Part shown: in pieces, positions 1 to 64,000 of the stretch
How the letters are laid out: each line of letters opens with the position of its first letter
Position numbering within the stretch: the first letter of the stretch is position 1
DNA from: Cenococcum geophilum
Lineage: Eukaryota
Direction: 5' to 3'
DNA: 64,000 bases
Assembly: GCA_050273025.1 (NCBI GenBank)
Contig: CP158635.1
Location: 496,001 to 560,000 of the forward strand
Position numbers and translations under genes: made by a program
The notes under the pieces: generated by a model
The model's input: the letters and a program-made list of their open reading frames with translations, nothing else
What the model was told of the DNA's origin: nothing
Database searches by the model: none

Positions 1-2
1 CT

Positions 3-2471
3 GTTAAAACTGAAGAGGAATCTGCACTAGAGCCAGTTACTCTGGTGCCTCTACTATTACCTTTTAAGGAGGTTAAAGGCTTAAACATAAGAATACTGCG
101 TAGCTCATTTCTGTTTAAAGGTAAGGTACCTAAAGCGTAAGGAGAAGACTCCGAATCTAATAAATCTACGTCTTTAGAGGATGACTTCGTTGCTGGCTCC
201 CTATAGAAATGCAGGGCTGGAAAAGCTTCTAAGAAATCCCTAAGAAAGAAGCTAAAGATAGGACCTGCGGAACCTCTAGCTTCTAGTAGAGCTAATAGGC
301 AGAAGGGAAAAGCAGCAATAATTACTAAAGGAGAGGTAATTATTAGGAAAGCACAGCTAAAGCGGAAAATGAAATGCTCGTATTATTCTAAAACGCTAGC
401 TGAATTAATTAAGGCCCTTAATTCTAAGAAAGAGCTAGAAGATGGTATCTTTTCTATCTTATACTAATTTATTACGGCCTGGCAGGGAAATGGAACAGAA
501 GTCCGCGCGTTATACCAGATACATCTTTAGAAAATGGTAGGATTATTAGGATTAGATGCCAGCGTTTCTTCTACTAATTTATATTTACAAATCTGCTTAG
601 TCTCTAAGAACTATAATACTATTGACATTCTCCAGACGGCTAAAAGCTCCTATTTCTAGTTTAAAAAGAATAGTCGCCTAAAGTATGCAAACAATAACCT
701 TGAAATTTACGCATATTCTGCTATATAGCCTAGCGATTATCTAGTTAACTACATAGGATTAAGAAAGCTTATATTGGGCTTAAAAGGGGAACTTAAATAG
801 GACCTGCTCGGAATCCACTATGCCGATTTATTTAAATGGTAGGAAGACGTCGGAATTTTAGGCATTTTTAAGGAAGAGTTTAATATATACGCGCACTATT
901 TGCGAAAGACTGCTAGGGAAGAAAAAGATGGTATCCTCCGGACTATGTGTTATTCCTTACTATAATAGGTGGTTCGTATAGATCTAAAGCACTATAGACA
1001 CACCGTGGCTTTACGCACTAATAATGCTACTTGTTTTATTGCATATTTAAGCTACACGCTCCAGTTTCTTAATAGCCATCTTCCTAAAAAACGGAACTTG
1101 GAAATTGATCTTCTTTGGGTACGCGAAGGAGGGCCAAATTCTGGAAACAGCTGGCTTCATTCTTGTGTTTCCTTGATTAAGGAGGGGAGTTAGTTTTATA
1201 CAGAACTTCTACCCGGAATGCATTAGTATATACTAGAATGGGTAGATTTGCTTTAAGAGCGCGGAGAACTTAATAGTAGGGGGCGTTTTAAGAATATGGA
1301 GACGGCCTGGATTAAGGCTAATGCTAAGAAATTCGAGCTTAACTGGATACCCATTGCGTTGAAAACTGAAGAAGTACGGTTTATAAAAGTTACTGTTATA
1401 TAAGGAGCATCTTAAGCAACATTAAGCCGCTTAATTGTTACTTTAGACTTAATTGCAATCCTGCTAAACACTAGGAAATTAGAAATCCCTAGGCTTAAGA
1501 GCTAGTAGGAGGTTATATGGATGAATCTAACTAGTCTTCCCCTGGCATTAACTCCTACTGGCGAACCTATTACTAGTATTCCTCTATATAAATTCCCGGC
1601 CTATATATAACTGTAGGCAAAGAGTGCCCTTTTAAATGCTTTGGTTGGAAGACTTTTATAGAATAATTCTTAAGTAAGGGCAGAACAGCGGGTAATCCTA
1701 GATCCTACCTTAAATAATGAATATGAAGCATTTTGGGAAAGATATAGGGCGCGTGTTGCTGAGGCTGTTTGTGATAGTTTTAAAGAGCTTAAGGAATTTG
1801 AATGAGAGGTATTTAGGGCGAGGTCTTACTTTTTAGTAAAAGAACAAGGCTATAGGCGTCCCGTAGATAACTTAGAATACCCTAAAGACCTAAGTTTAGA
1901 TCTAGAAAACGAGGGTATAACTTCTAGCGCTTCCCTATTAACTAAGTATAGTTCTAAAGGCTATACTAAAGGCGAGGATGGGGCTATTACACCTTAAGGC
2001 GCTGGGACTACCGCTCTGAACCTTGGTCCTAATATCTTCAATAATAAAGTAGTGCCTATAGAGATTGACTGTAAACTAAAGGATCTAAGTAAGCCTAAGG
2101 GAGATGGCCTCCGGGATGCTGCCCCTAAATAATTATTAACGGTTATTAGTACCTTAGAAGACATCAATAAACCAGCAACATTATACCGCCTAACGCCTTT
2201 ACTAATTTCGGAAAGGGGTGCTGCTTTAGGAGAGTAGGTAATTAATTCTAGCGTTCTATAATCTTTTGCGTAGAAGACAATCCAAGCGGAAACGGCTACT
2301 GCTTAGGAAAGAGTGTCTTTAAGCCTTTAGGCTAATGCTGTTAATATATAAGAGGATATAAGTACAGAACTTAAAGCAGAAGGTATTACGGATGGGGATG
2401 ATGCGGAAGAAGCGGAGGCGATAATTGAGGAGGGAGTGTAGGTAGCTTTGGAGAAGTTAGAGGAGCGTTAG
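3..2471 (+). pseudogene. RIP-inactivated accessory ORF (>820 codons) of the LTR element, resembling a PhyH-like 2OG-Fe(II) oxygenase-fold fungal protein family
   Basis: One frame (same as track ORF 969-1193) with scattered RIP-type stops: MCYSLL**VVRID..VALR..IAY.SY, SCVSL..E..TELLPGMH, WIPI, TPTG, YKFPA, NALVGR. No gag/RT/integrase motifs seen. Confidence 0.45.
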
Positions 2472-2564
2472 GCGTTAGGGTGTCTTCTTTTTTAGGGTAT
2501 TTATTACCTACTAAGGGAGATATAAGGAAACGTTGGGGGACAACCTTTTAGGTGGGGGAGGTAA

Positions 2565-2807
2565 TGTGGTGGTGTTAAATGCCCCTCGGTTATTTTGGTT
2601 CGTTTTCTTATCACATATATAAGGCTTAGGGTTATATATTATAAAAGGAGCTTAGGTTTTAACCTTACCTTGCCTTAACTTAATATAATTTCTCCTCTAC
2701 CCTCTATTAATTAACGACTTCTCTAGTATAACTTAAGTTATTCCATTCTTTTATTTATAATGCTTAATTAAGTATTACCTTTTAGTATCGGGCTTTGCCC
2801 TTCTATA
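2565..2807 (+). repeat. 3' LTR (~243 bp)
   Basis: Starts TG after the PPT. End placed at CCCTTCTATA by analogy to the CCCTCCCACA end and ~240 bp length of the related LTRs at 19379 and 52089. Confidence 0.55.
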
Positions 2808-5800
2808 CTGCCTATAACGGCAGTAATATTAATCCGGCTATAAAGCTAAAGCTCCCTATATACTACTATATATATATTAAACAGCTTATTAGTAATAGGG
2901 CTTAGCGGAATATATATAGGGTATAAAAATATTATTAGAATAGCAACAGCTTACCTTCCCTTTATAACCGCGATAATAACTAAAGCCTCTTTCTCTTCCT
3001 TATATCTGGTGTGTTTTAGATATATTATATATTTAGGCTTCGCAAGCTTAATGGGCTATATCTTGCAGACAATAGTACCTAAGTATTACGCAGAGGAGGC
3101 TAGCGCGGGGGTAGGCTTAAAGAGAGTCGCGGTTATACAGCGGATACGGTAGCAACTAATATAGCTTAACTGGTAGTAGCGGTAGATATGGCAGCATTAA
3201 ACAGGGAGTTAATTAATAAAGTTTAACTCTAGCTCGGCGTCGGATTAATACTAGAAATCCTAAATATCGCATCTATACCCTATAAAGAAGGGTATAGTAT
3301 ATAATTATATTTAAGACCGGCCATACGCAGCTCTTGCTATAGACTTTCAGATAGTAGATCTGCGTGCTCCTATTCGTTTATATAGTTGTTAAGGTATTCG
3401 CACGTGATAATTAGGTGGAATTGATATGCTATTTAATATAGCATAGTATATAGAACGGCAATAGTGTAATATATTAAAAATAGAGCAGATCTACTAATAG
3501 CTATAGGTATTGCTGATGTCTAAGTCTATGTCTAAAGTCTCTTAAGGATATAATTCTTTTTAGCATTTAGATTTGCCCCCTTCTTATTATATATTTCACG
3601 TTTGGGCGTTCTTAACTAAAGGGAGTTATTATAGTGACTATAGTAGGAGTCTTAATTAGTATTTACAGTAATTAAAGCGTTAGGCTCGGCGAAATACTTA
3701 TATAGTGTTTCCTTAATACACTCGTAATTGTTATATAGCTGGAAAAACTCATCTCTTATCTCTATACGCTTTTACTTATCTTCCTTTTTACCTCCCCGCT
3801 TTAACTAGATGGTGTTACTAGCTAATAAGTCGTCCGAGTTTATAGAATTAACTGACGGTGATTGGGATCCACGTGATGGTAATAGTTAAGAGGTAGAAGA
3901 AGGGTAGGATAATAGTGCGTAGGACTGTCGCTGTTGGTGAGCATTTAAACGGTATACTGCCTTTAGCTTTAGCTGTGGGAGTAGGTCTCGTTCGCCAAAG
4001 CACTAGTGTTTAAATAGAAAGATTACTTTAGCCCTTCTACTATTGCGACTAGCTCGACCACCACGCTATAAAAGAGGAGAGAAATGTTGTTTAGGCGCCG
4101 GTATTATATATATAACCGCTCTACGGACATCTAAAAGATTAACACTAAGCCTAATAGCCTTTATGGCAAAAATAATTTAAATCTTAGAAGATTCTGCCGG
4201 TTTCCTAAACTTATCTAGAATTAACTTCTTGCTAAATAATGAGGTTGTTCAATAGAATATGGCCATGATTAAGCGGGTGATATTCTTAGTATATTAAGCT
4301 AGATATAGCTGCTGTAGGTACTTAGATATACTTCTATACGCCTCTATAACTTAGGCTCTGGTGTTAAAGAATATAATAGTCTTTAGAATCTTATGCGGAG
4401 TAGCTAAGCGGCTCCCTCCCTAAAAGACGGCAGGATTAATATATGTTTTAATAGTTGGAGGATTAATAGCCTTATTAAGAAGGAAGCGGAGCGAGGTGTA
4501 TTTAGTAATTATATCCTTTAGTATTTAGCTAAGATGAAAAATAAGCTCTCTACGGGAAATAGAAGTCTGCTTAAGGTGTATGTTAGTATTATTAAAGCCT
4601 AAGGACTTCTTTACCGTTTCTAATGTTTCTGGATTAAAAGTTGTAGAATAGGTAAACCACGGAACTAAGCTTCTAATTAGATTGCGTATATAGCGTAGCT
4701 GCGCATACTTAGGGCGAAACTTCTTACCCCATTGTATAATAAGATAAGCTTTATTAACAACGACCAAGGCCAATTGCTTCTTAAACTTAGGGTCTTTAAG
4801 TAGATCTCGGAAAGATGGTGTACTGGCAAGCTTAGGACTAATGAAGATATAGGTATATAGGCCGGATCTTATATTCTTAAGCGCTTTATCTATATCCTTA
4901 ACGTTAGCGTTAAGGAGCAGCGCATTACTACTAATCTGATTAACCTTTTAAACTTGCTCTTTTGCAATCTTGTTTAGAGGAAGAAATATTAGCAATATAG
5001 TATTTTTATAAAGGATTCAAATTACTTATATAATAAGGCTTTTACTAAAGCTGGTTTGTGCAATAAGGATAACGTTAATGCAATTATAGATCAGCCTCCG
5101 AATATAGGTTACCTGCTTATTTTTTGCATAGAATTCGTCGCCGTATAGCAGTAATATAGTACCTTGAATTGCGTTATCTCGTGCTTAAGTTGTTGTATTG
5201 GGCTTTTTCTTGTCTTGGATTTTTCTCTAAGCTCTAGCTATGCGCATCTTTAGTGTATTCTAACTGGCCAAGCTAGTAGAGAGTTAAGATGTTTATAGAT
5301 CTATCCGCAGTAACTAAGGGGCTTTGTTATCTGCTACCAGTGACTAAGACGCCTTGTTATTAGAGCGTTGCTTTTTAAAGACGTTTACTGCACTAATAGT
5401 ATTATTTACTACCTCGCTAGTAGTACGAGGATAGTTGCGTACTATACTGGGCGTATGTCTAGCTCTTAGCCTCCTCATTGAGGCCTTTAATTGTTTCTTT
5501 ATACCAAACGGCGCTATGTAGCTTATTGGTAAATATAGAGTTAATACAGGGTTTATAGGTTAATGTTTGGGTAGTACAGGTAGCGGAGGAGCAATAAAGC
5601 AGGTAATAAGGTATAGAATTAATCTAGATACAATATATTAGCTATTTGGGTGTTTATCTACTATAAATATTAATATAGGAGGTCAAACGTTAAGGATTGG
5701 TGATAGTTAATAGCTCTGGCTGAATATTTACTATTTTGGCGGTAATATTTGAGGCGAAACGTAGCGGTAACCACTAGGCCGTTCGCAATAATTTTGGCAG

Positions 5801-6043
5801 CGTTAGAATCGCCCTACAAAGTTCTAGAACGTAACATTTGCTAATTATTTATAAAGATGTTGGTTTGTTGTTAATTGGTAGCTAAAAAAATAGTATAGCG
5901 CGTGAGTTTGTATAAGAATTATATATAAATCGGCGCAAGGGACTAATAAATTTCCGAACCGTGTACCAGACGACAATAATATAAGATAATTAATCTGTCA
6001 TGTAAGCAGCTTATAATTGGCTGATTGTCTAGGACTGAGATAA
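2808..6043 (-). mobile_element. One end of an AcademH-like DNA transposon (RecQ-bearing), interrupted on the left by the LTR element
   Basis: Ends in CTGAGATAA (6035-6043), identical to the terminus of the complete element at 57171-57179. It has the subterminal TTGGCTGATTG motif and an inward-pointing RecQ gene. Confidence 0.7.
2930..5480 (-). pseudogene. RIP-degenerate RecQ-family (SF2) helicase; ends approximate
   Basis: Motif I LIAQTSFSKSL (from TGFGKS); motif II LVVVNKAYLIIQWGKKFRPKY (from DEAH..WG..FRP.Y, track ORF 4525-4773); motif V AIKAIRLSVNLLDVRR; motif VI *RGGRASR. Confidence 0.85.
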
Positions 6044-6389
6044 ACATTCATCCCATATATCTAAGATTAGTAAGTGCTTACTAAGTCCCGCACGGGCCAC
6101 TATCGCAAGCGCGGAAGAACTTTAAAAAAGCATATTTTTACCGCAACTTACGCTATAGAGTATCTACACAACCACCTAGTAAATAGACTAGTCTAGGAAG
6201 CGGAATTAATGGCTTATTATATAAACTAAATATCCTAAATAGCTTATAAAAGTACACGTTAGTACTAGGCTAAAAGATATAACGCTAAAGTCGGACAACT
6301 TAACAGTAAGTTTTTTAAAGATTTTTACTATAAAGTTGCTCCTAATCTATACCTTATAAAGCCTATATTAACTTCCTACTACATAATAT

Positions 6390-9300
6390 AGCTAATAGCT
6401 CTTTATTTAATATTAATGCGACTCTTCCTGACCTTAATAAGCTCCTACGGCGTTGCCCTACTATCTATCCTACCTCTACTGCCCTAGTACAAAAACCTAG
6501 TAATCGCTAGAGCAACCCTATTAAAGTCCTTAATACTCCACCCCCCCTTTACCAGGTTATTTTAACTACTTAGCGTAAGGTTCCTTAGGCTTCTTAGGCT
6601 CCGTTAACTCTATCTTAGCTTTACTAGCCATAGTATATAGATATAAAGAGCTTAGCGCAGGCCTCTATATAGGAGTTATTCTCTCCTCTACCCCCTAGCC
6701 CTTATAAATATTGCGCTGCTTTAGTATAAGATATAAATAATCCTCTTCTACTGTAGCTTTAATCGCTATCGCTAGAAGTTAAGATTTAATATTTAGAGTA
6801 GTAGCTGAACCCCTAGTTGCACTAGGACCTAGCTCTAGTAGTAAAAAAGGTAGTTAACTCTATGCCCGCCTACCACCTTCTAGAGCTATATAAGGGTAAG
6901 ATCTTTAAGGATACTAATGCCGCGTTTAACTAATACTAGGACTACGCTTTTAGTAAAGGCTTTTTTATTATTATACTGTCCTCTAGTAATAAAACTGGCC
7001 TATAGCCACACTATATCTTTAGCTATAAATACTATAGTAAGCATACCTAGAATTACCGTAAGTTAGATAACTTTTGTGGTAAGAATAGTAACTAGTAGTA
7101 AGAGGCCACTAAGGTATACTAAAAGAACTATGGCTAGTGTACTCGGGTGGCCTAAAAGAAGCTCCCTAGTTATATAGGTAATATTAAAGAATAAGTAGCA
7201 AGTATTACGCGTGCTAAGTACTCTAATCTAGATACTCTAGAGGCTCTAGAACACAATTTTATTATAAATCCCCTTACTTATATTAGCTACTAGGATTAAC
7301 TACTAAAGGCTAAAGAGGCAGCCGCAGAAGCCTACACTCTTAGGGCAACTTAAAAGACCTATTTTACTATATAGCGTTAGCTTTCTACCTAAGAGTTATA
7401 TATAAGTAAGAAGAAATACTATAGCTTAATATAATCGTTAAGCGGCCTTCCTAGTAGAGCTAAGGGTTAGCCGCGAGCGCTTAGCGCGCTTAAGCTACTT
7501 CTCTACTAGTATAGATTTAAGTACTAGTCTTAATATACCTATATAATTAATCTAGAATTAGGTTGTTTAATTGCCTAGAGTCTCTAGCAGCTTATATTCT
7601 AGCTTTTTATCTAAGTAGATTTAGTGCAGAGGTTTATTACTAACTTTAGCTACTAAATAGATGCTATATTTAATACCAATTAATCTAAGCTCCTATTAGC
7701 TATTATTACTAGCGTTACTAATATAGGGTCCTCTTTTCTAGTAATATAGTTATTTATTAAGAGTAAGTCTTAGCTAGATTAGACCTTTTTACTAAAGTCT
7801 ACTTAGTAGAAACTTTGGAAACGGCCACCTAAAGTTATTATTGCTAATTTTAGTAAGGGCCTTACAGCCGCCTTATTAGTAGGGCAGTTAATTATAGTTA
7901 TTTTTTAATACTGCTAGTAGTATATTATAAAGGCAATAAAGAAGCGGATTAATAAGGGGATCTAGATAAAGGTTAAGAGGCTATATAGCTACTTAGTAGA
8001 AGAGAGGAAGGTAGTAAAGGAACTATTTTAGCCCTACCTAAAATCTAAAACGGTAGCAGAGCTTAAAGTTAATTAAAAGGCAATTCTAAATAAGCTACAC
8101 CCGTATAATAAGGTATAGTTTTAGACTATATACGTTAAAAAGGAAAGCTAGATAATTACCTACTATATTAGGTAAGTTTTATTTTAAGCCAGAGAGTAAG
8201 ATACTTAGAGGTATCCTAAAAATAAGTTTTACTATAGCCGGCCTATAGTAAAGCTTATTTCTAAAATACCTTTAAGTATCCTACTCTCCAGCTTAAAAAC
8301 CTTATTTTAATATTAACTCTTCCTTAACCAACCGCTTACTCCCTTACTAAATACCTTCTAAATTTAGATATAGCGGTAAGCTAATAAGGCGAGAGTATTA
8401 ATAGAGGATTAAAATGCTTTACTAATTATTAATTAAGCCTTAACAATGCTATAATTAAGCTAAAGAAGTGGATTTTAATATTATATAAGGAGTTAATTAA
8501 ATCCGAATATACGTCCGAAATAACCCTCCCCTAAATTATTACCCTAGACCTCTTTTAACACTACTTCATATAGGTTAATAGTATAGTAATATACTACGCG
8601 CTTTAGTAAATCTTTAACTCTATATATAGCGCAAGAGCTTTAATAAATAAGGAAAAGTAAAAGTAGGCTAATTAGGAGTAAAAGCAAGACAACTATAACT
8701 ACAAGGACCCCTACTAATATAGCCTCCCCTATTATTATATACTTATTTAATACTTAATATAAAAGCTTCCTATATCACCGGCTTTAATCTACTCTTACTA
8801 GTATATTATAATAAAGCTAATTACTACTCTAGATTGGTAGCCGTAATATATTAAGGATATAGCATTTTAGGACGACCCTCTACTAGGGCACCCAAAAGCT
8901 CTTACTAGGATCCAGCTATTAGTTCTTCGCCTTTTTAATATTATTAAGGACCTTCCTACTAAAGAAATAGGCGAGCTTGCTAATAAATTTAAAGACTTTA
9001 AGGTAGCCTAAATAGCTATTTTAATTAGATAGGTAGAGCTTTAATTACTACCTAAGGGCGCTCTATTTAAGGTTCCTTAAAAGGCTTACTAGTAGCTATT
9101 ACCTAAAAAGAAGTATAATAAGGCTAACTAGCGGGGTAAAATAAGTGCTAAAATTGCTAAATATGCTGCTAATATAGCCAAGCAAGAACTTTAAAAGAAA
9201 AGGTAGGAGGAGGCCTAAAAGTAGAAGGAGAAGGTAGAGTCTAGACCTACTTAACTAAGTAGTAGTATAGATCTTAGCTATTTTCTAATCTAAAATAAAG

Positions 9301-9650
9301 AACCGGCTAACGAAGTAGATAAGAATATTAAGGAGAATAAGGAGCAACTGTTTAATAAGCCGTTGGTGCTATATAATAAAGTTTTAGGGGGGTTAAAGAA
9401 TAAGGTAGTTATTTTAGAAGCGGGGGAAAATAATAATTTATAGCTTAATAACGCGGAAGTACTCTAAGGTACTATATTAGACAACCCTTACCAAAATATT
9501 AGTAAGAAGAAGCCTATTAGAAACCATTTAGTATCTAATAATTATTAAAAGCCGCTACCTTTCCTACTCTATTAATCTAGTAAAGTGGTATATACTAGAG
9601 CTTAAAGGACCTATACTTAATTAGCCTATAGTAATTTTATATTAATCTTA
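6390..9650 (+). pseudogene. RIP-degenerate MULE DDE transposase; ends approximate
   Basis: IDAIFNTN*SKLLLAIITSVTNIGSSFLV (from IDATFNTN..KLPL...GVTNTG.SFP) at ~7657-7745; KVIIANFSKGL (from VIIADFGKGL) at ~7830-7865. Confidence 0.85.
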
Positions 9651-9653
9651 AGT

Positions 9654-9869
9654 TTACGGCAGCAGTGGTTCCCAAGGAGGTCAAACAGTAAGGTAGTAGA
9701 GCACCATAGGCGACTCGCAGGCGCTAAGCAGGCGAGTCCCAAAAGGCGGGGAGATAGATCACGGGGTTTTCTCATTTTTCTTAAATAGAGTTTTCTCCCC
9801 ACATGTAAATAAGGAGTAGTCCGCGTGGGCCCAATAGGGATCCGAATCGGACGTTAAGCAATGAATTAT
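9654..9869 (+). mobile_element. 5'-truncated non-LTR (LINE, probably Tad1-like) 3' fragment inserted in MULE copy 1
   Basis: 14-bp TSD TATTAATCTTAAGT (9640-9653 and 9870-9883), short ATT tail, and absent from the matching site in copy 2 (~10565-10580). Confidence 0.8.
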
Positions 9870-12800
9870 TATTAATCTTAAGTAATACTAATAAGGGTCC
9901 TAGTAATACCAAGCCAAAAGAGATTATTATTTTATTAAAATTAAAGTAACTATAATAGGGAGCTTCTATAGACGCGTATAAGGCTTATAAAGCTAGTATA
10001 CTTCTTATTAGGTCCCCTTAGGCTAAGCAAACGCGTAATAATAAAAAGGGAAAAAATCCTATTAAAATAGACGGCTAAATATTAGAGTATTATATATATA
10101 AATAGTGCTTTGTTATTTAAATCAAGTTCGCAATAGCAGCCCGTATAGGACTTAGTAAGCGCTTACTAATCTTAGATATATAGGATAAATATGCCCAGAG
10201 ACTGCCCGAAACTCTACACCGCCCCTAAAATTCAATGCGGGCAGTTTCTAGGCACATTTATCCTACACATCTAAGATTAGTAAGCGCTTACTAAGTCCCG
10301 CACGGGCCGCTATTATAAACTTAATTTAAATAATAAAGCACTATTTACATATATAATACTCTAATATTCGGCCGTCTATTTTAATAGAATCTTTTCCCTT
10401 TTTATTACCATGCGTTTACTTAGCCTAAGGGGATCTAATAGGAAGTATGCTAGCTTTATAAGCCTTATACGCGTCTATAGAAGCTCCCTATTATAGTCAC
10501 TTTAATTTTAACGGAATAATAATCTCTTTTAGCTTGGTATTACTAGGACCCTTATTAGTATTACTTAAGATTAATATAAAATTATTATAGGCTAATTAAG
10601 TATAGGTCCTTTAAGCTCTAGTATATACTACTTTACTAGATTAATAAAGTAGAAGAGGTAGCGGCTTTTAATAATTATTAGATGCCAAATAGTTCCTAAT
10701 AGGCTCCTTCTTACTAATATTTTAGTAAGGGTCGTCTAATATAGTACCTTAGAGTACTTCCGCGTTATTAAGCTATAAATTATTATCCTCTTCTACTTCT
10801 AAAATAACTACCTTATCCTCTAACCCCCCTAAAACTTTATTATATAGCACTAACGGCTTATTAAATAGTTACTCCTTATCCTCCTTAATATCCTTATCTA
10901 CTTTATTAGCTAATTCTTTATTTTAGATTAAAAAATAGCTAAGATCTATATTACTACTTAGTTAAGTAGGTCTAGACTCTACCTTCTCCTTTTACTTTTA
11001 GGCCTCCTCCTACCTTTCCTTTTAGAGTTCTTACTTAGCTATATTAGCAGCATATTTAGCAATCTCAGCACTTATTTTACCCCGCTAGTTAGCTTTACCG
11101 TACTTCTTTTTAGGTAATAGCTACTAGTAAGCCTTTTAAGAAACCTTAAATAGAGCGCCCTTAGGTAATAATTAAAGCTCTACCTATCTAATTAAAATAG
11201 CCATTTAGGCTACCTTAAAGTCTTTAAATTTATTAGTAAGCTCGCCCATTTCTTTAATAGGAAGGTCCTTAATAATATTAAAAAGGCAGAGAACTAATAG
11301 CCGGATCCTAGTAAGAGCTTCTAGGTACCCTAGTAAAGGGTTGCCCTAAAATACTATATCCTTAATATATTACGGCTGCTAATTTAGAGCGGTAATTAGC
11401 TTTATTATAATATACTAGTAAGGGTAGATTAAAGCCGGCAATATAGGAAGCTTTTATATTAAGTACTAAATAAGCATATAATAATAGGGGAGGCTATATT
11501 AGTAGGGGTCCTTATAGTTATAGTCATCTTACTTTTACTTCTAATTAGCCTACTCCTGCTTTTTCTTATTTGTTAAAGCTCTTATACTATATATAGAGTT
11601 AAAGATTCGCTAAAGCGCGTAGTATATTACTATACCGTTAACCTACATAAAGTGGTGTTAAAAGAGGTCTAGGGTAATAATTTAGGGGAGGGTTATTTTA
11701 GACGTATATTTGGATTTAATTAACTCCTTATATAATATTAAAATCCACCTCTTTAGCTTAATTATAGCATTGTTAAGGCTTAATTAATAATTAGTAAAGC
11801 ATTTTAATCCTCCATTAATACCCTCACCTTATTAGCTTACCACTATATCTAAATTTAGAAGGTATCTAGTAAGGAAATAAGCGGTTAGTTAAGAAAGAGT
11901 TAATATTAAAATAAGGTTTTTAAGCTAAAAAGTAGGATACTTAAAGGCATTTTAGAAATAAGCTTTACTATAGGCCGGCTATAGTAAAACTTATTTCTAG
12001 GATGCCTCTAAGCATCCTACTCTCTAGCTTAAAATAAAACTTATTTAATATAGCAGGTAATTATCTAGCTCTCCTTTTTAATATATATAGTCTAAAACCA
12101 TACCTTATTATATAGGTATAGCTTATCTAGAACTGCCTTTTAATTAACTTTAAGCTCTACTACCGTTTTAGATTTTAGGTAGGGCTAAAATAATTTCTTT
12201 ACTACCTTCCTCTCTTCCACTAAGTAGCTATATAGCCTCTTAACCTTTATTTAAATCCCCTTATTAATCTACTTCTTTATTACCTTTATAGTATACCACT
12301 GACAATACTAGAGAATAATTATAATTAACTACCCTACTAATAAGGCGGCTGCAAGGCCCTTACCAAAATCAATAATAATAACTTTAGGTAGCCGTTTCTA
12401 AAGTTTCTACTAAGTAGACTTTAGTAAAAAGGTCTAATCTAGCTAAGACTTGCTCTTAATAAATGACTATATTACTAGAAAAGAGGACCCTATATTAGTA
12501 ACGCTAGTAATAATAGCTAATAGGAGCTTAGATTGATTGGTATTAAATATAGCATCTATTTAGTAGCTAAAGTTAGTAATAAACCTCTGCGCTAAATCTA
12601 CCTAGATAAAAAGCCAGAATATAAGCTGCTAGAGACTCCAGGCAATTAGATAACCTAATTTTAGATTAATTATATAGGTATATTAAGACCAGTACTTAAA
12701 TCTATACTAGTAGAGAAGTAGCTTAAGCGCGCTAAGCGCTCGCGGCTAACCCTTAGCTCTACTAGGAAGGCCGCTTAATAATCACATTAAGCTATAGTAT

Positions 12801-14599
12801 TTCTTCTTACTTATATATAACTCTTGGGCAGAAAGCTAACGCTATACAGTAAAATAGGTCTCTTAAGTTGCCCTAAGAGCGTAGGCTTCTACGGCTGCCT
12901 CTTTAGCCTTTAGTAGTTAATCCTAGTAGCTAATATAAGTAAGGGGATTCGTAATAAAGTCGTATTCTAGAGCCTCTGGAGTATCTAGATTAGAGTGCTT
13001 AGTACGCGTAATACTCGCTACCTATCCTTTAATATTACCTATATAACCAGGGAGCTTCTTTTAGGCCACCCAAGTACACCAGCCGTAGTTTTTTTAGTAT
13101 ACCTTAGTGGCCTCTCGCTGCTAGTTGCTATTCTTACCACGAAAGTTATCTAACTTACGGTAATTCTAGGTGTGCTTACTATAGTATTTATAGCTAAAGA
13201 TATAGTATAGCTATAGGCTAGTTTTATTACTAGAGGACAGTATAATAATAAAGAAGCCTTTACTAAAAGCGTAGTCCTAGTATTAGTTAAACGCGGCATT
13301 AATATCCTTAAAGATCTCGCCCTTATATAGCTCTAGAAGGTGGTGGGCGGGCATAGAGTTAACTACCTTTTTTACTACTAAAGCTAGGTCCTAGTGCAAC
13401 TAGGGGTTCGGCTATTACTCTAGACATTAGATCTTAACTTCTAGCAATAGCAATTAAAGCCATAGTAGAAGAGGATTATTTGTATCTTATACTAAAGCAG
13501 CGCGATATTTATAAGGGCTAGGGGGTAGAGAAGAGAACAACTTCTACATAGAGGCCTACGCCAAGCTCTCTATATCCGTATACTATAGCTAGCAAAGCTA
13601 AGATAGAGTTAACGGAGCCTAAGGAGCCTAAGGAACCTTATGCTAAGTAGTTAAAATAACCTAGTAAAGGGGGGGTGGAGTATTAAGGACTTTAATAGGG
13701 TTGCTCTGGCGATTACTAGGTTTTTATACTAGGGTAGTAAAGGTAGAATAGATAGTAGGGCGACGCCGTAGGAGCTTATTAAGGTTAGGAAGAGTTGCAT
13801 TAATATTAAATAAAGAGCTATTAGCTATATTATGCAGTAGGAAGTTAATATAAGCTTTATAAGGTATAGATTAGGAGCAACTTTATAGTAGAAATCTTTA
13901 AAAAACTTACTATTAAGTTATCCGACTTTAGCGTTATATCTTTTAGCCTAGCACTAATATATACTTTTATAAGCTATTTAGGATATTTAGTCTATATAAT
14001 AAGCTATTAATTCCGCTCCCTAGACTAGTCTATTTACTAGGTGGTTATATAGATACTCTATAGCGTAAGTTGCGGTAAGAACATGCTTTTTTGAAGTTCT
14101 TCCGCGCTCGCGATAGTGGCCCGTGCGGGACTTAGTAAGCACTTACTAATCTTGGATGTGTGGGATGAATGTTACCTCAGAAGCTCAGGCCAAGAAATCG
14201 ATTGCGGATATTGGAATATCCGCACCGTCCGCTAAGCTGATTTAGGACGGTAATCGTTTTCTTAGTCTGAGGGACTTTGGCGAGATTTGTAGAAAACCTA
14301 AACACCGTTTATATAAGAAGACCTCATTAACTTTAACGAAATTAATCTACCCTCCCACAATACTTATTGATATAAAAATTACACTAAATTATAGAGAAAA
14401 GCCTACTCTATAAAGCTATGAGATCCTCAGCTCCTTATACCCGCGCAATAGTAAGAGGAAGTCGTCGCCGTAGAGGCCCCAATTCTACCTCTGCACCGCC
14501 GAGCCGCGCAGTAAACACCAACGCTGAACGCTTACGCCTACGCCGGCAGCCCTCTGCGTAGAGCTGTGGAGCTTTGCGAGAGCTCTGCGGAACGAAGCT

Positions 14600-15017
14600 T
14601 AGGGGGAGACCTGCACAGAGCTCTGCACGGAGCTCTACCGAAGCTCTGCAAAAGCTCTGTACGAAGCTCCGCACGAAGCTCCGCTCAAAGCTCCACACGA
14701 AGCTCCGCTCAAAGCTCCGCACGAAGCTCTGCTCGAAGCTCCGCACGAAGCTCTGCTCGAAGCTCTGCTCGAAGCTCCGCACGAAGCTCTGCTCGAATCT
14801 CCGCACGAAGCTCTGCTCGAAGCTCTGCTCGAAGCTCTGCTCGAAGCTCTGCTCGAAGCTCTGCTCGAAGCTCTGCTCGAAGCTCTGCTCGAAGCTCTGC
14901 TCGAAGCTCTGCTCGAAGCTCTGCTCGAAGCTCTGCTCGAAGCTCTGCTCGAAGCTCTGCTCGAAGCTCTGCTCGAAGCTCCGCTCGAAGCTCTGCTCGA
15001 AGCTCTACTCGAAGCCC
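14600..15017. repeat. 12-bp minisatellite (GAAGCTCTGCTC)n
   Basis: Tandem array directly visible. Confidence 0.95.
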
Positions 15018-15377
15018 TATTATCGATTCCCATTACCAAATACTGACTGAGTGGCGTTGTCGACAGTGGCAATTACAAGTCGTAGTCGTCAGCTCTATCG
15101 TCAACATCGTTATCAGCGTTTCGCCACCTACCTCATGTATATATAGTCTCTTTTCTTTACCTATATAGAGCTCCAAAGCTCTATTAACACGCAGCACTAA
15201 TATACCAGGAAGGTTCTACAATCGCCCGTATAAACGCCCGTACAAACGCCCGTATAAACGCCCATACAATCAATCGATCAATTGCCCATACAATCGTCTC
15301 TACAAACGTCTCTGCAATTGATCGCCCGTACGAACGTCTGCACGTCTGCACATCTACACGTCTGCACGCCTGCACGT

Positions 15378-15900
15378 GGCTCTGCATGAAGCTCTGCACG
15401 AAGCTCTGCACGAAGCTCTGCACGAAGCTCTGCACGAAGCTCTGCACGAAGCTCTGCACAAAGCTCTGTACAAAGATCTGCATTAAGCTCTGCACGAAGC
15501 TCCGCACGAAGCTCTGCACGAAGCTCTGCACGAAGCTCTGTACAAAGATCTACATTAAGCTCTGCACGAAGCTCCGCACGAAGCTCTGTAAAAGCTCTAC
15601 TTGAAGCTCTGCTTGAAGCTCTGCTTGAAGCTCTGCTTGAAGCTCTGCTTGAAGCTCTGCTTGAAGCTCTGCTTGAAGCTCTGCTTGAAGCTCTGCTTGA
15701 AGCTCTGCTTGAAGCTCTGCTTGAAGCTCTGCTTGAAGCTCTGCTTAAAGCTCTGCTTAAAGCTCTGCTTAAAGCTCTGCTTAAAGCTCTGCTTAAAGCT
15801 CTGCTTAAAGCTCTGCATGAAGCTCTGCATGAAGCTCTGCACAAAGCTCTACACAAAGCTCTGCACGAAGCTCTACACGAAGCTCTACTAAGGTTCTACA
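15378..15900. repeat. 12-bp minisatellite (GAAGCTCTGCAC)n switching to (GAAGCTCTGCTT)n
   Basis: Tandem array directly visible. Confidence 0.95.
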
Positions 15901-16409
15901 TAAGGCTCTGCCCAAAGCTTACCCCCTAGTAGTAGCTCCGGGCCAAGGGAGGATATTTTTAAGGAAAGACCCAACTATAGCACCTACTAGGTGTTGCAAT
16001 AGCTTTAAGTAGTAGATATCTATATATCTGTATAGTTTTATCTATATTAGTAGACTATTTAATAAGATACAATATATGCTTAGGCTTTTAACAACGCGTT
16101 TTTTAACTTTAACGAAATTAATGTCAGGACTAAGTGGTAGCCGTAGAATAAAATTTATACCATTTAGAAGCCCTAAGTCTTAAAAAAAAAGTGACTATAG
16201 GGTTTAATAATAACGTGTTGTGTGAATAAATAAATTAGATATCCGTAATCTCTATTTTATGGATTTTGCTTAGGATTTTAACAAATCTCGCCAAACCCTC
16301 TCAGACGTGATTTTGCAATTCGGAAGACGGCGTAGGTTATTCCGATGCTAGCTAAAAAATCGCGTCTGAGCTCGCTGAGGTAAGGATGAATGTGCCCGGA
16401 GACTGCCCG

Positions 16410-19400
16410 GTAGAGTTCTGCCGGCTCTATTGCTGAATGGACCAATTAGGATTTTTCATCCCCGGGATGGAAAATCGCTATTGGCTCGGTGATAGGCGGT
16501 GAGCTGAACTGACGTCTCTGCAGTAGGTCGTCGCGACTGACGCGTCTTGACTAAGAAAGTAAACAAGAAAGGAGCTTTAGGAAATACAGTAAATAAGCAG
16601 ACAAATAGAAATCTCTTATACGATCGTTACCTGCGTCCCCTCCCCCACCTTAGAACTTGACTGTCCCTTAGTTAAACATTCTACACCTGCGGCGGAGCCT
16701 GTTGCGGAGCCTGCTATGGAGCCTGTTGCGGAGCCTGCTATGGAGCCTGTTGCGGAGCCTGCTACGGAGCCTGCTGGTTAATGGCTGACCTGGTTAAGCG
16801 TCCGTCTCCAAGACCGTCTCTAAGGATTATACGATTTATTCTTCTTCCTAGCTTCGGCTGTCTCATCCGCAGGCCGTGACCTAATCTGGATCTACTCTCC
16901 TGGTCGTATATTCTTCTCCTGTGGTAGAGCCTACTGCGGAGCAATGGCTGTCTTAGTTGTACGGCTGTCTCTAAGGGTCGGGCGAGTCTGCGGACGTTGC
17001 TGGCTGGGCGCTACTGAGTCCGTGGGCCGTACTTGATAGTAGCCCTCCCAGTTTATACGCATTTTGTCACTGTTCTTTAGCACTACTCCGTCATGGAAAG
17101 CCGGTTACTGCGTCTGTTCTTTCCTTAGCCTACCTAGGTTAGTTCCTTGGTACGTACGGAGCCAGTCCTTAATACCCTCTAGCCGTCCTTTATTGCTAAG
17201 CCGCGGTAGTTCAGGTCCAGGTCGTTCGTGCATCCCCGCTTCTAGTCTTCCTCAATTAGACAGATATATAAGTCCTTGCTAAATAAGATCCTTTAAGCCT
17301 TGACACTCGTGTTCGGTGAAACGGTGACTTCCTCCACATCCAAAGCAGGTCTGCTGGCCTTGTCCTTACGTGCCTTGCTGACCCCACGCGCCCTGCTGCG
17401 GCCGTCTAAAGGCAGTAAAATCTTGCGGATATCGACAGTCTTGTGGATATTGAGAGCCTTGCGGGGGTCAGGTGTCTTGCAGGACAAAGGGAGCTCGGGT
17501 GCTGTTCTGCCAGCCCTCGTATCCTTGTGCTAGGCTTTGAGCTATAGCCTAATCCGTTGTAGGCGACTACTGCTGCATTAGGGCTCCTCCGCGTATACCT
17601 GGTCTAGCTAGGTCTAGAAGCCTTCCTTCCCTTTATCGGTCGAGCTCATTCCTTTACTACCGTAGCTCTTGTATAAGCTGGACATTCAAAATATCTTCTT
17701 CCAGAAGGATAGCCATTCGCTCGGCGTTCTCTACAGCCATTATTCTTAACTCAACGGCCTCCTTTAGTCTTTCAAACATAAGGGTACTAGGCTCGTCTGC
17801 TACGGCCCCTATCTTCTCCATTGCGTGCCTGCGGTATTTAATAGGGAGTCCTCGCATAAACCACCACCCCCTCTCTTGCTCAGTAAGGTTTCCTACGGCT
17901 ACTGCTTTAGCTGAGATACTAGTAAAATCTTGCATATAGTGACGCAGATCTCCTGGCTGCTCCGCTGACTTTCGAACGAAAGCTTCCATAAAGTCTCTTG
18001 TCTCTATACGTCGGTAGTAGTCGTCCGCTCAATATTCAGCCCTAGGCTTTCTCACAAGCTCCGTCCAGTCGCCAATTATAAACTCGGGTAGGCTTTAAAT
18101 CCACATCCCTATCCAGTAATCGCAGTACTCTGGAAGACCCTAGTGCTTCTCCTTGCTTATAACGTAATATCGGGCGCATAGTCGCTCGTACTGCTCGATA
18201 GACTATAACACGTCCTGTCCCATAAAGTACGGAGTTCCAATAGTTCCTGGGGCTGGCATAGGCTGGGTCACAACGTAGATCCTATCTCGAGTCGTCGACT
18301 GCTGGTCATAGGGCGATACATCTAGAGCTTCCTCGGGAGCTTGCAGGTGGTCCTTATCCTTCATCAACTAAGGGTCGTCAGTCCTAGGTGTCACGGGTGA
18401 ACGCTACAGTAGGTCTGCTTGTATGGCCGTAGTCTTAACAGAGGGTGTCCCAGATAGCTGTCCTAGCGGTACCTCAATAGGCGCACGCTTCGGCTGGTCT
18501 ACTTATGCAGCTATGTCCCTAACGGAGGCCTGCCTTTTGACGCCCGAGGGGGGGTCTCCCTGGGAGAGCACGGTGTCTTCATTATCTACCACTGCCGGGT
18601 CTCGATACGTCCGTCTGTTTCGGCCTGCCGTTATTCCATACGGTAGGGTACTACTGAGCCTTAGGCCTCTGCCTACATCTACCTCTTTATAGAGCGCCTC
18701 TGCAGCCGCCGCTGACACGATCCGGATAACTCGAAAGAAGATAAAGCTAAGCTAGAATAGGAAGCTTTCAAGACAGATCCGATCTCGTGTGCTTGCGACC
18801 TTGCTCGGTATTGCCTCCTTTGTTCGTTAAGGGCAGTACTAACTTCCTTTGCCGCCAGATGTCTTAGATCTCGTTTCCATCTAATTAATTGGCCCTTAGC
18901 TTGCCGTCTCTGCATCTTTAATAAAGGTCTGGCCATATCCGTGCGCAGGTGGCAAGTATCGGGTAACTCCAAGACGTTGTCTAATAGGCTCGCTGGTTCG
19001 CTTAACATCCAATTTCCAAGTATGGGCACCGAATCTAATTGCCGAGACCTTTTTGCCCTGCACCCTTTTGCTTCCTATTACCACTCTTTAGCCTGTGCAT
19101 TGAGTCTAACTATCCGTCTAATGTCCGTCTTTTCCGCTGTCTTTTTATTTAGGGACTGCCTAGTTCCCCCCGCTGTCCAATACTGCCTCGTTCTCTAGTT
19201 CTCTAGTTCTCTGCTATCTCATCTATCTGGCTGGCGGTTCTTTTACAGCTGGTCGTTCTTCCACAGCTGGCGGTTCTTCTATAGTCGTAGTATATTCCTA
19301 CGTGTCTCCTGTATATGTAGCACTAGACTTCTAATCCAAAGAGCTTGCCGTCGTCCTCACGTGGAATGCCATAAAATATATAGGAGGGTACGACCTCTCT

Positions 19401-19620
19401 AAGATAGGAAAGTCACAGTGCTATCTGTCTGTCTATCTGTCGGTCGGTCGGTCAGTCAGTTAGTCAGTCAGTCAGTAAGAAAGAAAGAAAAGAGTGTATT
19501 TCCGGTAACTGGTAGGTTCGTGATGTATATAAGATAGAGGAAAGAAGGAAGAAAGTAGAAGGCTTTATAAATATAGGAAAATGCTAAGGCACTAGGCGTC
19601 GTCCAATCTACACCACCACA
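16410..19620 (-). mobile_element. Internally deleted (gag-only) Gypsy-type LTR element, lightly RIPed
   Basis: 5' LTR 19379-19620; gag motif MPAPGTIGTPYFMGQDV..IEQYERL (~18190-18260) and track ORF 17657-17989; PPT AAGGTGGGGGAGGGG at ~16637-16651; no RT/RNaseH/integrase core seen. Confidence 0.7.
19379..19620 (-). repeat. 5' LTR (242 bp), same family as the solo LTR at 52089-52328
   Basis: Shared GGAGGGTACGACC..CTCT.AGATAGGAAAGTCACAGTGCT and CCACCACA end. Confidence 0.85.
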
Positions 19621-20446
19621 ATAGCTCTCTATATAGCTTATGTCTTATTAGTTTATTTCTTTAGTAATCTAAATACTCTTTTATTACCTTTCTAGTAATA
19701 CTTTAGATTTTATTAATAATATATTCTTTTTAAAGTGTTAATACTAAGCCTATTGCTCCGTTATGTCCCTAAGTTATTCCTTTATAGAAATCTTCTATAA
19801 AATATTCTGCAATGCTTTTCAGGATATACTTTACTTTTTTTGTTCTTATATATATCTATCTATAAATCTTCTAGCTATGCTTTTAAAAGTCTTTATATTT
19901 ATAAGCTTTCTAGTATCTTATAGGCTCTTCTTAGTTCGTTATCCTCTTATATTACTACTAGCTTAGGGTAATTATATCTAATTAATCTATCCTTATCCTT
20001 GCGTAGTATTACTTTAAATAGTTTTTCGTTATTTTATAATTTAGCCCTTTTACTAAGTGCATCTACTCTTATATTCTTAGTTCTCTTAATATACTAAATC
20101 TTAAAATAATATTCTATAAGCATTTCTGCCTATATAACTTATCTCTAATTAAGTTCTTTTATTACTAGGAACCCTATTAGGTTCTTATAGTCTATCTTAA
20201 CTTTAAATAGTTTCTCTATACCTTATAAGAATGCTCTTTATTTCTTAAGTTCTATAACTATACCTAATAACTCCTTATTATAAATGTTATAGTTTAGTTC
20301 CGGTACTATTTTTTTAACTATAATACGTTACTAGGTGCTATATATTCTTATACTTTTATAGTAAATATACTCCTAATATAAAGTTTAATACGCCTATTTC
20401 TATAACTATATCTACTCCTAGTTAATAGATCTTAAGGATTAGCTCC

Positions 20447-22072
20447 GTCTGTTACCTCCCCTTTACTTCTCTGTCCGTCGTTATAAGGGCGCCGCTAGTT
20501 ATATACCCCCTAAAGATATATTATCGCAACGCTAGCTACTATAACTAACGATTTCACTATAACCAGTCTGCTATAGAGTAGACAACCTCCTCTATAACTA
20601 GTCTACTATAGGGTAGACGACCTCCTTTATAACTAGTCTGCCACAGGGTAAACAACCTCCTCTATAACCAGTCTACTATAGGGTAGACGACCTTCTCTAT
20701 AACTAGTCTACCGTAGGGTAAACAACCTCCTTTATAACTAGTCTACCGTAGGGTAGACGACCTCCTCTATAACTAGTCTACCGTAGGGTAGATAACCTCC
20801 TCTATAACTAGTCTGCTGTAGAGTAGATAACCTCCTCTATAACTAGTCTGCTGTAGGGTAGATAACCTCCTTTATAACTAGTCTGCTATAAAGTAAACAA
20901 CCTCCTTTATAACTAGTTTACCGTAGGGTAGACAACCTCCTTTATAACTAGTCTGCTATAGAGTAGATAACCTTCTATAACTAGTCTGCTATAGAGCAGA
21001 CAACCTTCTATAACTAGTCTGCTATAAAGTAGATAACCTTTTATAACTAGTCTATAGCTATTATATTATAGATAACCTCTACTATAACCGGTCTACGGCT
21101 GTTGCGCTATAGGCAATTAAACTATAGAGGACCGCAGGCGTACCGTAGGCGCACCGTAGGCGTACCGCAGACAATATACTACTAGGGTAACTATAGTAGG
21201 GGATAGGGGAAGGGGACCGGCCCGTATTACTATTAGCACGTTAAATATAAGGTGTATAGGCGAATTAGTGTTTATACCTGTTCGTACTAACTTAATAGCA
21301 CGAGTGAGTCGTATCCACGGGCACGAAATACTTGTAGTATCGTATGCTTGTTTGGATGGTGACTTGTTCTTCTAATCGTATATAAAGAGGTAGAATTTAA
21401 GGGGTTTCCTGAGCTCGCTTAGCTCACGTGATTGCGTCCATAAATACCCATTCGAACTTATTCAGACAATACCCTATATAGACAACCTTATAAAAAAATT
21501 TCCTATAGGAGTAGGTTTATATAACGAGGTTTACCCTTATAAAATACCCATTTTCTAGAACGTAAATCTAGGATTAGTAGGTTATTTTTAGGGAGAGTAC
21601 CTATTAATTACTAATTCCTTACCCATTTCTTTAGTAAGGAGGAGAAATAGGGTATAGAATTAAACAGTCGTATAGGGGTAATTGGTAGCTACTTTTAAGC
21701 TAGTAAGCTATATGGTTTCTCTTATTCTTATATATAAAACTACGTTAAAAATCTATCTTTTAAAGCGCTTTTTTTACTCTAGGAATGGCAGAATACAGCA
21801 GAAATAGATAAAAGAGCCAGAATTTCCTTAGTGCGATTTTCTTAGTATAAACTGGACCATAGTGAGCAAAATATTAGAACAAAACACTAATAGGCTAGGA
21901 GCTCCCCCTAGTATTTAAAACGGGCTAAAGTGTCTACTTAGCTACTAGTACATATTAAGCTGCCTAGAAAGGATTTATATATATAGAACTATAGCGCTAT
22001 AGCCTAGAGACCGTATGCGTAGTATTGTACGTAGTATAATATAATGGATATAAAAAATAAAATAAAATAAAA
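20447..22072 (+). mobile_element. 1.6-kb non-LTR retro-insertion (non-autonomous LINE/SINE-like) with A-rich tail
   Basis: 13-bp TSD AAGGATTAGCT(C/T)C (20434-20446, 22073-22085); (AAAAT)n tail; last ~130 bp shared with the insert at 22834-22987. Confidence 0.7.
20558..21100. repeat. 33-bp (then 30-bp) tandem repeat, consensus CTATAACTAGTCTRCYRTAGGGTAGACAACCTCCT-like
   Basis: About 16 visible units. Confidence 0.9.
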
Positions 22073-22833
22073 AAGGATTAGCTTCTAGGTAAATAACTCC
22101 TTAAGTTATTTAAATAGCCTCTTTTACTTATCTCTCTATACCTATAGTTCCTCTTTTTTTATAAGCCTAGTAAATAGTTTAATATTCTTTAACCATTATA
22201 CTATAAACCTTCTGTAGTAGTTATAGAACCCTAAAAATAACCTTAACTATGTTATATTTTCTAGTTCTTACTAACTTACTATTGCTTTAATTTTCTTTAG
22301 GTCTATACTAATATAACCTAGTTTAATAATAAATTTAATAATATTGGTCTTTCTTATAAAGAACTTATATTTCTTAATTACTACTAATATCTACTCTTCT
22401 TATAGTCTCTTTAAGACCCATTTAACGTATTCCCCGTATTCTTCCTTAGTTATTAAGTAGATAATAATATCATTAAGGTATACTATAATAAACTTATTAA
22501 GGTATTCTTCTAATATACTATTAATTCTCTTTTAAAATGTTGCTAGTATATTTATTAACCCAAATTATATAACTAATAGTTTATATAGTCCTTCCTTTAA
22601 CCTAAAGGCTGCCTTTTATTCGTTACCTTTCTTAATTTTAATATAATAGTATACCTACCTTAGATCTATCTTTATAAAGATTTGCGCATTACCTATCCTG
22701 TCTTAGATTTCGCTAATTAAGGGTAAAGGATACCTACCCTTTTAAGTAATGCTATTTAACTATTTATAGGTAATATATAGCCTAAGTTTTCTATTCTTCT
22801 TTAGTATAAACAGTACTAGATATTCTACTAATA

Positions 22834-22987
22834 GATTTTTTTTTATATTTATTTTATATCCGTTGTATTATACTACGTACAATACTACACATGCAGCCTC
22901 TAGGCTATGGCGCTATAGTCCTATATATATAAATCCCTTAGGGCAGCTTAATATGTACTAGTAACTATGTCCTAGTAGTTTATAAGC
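22834..22987 (-). mobile_element. Short 5'-truncated non-LTR insertion of the same family as 20447-22072
   Basis: 10-bp TSD TCTACTAATA (22824-22833, 22988-22997), T-rich tail on the + strand, absent from the sister Gypsy at ~52780. Confidence 0.75.
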
Positions 22988-25507
22988 TCTACTAATAACT
23001 ATAATAGTCTAATATATCCCTTTTATAAGTTCTTTTAGACAAACTCTTTAAGTGCTTTTAACTCCTCTTAAGTAAGCTTATAGGTCATAAAAAACCTTAG
23101 ACTTATTCCTAGTTCTAATTCTATTTTATAATCCTATATTATATAATTTGCTAGCTTTTTACTTTTTAGGCTCTATAGTTTCTTACCATATTTATAGTAT
23201 CTCTTTAGTATATAACTTAAGCCTTAATCTCTTTATATATTATTCCGACTTAGTACTATACCATTTTAACTTATTATTGTATTTTATAGCGCTAAGTATT
23301 TTTAATATTAATCTATCCTATAACCTAATCGATCTTTAGATTATACTCCTGTAACTAAGGTATGCCTAATATTGCTTTATCTTGTCCTAATAGTAGGATA
23401 TTAAAAAACATCCTAATTCGTCTCCCTTTAATGGTTATCTAAATAGGTCCTATTTTAAGATTGATAATCCCTCCTCTATAGGTTATTAGATCGTCTAAAA
23501 TTATAACTAATAGGTAAAGTTACTCCTTCTATCTATAAGGCAATCCTATTTTCTTAACTACTGCTAGTAAGATATGGTTTCTTATTGCTCTACTATCTAT
23601 TAGTGCTTTAAACTGTTAATCTTACTAATTAATTTATAAATTTAGGTGTTATTTTTAAATTGCTTTAAGGGTCTAAGGCTCTACTACTGGCTCCCTTTAG
23701 TTTTATAGGCCTATACTTTTCCTAACTATTAGCTACTTAATCCTATTATTCTTAGCTCGCTCTTTAGCTAATATCTAGTTTGCTTTTTATTTTTAATATA
23801 CTATAGATATATATTCTCTAGGCATTCCCACTACTATTATTTATTAAGGTATTTCTCTATAAGGAATCTTTTTAGTTAAAGCGTTAAGTCTCCTAACTCC
23901 TAAATTTCCATTAAATACCATCTATACATATACTTAGCATTCTTATATTATTATTCCTCTGGCGCCTAATATATCCTTATATAGTACTTCTATTTTTTTT
24001 TATTTAGATTTTTATGTATATTATATATATTATCCATATATATAATTTATAATAGCGTATAATATACCAGGTGCTTTAGGTTAACTCTTAACTCGTTTTT
24101 ATCCTCAAGTTTAAACCTCTATTATATTAATCTAAACATTATAACTTTGTTCGCGAGTACTAATATTTATCTTTTACTTCTCTAGTCCTCTAACTATTCC
24201 TTTAGATCCTTTAATATTATAATTAAGGCTCCCTTAATATAACTTATAACTTTTACCATAATAGGGTAAGCTTAGATAACTTACTTATCTAACTATATAT
24301 AGAAATCTTTCCACTTATTATTATATCGTTGCCTATACTACTTTTAGTATAACTATTAGAGTATATACGGCTTTTCTATAAGGAAGTATCTTTTTATTAC
24401 TGCGTCGTAATAGCCCTTTATATATCGTTCTTTAAATCTAGTAAAAATCCCTAATGTTAGCGACTCAGTCAATCGAGACATAAGCACGGCAAAAGGGTCG
24501 CGCAAGCCTGTACGATTGGATTGTCTATAAACGAGAATCTAAAGCTAGAGAAAGGAAAGGGGAAGGAGAGTAGCGCCAGTCAAAGAAGGGTCCTTTTATG
24601 TGGTCCTCTAGTTACGTGACCGCAAAGTTCTACCAAGTTCTGCCAGTGCCGTAACATTACCCCCCCTCCAAAAAAGCCTGCCCTCAGGCTTTGTCGCTAA
24701 AAGTCTTAGCAAAAGAATCTAACTAATTAGACAACTTTGACCGCCGGTCGAAGTTCCTAGACATCTTAACACCTTACGTAACTAAGAAATTTCTAGGGCG
24801 TTTTTGTCCTTATGTTCTTCTAGCAGCTTATTATCTTTATTATACTAGCTTTCTATCTACTCGTCTAGGTACTTTAGCGGTCTGGGTTTATTAGGGTAAC
24901 AGCTATAGAACTCCTAAAGCTTATAGGGACTACCTATAAAGTTCTATATAGGGTACTAAGTGGGGTCTAGGTTATATCCTTTCCAACTAATATAATACTT
25001 TAACGTTCCCTTTACAAGTTTATAAGCCAGTATTTCTTTAATTTCCCATTTATTATCGCCATTAACTTAAATTAGCAGAGGAGGTTTATTCTTTTGTCTA
25101 GGTAGTAGGTTATTTATAGCTTTCCGTAGCTTATCCGGTAAGAAGATAGGGTAAACTTTAATTAAGTCTGGGAGTTTAACCTTATACAAGTTGCCTACTT
25201 TATTAAGAATCTTATATAGTTCTGCTATCTTATAGTCTAGCTTATAGCTAGGCCATTCTGTCTTCTAGTTCTTTATTATAACCTAGACCATGTCGCCTAT
25301 AGTAAAGTCATCAGGAAATTTTTTTTTGGGCACGTTGTCGCAAGCGAAAATCGGGGTCTGCAAAACCTGCGTAAGTCGCGATTTTAGCGATTTGCGGCAA
25401 CTTGCGGCGATTTGCTACAAATACATAGGCTACCCATATAAATCGCCGCAAATTGCGACTTAAGTAGACCCTAATTTTCGGCTGCAATAAAAACGCAACA
25501 AAAATAC

Positions 25508-26750
25508 TATAAAGCTCTACACGAAGCTCTATACAAAGCTCTGCACGAAGCTCTGCACAAAGCTCTACACGAAGCTCTGCACGAAGCTCTGCACGAGGCT
25601 CTGCACAAAGCTCTACACGAAGCTCTGCACGAAGCTCTGCACGAAGCTCTATACGAAGCTCTGCGTATAGAGGCTCTGTACGAGGCTCTGCACGAAGCTC
25701 TACACGAGGCTCTGCACGAAGCTCTACACGAAGCTTTGCACGAAGCTCTACACGAGGCTCTGCACGAAGCTCTACACGAAGCTTTGCACGAAGCTCTACA
25801 CGAAGCTTTGCACGAAGCTCTACACGAGGCTCTACACGAAGCTCTACACGAAGCTCTACACGAAGCTCTACACGAAGCTCTACACGAAGCTCTACACGAA
25901 GCTCTATACGAAGCTCTACACGAAGCTCTGCATAAAGCTCTACACGAAGCTCTACACGAGGCTCTGCACGAAGCTCTACACGAAGCTCTGCACGAAGCTT
26001 TGCATAAAGCTCTACACGAAGCTCTACACGAAGCTCTACACAAAGCTCTGCACGAAGCTTTGCGCGAGGCTCTACATGAAGCTCTACACGAAGCTTTGCA
26101 CAAGGCTCTGCATGAGGCTCTACACGAAGCTCTGCACGAAGCTCTGCACGGAGCTCTATACGAAGCTCTGCGTATAGAGGCTCTGTACGAGGCTCCGCAC
26201 GAAGCTCTACACGAGGCTCTGCACGAAGCTCTACACGAAGCTCTACACGAAGCTCTACACGAAGCTCTGCACGAAGCTCTACACGAAGCTCTGCACAAAG
26301 CTTTGCACGAGGCTCTACACGAGGCTCTATACGAAGCTCTGCGTACAGAGGCTCTGTACGAGGCTCTGCACGAAGCTCTACACGAGGCTCTGCACGAAGC
26401 TCTACACGAGGCTCTGCACGAAGCTCTACACGAAGCTCTGCACGAAGCTCTACACGAAGCTCTACACAAAGCTCTGCACGAAGCTTTGCGCGAGGCTCTA
26501 CACGAAGCTCTACACGAAGCTTTGCACAAGGCTCTGCATAAGGCTCTACACGAAGCTCTGCACGAAGCTCTACACAAGGCTCTACACGAAGCTCTACGTA
26601 CAGAGGCTCTGCACGAGGCTTTGCGCGAAGCTCTACATACGGAGGCTCTACACGAAGCTCTGCACGAAGCTCTACACGAAGCTCTACGTACAGAGGCTCT
26701 GCACGAGGCTTTGCGCGACATACGGAGGCTCTACACGAAGCTCTGCATCG
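25508..26750. repeat. 12-bp minisatellite (GAAGCTCTRCAC)n, ~100 units
   Basis: Tandem array; source of the ELRV, RASC and HEAL pseudo-ORFs. Confidence 0.95.
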
Positions 26751-26896
26751 GGTCCCCGCTATATTCCCGATAGCCTCTACACGTGCCTCTGCCAAGTGTA
26801 CCCCTTATCTATATACCTAGGTAGCCACCTTATTTTTTACCCTTCCTTCCTTACATCCTCCCTACCTAGGGAGGCACCAGAACGGCAGCCAGCTGA

Positions 26897-27333
26897 GGAC
26901 CGTCGCCAGAACCAGACGACCGTCGACCGTCGCCAGAACCAGACGACCGTCGACCGTCGCCAGAACCAGACGACCGTCGACCGTTGCCAGAGCCAGACGA
27001 CCACCGTTCGAATATACAGCCAGCGAACGGCCGTAGAGAACGATTCGAATTAATACGATTAATCGATCAATCAAATCAGGCGGAGCCTTCGATCGGGCCG
27101 ACCTTTCCCCCAAATTACAGACAGGTAGGCATAGACAGTAGCACAGATAGGAGGCACAGACGGTAGGCACAGACGGTAGGTATAGACAGGTAGCACAGAT
27201 AGGTAGGTACAGACAGGTAGGCACAGACAGTAGGCACAGACAGGTAGGCACAGATAGTAGGCATAGACAGTAGGCATAGGCAGGTAGGCATAGGCAGGTA
27301 CAGACAGACAGACAGACAGACAGACAGGTAGGT

Positions 27334-27364
<31 letters not shown>

Positions 27365-27370
27365 CACTAG
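26897..27370. repeat. 27-bp repeat (GACCGTCGACCGTCGCCAGAACCAGAC) followed by a CAGA/CAGG/TAGG microsatellite; related module inverted at 37910-38560
   Basis: Directly visible. Confidence 0.85.
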
Positions 27371-30300
27371 GCCTAGTTAGGAAATCGGTATACAGCCAGC
27401 AGATCGTTAGGAATACCGCCAATTGATAATTTAGAGCCTTTGTAAAGGGTATCCCCCTTATCTTAATTGCTTAATAAATAGCTCTATATTTTATATAGTT
27501 ATATAGAAATATAAAATATGCAAAATATAAAATATATAAAATGTGTAAAATGTGCAAAATATATAAAATATATAAAATATACAAAACGTGTAAAATATAC
27601 AGGCTCTGCGCGTTTGCTGCAAGTTGCTGTAAAATGCGTAGGCTCTATGCAGTTTGCTGTAAGTTGCTGCAAAATACGCAGGCTCTGTACAGTTTGCCGC
27701 AAAATGCGCAAACCGCACAAGACCATATACGACTGCCGCGACCGTACAGTTTGCCGCAAATTGCCGCAAACTGCAACAACGAGCCCGAAAAAAATTTTCC
27801 TGATGGTTAGGCTCGCGCCTATACTTATTCGCCTACTATTCTATTAATTTCTAGGCCTTTTTTAGGTTTGTATAGGCCACTTTCTAGGCTTCTTCTAAGC
27901 GCTTAGCATACTACTAGGCTTCCTTATAAGATAGTTTTTCGCGTACGGTCTAGGGCCCTTCTAGTCTTTCCCAGTTAAAGCTTATATGGGGTAGGTAACC
28001 CATTTCTAGTTAAATAGGGGCAAATCCGGTAGAGTTATAGGGTAGGGTTGCTTGGGCGTAGTTTATTATAGGCAATAGTTCAGCCTAGTTATCCTAGAAG
28101 TAGTTAATAAAAGGCCGGAGTCTCTAGTCCAAGTATTAATTTACAATCTCCGTTTAACTGTCTATCTGGGGGTAATATACCGTAGAAAGCTTTAGCTTAA
28201 TGCCTAGGATCTAAGTAAACTTATTCTAAAAGGCTAATATAAACTGCGGCCCGTAGTTAGATATAATAGTATCCGGTGGTCTATAAATCCGGTAAACATA
28301 ATAGATATATAGTTAGGCTGCCTCTTTAGCATTAATATTCTTATAATAGGGAATTAAGAACGGGCGCTTACCGAAACAGTTAACTAGGATTATAACTATA
28401 TTATATCCGTTACGGTCTAGAGGTAGCTTATAAAAGTCTATAGAGATATATTACTAGGGGCAGTTAGGTATTAGGAGGGGTTTTAATAGTCCTAGGGTCT
28501 TATCTCGTGGAATTATAGACCTATGGCAGTTATTGCAGTTCCGTATATAGCGGTCAATATCTATAATTATTCTGGGCCAGTAGTAGCGGTCGCCAATAAT
28601 CCTACGGGTCTTATTTTTTTTTTAGGGTAGGCCGTAGAGACCTAGGCATATACTTCGGCAATAAGCCGAGTCCGTAAGTTCTGTTCCTCTACTACTACTA
28701 GCTATTTATAGTGCTTAAGCAGTCCACTTTCAAGGGACTATAGGCTAAAAACGTTCTTTGCCTTTTCGCGGTACTTCTGTAAAGAAGGGGCCGTACAGTT
28801 TACCTGCAGTAGTTTATTAATAAGGTCCCGTTCCATGGAGTTAATAGGGCATATCTTAGTATCTAAAGAGTCTGTATTTAGTTCTGCCCGTATTTAGGAG
28901 TTAAGGTGCTTTAGTTATAGTAGTGTCTAGGTCCATAATAAGATCTTCGCAGCCGTATAGTTACCTAGGTCTTATTCACGCCTAATAAGAGTATTTATAC
29001 GGTTTATAGCGCCTAGTCTGTATATAATTAAGAAGTTAAACTAAGATAGGATATCCGCCTAGCGTGCCTGCCGGGCCGTAAAGGCCTTAGTTATTATAAA
29101 GTATTCTAGGGCCTTATAATCTAATACTACCTTAATGGGTTTAGGGGTCCCCTCTAGCTGTGTACGCTAGTGCTAAAAGCTAGAGATAATAGCCAGTATT
29201 TCTTTATTATAGATATGGTAGTTTAGTTTAGCATCTATTATAGTCTTTAAATAGTATACGACAGGGTGCTATTCTCCATCCAGTTGCTTCTAGGAAAAAA
29301 CACTGGCTATTACGCCGTTTAAGGTATTAGTTTCTAGTATTAAGGGCCGTTCTAGGTTAAAGTGGGCAAGTAGGGGGGCCGACACTAGCCGTTTTTTAAG
29401 CTTATTAAAGGCCTGCATATACATGGTGTTAAAGTAAAAGGGCTGGTCTTTCCTAGTAAGGCGGTTAAGAGGCTAGGCGATCCTACTATAGTTCTTAATA
29501 AAGCGTTGGTAGAAGTTACAGAAACCTAAAAATAATTATACTCCCTTTACGGTACGTGGGGGCGTCCACTAGTTAATTGCGGCCGTTTTCTCTAGGTCGG
29601 CTTTAATTCCGTCCGTGCTAATAATAAAACCTAGGTACTTTATACGCTTAATACTAAATTCCGACTTCTTAATATCGGCCTAGAGGCTAGCTTCGCAGAG
29701 CCGTTATAGAACTTTATAGACGTGCTCCTTGTATTCCAGTTCGTTCTCTAAGTAGATTATAATATTATCTAGATAGGCCGTATAGAAGTCATTAAGGTAG
29801 TTAAAGAATACATCGTTTATATACCGCTAGTACGTAGCTAGTCCGTTAGTTAGTCTAAAAGGAAGTACCTTATATTTATACGTTCCGTAACGGGTCTAAA
29901 ATATAGTAAGATCCTTAGACCTGGGGTTTATCCTAATTTAGTAAAAGGCCTAGCAGATATTAAGCTTTATAAAAACCTTAGCTCTACTTATTTAGGTAAG
30001 AGTCTTATTAAGTAAGGGTAGCGGGTAGCGGTCCTTGCAGGTTATATTATTTAGCTTATAGTAGTTAATGCAGAAGCGTAGTCCTCTATTTAGCTTTTTA
30101 ATAAAGAGAATAGGTAAGTTAAAAGGGGCTTAGCTAGGCTCGATAAAGCCCTTATTTAGGTTATTAATAAGGTACTACTTTATAGCCTATAATTCGGTAA
30201 TAAACTATAGGTAGAGAGGGCTAAAGCTAAGGGTGCTTCCCTTATCTTACTCAATCTCGATCTTATAGTTATATAGTCAGTAGGGTGAAAGTATATTAGA

Positions 30301-33067
30301 TACTGCCTTAGAGAATACGTCCTTAAATTTCCGGTATCAATTGGGTAGTTTTTATTCCACTAGTTCTTTATCCATAAGCCCGCTTTCCTATTCACTAAGC
30401 TTGCTTTTCTTTTCCTTAATTATTTAGTTAATTTCGTATAGGCTAGATATAAAGGCAATGGCATTAGGCTGAACCAGGTTCCGGTAAAATCCTATAGCGC
30501 CAATATAGCAGACATTAACTAGTGGGAGGTCTGTAGGTTTCTTTAGCGTCCGTTAGGCCGTAGTTTACGGTATAAGGTTTATAGTCTTCCTTAGCTTACG
30601 TTCTATTTTCCGTAAGTTATCCTTTCTATCTATTAGTTTAGTGTGGCGTCCAATGTCCCTAGCCTTCCTTTATGGCTGCATAGGGCCTAGGTTCTTTATT
30701 AGGGACTTAGCTAGGCTACTACCAACTTCCTAAGTCTCTAGTGCGGGTAGTATAATATAGGTAGTCTGGGGGCGGCGTAATATACAGATCTATTGCGGAT
30801 TAAGCTATATATCCTTCTTAAAAGCCTAGTCCCTACGCGTTATATCGGCCTAGTAAACGGTGTCTATCTACGGCCGTATAAGGTTTTCTATTATAATACT
30901 AATCTCTTTTATAAAGGAAGGCGTTAGGGGTATAGTTTTAGGCTAAATAAGCTACCTATTCCGTATATTAAGCTATAAGTCTAAATAGGCTAGCTATTTT
31001 CTCCCTAAGATTATATTATAGCTTCTAAGGTCCGTAATAAGGAAGGGGATGTTATACTACCTTTATCCGTTAACGCGGAGGTAAATCTACAAGATAGTTA
31101 TAATAGGTGGCCCTATCCGTCCGTTATAACCGCAAATAGGGATTAGTTTAGGCAGTTCTTTAAGGGGTATATTTAAAAAGTCAGCCAGTTTTATAGCGCA
31201 CTTTATATTAATTAAGGTAAAGGCATTTACTCCTAAGTTAGCTAAAGCAGAGGTTAAAACTTAATATCTATTACGAAATAAAGTATAAGGGATAGTGCAG
31301 CTTCTTCTACTAACTAGCTAACCCAGATTAATATATAACATATCGATCCCTTTTAACCCTAGAGAGGAGTCTTCCTCTAAGGTTCCTCTTTTTCCGGCTC
31401 TACACTATCCTTTTAAATTAATAGGACCTCGTTTATCTTTACCTTTGTTAGGCAGTTCCTTATAGGGTAGCCTATTTAACCGTATAAAAAGCAAGCTCCT
31501 TAATCGCTAAGGGCCTATATATAGGGGTCGCTATATATAGGCCGGGTGTATACTAGGCCTATAGTAGGGGTAGCTGCGCGGCTAACTACTAGGTTAACTA
31601 TAGGAGTTGCCAATTATACCGGGGCACTACGGGCCGTACTCGTAGTACTTACGGCCTAGTTTGCAAGGTTTCTAGTTTTTAGCTAATTAGCGCGTGCCTT
31701 AATTTAATAAAGGCCTTAGTTAATAGCTAGGCAATAGTCCGTAAGTTCCTTTAATGTCTATGCCGTAGTATAAGCTGGCAATATAGCCCGCTATAGGTCC
31801 AGGGTAAGCTTATTAAAGAGGTCTAGTAGTAGGTCTTCCTAGGGGATCTAGGCCTATCCGGCCAGGTATAAAAAGCGGGTTTAGAAGGCCGAAAAGGTCT
31901 CTGTTGTTTTTATATTTAGGCTTTTATAGCTAAGGCGGGCGTTTTATACTTTAAAAGGGTCTTTATAAATAGAAGATAAGTGTTTAATTATTTCTTTTTT
32001 AGAGATAAAGGGGTCTGCTAAGTCTTTAGTGTATTGCGGGCGTAAATGCATCTAGGCGTCTCCGCCAGTACGGCCGAAGACGTAGGCCATTCTGGCTTAG
32101 GCGCTAGGGAAGTAATCTGCATTAACTTTAAGCTTGTCCCGTAATTAAAGCTTCTAATTATTAAATATAGGGTTAGTTCCGTCTATAAGTAGTAGGGGGT
32201 CTATAACCTTTGCTAACCGCTTTAGTACTATATAGGCCTTAGTAGATCCACTAAGGCGTTAGGATAGGGCCTAAAGGACTATAGCAAGTCTTTAGTTGTC
32301 TAATAATGACTTATTATTAGATATAGGGGTATCTCTGGCTTTAAGCAGCTCTCGCAGTTGTTTAATTTTGGTATTAGTAGCCGTAAGCTCCGCCTAGGGG
32401 GTTAAAACGTTAATTATTTCTTTATCTGAAGTATTTAAGGGTCCTATAGCTACTTTACCTACTGCTATAGTTCGTGGTATAGTGATAGGGGTGTTAGGTA
32501 ATTCCGGGTAATTTCTTTAAGGGTTCTGGTCTGTGTGTATCTTATATATCCTTTCCTTAGGGTTCTATTCTTTTCTTTTAGGTCCTGTCCTTATGGTCCT
32601 AGTAATGTCCTTAGGGTCCTATTCTATGTTCTTGTAGATATATTTAAGTTCCTTCTTAGGAAGAAAGAGTAAAGTAAGCTTTAGATAATGTTAGCGACTC
32701 AGTTAATCGAGACATAAGCACGGCAAAAGGGTCGCGCAAGCCTATACGATTGGATTGTCTATAAACGAGAATCTAAAGCTAGAGAAAGGAAAGGGGAAGG
32801 AGAGCAGCGCCAGTTAAAGAAGGGTCCTTTTATGCGGTCCTCTAGTTACATAACCGCAAAGTTCTACCAAGTTCTGCCAGTGCCGTAACACCTAAATCCT
32901 TTTCTTATTCTAGTTTAGAAAGCCACTTTACTCTTAGCGTGCCTATTTTAGGCCTATTAGTTATTCTTTATATAAGTGCTCTGTCCCTAGTATAACCTAA
33001 TATACTAGTTTTCTAGTTTAGCTTCTGTTCTTACTATATAAGGATTCTCTATCTAAATTCCTCTATA

Positions 33068-35472
33068 TTCTCGCTTGCAAAAGTGTTCAGAAAAATCGGG
33101 GGCTTGGCGCCCCACGAAAAAAAAAATCGAATTCGACCAATTTGAAGCTTACCACCTACAATAAGCCACCATGCCTATATTACGCTCTGGTAAAGTGTCG
33201 CAGGGCTTAAATAAGCTTGAAACTCAAATATCCAAGCATCAGAATAGGGGCAAAACGTTAGTGCAGAAGGTAGTACAGCCTTTGGCCGATTAGATCCCCC
33301 CCAGCAGCCCACTAAATATTACCTCTTATATTACCACCAAACAGCTTCCTAATCCCGCCCCTATTGCCGAAGGCTCTACTACCTAGCTACCAATTAGAGT
33401 TATAAGCTCTAATTCTATAGATTACGACTTAGGAGAGGAAGATGCGCTTGGTATGCAGCTCCAATCAAGCCCTAAATTACCCTTGTTTGACACCCTATGT
33501 AATATTTATACGCTACCTAATTTTAATAAGGAAGACAACTAGGAGCTTCCTGCTGAGGCTAAGGACGATAAGGAAGATAAGGATAAGGTAAAAGAACTTC
33601 CTAATCTAAAAAGGAGTAGACCCAAAGTAGTATATAGGGGGGGCGATCCACCAAGGAGTTCTGGCAGATTAACTAAAAAGATACTAAAGACAGTCTCTTA
33701 ATCAAGGCCGCATAGAGCTTCCCAAATAGGAAATCAGAATAAGCATAAATCGACGTTAAAAAGGCCGTCAAATGCATTAAAATTAGCCGCTAGGAAAAGC
33801 AGGCCCCTAGAGCCTATATCTGATATTAAGGCCTTAGATAATAGTATAAGAGAGCTTATAAAGACTCCTACTAAGGCTAGCAAGCGTCGTAGGAAGGAGC
33901 TTGATTCCTCGCCAGCACTAGCCATTGCTACCTTTTTAATAAATGTTGTTGTTCTATTTAATAATAAGAAGCTGCTTATATCAAGCTTAGTAAAGAAGTT
34001 GGATAACCTGCTATTTGGCTTAATTGCGATTAATAAGCAGGAAGGAGTAGAGAAATACGCCAGATCGTAAGGCTTTAATACGCATTTTATTAAAAGGACG
34101 ATCTTAATTGAGGCTCTAGATGGCCTAGGTCTTTAAGTGATTAAGACGACGTCTAAACGGCCTTATATAACGACGCATGACGACTAGTAGGAAGCCTTAG
34201 ATATGATCGTGTATTGGTGGGAGGGCTTAGGAAGGCGTAGTACTACCATAACGGTTTAATTGGTGTACTCCCGATTGGCTATAGGACCAATTAAGGAACT
34301 AAATTAAGCCTTAGCGCAGGCTCCGGAGCCTACGCCGACGATTGCTCCTATGCCAATAATTGCTCCTGCGCCTGAATTGCCACCTACTACTGCGCCTAAA
34401 AAGATAATATACGCAGAGGCCTGTATAGAGGCACGGCTTATAAAGGAAGGAGAGGTTACTAAGTAGATAACGTATATGCTTATTGCCTAAACTATAGCCT
34501 ACTATAAGCCTGGGTGCAGGAACGTATTAAAGAGGTGTATTAATTGGGCAGGCGGCTACTAGGAGCTTAATTAATTAAAGCTTTAAGAATGGTGTAATAT
34601 AGCAGTAGCTGGTACCGCTAGCGCTAATAAAGTTCCTACAAAGGTTCTAAACGCCGTAATAGTTCGTATATTAGTTAATGCAAAGAACGGGAAGAAGAAA
34701 GGGGGGAGGAAGGAGGTAGAGTAGTAGGAACAGCCACCACCGCCGCCACAGCCGTAGTATTAACCTCAGTGGAGCCACCCGGCCTTTCCGCCACCACCTT
34801 ATATATACTACTATTAACCTCTATAGGCTCTATAGGCTCCGCAGGCTCTACAGCTAAATCAGTAGTCTTAATTTCCTATACCGCAATCTACTGCTCTTTG
34901 TAAAAGTAGCCCGATTACTAAGGACCCAGATCTCCCACCTTTTATTAATTAATATATAGATTAGCTCTTAATACGGTACCCTAAGTATGTTAAGCTTTTT
35001 AATATAGCAAAGGAAGGCTTTGTAGAAGAGGTATATACCTAGCAGGCGCTGTATATAAAGAGGAATAGAGACAACTACGAGGACACTTTAATTGGTATAG
35101 TAGAGAAAAAAGGGACTTAAGCTTTAATATATGCGCATATTAATGAGTTTAAGAAGACGCTTAATGCTTAATCTTGGTAAGGGCCCTAATAAGGTACTTA
35201 ATTTAGGAGGAAGCTAATATAGAATACTAGGTACCTGTATGGCGACAATATAGGCAGGAGCCCGCGGTGGCATAGTAAAAGCGGAAAGAAATGGCAAAAA
35301 TGGACCTGCAATACTATGTAATTGATAAATATATACTTTTTAGGCAATATTTAGGCTTACTAAAGGCTTCGTGGTGGGTCTATATAAGGTAGTCGTCAAA
35401 TTGGTCGAATTCGAATTTTTTTTAGTGGGGCGCCAAGCCCCCGATTTTTCTGAACACTTTTACAAGCGAGAA
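33068..35472 (+). mobile_element. TIR DNA element with TA TSD (Tc1/mariner-type ends) lacking a recognisable transposase
   Basis: ~75-bp near-perfect TIR TTCTCGCTTGYAAAAGTGTTCAGAAAAATCGGGGGCTTGGCGCCCCAC...; TA at 33066-67 and 35473-74; empty site CTCTATAGTTTC in the sister Gypsy at ~54408. Confidence 0.85.
33171..35171 (+). pseudogene. RIP-disrupted ~666-codon ORF of unknown function inside the TIR element
   Basis: GCCACC-ATG start (MPILRSGK...); start and final TAA are in frame, with RIP-type internal stops; Pro/Gln-rich linker and a C-terminal helical segment after SSP. Confidence 0.65.
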
Positions 35473-38400
35473 TAGTTTCTTTTATTTTTCGCCTTATAAG
35501 TAAATCCTTAAAGTTTTCTTACTTTTTAATCTTAGTATTAATTTCTTTAATAGTCCTTATTTATATATTAAAGTCTTAGTCTTATAAAACTCTTCATTTT
35601 AAGCTCGCTTCTTTCTTAAGCTTAGCTCTAGCCTTAGCCTAACTAGGCTTCTATAATACTCTTATCTTATCTTAAGAATCTTAAATCTTACTTATCTTAC
35701 TTTAAGAATCTTATACCTTTAGAAAACTTTATCCTAAGCTTATTTATATATTTCTAAACTAAGCCATTACTCTACCTTATTAGTTATTATCTATTATAGG
35801 TCCTTAAGTGTATCTTATCTCTTCTTAAAAATCTTAAGCCTTTAGCCTTTAGCCTTTATTAAGTGGTAAGTTAGTACTAGTAGTCGTCTACTTACTTAAT
35901 CCTTTTTCTTAAATATTTCTCCTTCCGTTTTATAAAGTAATAGATACTATATCTAATAGTGTTATAATTTTTATTACTAACCCCCGTTCTATAATGGTCT
36001 TAGTTTTTACTTTTAATATAACCTTCCTAAGGTTTATATACTCCTAGTAAGCTGCCTTTATTACCTTATTATTACTAAATATTTTACCTATATTAAATTT
36101 ATTGTCCTTAACACCCAATCTATAAGATAGTTTATTAGTTCCTTTAAACTCTAATAATTTTAGCTTCTATAGCTAATAGCTTACGCTATACTTAGCGTCT
36201 TTATAAATTTGGTATATGTTATTATAGCAAAACATAAAACTCTTAATTAAACATTCTTTTGTTCCTTATAGTATATTATTATCCCTCTATATATATATAT
36301 TATCTACTAGTCTCGTTTTTTTTACTATATGGTAATTCTTACCACTTCTATAGTCTCTAATAAAAATAACCTTATTTTCTATAATTTATATAAGCTCCTT
36401 CTTTAAACTATTTTTCCTACTATAGAGTCTGCCTAAACGTCTTCTACTACTAGGATTCCTAATTTAGCCTCTACTCCTTAGTCCTATAATTACTTAATCC
36501 TTAACCTCTAGGTTTCTATAGTTTCTTATTTTATTTTCTAGATTCTTTAATACCGCTTAAGTCTATTAATTCTGCACTATACTATAGTTTCTAACTTTAA
36601 CTTTATTGTTATATACTTTACGCCTTATATAACTATAGAACTCTATTTTAACCCTTCTTAATCTATTCCCTCTAGTAGATTCTATTATTAATCTTAATTA
36701 CTTAATTAATTAGATCTTATAGGGTTTTCGCATCTTCTATTAAGATAATTATATCCTAGACTTTTACTTTAAGTCCTTATTTATACTATACTATAAGCGC
36801 CTTATTATTTAATTTAACTTATATAGCTAATGTTTAAAACTACGTTATATACTTAATTACTAAGGTTTATTATATTAGGTTTTAAAGCTTTTATTCCACT
36901 ATAGTAGTTACTTTTAGGTCTCTAAATATCTACGTTAACTATTTTATAAACCCGCTCTAGCTAGTAAATATATATTATACTTCCTAATTAGTAGTTGCTA
37001 TGCTATATTCTTATACCTCTATAAGATAGTATTTAAACTACTTAAGTGCCCTCCTAATTAGAAACAATCCTATATAGGCTACTTAGTCTATAAATATTAC
37101 TAGCTTCGTTCCCTCTTATATAACTTTAAAGTATATTTATATAAGAAATCCTTTAAGCTTTAACTTCTCTCCTAAGAATTGTTTAATTAATAGTAGCTTA
37201 ACCCTAGCTACTCTAATTCTATTAATTCGTTCTTTAAGGATCCTGTTATTATCTATTAATGAATTAACTATTTTCTATAACTATCTAACCATAACTAGTT
37301 ATAAGTTAGTATTTACTATACTAGTGTTATTACCTAATCTTAAAGTAGTTGCTGCCGTTAACGGCATTATAGCTAGTGCTTTTAGTAGTATATTGTTTAA
37401 CTTTATTAATATTATAACTAGGTAGTAAATATATAATAAAGCCTTATAGGAGATACTATGGTAGACTTATTAATGGGCTAGGTATATAGGTAAATAAGAA
37501 GTTAATAACGTAATAATAACTAGTTAAGTGGTTGCCTAATAAATTAACTCTAATTATATTCTAAGATTTACTATAAAGAAGAGAACTATTTATATATATT
37601 GGTAAAATATAGTACCCTACCAATGGCCTTAAAGGCTGGTGGTTGACGTAATTGGCGCGCAGTTAAGGGCATTTAGCAACTTGACCGACTAGCCTATATC
37701 GTGTTTTTTTAATACGCAGCCTGTGCGTAGCCTATACGTAACCTACGCGCAACCTACTAGCAATCTACGTATTTAGTAACCACAATTATATTTACCTCTT
37801 TTATACTAATAGTATATTTTAAATAAATAAAAGCTACTTTAAAGCTATTTATAAGGCTAGCAAAATAAATATTATTATTTTAGATAATTTAATATAATAT
37901 AGCGATGGTTCTCTTCTACCTATCTACCTATTAACTTACCTACCTGCCTATCTACTTACCTATCTACATTGCCTACCTATCTGCATTGCCTATTGTCTAT
38001 ATCGTCTATATCTGCCTACCTGTTAGCATCTACCTACTTATTTGCATTTGCTTGCCTATCTATATCTGCTTACTAATTTGTATTTACTTACCTATTTATA
38101 TCTGCTACCTATTTGTATCTACCTACCCATTAGCATCTACCTACCTATCTATATCTGCTTGCCTATCTACATCTACTTACCTATCTGCATCTACTTACCT
38201 ATCTGCATCTACCTACCTATTAGCATCTCCCCGTTTATGCCTACCTGTCTATACTACCTTAATTTAATCAATCGATTAAATTATTTATAGTGTTCGCTAG
38301 CTAGTTGTTATCGTCTAGTTCTGGCGACGGTTGTCTAGCTTTAGCGACGGTCGTCTAGTTCTAGCGACGGTTGTCTATCTCTAGTAACAGTTGTCTAGCT

Positions 38401-39591
38401 CTGGTGACGGTTGTCTGGCTCTAGCAACAGTCGTTTAGCTCTGGCGACGGTCGTCTAGCTCTAGCGACGGTCGTCTATCTTTAGCGACAGTTGTTTAGTA
38501 ACGGCGACAGTTATCTAGTTCTAGCGATAGTTATCTAGTTCTAGCAACGGTCTTCTACTAGCTGCCGTTCTAGTGCCTCCCTAGGTAGGAAGGATGTAAG
38601 AAAGGAAAGAAGGGTAAAAAATAAGGCGGCTATATAGGTAGAGATATATATAGAGGCTATTAGGAATATAGCGGGGACCTAATGTAGAGCTTTATGTGAA
38701 GCCTTTATATATAGAGCTTCGCGTAGAGCCTTGTGCAGAGCTTTATATAGAGCCTCCGTACGCTTATCTTAGTTAACTTATCCGCTTCGCTAAGGAATTT
38801 AAGGAGGCGGCCCCTGCCCCCGTCCCACTTCACCGTGCTATAGCCCCACTCTAGTGCCATAGGCCCTCTTATATAAACTTATAAGCCAATTAGACGGTCG
38901 CTCCAACTTATAGGTACTTATTAGCTAATAGAACGCCGCGCTACCCTCTACTACCCCTACTACCCCTAAAATTTCCTCTATAAAGCGTCTAAGAGATTAT
39001 AAGTACGCGTTTAGTATAAACTGGGTCCTTTTTCTAACGCGTGTTAATTTTAAATAACTCTAGCGGCGTAAATATACCAGCTACGGTCTTAGTGCGCGAT
39101 GCATTTAAATTATAATCTCTTCTTTTATATAATTATAATAATTGTAACTAGCTAACTACCGTATTAGGGGGCGAGATACAGCCTTAAAGTTTAAGGGCGC
39201 GTTTTTAAAACTGGTTCCTCTCTACTAGTTACATTAAAATAATGGCCGTACTCTACTACTACCACTCTATTTCCTTCTAAATTTTTAAAGGTACTTCTTC
39301 TACCCTATAATAACTAGCTTGCCCAGTTAAACTATACCTATATTACCGTTATGTTGTATTCTAGTAGGCAACACAGTCGCAGTAACGCCTTTAGGGCGCT
39401 TAGCCTACGTTAGAGCACTCTAGTAATACCTTATAATATTTTAATAACTTATAGGAACTTATATAAACTTACACAAACTTATATAAACTTATTAGCTAAT
39501 TAGAGGGTAGGAAATAGTAAAGTACGGATTAAAATTAAAGAAGAAGTTAAAGAAGTTAAATACTTAGAGTCACTAGTATAAAGCTTATATT

Positions 39592-42543
39592 ATGCCGCTA
39601 CCTCTACTACCTCTACTAGCTATACATATGTTAGCTAACCATAATTCTATTCTAAAGACACTCCAGTTTATTAAGAGGCTACGCGTAAAAAAGTTACTAT
39701 TGGTTATATAGCAGGCAGCGCAATTAGAGAATATAGCATTTTAATATAGAGTTGTAGACCTTTATCTTCGGCGAATTATTCTCTAAACTAGTCCGTTAGT
39801 TAAGAACTTTAAGCCGCGCTATAAGTAAGTGCATACCTTACGTTAGTTAATATTTAGAAAAGGCGATACCCTTCTAATTGCTTATATAGGCTTTAGTAAA
39901 AGCCTAATCTTCTATATATATACGGTTTTAACGGGTAAGATTACTATTTAGATTATTCCGCTTAATAAGCTAGGTAATAAGCAATTAGATAATATTAGGA
40001 AGATAGAAGAATATAACCTAGTTTTTATTAATACTAAAACCCGGAGTTAGGAGAAGGGACTAATTATTTAAATTTGGGAGGGAGTATATACTTATATTCT
40101 GCTTAATCCTAAATAGGCATTAACTAAGGCATTCTAGGATGCTCTAAAAGAACCGGAGTTGCAGTTATAAATTAGGCTAGTTGTAATTAATAAGTGCTAT
40201 CTTATTAAGGACTAGGAGAGCTTTTAACCGGCCTATATAATATTAGGCAAATTATAAATAATCCTCCGCTTAGATATAGTCTAGTTTACCTACTCTATAA
40301 CTTTTAATAAAAAGGTAGAAAGGCTAGTCCTATTAAAGGCCAGATTATAAATAGTTAGCCGTCATTTTTACCAGACTAAGATTATTAGGACCTCTATTAA
40401 TCGTCTAGATATATTAATATCTATCCACCCACTACCTAGGAAAAAGGTCGATTTATAAAAGCACCTATATTTCTTATTAGATAATTGCGTTAATAATAAT
40501 AAGAAGCCTACTTTGGAGATAATACTGAAGATAATAGTTTTTATTAATGGGCGATTGTCTATTTAGGCTGTAGCTATATACCTTCGGACTATATTGCTAT
40601 AAAAGGGGTATTTAATAAATACGGTAGATAAGACTATCTATATTAGTACTATAGTTTAGGAGTTTACTATAACCGTATAGAAGTATAACCGCACTTAGTA
40701 ATATACTAAGTTTAAAAAAGCTACATCTAGTATTAGAATTATAATAGCTATAACCTTACTTAGTATAGGTGTAAACGTCCCAGATATTAGGCGCGTAATT
40801 ATCTAAAAATTCCTATTATTAAGAGCTTAGCTAATATATAGTAGTAAATCGGTTAAGGCAGATAATAAAAGGATTACACTAGTATAGGATATATTTTCCT
40901 ACCATACTGGGTCTTTAACACGAAGGGGGGAGATATACTAAAAAGGAAACTACTACTACCTAAGGCGAAAGCACCTACTTAGGCGCCTTAAAGGGATCGT
41001 AACAGCTTACTAGCTAAGTATACCCGTAGTTAACTTATATAGAGCTTTACACCTAGTAATATTAGCGATACTAAGAGTATTACTAAGAGTATTGCTAAGA
41101 GTGTTACCTCTAAGAAATTAACCGTAAGCTATAATTCTATAGCTATAGCTACTAAAGAGGATAGCCATTTATTCTAAATAAGGGCTGAAATAGCAAAATA
41201 TAAGAAGTTACCGGTTAAGTAGAAAGAGATAGTAAACGGGGTATATTATTAGAAGGCCTTTCTTTCCTTTTTAGGAGAGGATAGGTTGCCACCGGCTATA
41301 CTATAGCGTGTTATTCGTGCCCCAGTAGATTAATGCTATAGTTATTATAACCCCTTACTTATACCTAAGCTTATATTACCCCCTATAGCTCTAGCGCCGC
41401 TTTATTAACTATGGGCCAGTATATAGTCTACTGTTATATTAGAGTTTCTTAATATATAGACAGCCGAGCAGGCTAAATTAATATACTCCAGCCTATACTA
41501 ATAATTCCCTATACTATTAGCGGCGTTTTTAGGCGAGGAGTCCGCTAGTAGCTTTTATACTTATTCTATAGGGACATAACTAACGCCTTTTAGGATAAAA
41601 TTACAGCCAAATCTCTAGAAATTGCGGGGCCCTTACTTATCTTATAGTAGTATCGTAAGGCCTACGGCAGCTAATTAGTTAAGTAGCTAAAGGGTATAGT
41701 TAAGCCAGTTAGATTAGCTAATAAAGAGGCTCTAGTAAAGAAGCGGTAAGTAAAGGCTGCTTAATGGACTAAGGACTCTAAGGGCGAGGTTTTATTAGCA
41801 CGTTAGTTACTAGAATTATTTATACTAAAAGAGTACGCAGTACACGTCTAGAGGTGGGATAATAGCCTTACTATATAGGTTATTAGACGAGAGGCTGTAT
41901 AGGGTATAGTAAAATAAAGCGTAGTAAATGGGCTGTTTTTACTATTTAGAACCTGGGTTACTAGTAGAATAGATAGGTCTGGCCTATTGTCTATATTACT
42001 AGGTATCCTATATAGTGTTAAACGCGTGGCCTAGGTACTTAAAGAGGTCCAAAGGCTAATTTTAAGGTTAATAATGCTAATAACGCCATATGTTACGTCT
42101 GTGGAGGGGAGCTATAATATTAATACGCCCGGCTTTTAGGATCCCGTAATTCTAGACTTTTAAAAGGTTACTACTTCTAATTTATAGAATACTATAATTT
42201 CTAACTCCTAAGGTATAGTCGTTCTTAATTTACAGCTAGCTATTGTCCTAGATTTGCAGGTAAATACTATCCTTAATTCTTAACCTATAGATATAGCTGC
42301 TACCTAGCCGTATATAGCCTTAGTATTAGGAGCTATCTTTATGCTATTTTAGAAAAGACAAGGTAATACCTAAGGGGATTTACTTACTAAACGTTAGACA
42401 GCCTTATAGGAACGGGATAGAAATACGGATATAGTACCGCGGGAAAGAGATATAACTATAGATGTAGTGCTTGTATTTACCCCAAGAATAAGGGCTAGGC
42501 GTATTAGGAAGGTAACGCTAAAGGGAGAAGAAAACTTCTTAAT
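39592..42543 (+). pseudogene. RIP-degenerate RecQ-family helicase of the AcademH; ends approximate
   Basis: GDTLLIAYIGFSKSLIF (from TGFGKS) at ~39862; IIPLNKL; LVVINKCYLIKD*ESF*PAY (from DECH..W..FRPAY) at ~40178; IIIAITLLSIGVNVPDIRRV (motif V) at ~40740; intron ~39826-39858. Confidence 0.85.
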
Positions 42544-45500
42544 AGAGCCGTAGATAGATAGGCCACTTAGCGCGACCTAATTAGCTAATAAGTTTATATA
42601 AGTTAACGTAAGGATCCTGGAATGTAGATAGGGCATATAGTAGAGGTAGAAAGTAAGTAGTTAAACCCTAAATCAGCTGCCCTAATTAGCTAATAAGTTT
42701 ATATAAGTTAGTATAGGGATCCTAAAGTATAACTAAGGCGTATAGTAGACGTAGGAAGTAGGGAGTAAGCAGTTATATCCTAAGTCGGCCGCTCTAATTA
42801 GCTAATAAGTTTGTATAAGTTGGCGCGGGGATTTTATTATAAATAGGAAATATAAATAAGCTATTAGTTCCTACTATAGTATACTAATTAACCTATAGGG
42901 CGTTCTAATTAGCTAATAAGTTTATATAAGTTACTAAAGGGAGTGCTAGGGATATTATAAGGCCTATATAAGGAGGTAAAGATCTATTTTAGCGTGAAGT
43001 AATTAGTCTATAAGATTGCATATATTAGGTTAGGTCTAGCGCCTTAGCTTATTAATAGTAAAGTAAGTCCTATAATAGACCTTTACTTCTTTTTCTCTTC
43101 CTCTTTAGATACTTACGGTACTATAATTTTTTTAAAAGCCTCTAATATGTCTCTTACTACCTAGGTACTTATATATCTACTAAACTTCCCGCTTTAGGAG
43201 GAGCAAATCCTCCTCCTTACCGCTACTCTTTTACGCGGCTAACTAAGATTAGGGACTATCCGGCGTCCTCTATAAGTATTATCCTATTTAGTTCTTAACT
43301 ATTTAAGCGTCCTAAGGAGTTAGGGATTATCTTAAGGAGCTGGGAGACGGGTAGCTATACTTCCTTCTATTTAGTAGACCTATATACTAATATTCTTCTT
43401 AGTCCTCCTCCTCGCCCGCGCCGCCCTCGCCTACGCGTCCTCCCCTCTTCTTCTCCTCTTCTACCTCCCGCCCCCCTTTTTACGCCTACCGCCCCCGCTA
43501 CGCCTACTAGCCCTATTACGCCCACCTTTCCCCTTAGCGGCGATAATAATAATAATAATAATAATGGTATAGTCGGCCTCGCTGGGTATATATACTATAA
43601 TGCCTATTATATTAATTATTAGCTTATATATATATAGACCTATAACTTAGCCGCCTACCCCTGCCGCTAGCGCTACTTTAGGTCTTCCCTTTCCTCTTAC
43701 CTAAGTAGGCTTCTATACCGCCTAATTTGCTAACTAGCCGCGCCTGCCTTAGAATTAGTAACTTTAGGGCAAGACTATAGATAGCTATACTGCCGTCCGC
43801 TAGAGTAAGTAGTAGTTATCTCTCTAGACGGCTAACGGTAAGAGAAACCTCTTTTATATTAGGAGGATTATAAAAACGGAGCTAGGTAAGCAGCTTTATA
43901 ATAAGGATTAGTGCCTAGCTTACTAGGAGGGTAGCTAAAAGTGCTAGGTTTACTCTAGGGTAGGTACCTAGTAGGTGTATAAGCCTAGGGACGCTTATGC
44001 CCGCTATTATATAAGGGCCCGCCCTAGTAGATACTCTATCTTAAAGCGGGCTAAGCCTAAGCCTTAGTAGGTATTACTAGCTCCGCCCCTATAGCCCCTA
44101 TTACTAAAGGGACCGTAACTACCTTCGCCTAGAGCTAGGGGTATAGGGTTAATAGTATAGGGGATAAGGGGGTAGGATTTAGTGTAGTATAGCGTATCTT
44201 TAGACTCCCTTTACGGGGAAGGCTTTAACCTTGTTTTGGTAAAAGCTAGTATTTTAAAAGGGTTTAACTATAAGGCTCCTTATAGGTAAGCTTTAACCTT
44301 ATCTAGTTAGTTTAGATCTTATATAGGTAAAGAAGCTAGTATCTTAGGCGGGCCCAACTGTAGGCGTTATAAGCCCTATAGGTTAGGACATGTGGACTTA
44401 GCCTCTATCCCTAAAGAGAGTAGGCTTAATAGGCCTTTACTCTAGCGGAGTAAAAGGAAAATAATAAGTAAGTATAGTAGGCCTCTGCTTAGTGGAGGAT
44501 TAGGTAAGTAAGTACGGCGGGCCTTTACTTTAAATGGATAGTAAATAGGTAAGTAAGTATAGTGGGCCTTTATTTATAGTAGAAGTGGAGTAAGTATAGT
44601 GGGCCTCTGCTTTAAATAGATAGTAGATAGGTAAGTAAGTATAGTAGGCCTCTGCTCTAGGTAGAACGAATTTACTTTCTTATTTTACTATTAACCTACT
44701 ACTCTAATAGCGTAATATAATTGCATCTATTACTAACGCATAAAATTATAGATGGAGGCTAGTATGCAGTTACTATACGTAGGTAATAGCCTCTACTTTT
44801 AGCGGGGGTCTGTTAATATAAGCTGCTACTACTCTAGATACCCCTAAACTCTTATAAACTTATATAAACTTATTAGCCAATTAGGATAAAGCTAGGGGCT
44901 TAAGGATATTATCGCAGCTTAAGCAGAGGCCCTATATTAAGATGTCTTTTATAGGTACTAGCTATTACTCCTATTAAGTTCCGCTAATATAGGCCTCTAA
45001 ATATCTCCTAAACTTATATAAACTTATATAAACTTATTAGCTAATTAGGGTAAAGTAGGGGGTTTTAGGTTAAGATATATTGTCTAGCTAATAGCTTCTA
45101 CCCCTTATAGATAATAGCTTTTAGCCTTTATTAGGGCCTATTAATATAGGCTCTAGCCCCTAATATAGTAAACCCCTAAATAGCGGGCTCTAATTAGCTA
45201 ATAAGTTTATAAGAATTTAGGAGATATCTAGGTCTAGGGGTAGGCTAAAAAGAAAGAAAAATTTAGGAGCTATTAGGAATGGGGTTAGTAACCTAGGAGT
45301 CTAGCCTCGCCCTAATTAGCTAATAAGTTTATATAAGTTTAGGAGATATCTAGACTAAGTCTTTTAGCCTAGCTTACGCTTTAGATTATCTACCCTTAGG
45401 TTTATATCCTAAAGCTAAACCTATACATTTTAAGCTCTAAGAAGCGGTAATACCTATATTATTAATTTAAAGTGCTATAGGATAATATAGCTTATTTAGT

Positions 45501-45659
45501 ATAGACTAGTATAGGGCGATTGTTTAATATAATTAAGGCTATATATAGGGCTGGGGTAGAGGGGCCTTATAGGGTAAGGGAGAGGGAAACTCGTAGGGCG
45601 AACTAGAGAGGAAAGCTGCGCTTTAATTAGCTAATAAGTTTGTATAAGTACCCCTAAGT

Positions 45660-48650
45660 TTATAGGCTACTTAAAGCCTCCTAGCCAGCAGAAGGCATAT
45701 TGGAAGTAAGATTTAGTTCCTTTACGTTATCTATCCCGTCTCTAATAACGTTAATAAAGTCTTATATATCTATAAAGCTAGCTAGGTCCTCTATATCTAA
45801 AGGAGGATAAAAGGTAGTAACTAAACGCGGACCCTAAATATAAACCTAGTTAAACTTATTAACCTTCCTTACTAAAACTTCTACTTTAGTGCTAAAAATA
45901 TTATAAGAATTAAATAGGCGTAGGCCTACTAGCTGTGCTTATTGCCGTAGTATAGCTAGGTTACTAAAATAGAGATTCCGAGTAAGTATAAATATATTAA
46001 GGTCCGCCTTTACCCGTATATAGACACCTAATATCTCCTTACTAAATATATATTCTATCTTACTACGCAATATTCTAACTATTGTATTTAATAAGTATAC
46101 TTAATTAAATATAATATCTATATCGTAGGTAGAATTCTTATAGCACTTTATCTTGATTTTATAGCTTTTATTTAAGTACTCTAGCCCAAAATTAATAGCC
46201 TTATACTTGTCTAGAGCTCTAAACCAGTTTATTAACCTAGAGAATAGGATTATATACTAAAGTTTAGGCGAATTAACTAACGTAAGATTCTACTAATAGA
46301 ATAGCATCTCTTAACCGTAATTATGCTGCGACGTGCCGAAGAAGAATATAATAAGGGGGTTAATAAGCCGCCGTAGTATACCTATATTGGTATGCTTAAT
46401 AATATGCTAAATAGTAAGTAAAAGCTTAACCTCTTAAAGCATGTAACACATTGTCTAAAACTTAATATTATTATACTTCGCGCCCGTCTACGTATTCTAA
46501 GAAAAGGCGTTACACTAAATCTTATTAATGATGTCTAGGAACTACTTAGGCGTAAGGCAGCCGATGGCCCAGGTAGCGTCTTTAATACACTTAGGGGAAG
46601 ACGGGTTAGATAGGGTGTTTAGATTAAACGGCTTAGATAAATCGGGCATACTAATTCTAAAGCCTTAACGCTGTATAGTAGTATAAAAGAGAGTAGTTAT
46701 ACGCGCTATAAAACCCCGTTTAATAATAGGTACTAACTTATAGTATTTAGCATTCTCTTATATAATTATAGAGCAATTTTATAGCGTTATATTAGACTAT
46801 AGAGAGTAATAAGCCTCCTTTTACTTATCCTTAGGCGCAAAGTGTGTACGCATAAGAGTATTATATAGATTTATCTTAATATAGAACTATATAGGTATAC
46901 TAAGCAGCCAGTCCTAATGGTTAAAAGGGCGGCTAGTATAAATCTATTTTTATTTTACCGACCTAATATAATACATAGTAAGCTAGTCACTATAGGCAAG
47001 CCAGAGCTGCTTAGTAAAATTATTAGGAGTAGTGCTGTTATAAGGGTTATCTAGAGCCTGGAGACTAAGCTAATTAAGGAAAATGCTTTTATAGACGCTA
47101 TAGGTACCTTAGATAGTACTTTTATCCTCTATAATAGTACTAAACTGCTAAAACCTAGTCTTCCTATTGCTAATATATTGTATATTTAGTATTTAAGGGA
47201 AAAGATTACTCTCTTTAAAGATACACTCTACACTAGTAAGGTAAACCCCCTTTATTGCATTAGCAATAAGGTAATGGCTAATCTATAGTAATAACTTATT
47301 GCTAAAGCCGGAAGAGCGGTAGATGTCCTTAATATTTAGTAGGATAGTTAGATTATATATTAACTAATATAGCCCTAACAGAGGCAGTTTAAGACAGTAA
47401 ATAATAGTAGTAGTTATTAAGGAGTGTATAACAGACGTATAACTAAGTAGCTTATCGCGCTTTATATCCTTAAAATTTATATTATTATATATAATAACTA
47501 TTTAGGGGTTATGCGCTAGCGTTGTAAGATACCTTTATAGATGTTAGCCTCTAGCTAGCTAGTAGTCTATAGAGGCCATACTAATTGGCTTATAAGTTTA
47601 TAAAAGTTTATATAAGTTTAGCTAAGAGGCCGGGGTTAATAGATATACAGTGCTAATATAAAAACTAATATACCTTTACCTCTTCGGCAATACTACCTAT
47701 AGTATAATTTGCAGAATAATAACTATAGTATAATCTAAAGCTAGCTAACGTTTTAAACACCTTCCTTTTTATACTAAAGCCTATAAGATATATATCCACT
47801 ATTAAAGAAAGGAAATTAGACTAGTTTTTAGCCTAAGAGAAATAAATTATACTAGTAATAGCATATGCCCACTTTACTAGCGTATCCTAGCTATTTACCT
47901 TCTAGCCCTCCGCCTTTTAATTGCTATAACTAGCCCTATACGCCCGCTAATTGCTAAATAGTTATATTAAGGTTGTATACTATCTTAGGGTAGTATCCTG
48001 TATAGAGCGGAAGGCGACGTTAAAATCTAAGTCTTTAATTCTTAACGTTTTATTAAACGTGGTAAAATATAGTTCCTAAATAAGGCGATTTAGCTCCGTA
48101 GTATATAACTTTATTTATATATATAGGATATTACTTAGCTATGGGTCTCTTATAACTATATCTAATAGAGCCTAATACCGCTGCCTAATATAACTATACT
48201 AATAGTACTTAATTATAATTCCCTTCTCCCCTATGTTATCTGCCCTAACCTAAGTAGATAGGAACTAAGCGAAGCTCTAACCCTCTTTTTTTAACGTGTT
48301 AACTACAGCTTATAACCTCCGTGCGTACTTTCCCTACTTTCTATAACGCCTTAATAAAGGCTTAGGCGCCTTATTCTTATTACTACCTGTCTAGTTATCG
48401 CCTATATTATTGTTATTATTACTATTAGAGGGCTTAAATAGCTTAGTAATATTTTCTAACTAGCTAGAGAGGCTAGAAATAGAGGGGGGATAGCTAGGGG
48501 TGTTTTGGTTAGAGTGATACCCATTTAGGGCACGGCTGGGCTTTATTATGGATAGATTCTGTAAAGTAAGAGGAGGGCTTTTAAATAGAGGTATTAGCGA
48601 GTTAAGCGGTAGTATATTAGGGGGCGATATACCGCGTTAAAGGCGATATA
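45660..48650 (-). pseudogene. RIP-degenerate Academ transposase (DUF6589-type); ends approximate
   Basis: IYNNINF (from YDN.NF) ~47480; DKSTI*GT; LWLAYSD*LT (from HGDQLT) ~46990; *FYIKIN (from WFH..MN); FFGTSQHNYG*EML ~46320; LINW....KAINFGLEYLN (from VN..G...K.IDL.LEHLN) ~46200. Confidence 0.8.
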
Positions 48651-49239
48651 ACCGTCGTCTACTAGGTAGGCTGGTCTGCCTTTATAAATCGCGCCTATTT
48701 TCCCTTAGACTGTAACGGAACCTTATAGTAAGAACTATAGTAGGTCCTGTTATTAGGCTAGGTGTATAGGAAATGCAAGTATAAAAGTTAATAACGTAAT
48801 AATAACTAGTGGAGTAGTTGCCTAATAGATTAACTCTAATTGTATTCTAAGAATTACTATAAGGAAGGAACTATCTAGGTAGGGACTAAGGGTCCTTAAA
48901 TATACAACCGTACTCCTAAGAAATCCTTCTTGTACGTGATATACGTGTACTCTATCTGCTCTGTTATAGATTATATAGATCCTATAGATTATATAAATTA
49001 CCCTACGTGACCTTAGTTACTATTCCTCGTTATATAGCTCTATTGGCTCTATTCTAGACCGTGCCTAAATTAACTAACTAGCTTCTTCCAACTCTTCCCT
49101 AAGTAGTCGTAATATTATACTTAAAGCGTCCGTAATACCATCTCCCTCCTCTTAATCTTTGTCCTTAAAGATTCTAAATATCTTTAAGTTATTTACTAGA
49201 GGTATAATATCCGTCTAATTAATTTGGTTAATATTATTG

Positions 49240-49950
49240 CTTATTATACCTAAAGCAATTTCTTCTTCTTTAACTGCTTGTCGTACTCGCACTATTACTG
49301 CGATATTATCTTTTAGTGAGATTATACCATCTCTATATTCTCGCTGTTTGAAAGAGGGGTTGGTCTGTGTTGCGTTAGCGAACCCATCTTTGTGATAACT
49401 ATCCTCTTGCTTAGAGTGCACTAAAGTGAATATTTATTTGTCCTATAACGTTTGCTCTGTCTCTAATGCTAAATATACGTAACCTATTACTTTTAATAGT
49501 TGTCTAGTTCTCTAATTAATTTATTTTAGGGTCTTATATTTAATCTACTGCTATACGGCTTAATAATAAACTGTCTGTTACTCTTACTAAATTGCGTTGT
49601 TCTTAGGACGCTAAATGGGAGGTAGCCGATGCTTAGCAACGGGCCCTTAAGTCTCGTCTAGCGGCGTCCGCTTAACTAATCCGTCTTAAGAAGGTGTATA
49701 AAAAGGTTTGTTTTAAGGAGTGGAAACTTATAAAATAAGGTTTATAGGAACTTGGCGATAAAAGAATGGATTCTCTTCTAATAGAGAAGGAAATAGATCT
49801 AAGTACTTCGGCAACTGCTCTTCTTAGGTCCCCCTTAGGTAACTTATTTTTTAGCGATCCTTTTTTATTAATACTGCCTAACCTAATCTCTTCTAATACT
49901 CCTATACCTTTTTTATAGCGTTCTTTAAATTTTCTAGTGGCTCCTAGGTA
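49240..49950 (+). pseudogene. Antisense, probably spliced Cys-rich ORF in the 3' region of Gypsy A
   Basis: PSLYSRCLKEGLVCVALANPS...SSCLECTKVNIYLSYNV (six-Cys pattern after RIP reversal), candidate intron ~49475-49529, then a coiled-coil-like stretch. Confidence 0.55.
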
Positions 49951-52088
49951 GTCTTAGTATAGCCTATCTACTTTACCTTATACTATATTTCGTCCTTAAT
50001 GTCCTTATAGTTAACAATCTTTAAAACTTACTATTTGTCTTCTTCCTACCCTCTATATATGTCTGCTTTATAGGCTAATAGCCTAATATTCCTATATGCT
50101 GGCTCTAGCATTATAATGTGCTGTATAGGGTAGATCTTTATTTTAGCTAGTAGGTTTAACTTAAACGTGACCAGTAAAATCTTTTACGTAATTTTAAAAG
50201 GTCCTAGTCTAACGTAGTCCAATTTCTTACTTAGTTGTTAACTCTTAAAATTTTTGTATAGTAGCTATACTTTATCTCCCTCCTTAAGATCTGGTCCCTT
50301 AGATCTCTTAGTATTATAGTACCTTTTTATTTTTTTTTGTACTTTCTTTACTAATTCTATAAGGTCTATATAAAGATTTATTAATATCTTTATTTTTTCT
50401 TTAGCTATACTACTTGTTTTCTTCGCTTATTATAGTAATAATAATATTCTTAACTTATATCCGTAATTTACCTTAAATAGTAATATGCCTATTCCTTTTT
50501 AAGGTGTTATATTATACGTAAACTGTATAACTGGTAATAGTAATACCTAATTATTCTATATATGATTAATATAATGCCTTAGATACTATTCTAGTGTTTA
50601 ATTTAATCTTTCCGTCTAACTGTCTGTCTGCGGATAGTATATAGTGGAAGTTGCTACTTAAACTCCTTACTTTGCTAAGAATACCTTTTAGAATGCTACT
50701 ACAAATCTTAGATCTCTATCCGATATAATCTTGCTTAATACTCTATGTCTTATAAATACTTCTTTAATATAGATTCTAGCGACATCTTTTACTAATATCT
50801 CTTCTGTATAGGCTATAAAGTATCCCTACTTTGTAAGCTTATCTACTATTACTAAGATCGCGTTGTGATCTTATCCGGTAATAGGGTCTCTTAATTTTAG
50901 TAACTTAACGATAAAGTCCTATAATATGACCTCCTATAGTCTCTTTAGTATTTTAATAGGTTATAGCCCTCTATATGGCTTATGCCTTATTAGTTTATTT
51001 CTTTAGTAATTTAGACACTCCTTTATAACCTTCCTGGCTATCCTCTAGATTCTATTAATAATGTACTCCTTTTAGAGTCTTAATACTAAGCCCGTAGCTC
51101 CGTTGTGTCCTTAAGTTAATCCCTTATAGAATTCTTCTATAAATTGCTCTGCTATGCTTCTTAGGATGTACTTTACTTCTTAATTTTTATATATATCCGT
51201 TTATAGATCTTCTAGCTATACTTCTAGAATCCTTTATTCCTAAAAGTTCTCTAGTGACTTATAAACCTTATTTAACTTATTATCTTCCTAAGTTGCTATG
51301 ATTTTTGGATAATTATACCTAATTAATCCGTTTATATCTTTTCGTAGTAAAGCCCCTAATGGCTTTTCATCGTTCTATAGTTTAGCTTTGCGGCTTAGAG
51401 CATCTACCTATATATTATCTATACCCTTAGTATACTAAATCTTAAAATAGTATTCTGTAAGCATCTCTGCCTATCTAACCTGTCTTTAGTTAAGTTCCTT
51501 TATTATTAGGAATCCTATTAGGTTCTTATAATCCGTCTTAACTATAAATGGTTTCTCTGTGCCTTATAAAAATACTCTCTATTTCTTTAGTGCTATAACT
51601 ATACCTAATAACTCCTTATTATAGATGTTATAGTTTAACTTTAGTGGTGTTATCCTTTAACTATAGTATGCCACTAGGTGCTATCTATTTTAATACCTTT
51701 ATATAAAGTATACCCCTAGTATATAATCTAATGCATCCGTTTCTACAACCGTTTCTAGTCCTAGTTAATAAATTTTAAAAACTGGCTCCTAGGTAAACAA
51801 CTCTTTAATTTTCTTAAAGAGTTTTTGCTATTCCTCTCCCTATACCCATAGTTCTTCTTTCTTTATTAATCGCGTAAGTGGCTTAATATCCTTTAACTAC
51901 TGCGCTATAAACCTCCTATAGTAATTGCAAAACCTTAAAAACGATCTTAACTGCGTAACGTTCTCTAGTTCTTACTAATTCACTATAGCCTTAATCTTTT
52001 TTAGATCTATACTAAGTTGGCCTAGTTTAATAATAAATCTAATAAAATCGGTCTTCCTAGTAAAGAACTCGCATTTCTTAATTGCTAC

Positions 52089-52328
52089 TGTGGGAGGGTA
52101 CGACCACTCTCAGATAGGAAAGTCACAGTGCTGTCTGTCTGTCGGTCGGTCGGTCGGTCGGTCGGTCGGTCGTCAGTCGTAATCAATCAGTAGGAAAGCA
52201 GTCAGTAAGAAGAAAGGAAAGAATGTATTTTCGGTAGGTTCTGATGTGTAAGAAGGAGGGAAGCCGAAGGCTTGATATATACAGGAAAATGCCAAGGTAC
52301 TAGGCGTAAGCCATTTTACCCCACCACA
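52089..52328 (-). mobile_element. Solo LTR inserted in the RT of Gypsy A
   Basis: TG...CA ends, 4-bp TSD CTAC, homologous to 19379-19620, little RIP. Confidence 0.9.
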
Positions 52329-55300
52329 CTACTAATATCTATTCTTCTTATAGTCTCCTTAAGACCTATTTAATATATTCCCCGTGTTCTTCCTTAGTTA
52401 TTAAGTAGATAATAATATTATTAAAATATACTATAATAAATTCATCTAAGTATTCTCTTAATACATTATTAATACGCTTCTAAAACATTGCTAGTGCGTT
52501 TATAAGCCTAAATTATATAACTAATAGTTCGTATAGTCCTTCCTTTGACCTAAAAGCTACCTTTTATTTATTGCCTTCCTTAATTCTAATCTAATGGTAC
52601 GTCTATCTTAGATCTATCTTTATAAAAATTTACGCGTTACCTATCCTATCTTAGATTTCGCTAATTAAGGGTAAAGGATACCTATCCTTTCTAGTAATGC
52701 TGTTTAACTATCTATAGTCGATATATAGCCTTAGTTTGCTATTCTTCTTTAGTATAAACAGTACTAGATAACCTGCTAATAACTGCGATGGTCTAATATA
52801 TCCCTTTTATAGGTTTTCTTAGACAAACTCTTTTAATACTCTACCTTCTTCTTTAGTAAGCTTATAGATTAAAAAGAACTTTAGACTTATTCCTAGTTCT
52901 AACTCTATCTTATAGTCCTATACTATATAATTTAATAGCTTTTTACTTTCCGGTAACCATAGTTTCTTACTATATTTGTAGTATCTCTTTAATATATAAC
53001 TTAAGCCTTGCTTAGTTTCTTTATATATCGCTCTAACTTAGTACTATACTAACTTGGCTTATTGTTATACCTTATAGCGTCAAGTATCTCTAATATTAAC
53101 CTAGCCTGTAATCCAATTAATCCTTAGATTGTATTCCTATAACTAAAGTATACCTAATACTGCCTCATCCCTTTCTAATAGTAGGATATCGAAAGACATC
53201 TTAATTTATCTCCCTTTAATAGTTAGCTAAATAGGTCCTATTTCAAGATTAATAATCCCTCCTCTATAGGCTATTGGATCTCCTAAAATTATTACTAATA
53301 GGTAAGGTTCCTCCTTTTGCCTATAAGGTAATCCCATTCTCTTAACTGCTGTTAGCGAGATATAGTTCCTTATTGCTCTACTATCTATTAATGCCTTAAA
53401 CTATTAATCTTGCTATTTAACTTATAAATTTAGGTATTATCCTTAAATTCCTTTAAGGGTCTAAGGCTCTACTACTAGCTCCCTCTAGTCTTGTAGGCCT
53501 TTACTTTTCCTAACTATTAGCTACTTAATCCTTGTGCACTTGGCTTACTCTTTAGCCAATACCTAGTTTGCTTTTTGTCTTTAATATACTATAGATATAT
53601 ATTCTCTAGGTATTCCCACTACTATTATTCGTCTAAGCATTCTTCCGTAAGGAATCTTTCTAGTTAAAGTATTAAGTTGCCTAACTCCTAAACTTCCGCT
53701 AGATGCTAGCTATGCATATACTTAGCATTCCTATATTATTGCTTATCTATTATCCAATATATCCTTATAGGGTATTTCTAATTTTTTTCCTTTAGATTCT
53801 TATACATCTTATATATATCGTCCATATATGCAATCCATAATAGCGTATAGTATGCTAGGTGCTTTAGGTCAACTCTTAGCTCGTCTTTATCCTTAAGTTT
53901 AAACCTTTACTATGCTGATCTAAACGTTGCGACCTCGTTTGTAGGTACTAAGATGCGCTTCTTACTTCTCTAGTCCTCTAATCGTTTCTCTAGATCCTTT
54001 AATATTATGATTAAGGCTCCTTTAATGTGACTTATAGCCTTCTCTATAATTAGGTAGTCTTAGATAACTTTTTTATCTAACTATATATAGAAATCTTCCT
54101 ACTCATCATTGTGTTGTTGTCTATACTACTTTTAGTATAGCTACTAGAGTGTATACGGCTTGTCTGTAAGGAAGTATCTTCTTATTACTATGTTGTAACA
54201 GCCCTTAGTATGTCGTTCTTTGAACCTAGTAGGAATTCCTAAATCCTCTTTATTTTCCAGTTCGGTAAGCTACTTAGCTCTTAGTATGCCTGCCCTAGGC
54301 CTATTAGTAATTCTTTATATTAGCGCTCTGTCCTTTATATGTCCCAATATGCTAGATCTCTTATCTAGTTTCTATTCTTACTATGCGATAATTCTTTGCC
54401 TAAATTTCTCTATAGTTTCCTTTAGTTTATATCTTACGTTTAGATTCTTAAAATCTTTTTACTTCTTAATCTTGGTATTAACTTTTCAATCTTTAGTCTA
54501 AACACTGTATTCTACTAGTAAGTCCTTTAGGTCCATATATCTGTCTTTTAGTCTAGTTACTGTTTATATCGCAGATTCTCTAATTTATAAAGAAGCCCTT
54601 TACCTCTTATCTGTGGGTGTTCTGATTTGTACCCTAAATTCTTAACCCCTTAGATTCTTTAATCCTAAGCTTACTTTTAACTTAAGCTTAGCTCTAGCCT
54701 TAGTCTAACTAGGCTTACTTAGTGTTCTTATCTCGTCTTAAGAGTCTTAAATCTTACTTATCTTGTCTTAAGAGTCTTATACCTATGGGAAACTTCGTCC
54801 CAAGCTTATTCGTATATCTTTAAACTAAGCTACTGCTCTGCTTTATTGGTTTTCGTCTATTATAGGTCTTTAAGCTTGCCTTATCTCGTCTTAAGAATCT
54901 TGGTCGTCTTTTATCTTATCTTAAGAATCTTAAGCCTTTGGCCTTTTGCCTTTATTAAGTGCCGAAGTAGTTTGCTGTCCTACTTCTCTTATATCTTATA
55001 AAGCGATAGACATTGTGTCTAGTGGGGTTTTGATCCCTACTAATATTCCCTATTCTATAGTAGAATTATCCTCTACCTCTAGTGTAACATCTTTAATGGC
55101 TACGTGTTCCTAATAAACCGCTCTTATTACCTTATTGTTACGAAATATTTCGCCTATATTAAAATTATTGTCCTTAATATCCGATCTATAAACTGGTTCA
55201 TTGGTTCCCCTATATCCTGTAGGTGCTAGCTCCTATAGCTAGTAGCTTGCGCCGTACTTAGCGTCTTTATAAATTTGGTATATATTGTTATAACAAAACG

Positions 55301-57184
55301 CAAAACTTTTAATTAAACACTCTTTTGTTCCTTGTAGTATATTATTATCCCTCTATACGTATATATTGTCTGCTGTTAGTCTAGTTCCCTTTATTATATA
55401 GTATCTCTAACTATCTTTATAATCCCTTACGAAGTGACCTTGTTTTCTGTAATTTATATAAGCTCCCTCTCTAAACTATTACTTTTGCTATAGAGTCTGC
55501 CTAAACGTCTTCTACTGCTGAGATCCCTGGTTTGGCCTCTACTCCTTAGACCTTTAATTACTTAATCCTTATCCTCTAGGTTTCTACGGTTTTTTGCTCC
55601 ATCTCTTATAGGCTTTTTTAGTACTACTTAGGTCTATTAGCTCTGCGCCATACTATAATTTTTAATTTAGCTTTGGTTGTTATATACTCTGCGCCTTATA
55701 TAATTATAGAACTCTATTTTAACCTCTCTTAGCCTATTCCCTTTAGTAGATCTAATTGTTAATCTTAATCGCTTAATCTATTAGTTCCCTTAGGGTGTCC
55801 GTATCTTTTATTAGAATAATTACGTCCTAGACTTTAGCCTTAAGTCCCTATTTATACTATACTATAAGCGCCCTATTATTCTACTTTACTTATATTGCTA
55901 ATATTTAGAACTATATTATATACTTAATTGCTAAGGTTCGTTACGTAATATCTTAGAGTTTTCTTTTTATTATAGTTACTGCCTCTAGGTCTCTAAATAT
56001 TTGTATAAGTCGCTCTATAAATCCGTTCTAGCTTAAGAACATAAACTGTACCTCTTAGTTTATAGTTATCATTTTATTTACCTGGATTTCTATAAGGTAA
56101 GGCTTAAACTATTTAAGTACTTTCCCTATTAAGAACAATCCTGCGTACGCTATTTAATCCATAGGTATTGCTAGCTTAGCTCCTTCTTACGCTACCTTAA
56201 AGTATATTTACGTAAGGAATCCTTTAAGCTTTAATCTCTTTCCTAAGTATCTTTTAATCAATAGTAACTTAACCTTTGCTGCGCCTATCCTGTTAATCCT
56301 ATTTTCCAACGTTATATTATTTTCTGTTAGCTAGTCAACTATCTCTTATAGCTGTCCAACCGTTACAGGTTGCTATAAGTTAGTATCTGCTATACTAGTA
56401 TCGTTACCTAACCTTAAAGTAGTTGCCGCCGTTAATAGCGTTATGGTGGCTGCTTTTAGTGGTATATTATCCAACTTATTGTATTTAATACTGTAACTAG
56501 GTAGTAATTGTGTAACGGAACCTTGTAGTAAGAACTACGGTAGGTCCTGTTATTGGGCTAAGTATATAGGAAATGCAAGTATAAAAGTTAACAACGTAAT
56601 AATAACTGGTGGAGTGGTTGCCTAATAGATTAACTCTAATTGTATTCTAAGAATTACTATAAGGAAGGAACTATCTAGGTAGGGACTAAGGGTCCTTAAA
56701 TATACAACCGTACTCCTAAGAAATCCTTCTTATACGTGATATATGTATACTCTATCTGCTCTATTATAGATTATATAGATCCTATAGATTATACAGATTA
56801 CCCTACGTGACCTTGGTTACCATTCCTCGTTATATAGCTCTATCGGCTCCATCTTAGACTATGCCTAAATTAACCAACTAGCTTCTTCCGACTCTTCCCT
56901 AAATAGTCGTAATATTGTACTTAAAGCGTCCGTAACATAGACCCTTAGAGAGGAATCTAGCTCAAGGCTCTGTAATTGGCTACATTAGCTAGCGCAAGCG
57001 CTAGCGCCGCAGGCGGCGTGCTACCTACTACTGATTGGCCTATAAGTACCTATAAGTTGCAAGGGTGCTAAATATAGGCCCCTGTGGCGCAGCGCCAGCC
57101 GCTAATTAGCTCATAAGTATATATAAGTTCGTAGGCCCGGGCCGAATTCCTCTCCGAGGGTCTAAGTTAACTGAGATAACCGTA

Positions 57185-57495
57185 CGCAGAGCTTCGCGTA
57201 GAGCCTTGTGTAGAGCCTCTATACGTAGAGCTTCGTGCAGAGCTTTGTGCAGAGCTCCGTGCAGAGCTTCGTGCAGAGCCTTGTGCAGAGCTTCGTGCAG
57301 AGCCTCCGTACGCAGAGCTTCGCGCAGAGCCTCTGTACGTAGAGCTTTGTGTAGAGCTTCGTGTAGAGCTTCGTGTAGAGCTTCGTGTAGACCTCCGTGT
57401 AGACCTTCGTGTAGAGCTTCGTGTAGACCTTCGTGTAGACCTTCGTGTAGAGCCTTGTGCAGAGCCTTGTGTAGAGCCTTATGTAGAGCCTCTAA
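57185..57495. repeat. 12-bp minisatellite (reverse-complement orientation, GTGYAGAGCTTC)
   Basis: Continuation of the array interrupted at 38763. Confidence 0.9.
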
Positions 57496-58328
57496 GTAAT
57501 AAGACTATATAAGATTATATAAGATTGCGTAATTAGTATATAACTTTACCTTAATTGCATATCAAGAAATATGCAGTTAGCTTTTAAAGTTGTTAAATAG
57601 GTTAACTGCGTATTAAGGAATATAAGTAGGTTAACTGCGTGTTATTTAACTTTTAAATATATTAAGTTAGTCAATTGCGTATTAAGTTAGTTAAATTATA
57701 TGTTAAGTTGGTCAATTGCGTATTAAGTTAGTTAAATTGCGTATTAAGTTGGTCAATTGCGTGTTAAGTTAGTTAATTACGTGTCAAGTTAGTCAAATTG
57801 CATGTTAATTACGCGAAACGCGCTATACAAAGTCTACTTAAATCTCATCCTGCCAATATTTTCCCGATATAGGGACTATAGTCCTTTAAAATATATAATA
57901 CCGCGCCTAATAAATATACTAAGTATATTAGTACGTTAGTATATTGGTACGTCCTACGTTCCTCTATTCCCACGTTCCTATATTCCGAACTTATAACGCA
58001 ACTAACCACGTAACTCAGTCTTATAGCTTAACTAGCCCTAGCACCTCCCATACTTCCACCACTAGTCTATTTATATCTCTCCTTAATAGTGCTACTGCTG
58101 CTAATATAAGGTCCGTAACAACTACCTCTCTACTTTATTATAACCTCTACTATTCCGGATAAGGCCGCTTAAAGAGGTATGTAAGTCTTTCTATATAAAG
58201 AAACGCATTAAGTATTATAAATATTAGTTAGTAATATAAAATTAAAAAGAGCCTTATTATAACCTTACTAAGAGAACACCTAATTACAGAGCTGAAGAAA
58301 ATAAGTCAAAGGCGTCGCGGTCGCATTA

Positions 58329-58557
58329 ACGTGGTTAACGGGGTTTTGACCGCTCCCTGAGTTATGACCGTTTTGAACATCAAAACTTTACCTAGGTTAT
58401 ATCTATCACGCCTAGGTAAGCCTTATCACGACACACCGCCTTTTAAATGTATGTGTTACTTTAATTTTGGCAGAACAACAAAACTTTACTTAAAACAGCA
58501 GGCGGTACGCTAGCGCGGTCATAACCCAGGGAGCGGTCAAAACCCCGTTAACCACGT
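58329..58557. mobile_element. pogo/Fot1-type MITE (229 bp)
   Basis: 42-bp TIR ACGTGGTTAACGGGGTTTTGACCGCTCCCTGRGTTATGACCG with one mismatch; TA on both sides. Confidence 0.9.
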
Positions 58558-58952
58558 TACGAGTTAAGGTTGTTCGAATATTTCCATTTGATATGGGCGA
58601 TCGATCTACATACGGCTAGTAGAAGGCTTGATCGACACGCACTTACATCGAGATGTGACAAGGTGGTCTACGTATCCACGTAATCGCGCAAGGCTGAATG
58701 GGGAGCAGGGAACTGTCTGGGGCTCGACCACCGGTCTATGCGGCTGTGATGCCGAATAGCTGCATTTGGTGGAACGAATAAAAAACCGCCACATCACCCT
58801 CGCCAAGAAGCCTCTCAATGGCTCGCCGTGGCTTCTAGGAGATTTACTACCACAAATTCGCATAATCTCCAAGGTGAGTCGTCTTCCCTCTTTATTGCGA
58901 GTATCTATCGGCGAGGAATACTGCGCGACTGTAGTCACGTGCTGTCACCAGT

Positions 58953-61900
58953 ATGTTTAAGTTTGGCAAGAGCCGGAAGAATTACTCTACGGCGCAACCT
59001 GGCCCTATTGCGCCTCGGCCTAGTAGTACCGAAAAATATGGGTTGTTTCCCTTGAAGGCGGGGGCGCTATCTGAGGCGACAAACTCGCTGGTAGAGTAAG
59101 AATGTTATAGCACGATAGAAAGGGGCGAGGCTGACTACTGTAGTATTGTGGCTATTCATGGCCTTAACGGAGATGCTTTCGGGACGTGGACAGATAAGGA
59201 AGCCGACGACCAAAACGCTAAAGAGCTTTGGCTGGAGACTTTGTTGCCCCAAGCTATTCCGGAATCGCGGATCATGACTTTTGGGTATAATTCTGCTGTT
59301 ACTAATAGTGTGTCCGTAAGCAAGATAGAGGATTTTGCGACGGATTTGCTTATACGGCTTAATGGGGCGCGGAACACAGAGGAGGTAAGCTTTTTGGAGA
59401 GGTTATGGCTATATGGAAGGTACTAATTTGTCGAGTGTGGAAAACGTCCATTGATATTTATCTGTCATAGTTTGGGAGGACTTGTCTTCAAGAAGGTATA
59501 TAACAAACACTCCAGTTTTGTGAAATAGCTATTAATTTTCGTATAGGCTTTAGTTCTGGCACATGAAGCTAGGATCCATTTTGGCGATGTTTTGGATTCA
59601 TGCTATGGGGTCATGTTCCTGGGGACCCCGCATAGGGGATCAAATCATGCCTCGTGGCCAGCTACGCTTTCTGAAATTGTTAACACGGTGACTTGGACAA
59701 AAAGGCTCAGATCGGATCTTCTGAAAAACTTGAATGTCAATGCAGATGGCCTGATGACACTTTCACGACAGTCTGTACAGAGGCTGGCTCCCCTAAAAGT
59801 CCTCACTTGTGTGGAACAGAACGTGATACCACCTCTATCAACTGTGGTAAGTGTGTCTATGGAGTGCGCTGAAAGAGTATTAACTATTGTTCAGATAGTA
59901 CCGCCGGAATCCGCTGTTCTGGCCATCAGGAACGAATTCGTCATTCCTGTAAATGGCAATCATCGAACGATGTGCACGTTTTCTACCAACCAACCCCAAA
60001 AATTCCAGCCTGTTCGTGATGCATTGGTAGGGATGTGTCAAGATGCTCTTCAATCGGCTCAAGCAGCACATTCGCCTCCAGTGAACATCACAACACCGAT
60101 CCCAGATAGGCCAGCTTTGACCAATAGCTCATCCCAAAGCAGTATCATTCTCACACCTAGTAGCTCAACACCTCGTTCAGTCATTCACCAACAACCCACT
60201 AGCATGTCCTCAGGCTCTTCAATCCTGCATCGTAACATTTCTGTGCCTCAAACACCTTCTGTATCACCAACACAGTTATTACAGGGTGACACCGACGCTT
60301 ACCAAAATACTCTTCGAAGCTGCCGGGACCAGCCCGAGGCAAAATTGATCGTATGTGGCATGCACAGGCGCAACTCTGGAGGTGTATACGAAGACTTTGA
60401 AGGAACTTTCGTAGTTCCTCAGGACACTGAGGTCAATGACATACCTGAATTTATTCGCACCCAAAGTAAGTCAAGCAAACAGCTAGTGGAAAGCTCAACT
60501 ACTAAATCTGTAACTGTAAGACGTCGGTTTCTTGAAGGAGTACACTATTGGGCCTTGTGAATATAGGGCGGACATTGCTTTTCTTGGCGAAAGCTCTGTT
60601 ATCAGCAAGACTCGTTCTGACTATGAAACATCAACTATTGAAGTGGTTGCTGGAGCGCCATCGTTCAACGTTTCCAGAGGTTTGAGAATCAACAGAAAGC
60701 AACGATTTGCCGAATTTTTCAGCAAGCTCTACCCCGATACCTCTAATCCGAGCCTTGAAGGCGGAGAGTCCTCTTTGCGTCGTCCTACCAACAATACTAT
60801 TCGATTTGGTCCAAACCGCAATTCGCGGTGCTTGCGTATTTCTTTTATGAGGACTGTTCGAATCCCGCAAGATGGGAAAGATCACAAGCTTCCACCAGGC
60901 CTTGGCAAATTTCCCCTTTTCAGCGTAAAGGACTTCGAAAGAAAACTCCCCAGAGAAATGATCTCCAAAGGGGGTATATTCTTTCCAATGTATCGTATGT
61001 CAACCCTCTGAACACCCAACCTGTTGAAAGGCACTGGAATTAATCAGACCCCCACAGAACGAGAGGCGATGTGGGTCATGTTTGACTGTCCAAAAGATCA
61101 ACATTATGTCATCCGACCGTTTGTTGGTGGTGTTAACGGCATATCAGGAGAACCAATGATTGGAGATATGCTCTCACTGATGCGGCGCTTCAACAGAGTC
61201 ACGCAGGAACAAGATTATGTTGTTGTACCTGAACAGCCGTGGTTAGATGGAATTGCGATCTCTCCGGGCAAAGTTGCCCAATTTGTAGCAACTGCCGTCA
61301 AAGGTACTGACGACAGTGGAGGCAGATTCGACAGGTCTCGAGCACCACAAGCACCAATGTCTCAGTCCTTTGGGCCGAGATCGATCGAGTATGAAGTGAC
61401 TAAGAGAGATGTAGTGGGTGGCTTTCAGCTTCAAATCATTCCCCAATACAATACGACTCGAATGTCATTCTCGAACGAGCAGGATGTTTGCTTTATTGGC
61501 GAGACTTCAGAGTCTGCACAACCAATACGCCACGTAAACGCAAGCAAGTACGACGTGTTAAAGAATTCAATCGATCTTGGGCTTGAGGTGGGAACTAAGG
61601 TATATGTCAAGGACGTCGGAGAAACTCGAAAGGCACCTAGAACGAAGGTTGTTCGGGACATGTGGGATGAGATTGCAGAAGCACAACTCTACGCCCAGGA
61701 AATCAAGATAGAAATACACTATCTAGAAACGCAGAGACCACCCGTTCCTCAGAGCGAAGTCATTGTTACTGAAGTCGGCGGACAGGAAATTGAACTTGAG
61801 GTAAATTCGTCCTTATTTCTTCTAAACGGACTAACAAGAAGACAGATAGAAGGTAACTCAACCTCTATGGCTTTGCGTGACCTACTTTACAGAAGCTTTC

Positions 61901-63735
61901 CTGTTACAAAGGACGACTCGTATGGTATTCTCATAGCCGGAGCCGTAAGTAATCAGCCAGCAGCTATGATAGAAGCTGGCACTGTGTTCGACTTTCTTCT
62001 CCTTAAGCGATTCATTTCTGAAGACGCAGCGGAAATGACCGTGAACAATAAGAAGTGTTATCAAGCAACATGGGTACGTACCTCTTTGTAACGCAAGAAA
62101 ATTAGCTGAAGTGTACCCCAGGGGCCACGTAGACTTACGACATCCTGGGAACACCTTTATTGGATCAAGCTACCGGGTGCACGCAATAAGAATGGCGGCT
62201 TTCCTCTTTTCGGCGAACAGATCCTATATATGGATCGTGAGCGTTTGTTTCCCATGGAACATCACATTATCCCTGCCAAGAATTTGAACAAAAACTTCAT
62301 TACAGTAATTCGCAAATACGACGAACGACCGTTAGCAGATCTCCGTGCGCTTATGGGCCTGGAACAATACAGCTCGACTTTGGGGCCAATCAAAATGTTG
62401 TGGATTTGGCAGGAAACAAGCTACCAGATATTTGTAAAAACGCTTACTGGCAGGACGATTACACTCGAAGTCGAGGCCAGCTGCAGCATTGGTACCATTA
62501 AGGCCAAAATCCAAGATAAGGAAGAAATCCCGCCCGATCAGCAACGGCTTATATTTAAGGGTAGGCAACTCGAGGACGGTATGACTCTCTTCCTATTACT
62601 TGTGAAAACTAGCTAATGGTTCCTAAGAGAGATATATCATTCAATATGACATTCAAAGGGTAACTTATAATGCACTTGTTCTCACGTATAGCCTGTCCGC
62701 TAAGACATATTTCTTAGGAAGCCACTCTTCACCTGGTTCTCCGTCTTAGAGGGGGACAACCTCCAGTGTCAGTGCGCCTATCCGATGGAAAGACATTTGA
62801 TGTCGCTATCGGAACCAACTTCACAGTATCCTGGTTAAAAGAGGAAATTCGCGCAAAAGCTGCCATTGCTGTCGATGAACAGGTCCTCATATGGAATAAC
62901 ACTATCCTTAAAGATGGCAAGAATGCACTAGTAAATTTTGACGCTCGAAGTTAACGCAGCACAGGTCGTTTACCCAAGAACATTTTCGAACATACTGTCT
63001 ACGTGGACCTTCGAGCCATCTCACCACTATCCCTTGCTGCCGGCGGAAACATCACGCAGTCCATAGCAGAAGATCACAATGACCCAAGAATGTGGGACGT
63101 TTCTTGCGCCAAGCTCCTCAACATCCAGATCATTAACGCCGCCCACTTTGAAGATGTCACCGGGTTGTTGACACCTGCTACCCCTGTGGATGCCAGAATG
63201 TACCGTGATCTAAAAATGCCTTATTTCGAGATCTATAATGAGAGTCCGTCGAGCGTGGGCGTTGGAAATACAACCTGGCGTAGCGTGACAGCCGCTCTGG
63301 GTTCTGCGCAGGATAGCAATGTGTTGACGTATGATCCTAATAATCCACCAAGGTGCTCCAAATACAACGTGGACTGCTCTAACCTAGCCGATCAATTGTA
63401 AGTTATACCCTCTGGCTTATCTTATTCCACTCTTTATAGAGTTTATTCTCTGCCTGTTATGAAAGTACCAAGCTAAGCACCTCAAATCCAGCGCCCGCCC
63501 CTGCCAACACCTTTTCTGCGACTCTTGCTGGGCAGAATACCGGAACAGACGCAACACCTCGACATGTCCGGATTGTTCGCGGCGAATTGACAGAATGATC
63601 CGGATCTTTAGTCCTGAAGTCCCGGTAAGAGCTAGTATGGATCATGATTCCGCTAAGAATCCAGTTGTGTTGTTGCAGGATTTGGGCGGGGCGGAGCTGC
63701 CGAGGTTTAGGAGTATTCAGGAGGCTAAGGAATAA
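58953..63735 (+). CDS. ~1374-aa multidomain protein: SesB/PGAP1-like alpha/beta-hydrolase, S/P/Q linker, uncharacterised split domain with embedded ubiquitin and UBL, C3HC4 RING finger
   Basis: Predicted exons 58953-59095, 59144-59384, 59436-59495, 59547-59846, 59895-60465, 60521-60994, 61058-61800, 61846-62073, 62122-62578, 62628-62659, 62718-62916, 62965-63397, 63492-63735 (4125 nt, open). Motifs: [79 protein letters not shown]...[16 protein letters not shown]...CPDC. Confidence 0.85.
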
Positions 63736-64000
63736 GTGGGTGGAGTAGGGCTTGGTGCTCGTGAGAGATAAGGGGTGGATTTGTATTGGAAACAATTGGG
63801 GATTTGATGGTTTAGTGAGTTGCTGAACTATATCTCGTGTTTACTATATTAGTGACCTATGTTTTATATTTCGGCAAATGACAGCTATGTCCCCTAAAAT
63901 ATTAATTCCGACCCGTATGTCATCTATATTAATTTTTAGGACCGCCATGCCACCCTAAACCTCTACGTGTTATCACATGTTACTGATGGTGACGCAACCA

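What the first reader, a model, noticed from the sequence alone, without database searches (positions are those of the whole stretch)
58953..63735. One-gene effector + ubiquitin + E3 architecture: candidate self-contained conjugation or immunity system
Seen: ten fragments of the ORF track plus short exons join into one open 13-exon gene. The hydrolase has an intact nucleophile elbow (CHSLGG) and a downstream His (GNHRTMC). The PMYQREAMW/QPWLDGI...AAGG.I.Q domain is interrupted by Ub and UBL modules, and a RING closes the protein. Known: SesB-like hydrolases are N-terminal effector domains of fungal NLRs, normally followed by NACHT/NB-ARC; no P-loop NTPase is visible here. Inference: an NLR-type effector has been coupled to a ubiquitin module with its own E3, next to a TE block where fast-evolving defence genes often lie. 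The split domain is one I recall from poorly annotated fungal and bacterial proteins, function unknown.
Basis: partly seen in the sequence, partly recalled or inferred. Interest (0 to 1): 0.75.

Follow-up and report, generated by a model that had tools for sequence, protein, structure and literature searches.

The report
Fungal lipase–ubiquitin–RING fusion gene
A real, expressed 13-exon gene of the root-symbiotic fungus Cenococcum geophilum joins a cell-death-type lipase domain, a widespread bacterial-type domain of unknown function that is split by a built-in ubiquitin, and a RING finger; the ubiquitin-split domain is already in print, while the lipase and RING additions and their meaning are not.

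Summary
Window 58953-63735 (+) is one 13-exon gene. Three RNA-run contigs splice all 12 introns, including the doubted 60465/60521 junction. The product is the annotated 1374-aa protein OCK91831.1 of Cenococcum geophilum.

Domain order:
- SesB-like serine hydrolase. Of its 119 best non-self relatives, 104 are NACHT/NB-ARC-type proteins.
- A linker.
- A roughly 300-aa beta-sandwich "core" with no Pfam family and no solved structural relative (best Z 4.4).
- An insert of about 490 aa in one surface loop of the core, holding a 76%-human-like ubiquitin that keeps LRLRGG, then a second ubiquitin-like domain.
- An atypical RING.

The core is contiguous, about 330 aa, in many bacteria. The core-plus-internal-ubiquitin arrangement was published as the "ubiquitin-IMP fusion" (Sibbald et al. 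2019), and this very protein appears in that paper's supplement. No function is known.

New here:
- The hydrolase-fused forms are one clade spread over five ascomycete classes.
- A sister clade carries a PigL_N/SesA-type head and ankyrin repeats, which is NLR-like.
- Gly-Gly is kept in 57 of 65 ubiquitin-like inserts.
- "Membrane protein" is a misnomer.

The mechanism is inferred, not shown: an NTPase-less, NLR-like lipase effector controlled through a cleavable or conjugatable ubiquitin.

The parts
58953..63735 (+). Whole coding region, 13 exons: 58953-59095, 59144-59384, 59436-59495, 59547-59846, 59895-60465, 60521-60994, 61058-61800, 61846-62073, 62122-62578, 62628-62659, 62718-62916, 62965-63397, 63492-63735 (stop TAA 63733-63735)
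   Evidence: Translates exactly to P0001, 1374 aa. All 12 joints are present in single RNA-run contigs.
59145..60020 (+). SesB-like / DUF676-type alpha/beta serine hydrolase, aa 49-290. Ser140 codon 59469-59471, Glu238 59814-59816, His271 59961-59963.
   Evidence: Coordinates.
60021..60831 (+). Ser/Thr/Pro-rich linker (aa 291-440) and a pre-core stretch (aa 441-542) shared with other long forms. No family assigned.
   Evidence: The exon-6 query matches positions about 17-100 only in long proteins. No Pfam family.
60832..61473 (+). N-terminal half of the 'IMP' beta-sandwich core (aa 543-735; [27 protein letters not shown]), with a 28-aa private insertion at aa 677-704
   Evidence: Local HMM built from the bacterial alignment A2: i-E 4.4e-44. 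Alignment.
61474..62421 (+). First part of the loop insert (aa 736-1020), conserved in the long-form clade, no family assigned, not folded here
62422..62756 (+). Ubiquitin, aa 1021-1096, interrupted by two introns and a 32-nt micro-exon. It ends in LRLRGG (62739-62756). A cut, if it happens, would fall between 62756 and 62757.
   Evidence: Pfam ubiquitin. 57 of 75 aligned positions are identical to human ubiquitin, with K11R, K48R and K63R.
62757..63014 (+). Second ubiquitin-like domain, aa 1097-1166, holding the GC..AG intron 62917-62964
   Evidence: Local UBL HMM i-E 9.5e-08 at 1101-1151. Pfam second stretch. Joint seen in RNA.
63015..63302 (+). C-terminal half of the 'IMP' core (aa 1167-1262; [10 protein letters not shown]...)
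   Evidence: Local HMM i-E 1.1e-20. Both halves form one sandwich in the AF2 models.
63354..63576 (+). RING finger, aa 1280-1322, spanning intron 63398-63491. Ligands C1280, C1287, C1298, H1300, C1303, C1306, C1319, C1322.
63604..63732 (+). C-terminal tail with the family motif (PVVLL...F.S.)
   Evidence: Alignments
1..58900 (.). AT-rich, ORF-poor flank with RIP-type dinucleotide bias and 12-bp minisatellite arrays
   Evidence: GC 0.26-0.50. TpA/ApT 1.48-1.76 against 0.82 in the gene. ORFs and arrays.

Best explanation
SHOWN.
- One mRNA encodes one 1374-aa protein of Cenococcum geophilum.
- It belongs to a single clade of 'long' members of the ubiquitin-IMP fusion family.
- An intact NLR-type SesB-like serine hydrolase sits in front of a beta-sandwich core domain. 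That core is contiguous in bacteria.
- One surface loop of the core carries a near-canonical ubiquitin with LRLRGG, followed by a second ubiquitin-like domain.
- A RING follows the core.

INFERRED (my odds in brackets).
- The protein is an NTPase-less counterpart of a fungal NLR, acting in conflict or regulated cell death (0.5). The lipase would be the executing part. The core would hold the central regulatory or recognition position that NACHT holds in NLRs.
- The ubiquitin in the loop is a working ubiquitin C-terminus rather than a passive domain (0.5). Cellular deubiquitinases would cut after Gly1096. The two halves of the sandwich would stay together non-covalently. The lipase-bearing fragment would then end in a free ubiquitin Gly-Gly.
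- The RING on the other fragment recruits an E2, so that the state or fate of the lipase fragment (conjugation, turnover or release) is set by ubiquitination (0.3).
For: One gene.

Hydrolase is an NLR effector domain and looks intact: 104 of 119 non-self hits carry NLR-type NTPase families; 34 of 34 highly conserved positions kept, including S140, E238 and H271.

Core:
- 178 of 209 candidate bacterial stretches were confirmed as relatives, with 42-50% identity in the best segments.
- The bacterial proteins are contiguous, with a short disordered linker exactly where fungi carry ubiquitin.
- The AF2 model of a bacterial member has pLDDT 89.5 and pTM 0.87, and both halves lie in one sandwich.

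NLR-like logic:
- The hydrolase-fused forms are one clade of 15 rows (SH-like support 96) from Dothideo-, Leotio-, Sordario-, Eurotio- and Lecanoromycetes.
- In a separate clade, P0131 puts a PigL_N/SesA-type head before the core, and P0131, P0138 and P0212 put ankyrin repeats after it.

Ubiquitin is functional-looking:
- Of 110 stored family members with both core halves, 65 have a ubiquitin-like insert.
- 57 of those 65 keep Gly-Gly at positions 75-76, even where the ubiquitin body has drifted to 33-50% identity.
- P0001 keeps L8, I44, H68, V70, R42, R72 and R74.

Link to ubiquitination: RINGs recur after the core in several clades. Sibbald et al. 2019 report N-terminal, C-terminal, poly- and internal ubiquitin fusions of this same partner across eukaryotes.
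Against: - No cleavage, ligase activity, lipase activity or phenotype has been measured for any member.
- Ubiquitin inside a folded domain could simply stay uncut. 8 of 65 ubiquitin-like inserts lack Gly-Gly, and 45 of 110 members have no ubiquitin-like insert at all. Cutting therefore cannot be essential to the core's function.
- None of 345 stored proteins ends at ...RGG, so no natural split form was seen. The sample was not built to find one.
- The first RING ligand pair is C-x6-C instead of C-x2-C.
- K11, K48 and K63 are all Arg in this ubiquitin. That fits a modifier that cannot be extended, but equally a decaying domain.
- Bacterial neighbours give no defence signal. There are 0 PADLOC hits for the core. 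The only recurring neighbour is an ECF-type sigma factor in 16 of 76 loci.
- The window's own protein was not folded. The models are of P0015 and of a bacterial homologue.
Confidence: 0.45

Rival explanations
1. The ubiquitin and the second UBL are permanent, uncut domains, as in Parkin, Rad23 or UHRF1 (recalled examples). They sit in a loop of the core and act as docking or auto-inhibitory modules for the protein's own RING, for the proteasome or for p97. The protein would be a RING E3 with a lipase domain and would never be split.
For: - Integrated UBLs next to RINGs are a common design (established knowledge).
- 45 of 110 family members have non-ubiquitin inserts, and 8 of 65 ubiquitin-like inserts lack GG.
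- No natural split forms were found among 345 stored proteins.
- K11R, K48R and K63R in this copy.
Against: Gly-Gly, and usually the whole LRLRGG tail, is kept in 57 of 65 ubiquitin-like inserts even at 33-50% body identity. This tail lies outside the ubiquitin fold. From recall, it is normally lost in integrated UBLs. Nothing in the sequence after Gly1096 (Gln) blocks deubiquitinases, as a proline would (established knowledge).
Confidence: 0.3
2. It is a non-immune lipid or protein deacylase (DUF676/PGAP1-type) working in membrane or protein quality control. The RING and ubiquitin would tie it to ordinary ubiquitin-dependent turnover. The likeness to NLR heads would reflect only common descent of the hydrolase.
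For: - Pfam families hit by clade members are DUF676 and PGAP1.
- The clade is retained across five ascomycete classes, which is more conservative than typical fast-evolving NLRs.
- The gene is expressed in all three RNA assemblies laid.
Against: - The nearest relatives of the hydrolase are overwhelmingly NLR heads, 104 of 119.
- The same core is also fused to a PigL_N/SesA-type head and to ankyrin repeats, which is the NLR domain vocabulary (passages of PMC12258605).
- Distribution is patchy, and the gene lies at the edge of a RIP-degraded repeat block.
Confidence: 0.15
3. It is a ubiquitin precursor gene. Its main role would be to supply free ubiquitin, as Ub-eL40, Ub-eS31 and polyubiquitin do, and the partner would be incidental.
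For: An intact LRLRGG, and the family's fusions to ubiquitin in many positions.
Against: - Ubiquitin released from the middle of a chain would need two cuts, and nothing marks its N-terminus for cutting.
- This copy differs from human ubiquitin at 18 of 75 aligned positions, including K11R, K48R and K63R, whereas pool-supplying genes encode the invariant protein (established knowledge).
- Other members are 33-79% identical to each other's ubiquitin.
Confidence: 0.03
4. Gene-model artefact: two or more neighbouring genes (hydrolase; ubiquitin/RING) wrongly joined.
Against: Three RNA-run contigs each span all 12 joints with an unbroken frame. The same architecture occurs in at least 14 other proteins of one clade.
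Confidence: 0.01

Closest known systems
Ubiquitin-IMP fusion proteins (Sibbald, Hopkins, Filloramo & Archibald 2019, BMC Genomics 20:38, PMC6332867). I read the abstract, passages, section 6 part 1 and the text of supplement 1.
   Same: The same partner domain (homologues of bacterial so-called integral membrane proteins), with ubiquitin in the middle of it 'in the majority of fungi'. The supplement lists Cenococcum geophilum OCK91831.1 ('Poly V1'), which is this protein, and Diplodia seriata KKY16312.1 = P0041.
   Different: - The paper treats phyletic distribution only. It has 0 occurrences of hydrolase or lipase and proposes no function.
- It does not note the SesB-like head, the RING, the NLR-like sister architectures or the retention of Gly-Gly.
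- 'Membrane protein' is not borne out. The AF2 model is a beta-sandwich with helices of 8 residues or fewer. None of 76 bacterial homologues has a 19-residue Kyte-Doolittle mean of 1.6 or more; the maximum is 1.38 (the threshold is recalled).
Fungal NLRs with a SesB-like N-terminal lipase domain (NACHT or NB-ARC plus ankyrin, TPR or WD40 repeats). Passages of PMC12258605 and PMC9815663.
   Same: The N-terminal domain is homologous (E down to 2e-63, 35-49% identity) and keeps the Ser/His catalytic positions. The overall order is effector head, then central module, then C-terminal module.
   Different: No NACHT or NB-ARC, and no repeats. The centre is the IMP core with ubiquitin and the C-terminus is a RING. 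It is therefore not an NLR by definition.
Ubiquitin-fusion precursors (Ub-eL40, Ub-eS31, polyubiquitin). Established knowledge.
   Same: A ubiquitin with LRLRGG followed directly by more polypeptide, the substrate form for deubiquitinases.
   Different: Here ubiquitin is internal and nested in a loop of a folded domain, carries an upstream cargo of 1020 residues, and is not the invariant sequence.
UBL-plus-RING E3 ligases such as Parkin (recalled, not tested)
   Same: A ubiquitin-like domain and a RING in one chain.
   Different: Different RING type and order; Parkin's UBL lacks a conjugatable tail. No sequence relation was tested or seen.
DUF7918 (PF25534)
   Same: The ESM Atlas structure search places DUF7918-bearing bacterial clusters at TM 0.47-0.48 over 176-185 residues of the bacterial core.
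   Different: No sequence match: 0 of 66 bacterial members hit PF25534 at E<=10. No paper mentions DUF7918. This is a lead only.

Membership tests
Ubiquitin-IMP fusion family (Sibbald et al. 2019) | Partner domain homologous to bacterial 'IMP' proteins | tested here: met
   178 of 209 bacterial candidate stretches confirmed. Alignment. Local HMMs built from the bacterial alignment hit P0001 at 4.4e-44 (N half) and 1.1e-20 (C half).
Ubiquitin-IMP fusion family (Sibbald et al. 2019) | Ubiquitin fused in frame; in fungi, inside the IMP domain | tested here: met
   Ubiquitin at aa 1021-1096, between core halves 543-735 and 1167-1262.
Ubiquitin-IMP fusion family (Sibbald et al. 2019) | Counted as a member by the authors | tested here: met
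   Supplement 1 lists 'Cenococcum geophilum (OCK91831.1, Poly V1)'. P0001 carries accession OCK91831.1.
SesB-like / DUF676 (PF05057) alpha/beta hydrolase | Pfam PF05057 at or above its gathering score (20.3 bits) | tested here: not met
   P0001 scores 17.6 bits, E 0.0029. Clade relatives pass: P0004 29.0, P0005 23.7, P0007 23.5, P0141 28.7, P0230 24.1.
SesB-like / DUF676 (PF05057) alpha/beta hydrolase | Direct sequence homology to N-terminal domains of NACHT/NB-ARC proteins | tested here: met
   216 hits at E<=1e-3. Of the 119 non-self listed, 104 carry PF24883, PF05729, PF00931, PF13401 or PF13191.
SesB-like / DUF676 (PF05057) alpha/beta hydrolase | Nucleophile elbow serine and catalytic histidine | tested here: met
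   S140 in HSLGG (consensus S in 115 of 124) and H271 (119 of 124). E238 (117 of 124) is the likely acid; that assignment is inferred.
Fungal NLR (STAND) protein | Central NACHT or NB-ARC P-loop NTPase | tested here: not met
   No such Pfam family in P0001 at E<=0.01.
Fungal NLR (STAND) protein | C-terminal ankyrin, TPR, WD40 or HEAT repeats | tested here: not met
   None in P0001. Ankyrin repeats do follow the core in the sister clade P0131, P0138 and P0212, and in P0186.
RING-HC (C3HC4) E3 ligase | Eight zinc ligands in the order C-C-C-H-C-C-C-C | tested here: met
   C1280, C1287, C1298, H1300, C1303, C1306, C1319, C1322. zf-C3HC4 24.5 bits against a cut-off of 21.
RING-HC (C3HC4) E3 ligase | Canonical C-x2-C spacing of the first ligand pair | tested here: not met
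   C-x6-C in P0001. The RING-bearing relatives P0009, P0015, P0035, P0063, P0066, P0070, P0149 and P0210 have C-x2-C.
RING-HC (C3HC4) E3 ligase | E2 binding and ligase activity | not testable with these tools
   Needs an in-vitro assay.
Ubiquitin (PF00240) as a conjugatable modifier | Ubiquitin fold and family score | tested here: met
   114.2 bits. 57 of 75 aligned positions identical to human ubiquitin.
Ubiquitin (PF00240) as a conjugatable modifier | C-terminal LRLRGG | tested here: met
   aa 1091-1096, followed by Gln.
Ubiquitin (PF00240) as a conjugatable modifier | Chain-forming lysines K11, K48 and K63 | tested here: not met
   All three are Arg. K6, K27, K29 and K33 are kept.
Ubiquitin (PF00240) as a conjugatable modifier | Free C-terminus produced by deubiquitinase cleavage | not testable with these tools
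   Needs protein work.

The most novel reading that the evidence does not exclude
The protein is a self-donating ubiquitination device. Cutting after Gly1096 would turn the 1096-residue lipase/half-core/ubiquitin fragment into a giant ubiquitin-type modifier. E1 and E2 would load it, and the RING on the partner fragment, still held by the shared beta-sandwich, would direct it onto targets. A cell-death lipase would then be delivered by covalent ubiquitin-style attachment. More widely, the 'IMP' sandwich would be a dedicated ubiquitin-coupled module, reused by fungi, protists and giant viruses and inherited from bacteria, that replaces the NTPase switch of NLRs.
Probability: 0.12. Interest if true: 0.85.

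Novelty: new variant of a known kind. Interest (0 to 1): 0.55.

Why it matters
Fungal NLR-type immunity and cell-death proteins are defined by a central NTPase switch. Here the same effector heads are wired to a different central module: a SesB-like lipase in this clade, and a PigL_N/SesA-type head with ankyrin repeats in a sister clade. That module has three notable properties:
- it is abundant (more than 1200 representative clusters);
- it comes from a bacterial family with no Pfam entry, no solved structural relative and no known function;
- in eukaryotes it has repeatedly married ubiquitin.

If the conserved Gly-Gly is used, this would be a rare case of a ubiquitin nested inside a folded domain acting as a built-in cleavage or conjugation switch. 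Even on the sober reading, the work gives a concrete, testable handle on a large orphan family. It provides a cleavage site, a catalytic serine and the RING ligands, and it corrects the family's misleading 'integral membrane protein' label.

Tried and rejected
- Fold searches with the fungal model m1aa4b626f25c were filled by ubiquitin and said nothing on the core. I therefore folded a bacterial homologue.
- With that model, Foldseek against the PDB gave no match at E<=0.001 (best 0.16, TM below 0.2). VIA-align against 48,161 chains gave 0 at Z>=5 (best 4.4, generic Ig/MSP/p53-like sandwiches). This does not prove a new fold.
- A profile of the bacterial alignment against PDB sequences gave 0 hits at E<=10.
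- Pfam, NCBIfam and PADLOC gave nothing for the core.
- The DUF7918 lead from the Atlas (TM 0.47-0.48) has no sequence support and no literature.
- The third homologue search (P0015 residues 25-296) was meant to find natural half-core-plus-ubiquitin proteins ending in GG. It was swamped by polyubiquitins and is useless.
- A scan of the 345 stored proteins found none ending in ...RGG.
- The genome search 'own': no genome is held, so paralogues in Cenococcum were not counted. The paper's supplement names a second one, OCK91279.1.
- Raw-read run X21 laid 0 reads.
- A homo-dimer test of the bacterial core with complex prediction was never accepted because the queue was full. No result exists.
- Bacterial gene neighbourhoods give regulators only, no enzymatic partner: an ECF-type sigma factor in a 16-locus cluster (6 of 6 tested are Sigma70_r2/r4) and XRE-type HTH proteins in a 5-locus cluster (3 of 3 tested).
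- Literature searches for the architecture or motif found only Sibbald et al. 2019. The beta-grasp review PMC1949818 (passages) does not mention it.
- The search of earlier findings returned nothing near the place and only unrelated ubiquitin genes by sequence.

Full report
**1. The observation**

Reading frames in 58953-63735 (+) can be joined by 12 short introns (45-94 nt) into one open frame of 1374 codons. A search with exon 7 found a 100% identical database protein of exactly this length: P0001, 'uncharacterized protein K441DRAFT_640868 [Cenococcum geophilum 1.58]'. Its accessions are OCK91831.1 and XP_067501327.1.

My first model differed from it at four residues, 1151-1154. I had chosen a GT..AG intron (62931-62978). 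The annotation, and the RNA, use a GC..AG intron (62917-62964). With that intron the translation is identical to P0001.

- 20 runs from 17 studies hold about 0.80 of the sampled words of the locus.
- I laid four runs.
- X1, X10 and X5 each gave one contig (4574, 4245 and 4885 nt; no differing letters). Each skips all 12 introns at the modelled places.
- X21 (raw reads) laid nothing and is no test.
- These are assembled contigs, so they show the spliced form exists in RNA libraries. They do not show its level or its ends.

**2. The hydrolase**

Pfam gives DUF676 for P0001 only below threshold (17.6 against 20.3 bits). Relatives in its clade pass.

Direct search with residues 40-300 gave 216 hits at E<=1e-3 among proteins of 755-2405 aa.
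- Of the 119 non-self hits listed, 104 carry a NACHT, NPHP3_N, NB-ARC or related NTPase family on record. Most of these also carry ankyrin or TPR repeats.
- Identity is 35-49% over about 90-100% of the region.
- Three of the 15 without an NTPase family are other ubiquitin-bearing long forms (P0229, P0231, P0123).

In an alignment of 124 such N-termini, P0001 has the consensus residue at all 34 positions conserved in 90% or more. These include Ser140 (HSLGG), Glu238 and His271. The domain is therefore the 'SesB-like' lipase head of fungal NLRs and looks catalytically intact. The term and its role as a canonical NLR N-terminal domain come from passages of PMC12258605 and PMC9815663. No NTPase and no repeats are present in P0001.

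**3. The split domain**

The PMYQREAMW / QPWLDGI / AAGG domain has no Pfam, NCBIfam or PADLOC family.

It is abundant. A 157-residue query from exon 6 found 1205 representative clusters at E<=0.001. Most named members are fungal proteins of about 450-550 aa, called 'ubiquitin-like domain-containing' or 'integral membrane protein'.

A scan of one genome per prokaryotic species gave the following.
- 178 of 209 candidate stretches were confirmed as relatives; 80 were kept.
- They come from Myxococcota, Actinomycetota, Chloroflexota, Cyanobacteriota, Planctomycetota, Bradyrhizobium and others.

The bacterial proteins have these features.
- They are about 320-360 aa and contiguous.
- Where fungi carry ubiquitin they have a short variable linker.
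- 57 of 76 end in DGxW.

An AlphaFold2 model of one of them, with a 66-sequence alignment, is confident.
- pLDDT is 89.5 and pTM 0.87.
- It is disordered only at 179-199 (the insertion site) and at the C-terminal tail.

Fold searches with that model:
- Matches span residues about 11-241, so strands from both halves build one beta-sandwich.
- There is no close solved relative. Foldseek's best E is 0.16. VIA-align's best Z is 4.4 over 48,161 chains, with none at Z>=5.
- The sequence profile finds nothing in the PDB at E<=10.

There is no membrane-grade hydrophobic stretch in any of 76 bacterial homologues. Helices in the model are 8 residues or fewer. 'Integral membrane protein' is therefore a misnomer.

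The ESM Atlas gives structural neighbours only among the same orphan bacterial clusters. One of these carries VWA in 41% of its members. The Atlas also gives a weak DUF7918 lead.

Predicted giant-virus proteins share the fold: Harvfovirus at TM 0.66-0.69, and a Hyperionvirus 'ubiquitin-like domain-containing protein'.

**4. The ubiquitin**

Residues 1021-1096 match human ubiquitin at 57 of 75 aligned positions.
- Kept: LRLRGG, L8, I44, H68, V70 and the arginines 42, 72 and 74.
- Changed: K11R, K48R and K63R.

The gene codes it across two introns and a 32-nt micro-exon. A second, weaker ubiquitin-like domain follows at once, as it does in P0003, P0004, P0007 and P0229.

Of 110 stored proteins with both core halves, 65 have a ubiquitin-like insert. 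Of those, 57 keep Gly-Gly at positions 75-76, usually as LRLRGG followed by Gly, even where the body is only 33-50% identical to the reference ubiquitin. The tail is not part of the ubiquitin fold. Its retention is the main argument that the C-terminus is used, that is, cut by deubiquitinases and perhaps conjugated.

Against this:
- 45 members have other inserts.
- 8 ubiquitin-like inserts lack GG.
- No natural split form was seen.

**5. The RING**

The RING has eight ligands in C3HC4 order and passes the Pfam zf-C3HC4 cut-off. Its first pair is C-x6-C, where relatives have C-x2-C. RINGs follow the core in several separate clades.

**6. Architecture and phylogeny**

I built a FastTree of the concatenated core halves from 125 rows: 82 short fungal/eukaryotic, 19 long and 24 bacterial. 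Bacterial rows were every third of those available.
- The hydrolase-fused long forms are one clade of 15 (SH-like support 96).
- Its named members include Cenococcum, Zopfia, Tricladium, Dactylonectria, Mariannaea, Bombardia, Trichoderma, Pyricularia, Cladophialophora and Cladonia.
- The nearest relative of the window protein is P0007 (Tricladium), which also has a RING.
- A separate clade (P0131, P0138, P0212) has ankyrin repeats after the core. P0131 also carries a PigL_N/SesA-type head, at 31.7 bits against a cut-off of 27.2.

The core thus stands where the NACHT stands in fungal NLRs, in two independent fusions.

**7. What is already known**

Sibbald et al. 2019 (PMC6332867) describe 'ubiquitin-IMP fusions'.
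- They found them in 88 species, 63 of them fungi.
- Ubiquitin is N-terminal, C-terminal, poly, split or internal. It is internal 'in the majority of fungi'.
- Bacterial and eukaryotic IMPs are interspersed in their tree.
- Their supplementary tree lists 'Cenococcum geophilum (OCK91831.1, Poly V1)', which is this protein, and Diplodia KKY16312.1 = P0041.
- The main text has no occurrence of hydrolase or lipase and offers no function.

My other searches found nothing on the lipase-core-ubiquitin-RING architecture. Supplements other than the one read, and papers outside the library, were not seen.

**8. Reading**

Shown:
- The gene, its expression as one spliced RNA, and the domain order.
- The bacterial ancestry of the core.
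- The single clade of hydrolase fusions.

Inferred:
- An NLR-like role without an NTPase.
- A lipase executor.
- A ubiquitin in the loop that works as a cleavage or conjugation switch.

The main rival is that the ubiquitin is a permanent domain regulating a RING E3. Bacterial context adds only regulators: an ECF-type sigma factor next to the gene in 16 of 76 loci, and XRE-type HTH proteins in 5.

**9. Surroundings**

The 58 kb upstream are 26-50% GC and have almost no long ORFs apart from 12-bp minisatellites. They carry RIP-type bias: TpA/ApT 1.48-1.76 and (CpA+TpG)/(ApC+GpT) 0.42-0.65, against 0.82 and 1.17 in the gene. The usual thresholds of 0.89 and 1.03 are recalled. The window ends 265 nt after the stop codon, so the downstream side is unseen.

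**10. Verdict**

The ubiquitin-split domain is a published but functionally blank family. Its coupling to an NLR effector head and a RING, and the evidence that the Gly-Gly is under selection, are new and testable. Interest is moderate to high, because mechanism and biology remain open.

Noticed in passing
window 62917-62964: Intron 11 is a GC..AG intron (48 nt). An equally long GT..AG alternative (62931-62978) keeps the frame but is not the form seen in the three RNA contigs.
   Followed up: yes
window 1-58900: A 58-kb AT-rich block with RIP-type dinucleotide bias (TpA/ApT 1.48-1.76) and hardly any ORF of 120 aa or more. The gene itself is unbiased (0.82).
   Followed up: partly
window 14619-15015, 15379-15886, 25512-26687, 57186-57489: Long arrays of related 12-bp units (33, 42 and 97 copies; 24/36-bp periods at 57.2 kb). 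They form the only GC-rich islands of the flank and give spurious long ORFs on both strands.
   Followed up: no
L001-L080 (bacterial loci), ends of the core ORFs: 57 of 76 bacterial homologues end in the motif DGxW at the very C-terminus, after a disordered tail. Fungal members instead end in a PV.L...F.S motif.
   Followed up: partly
16 bacterial loci, e.g. L001:4893-5783(-), L011:4682-5917(-), L032:4961-5983(-), L046:4749-5906(-): An ECF-type sigma-70 factor (Sigma70_r2 plus r4) lies divergently just upstream of the core gene in 16 of 76 loci, among them Myxococcota. XRE-type HTH genes flank it in 5 others.
   Followed up: partly
P0131, P0138, P0212, P0186: The same core sits before C-terminal ankyrin repeats, and in P0131 also behind a PigL_N/SesA-type head. 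This is an NLR-like layout with the core in place of NACHT.
   Followed up: partly
BFVD models A0A3G5A0P2, A0A3G5A5W8 (Harvfovirus), A0A3G5A6D8 (Hyperionvirus): Giant-virus proteins share the core fold (E 5.7e-22 and 1.3e-20; TM 0.66-0.69). One is annotated as ubiquitin-like domain-containing.
   Followed up: no
P0001 aa 126-312 (window about 59376-60086): The hydrolase matches PADLOC model PDLC02918 'DUF626_VIII' at E 5.8e-10. This is a candidate bacterial defence-system protein family.
   Followed up: no
window 62422-62756 (ubiquitin): K11, K48 and K63 are all arginine in this ubiquitin, while K6, K27, K29 and K33 are kept. Relatives differ: P0015 keeps all three, and Zopfia P0004 has K11E and K63R.
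   Followed up: partly
supplement 1 of PMC6332867: A second Cenococcum geophilum ubiquitin-IMP protein (OCK91279.1) and one from its relative Glonium stellatum (OCL08054.1) are listed. Paralogue content of the genome could not be checked because no genome is held.
   Followed up: no
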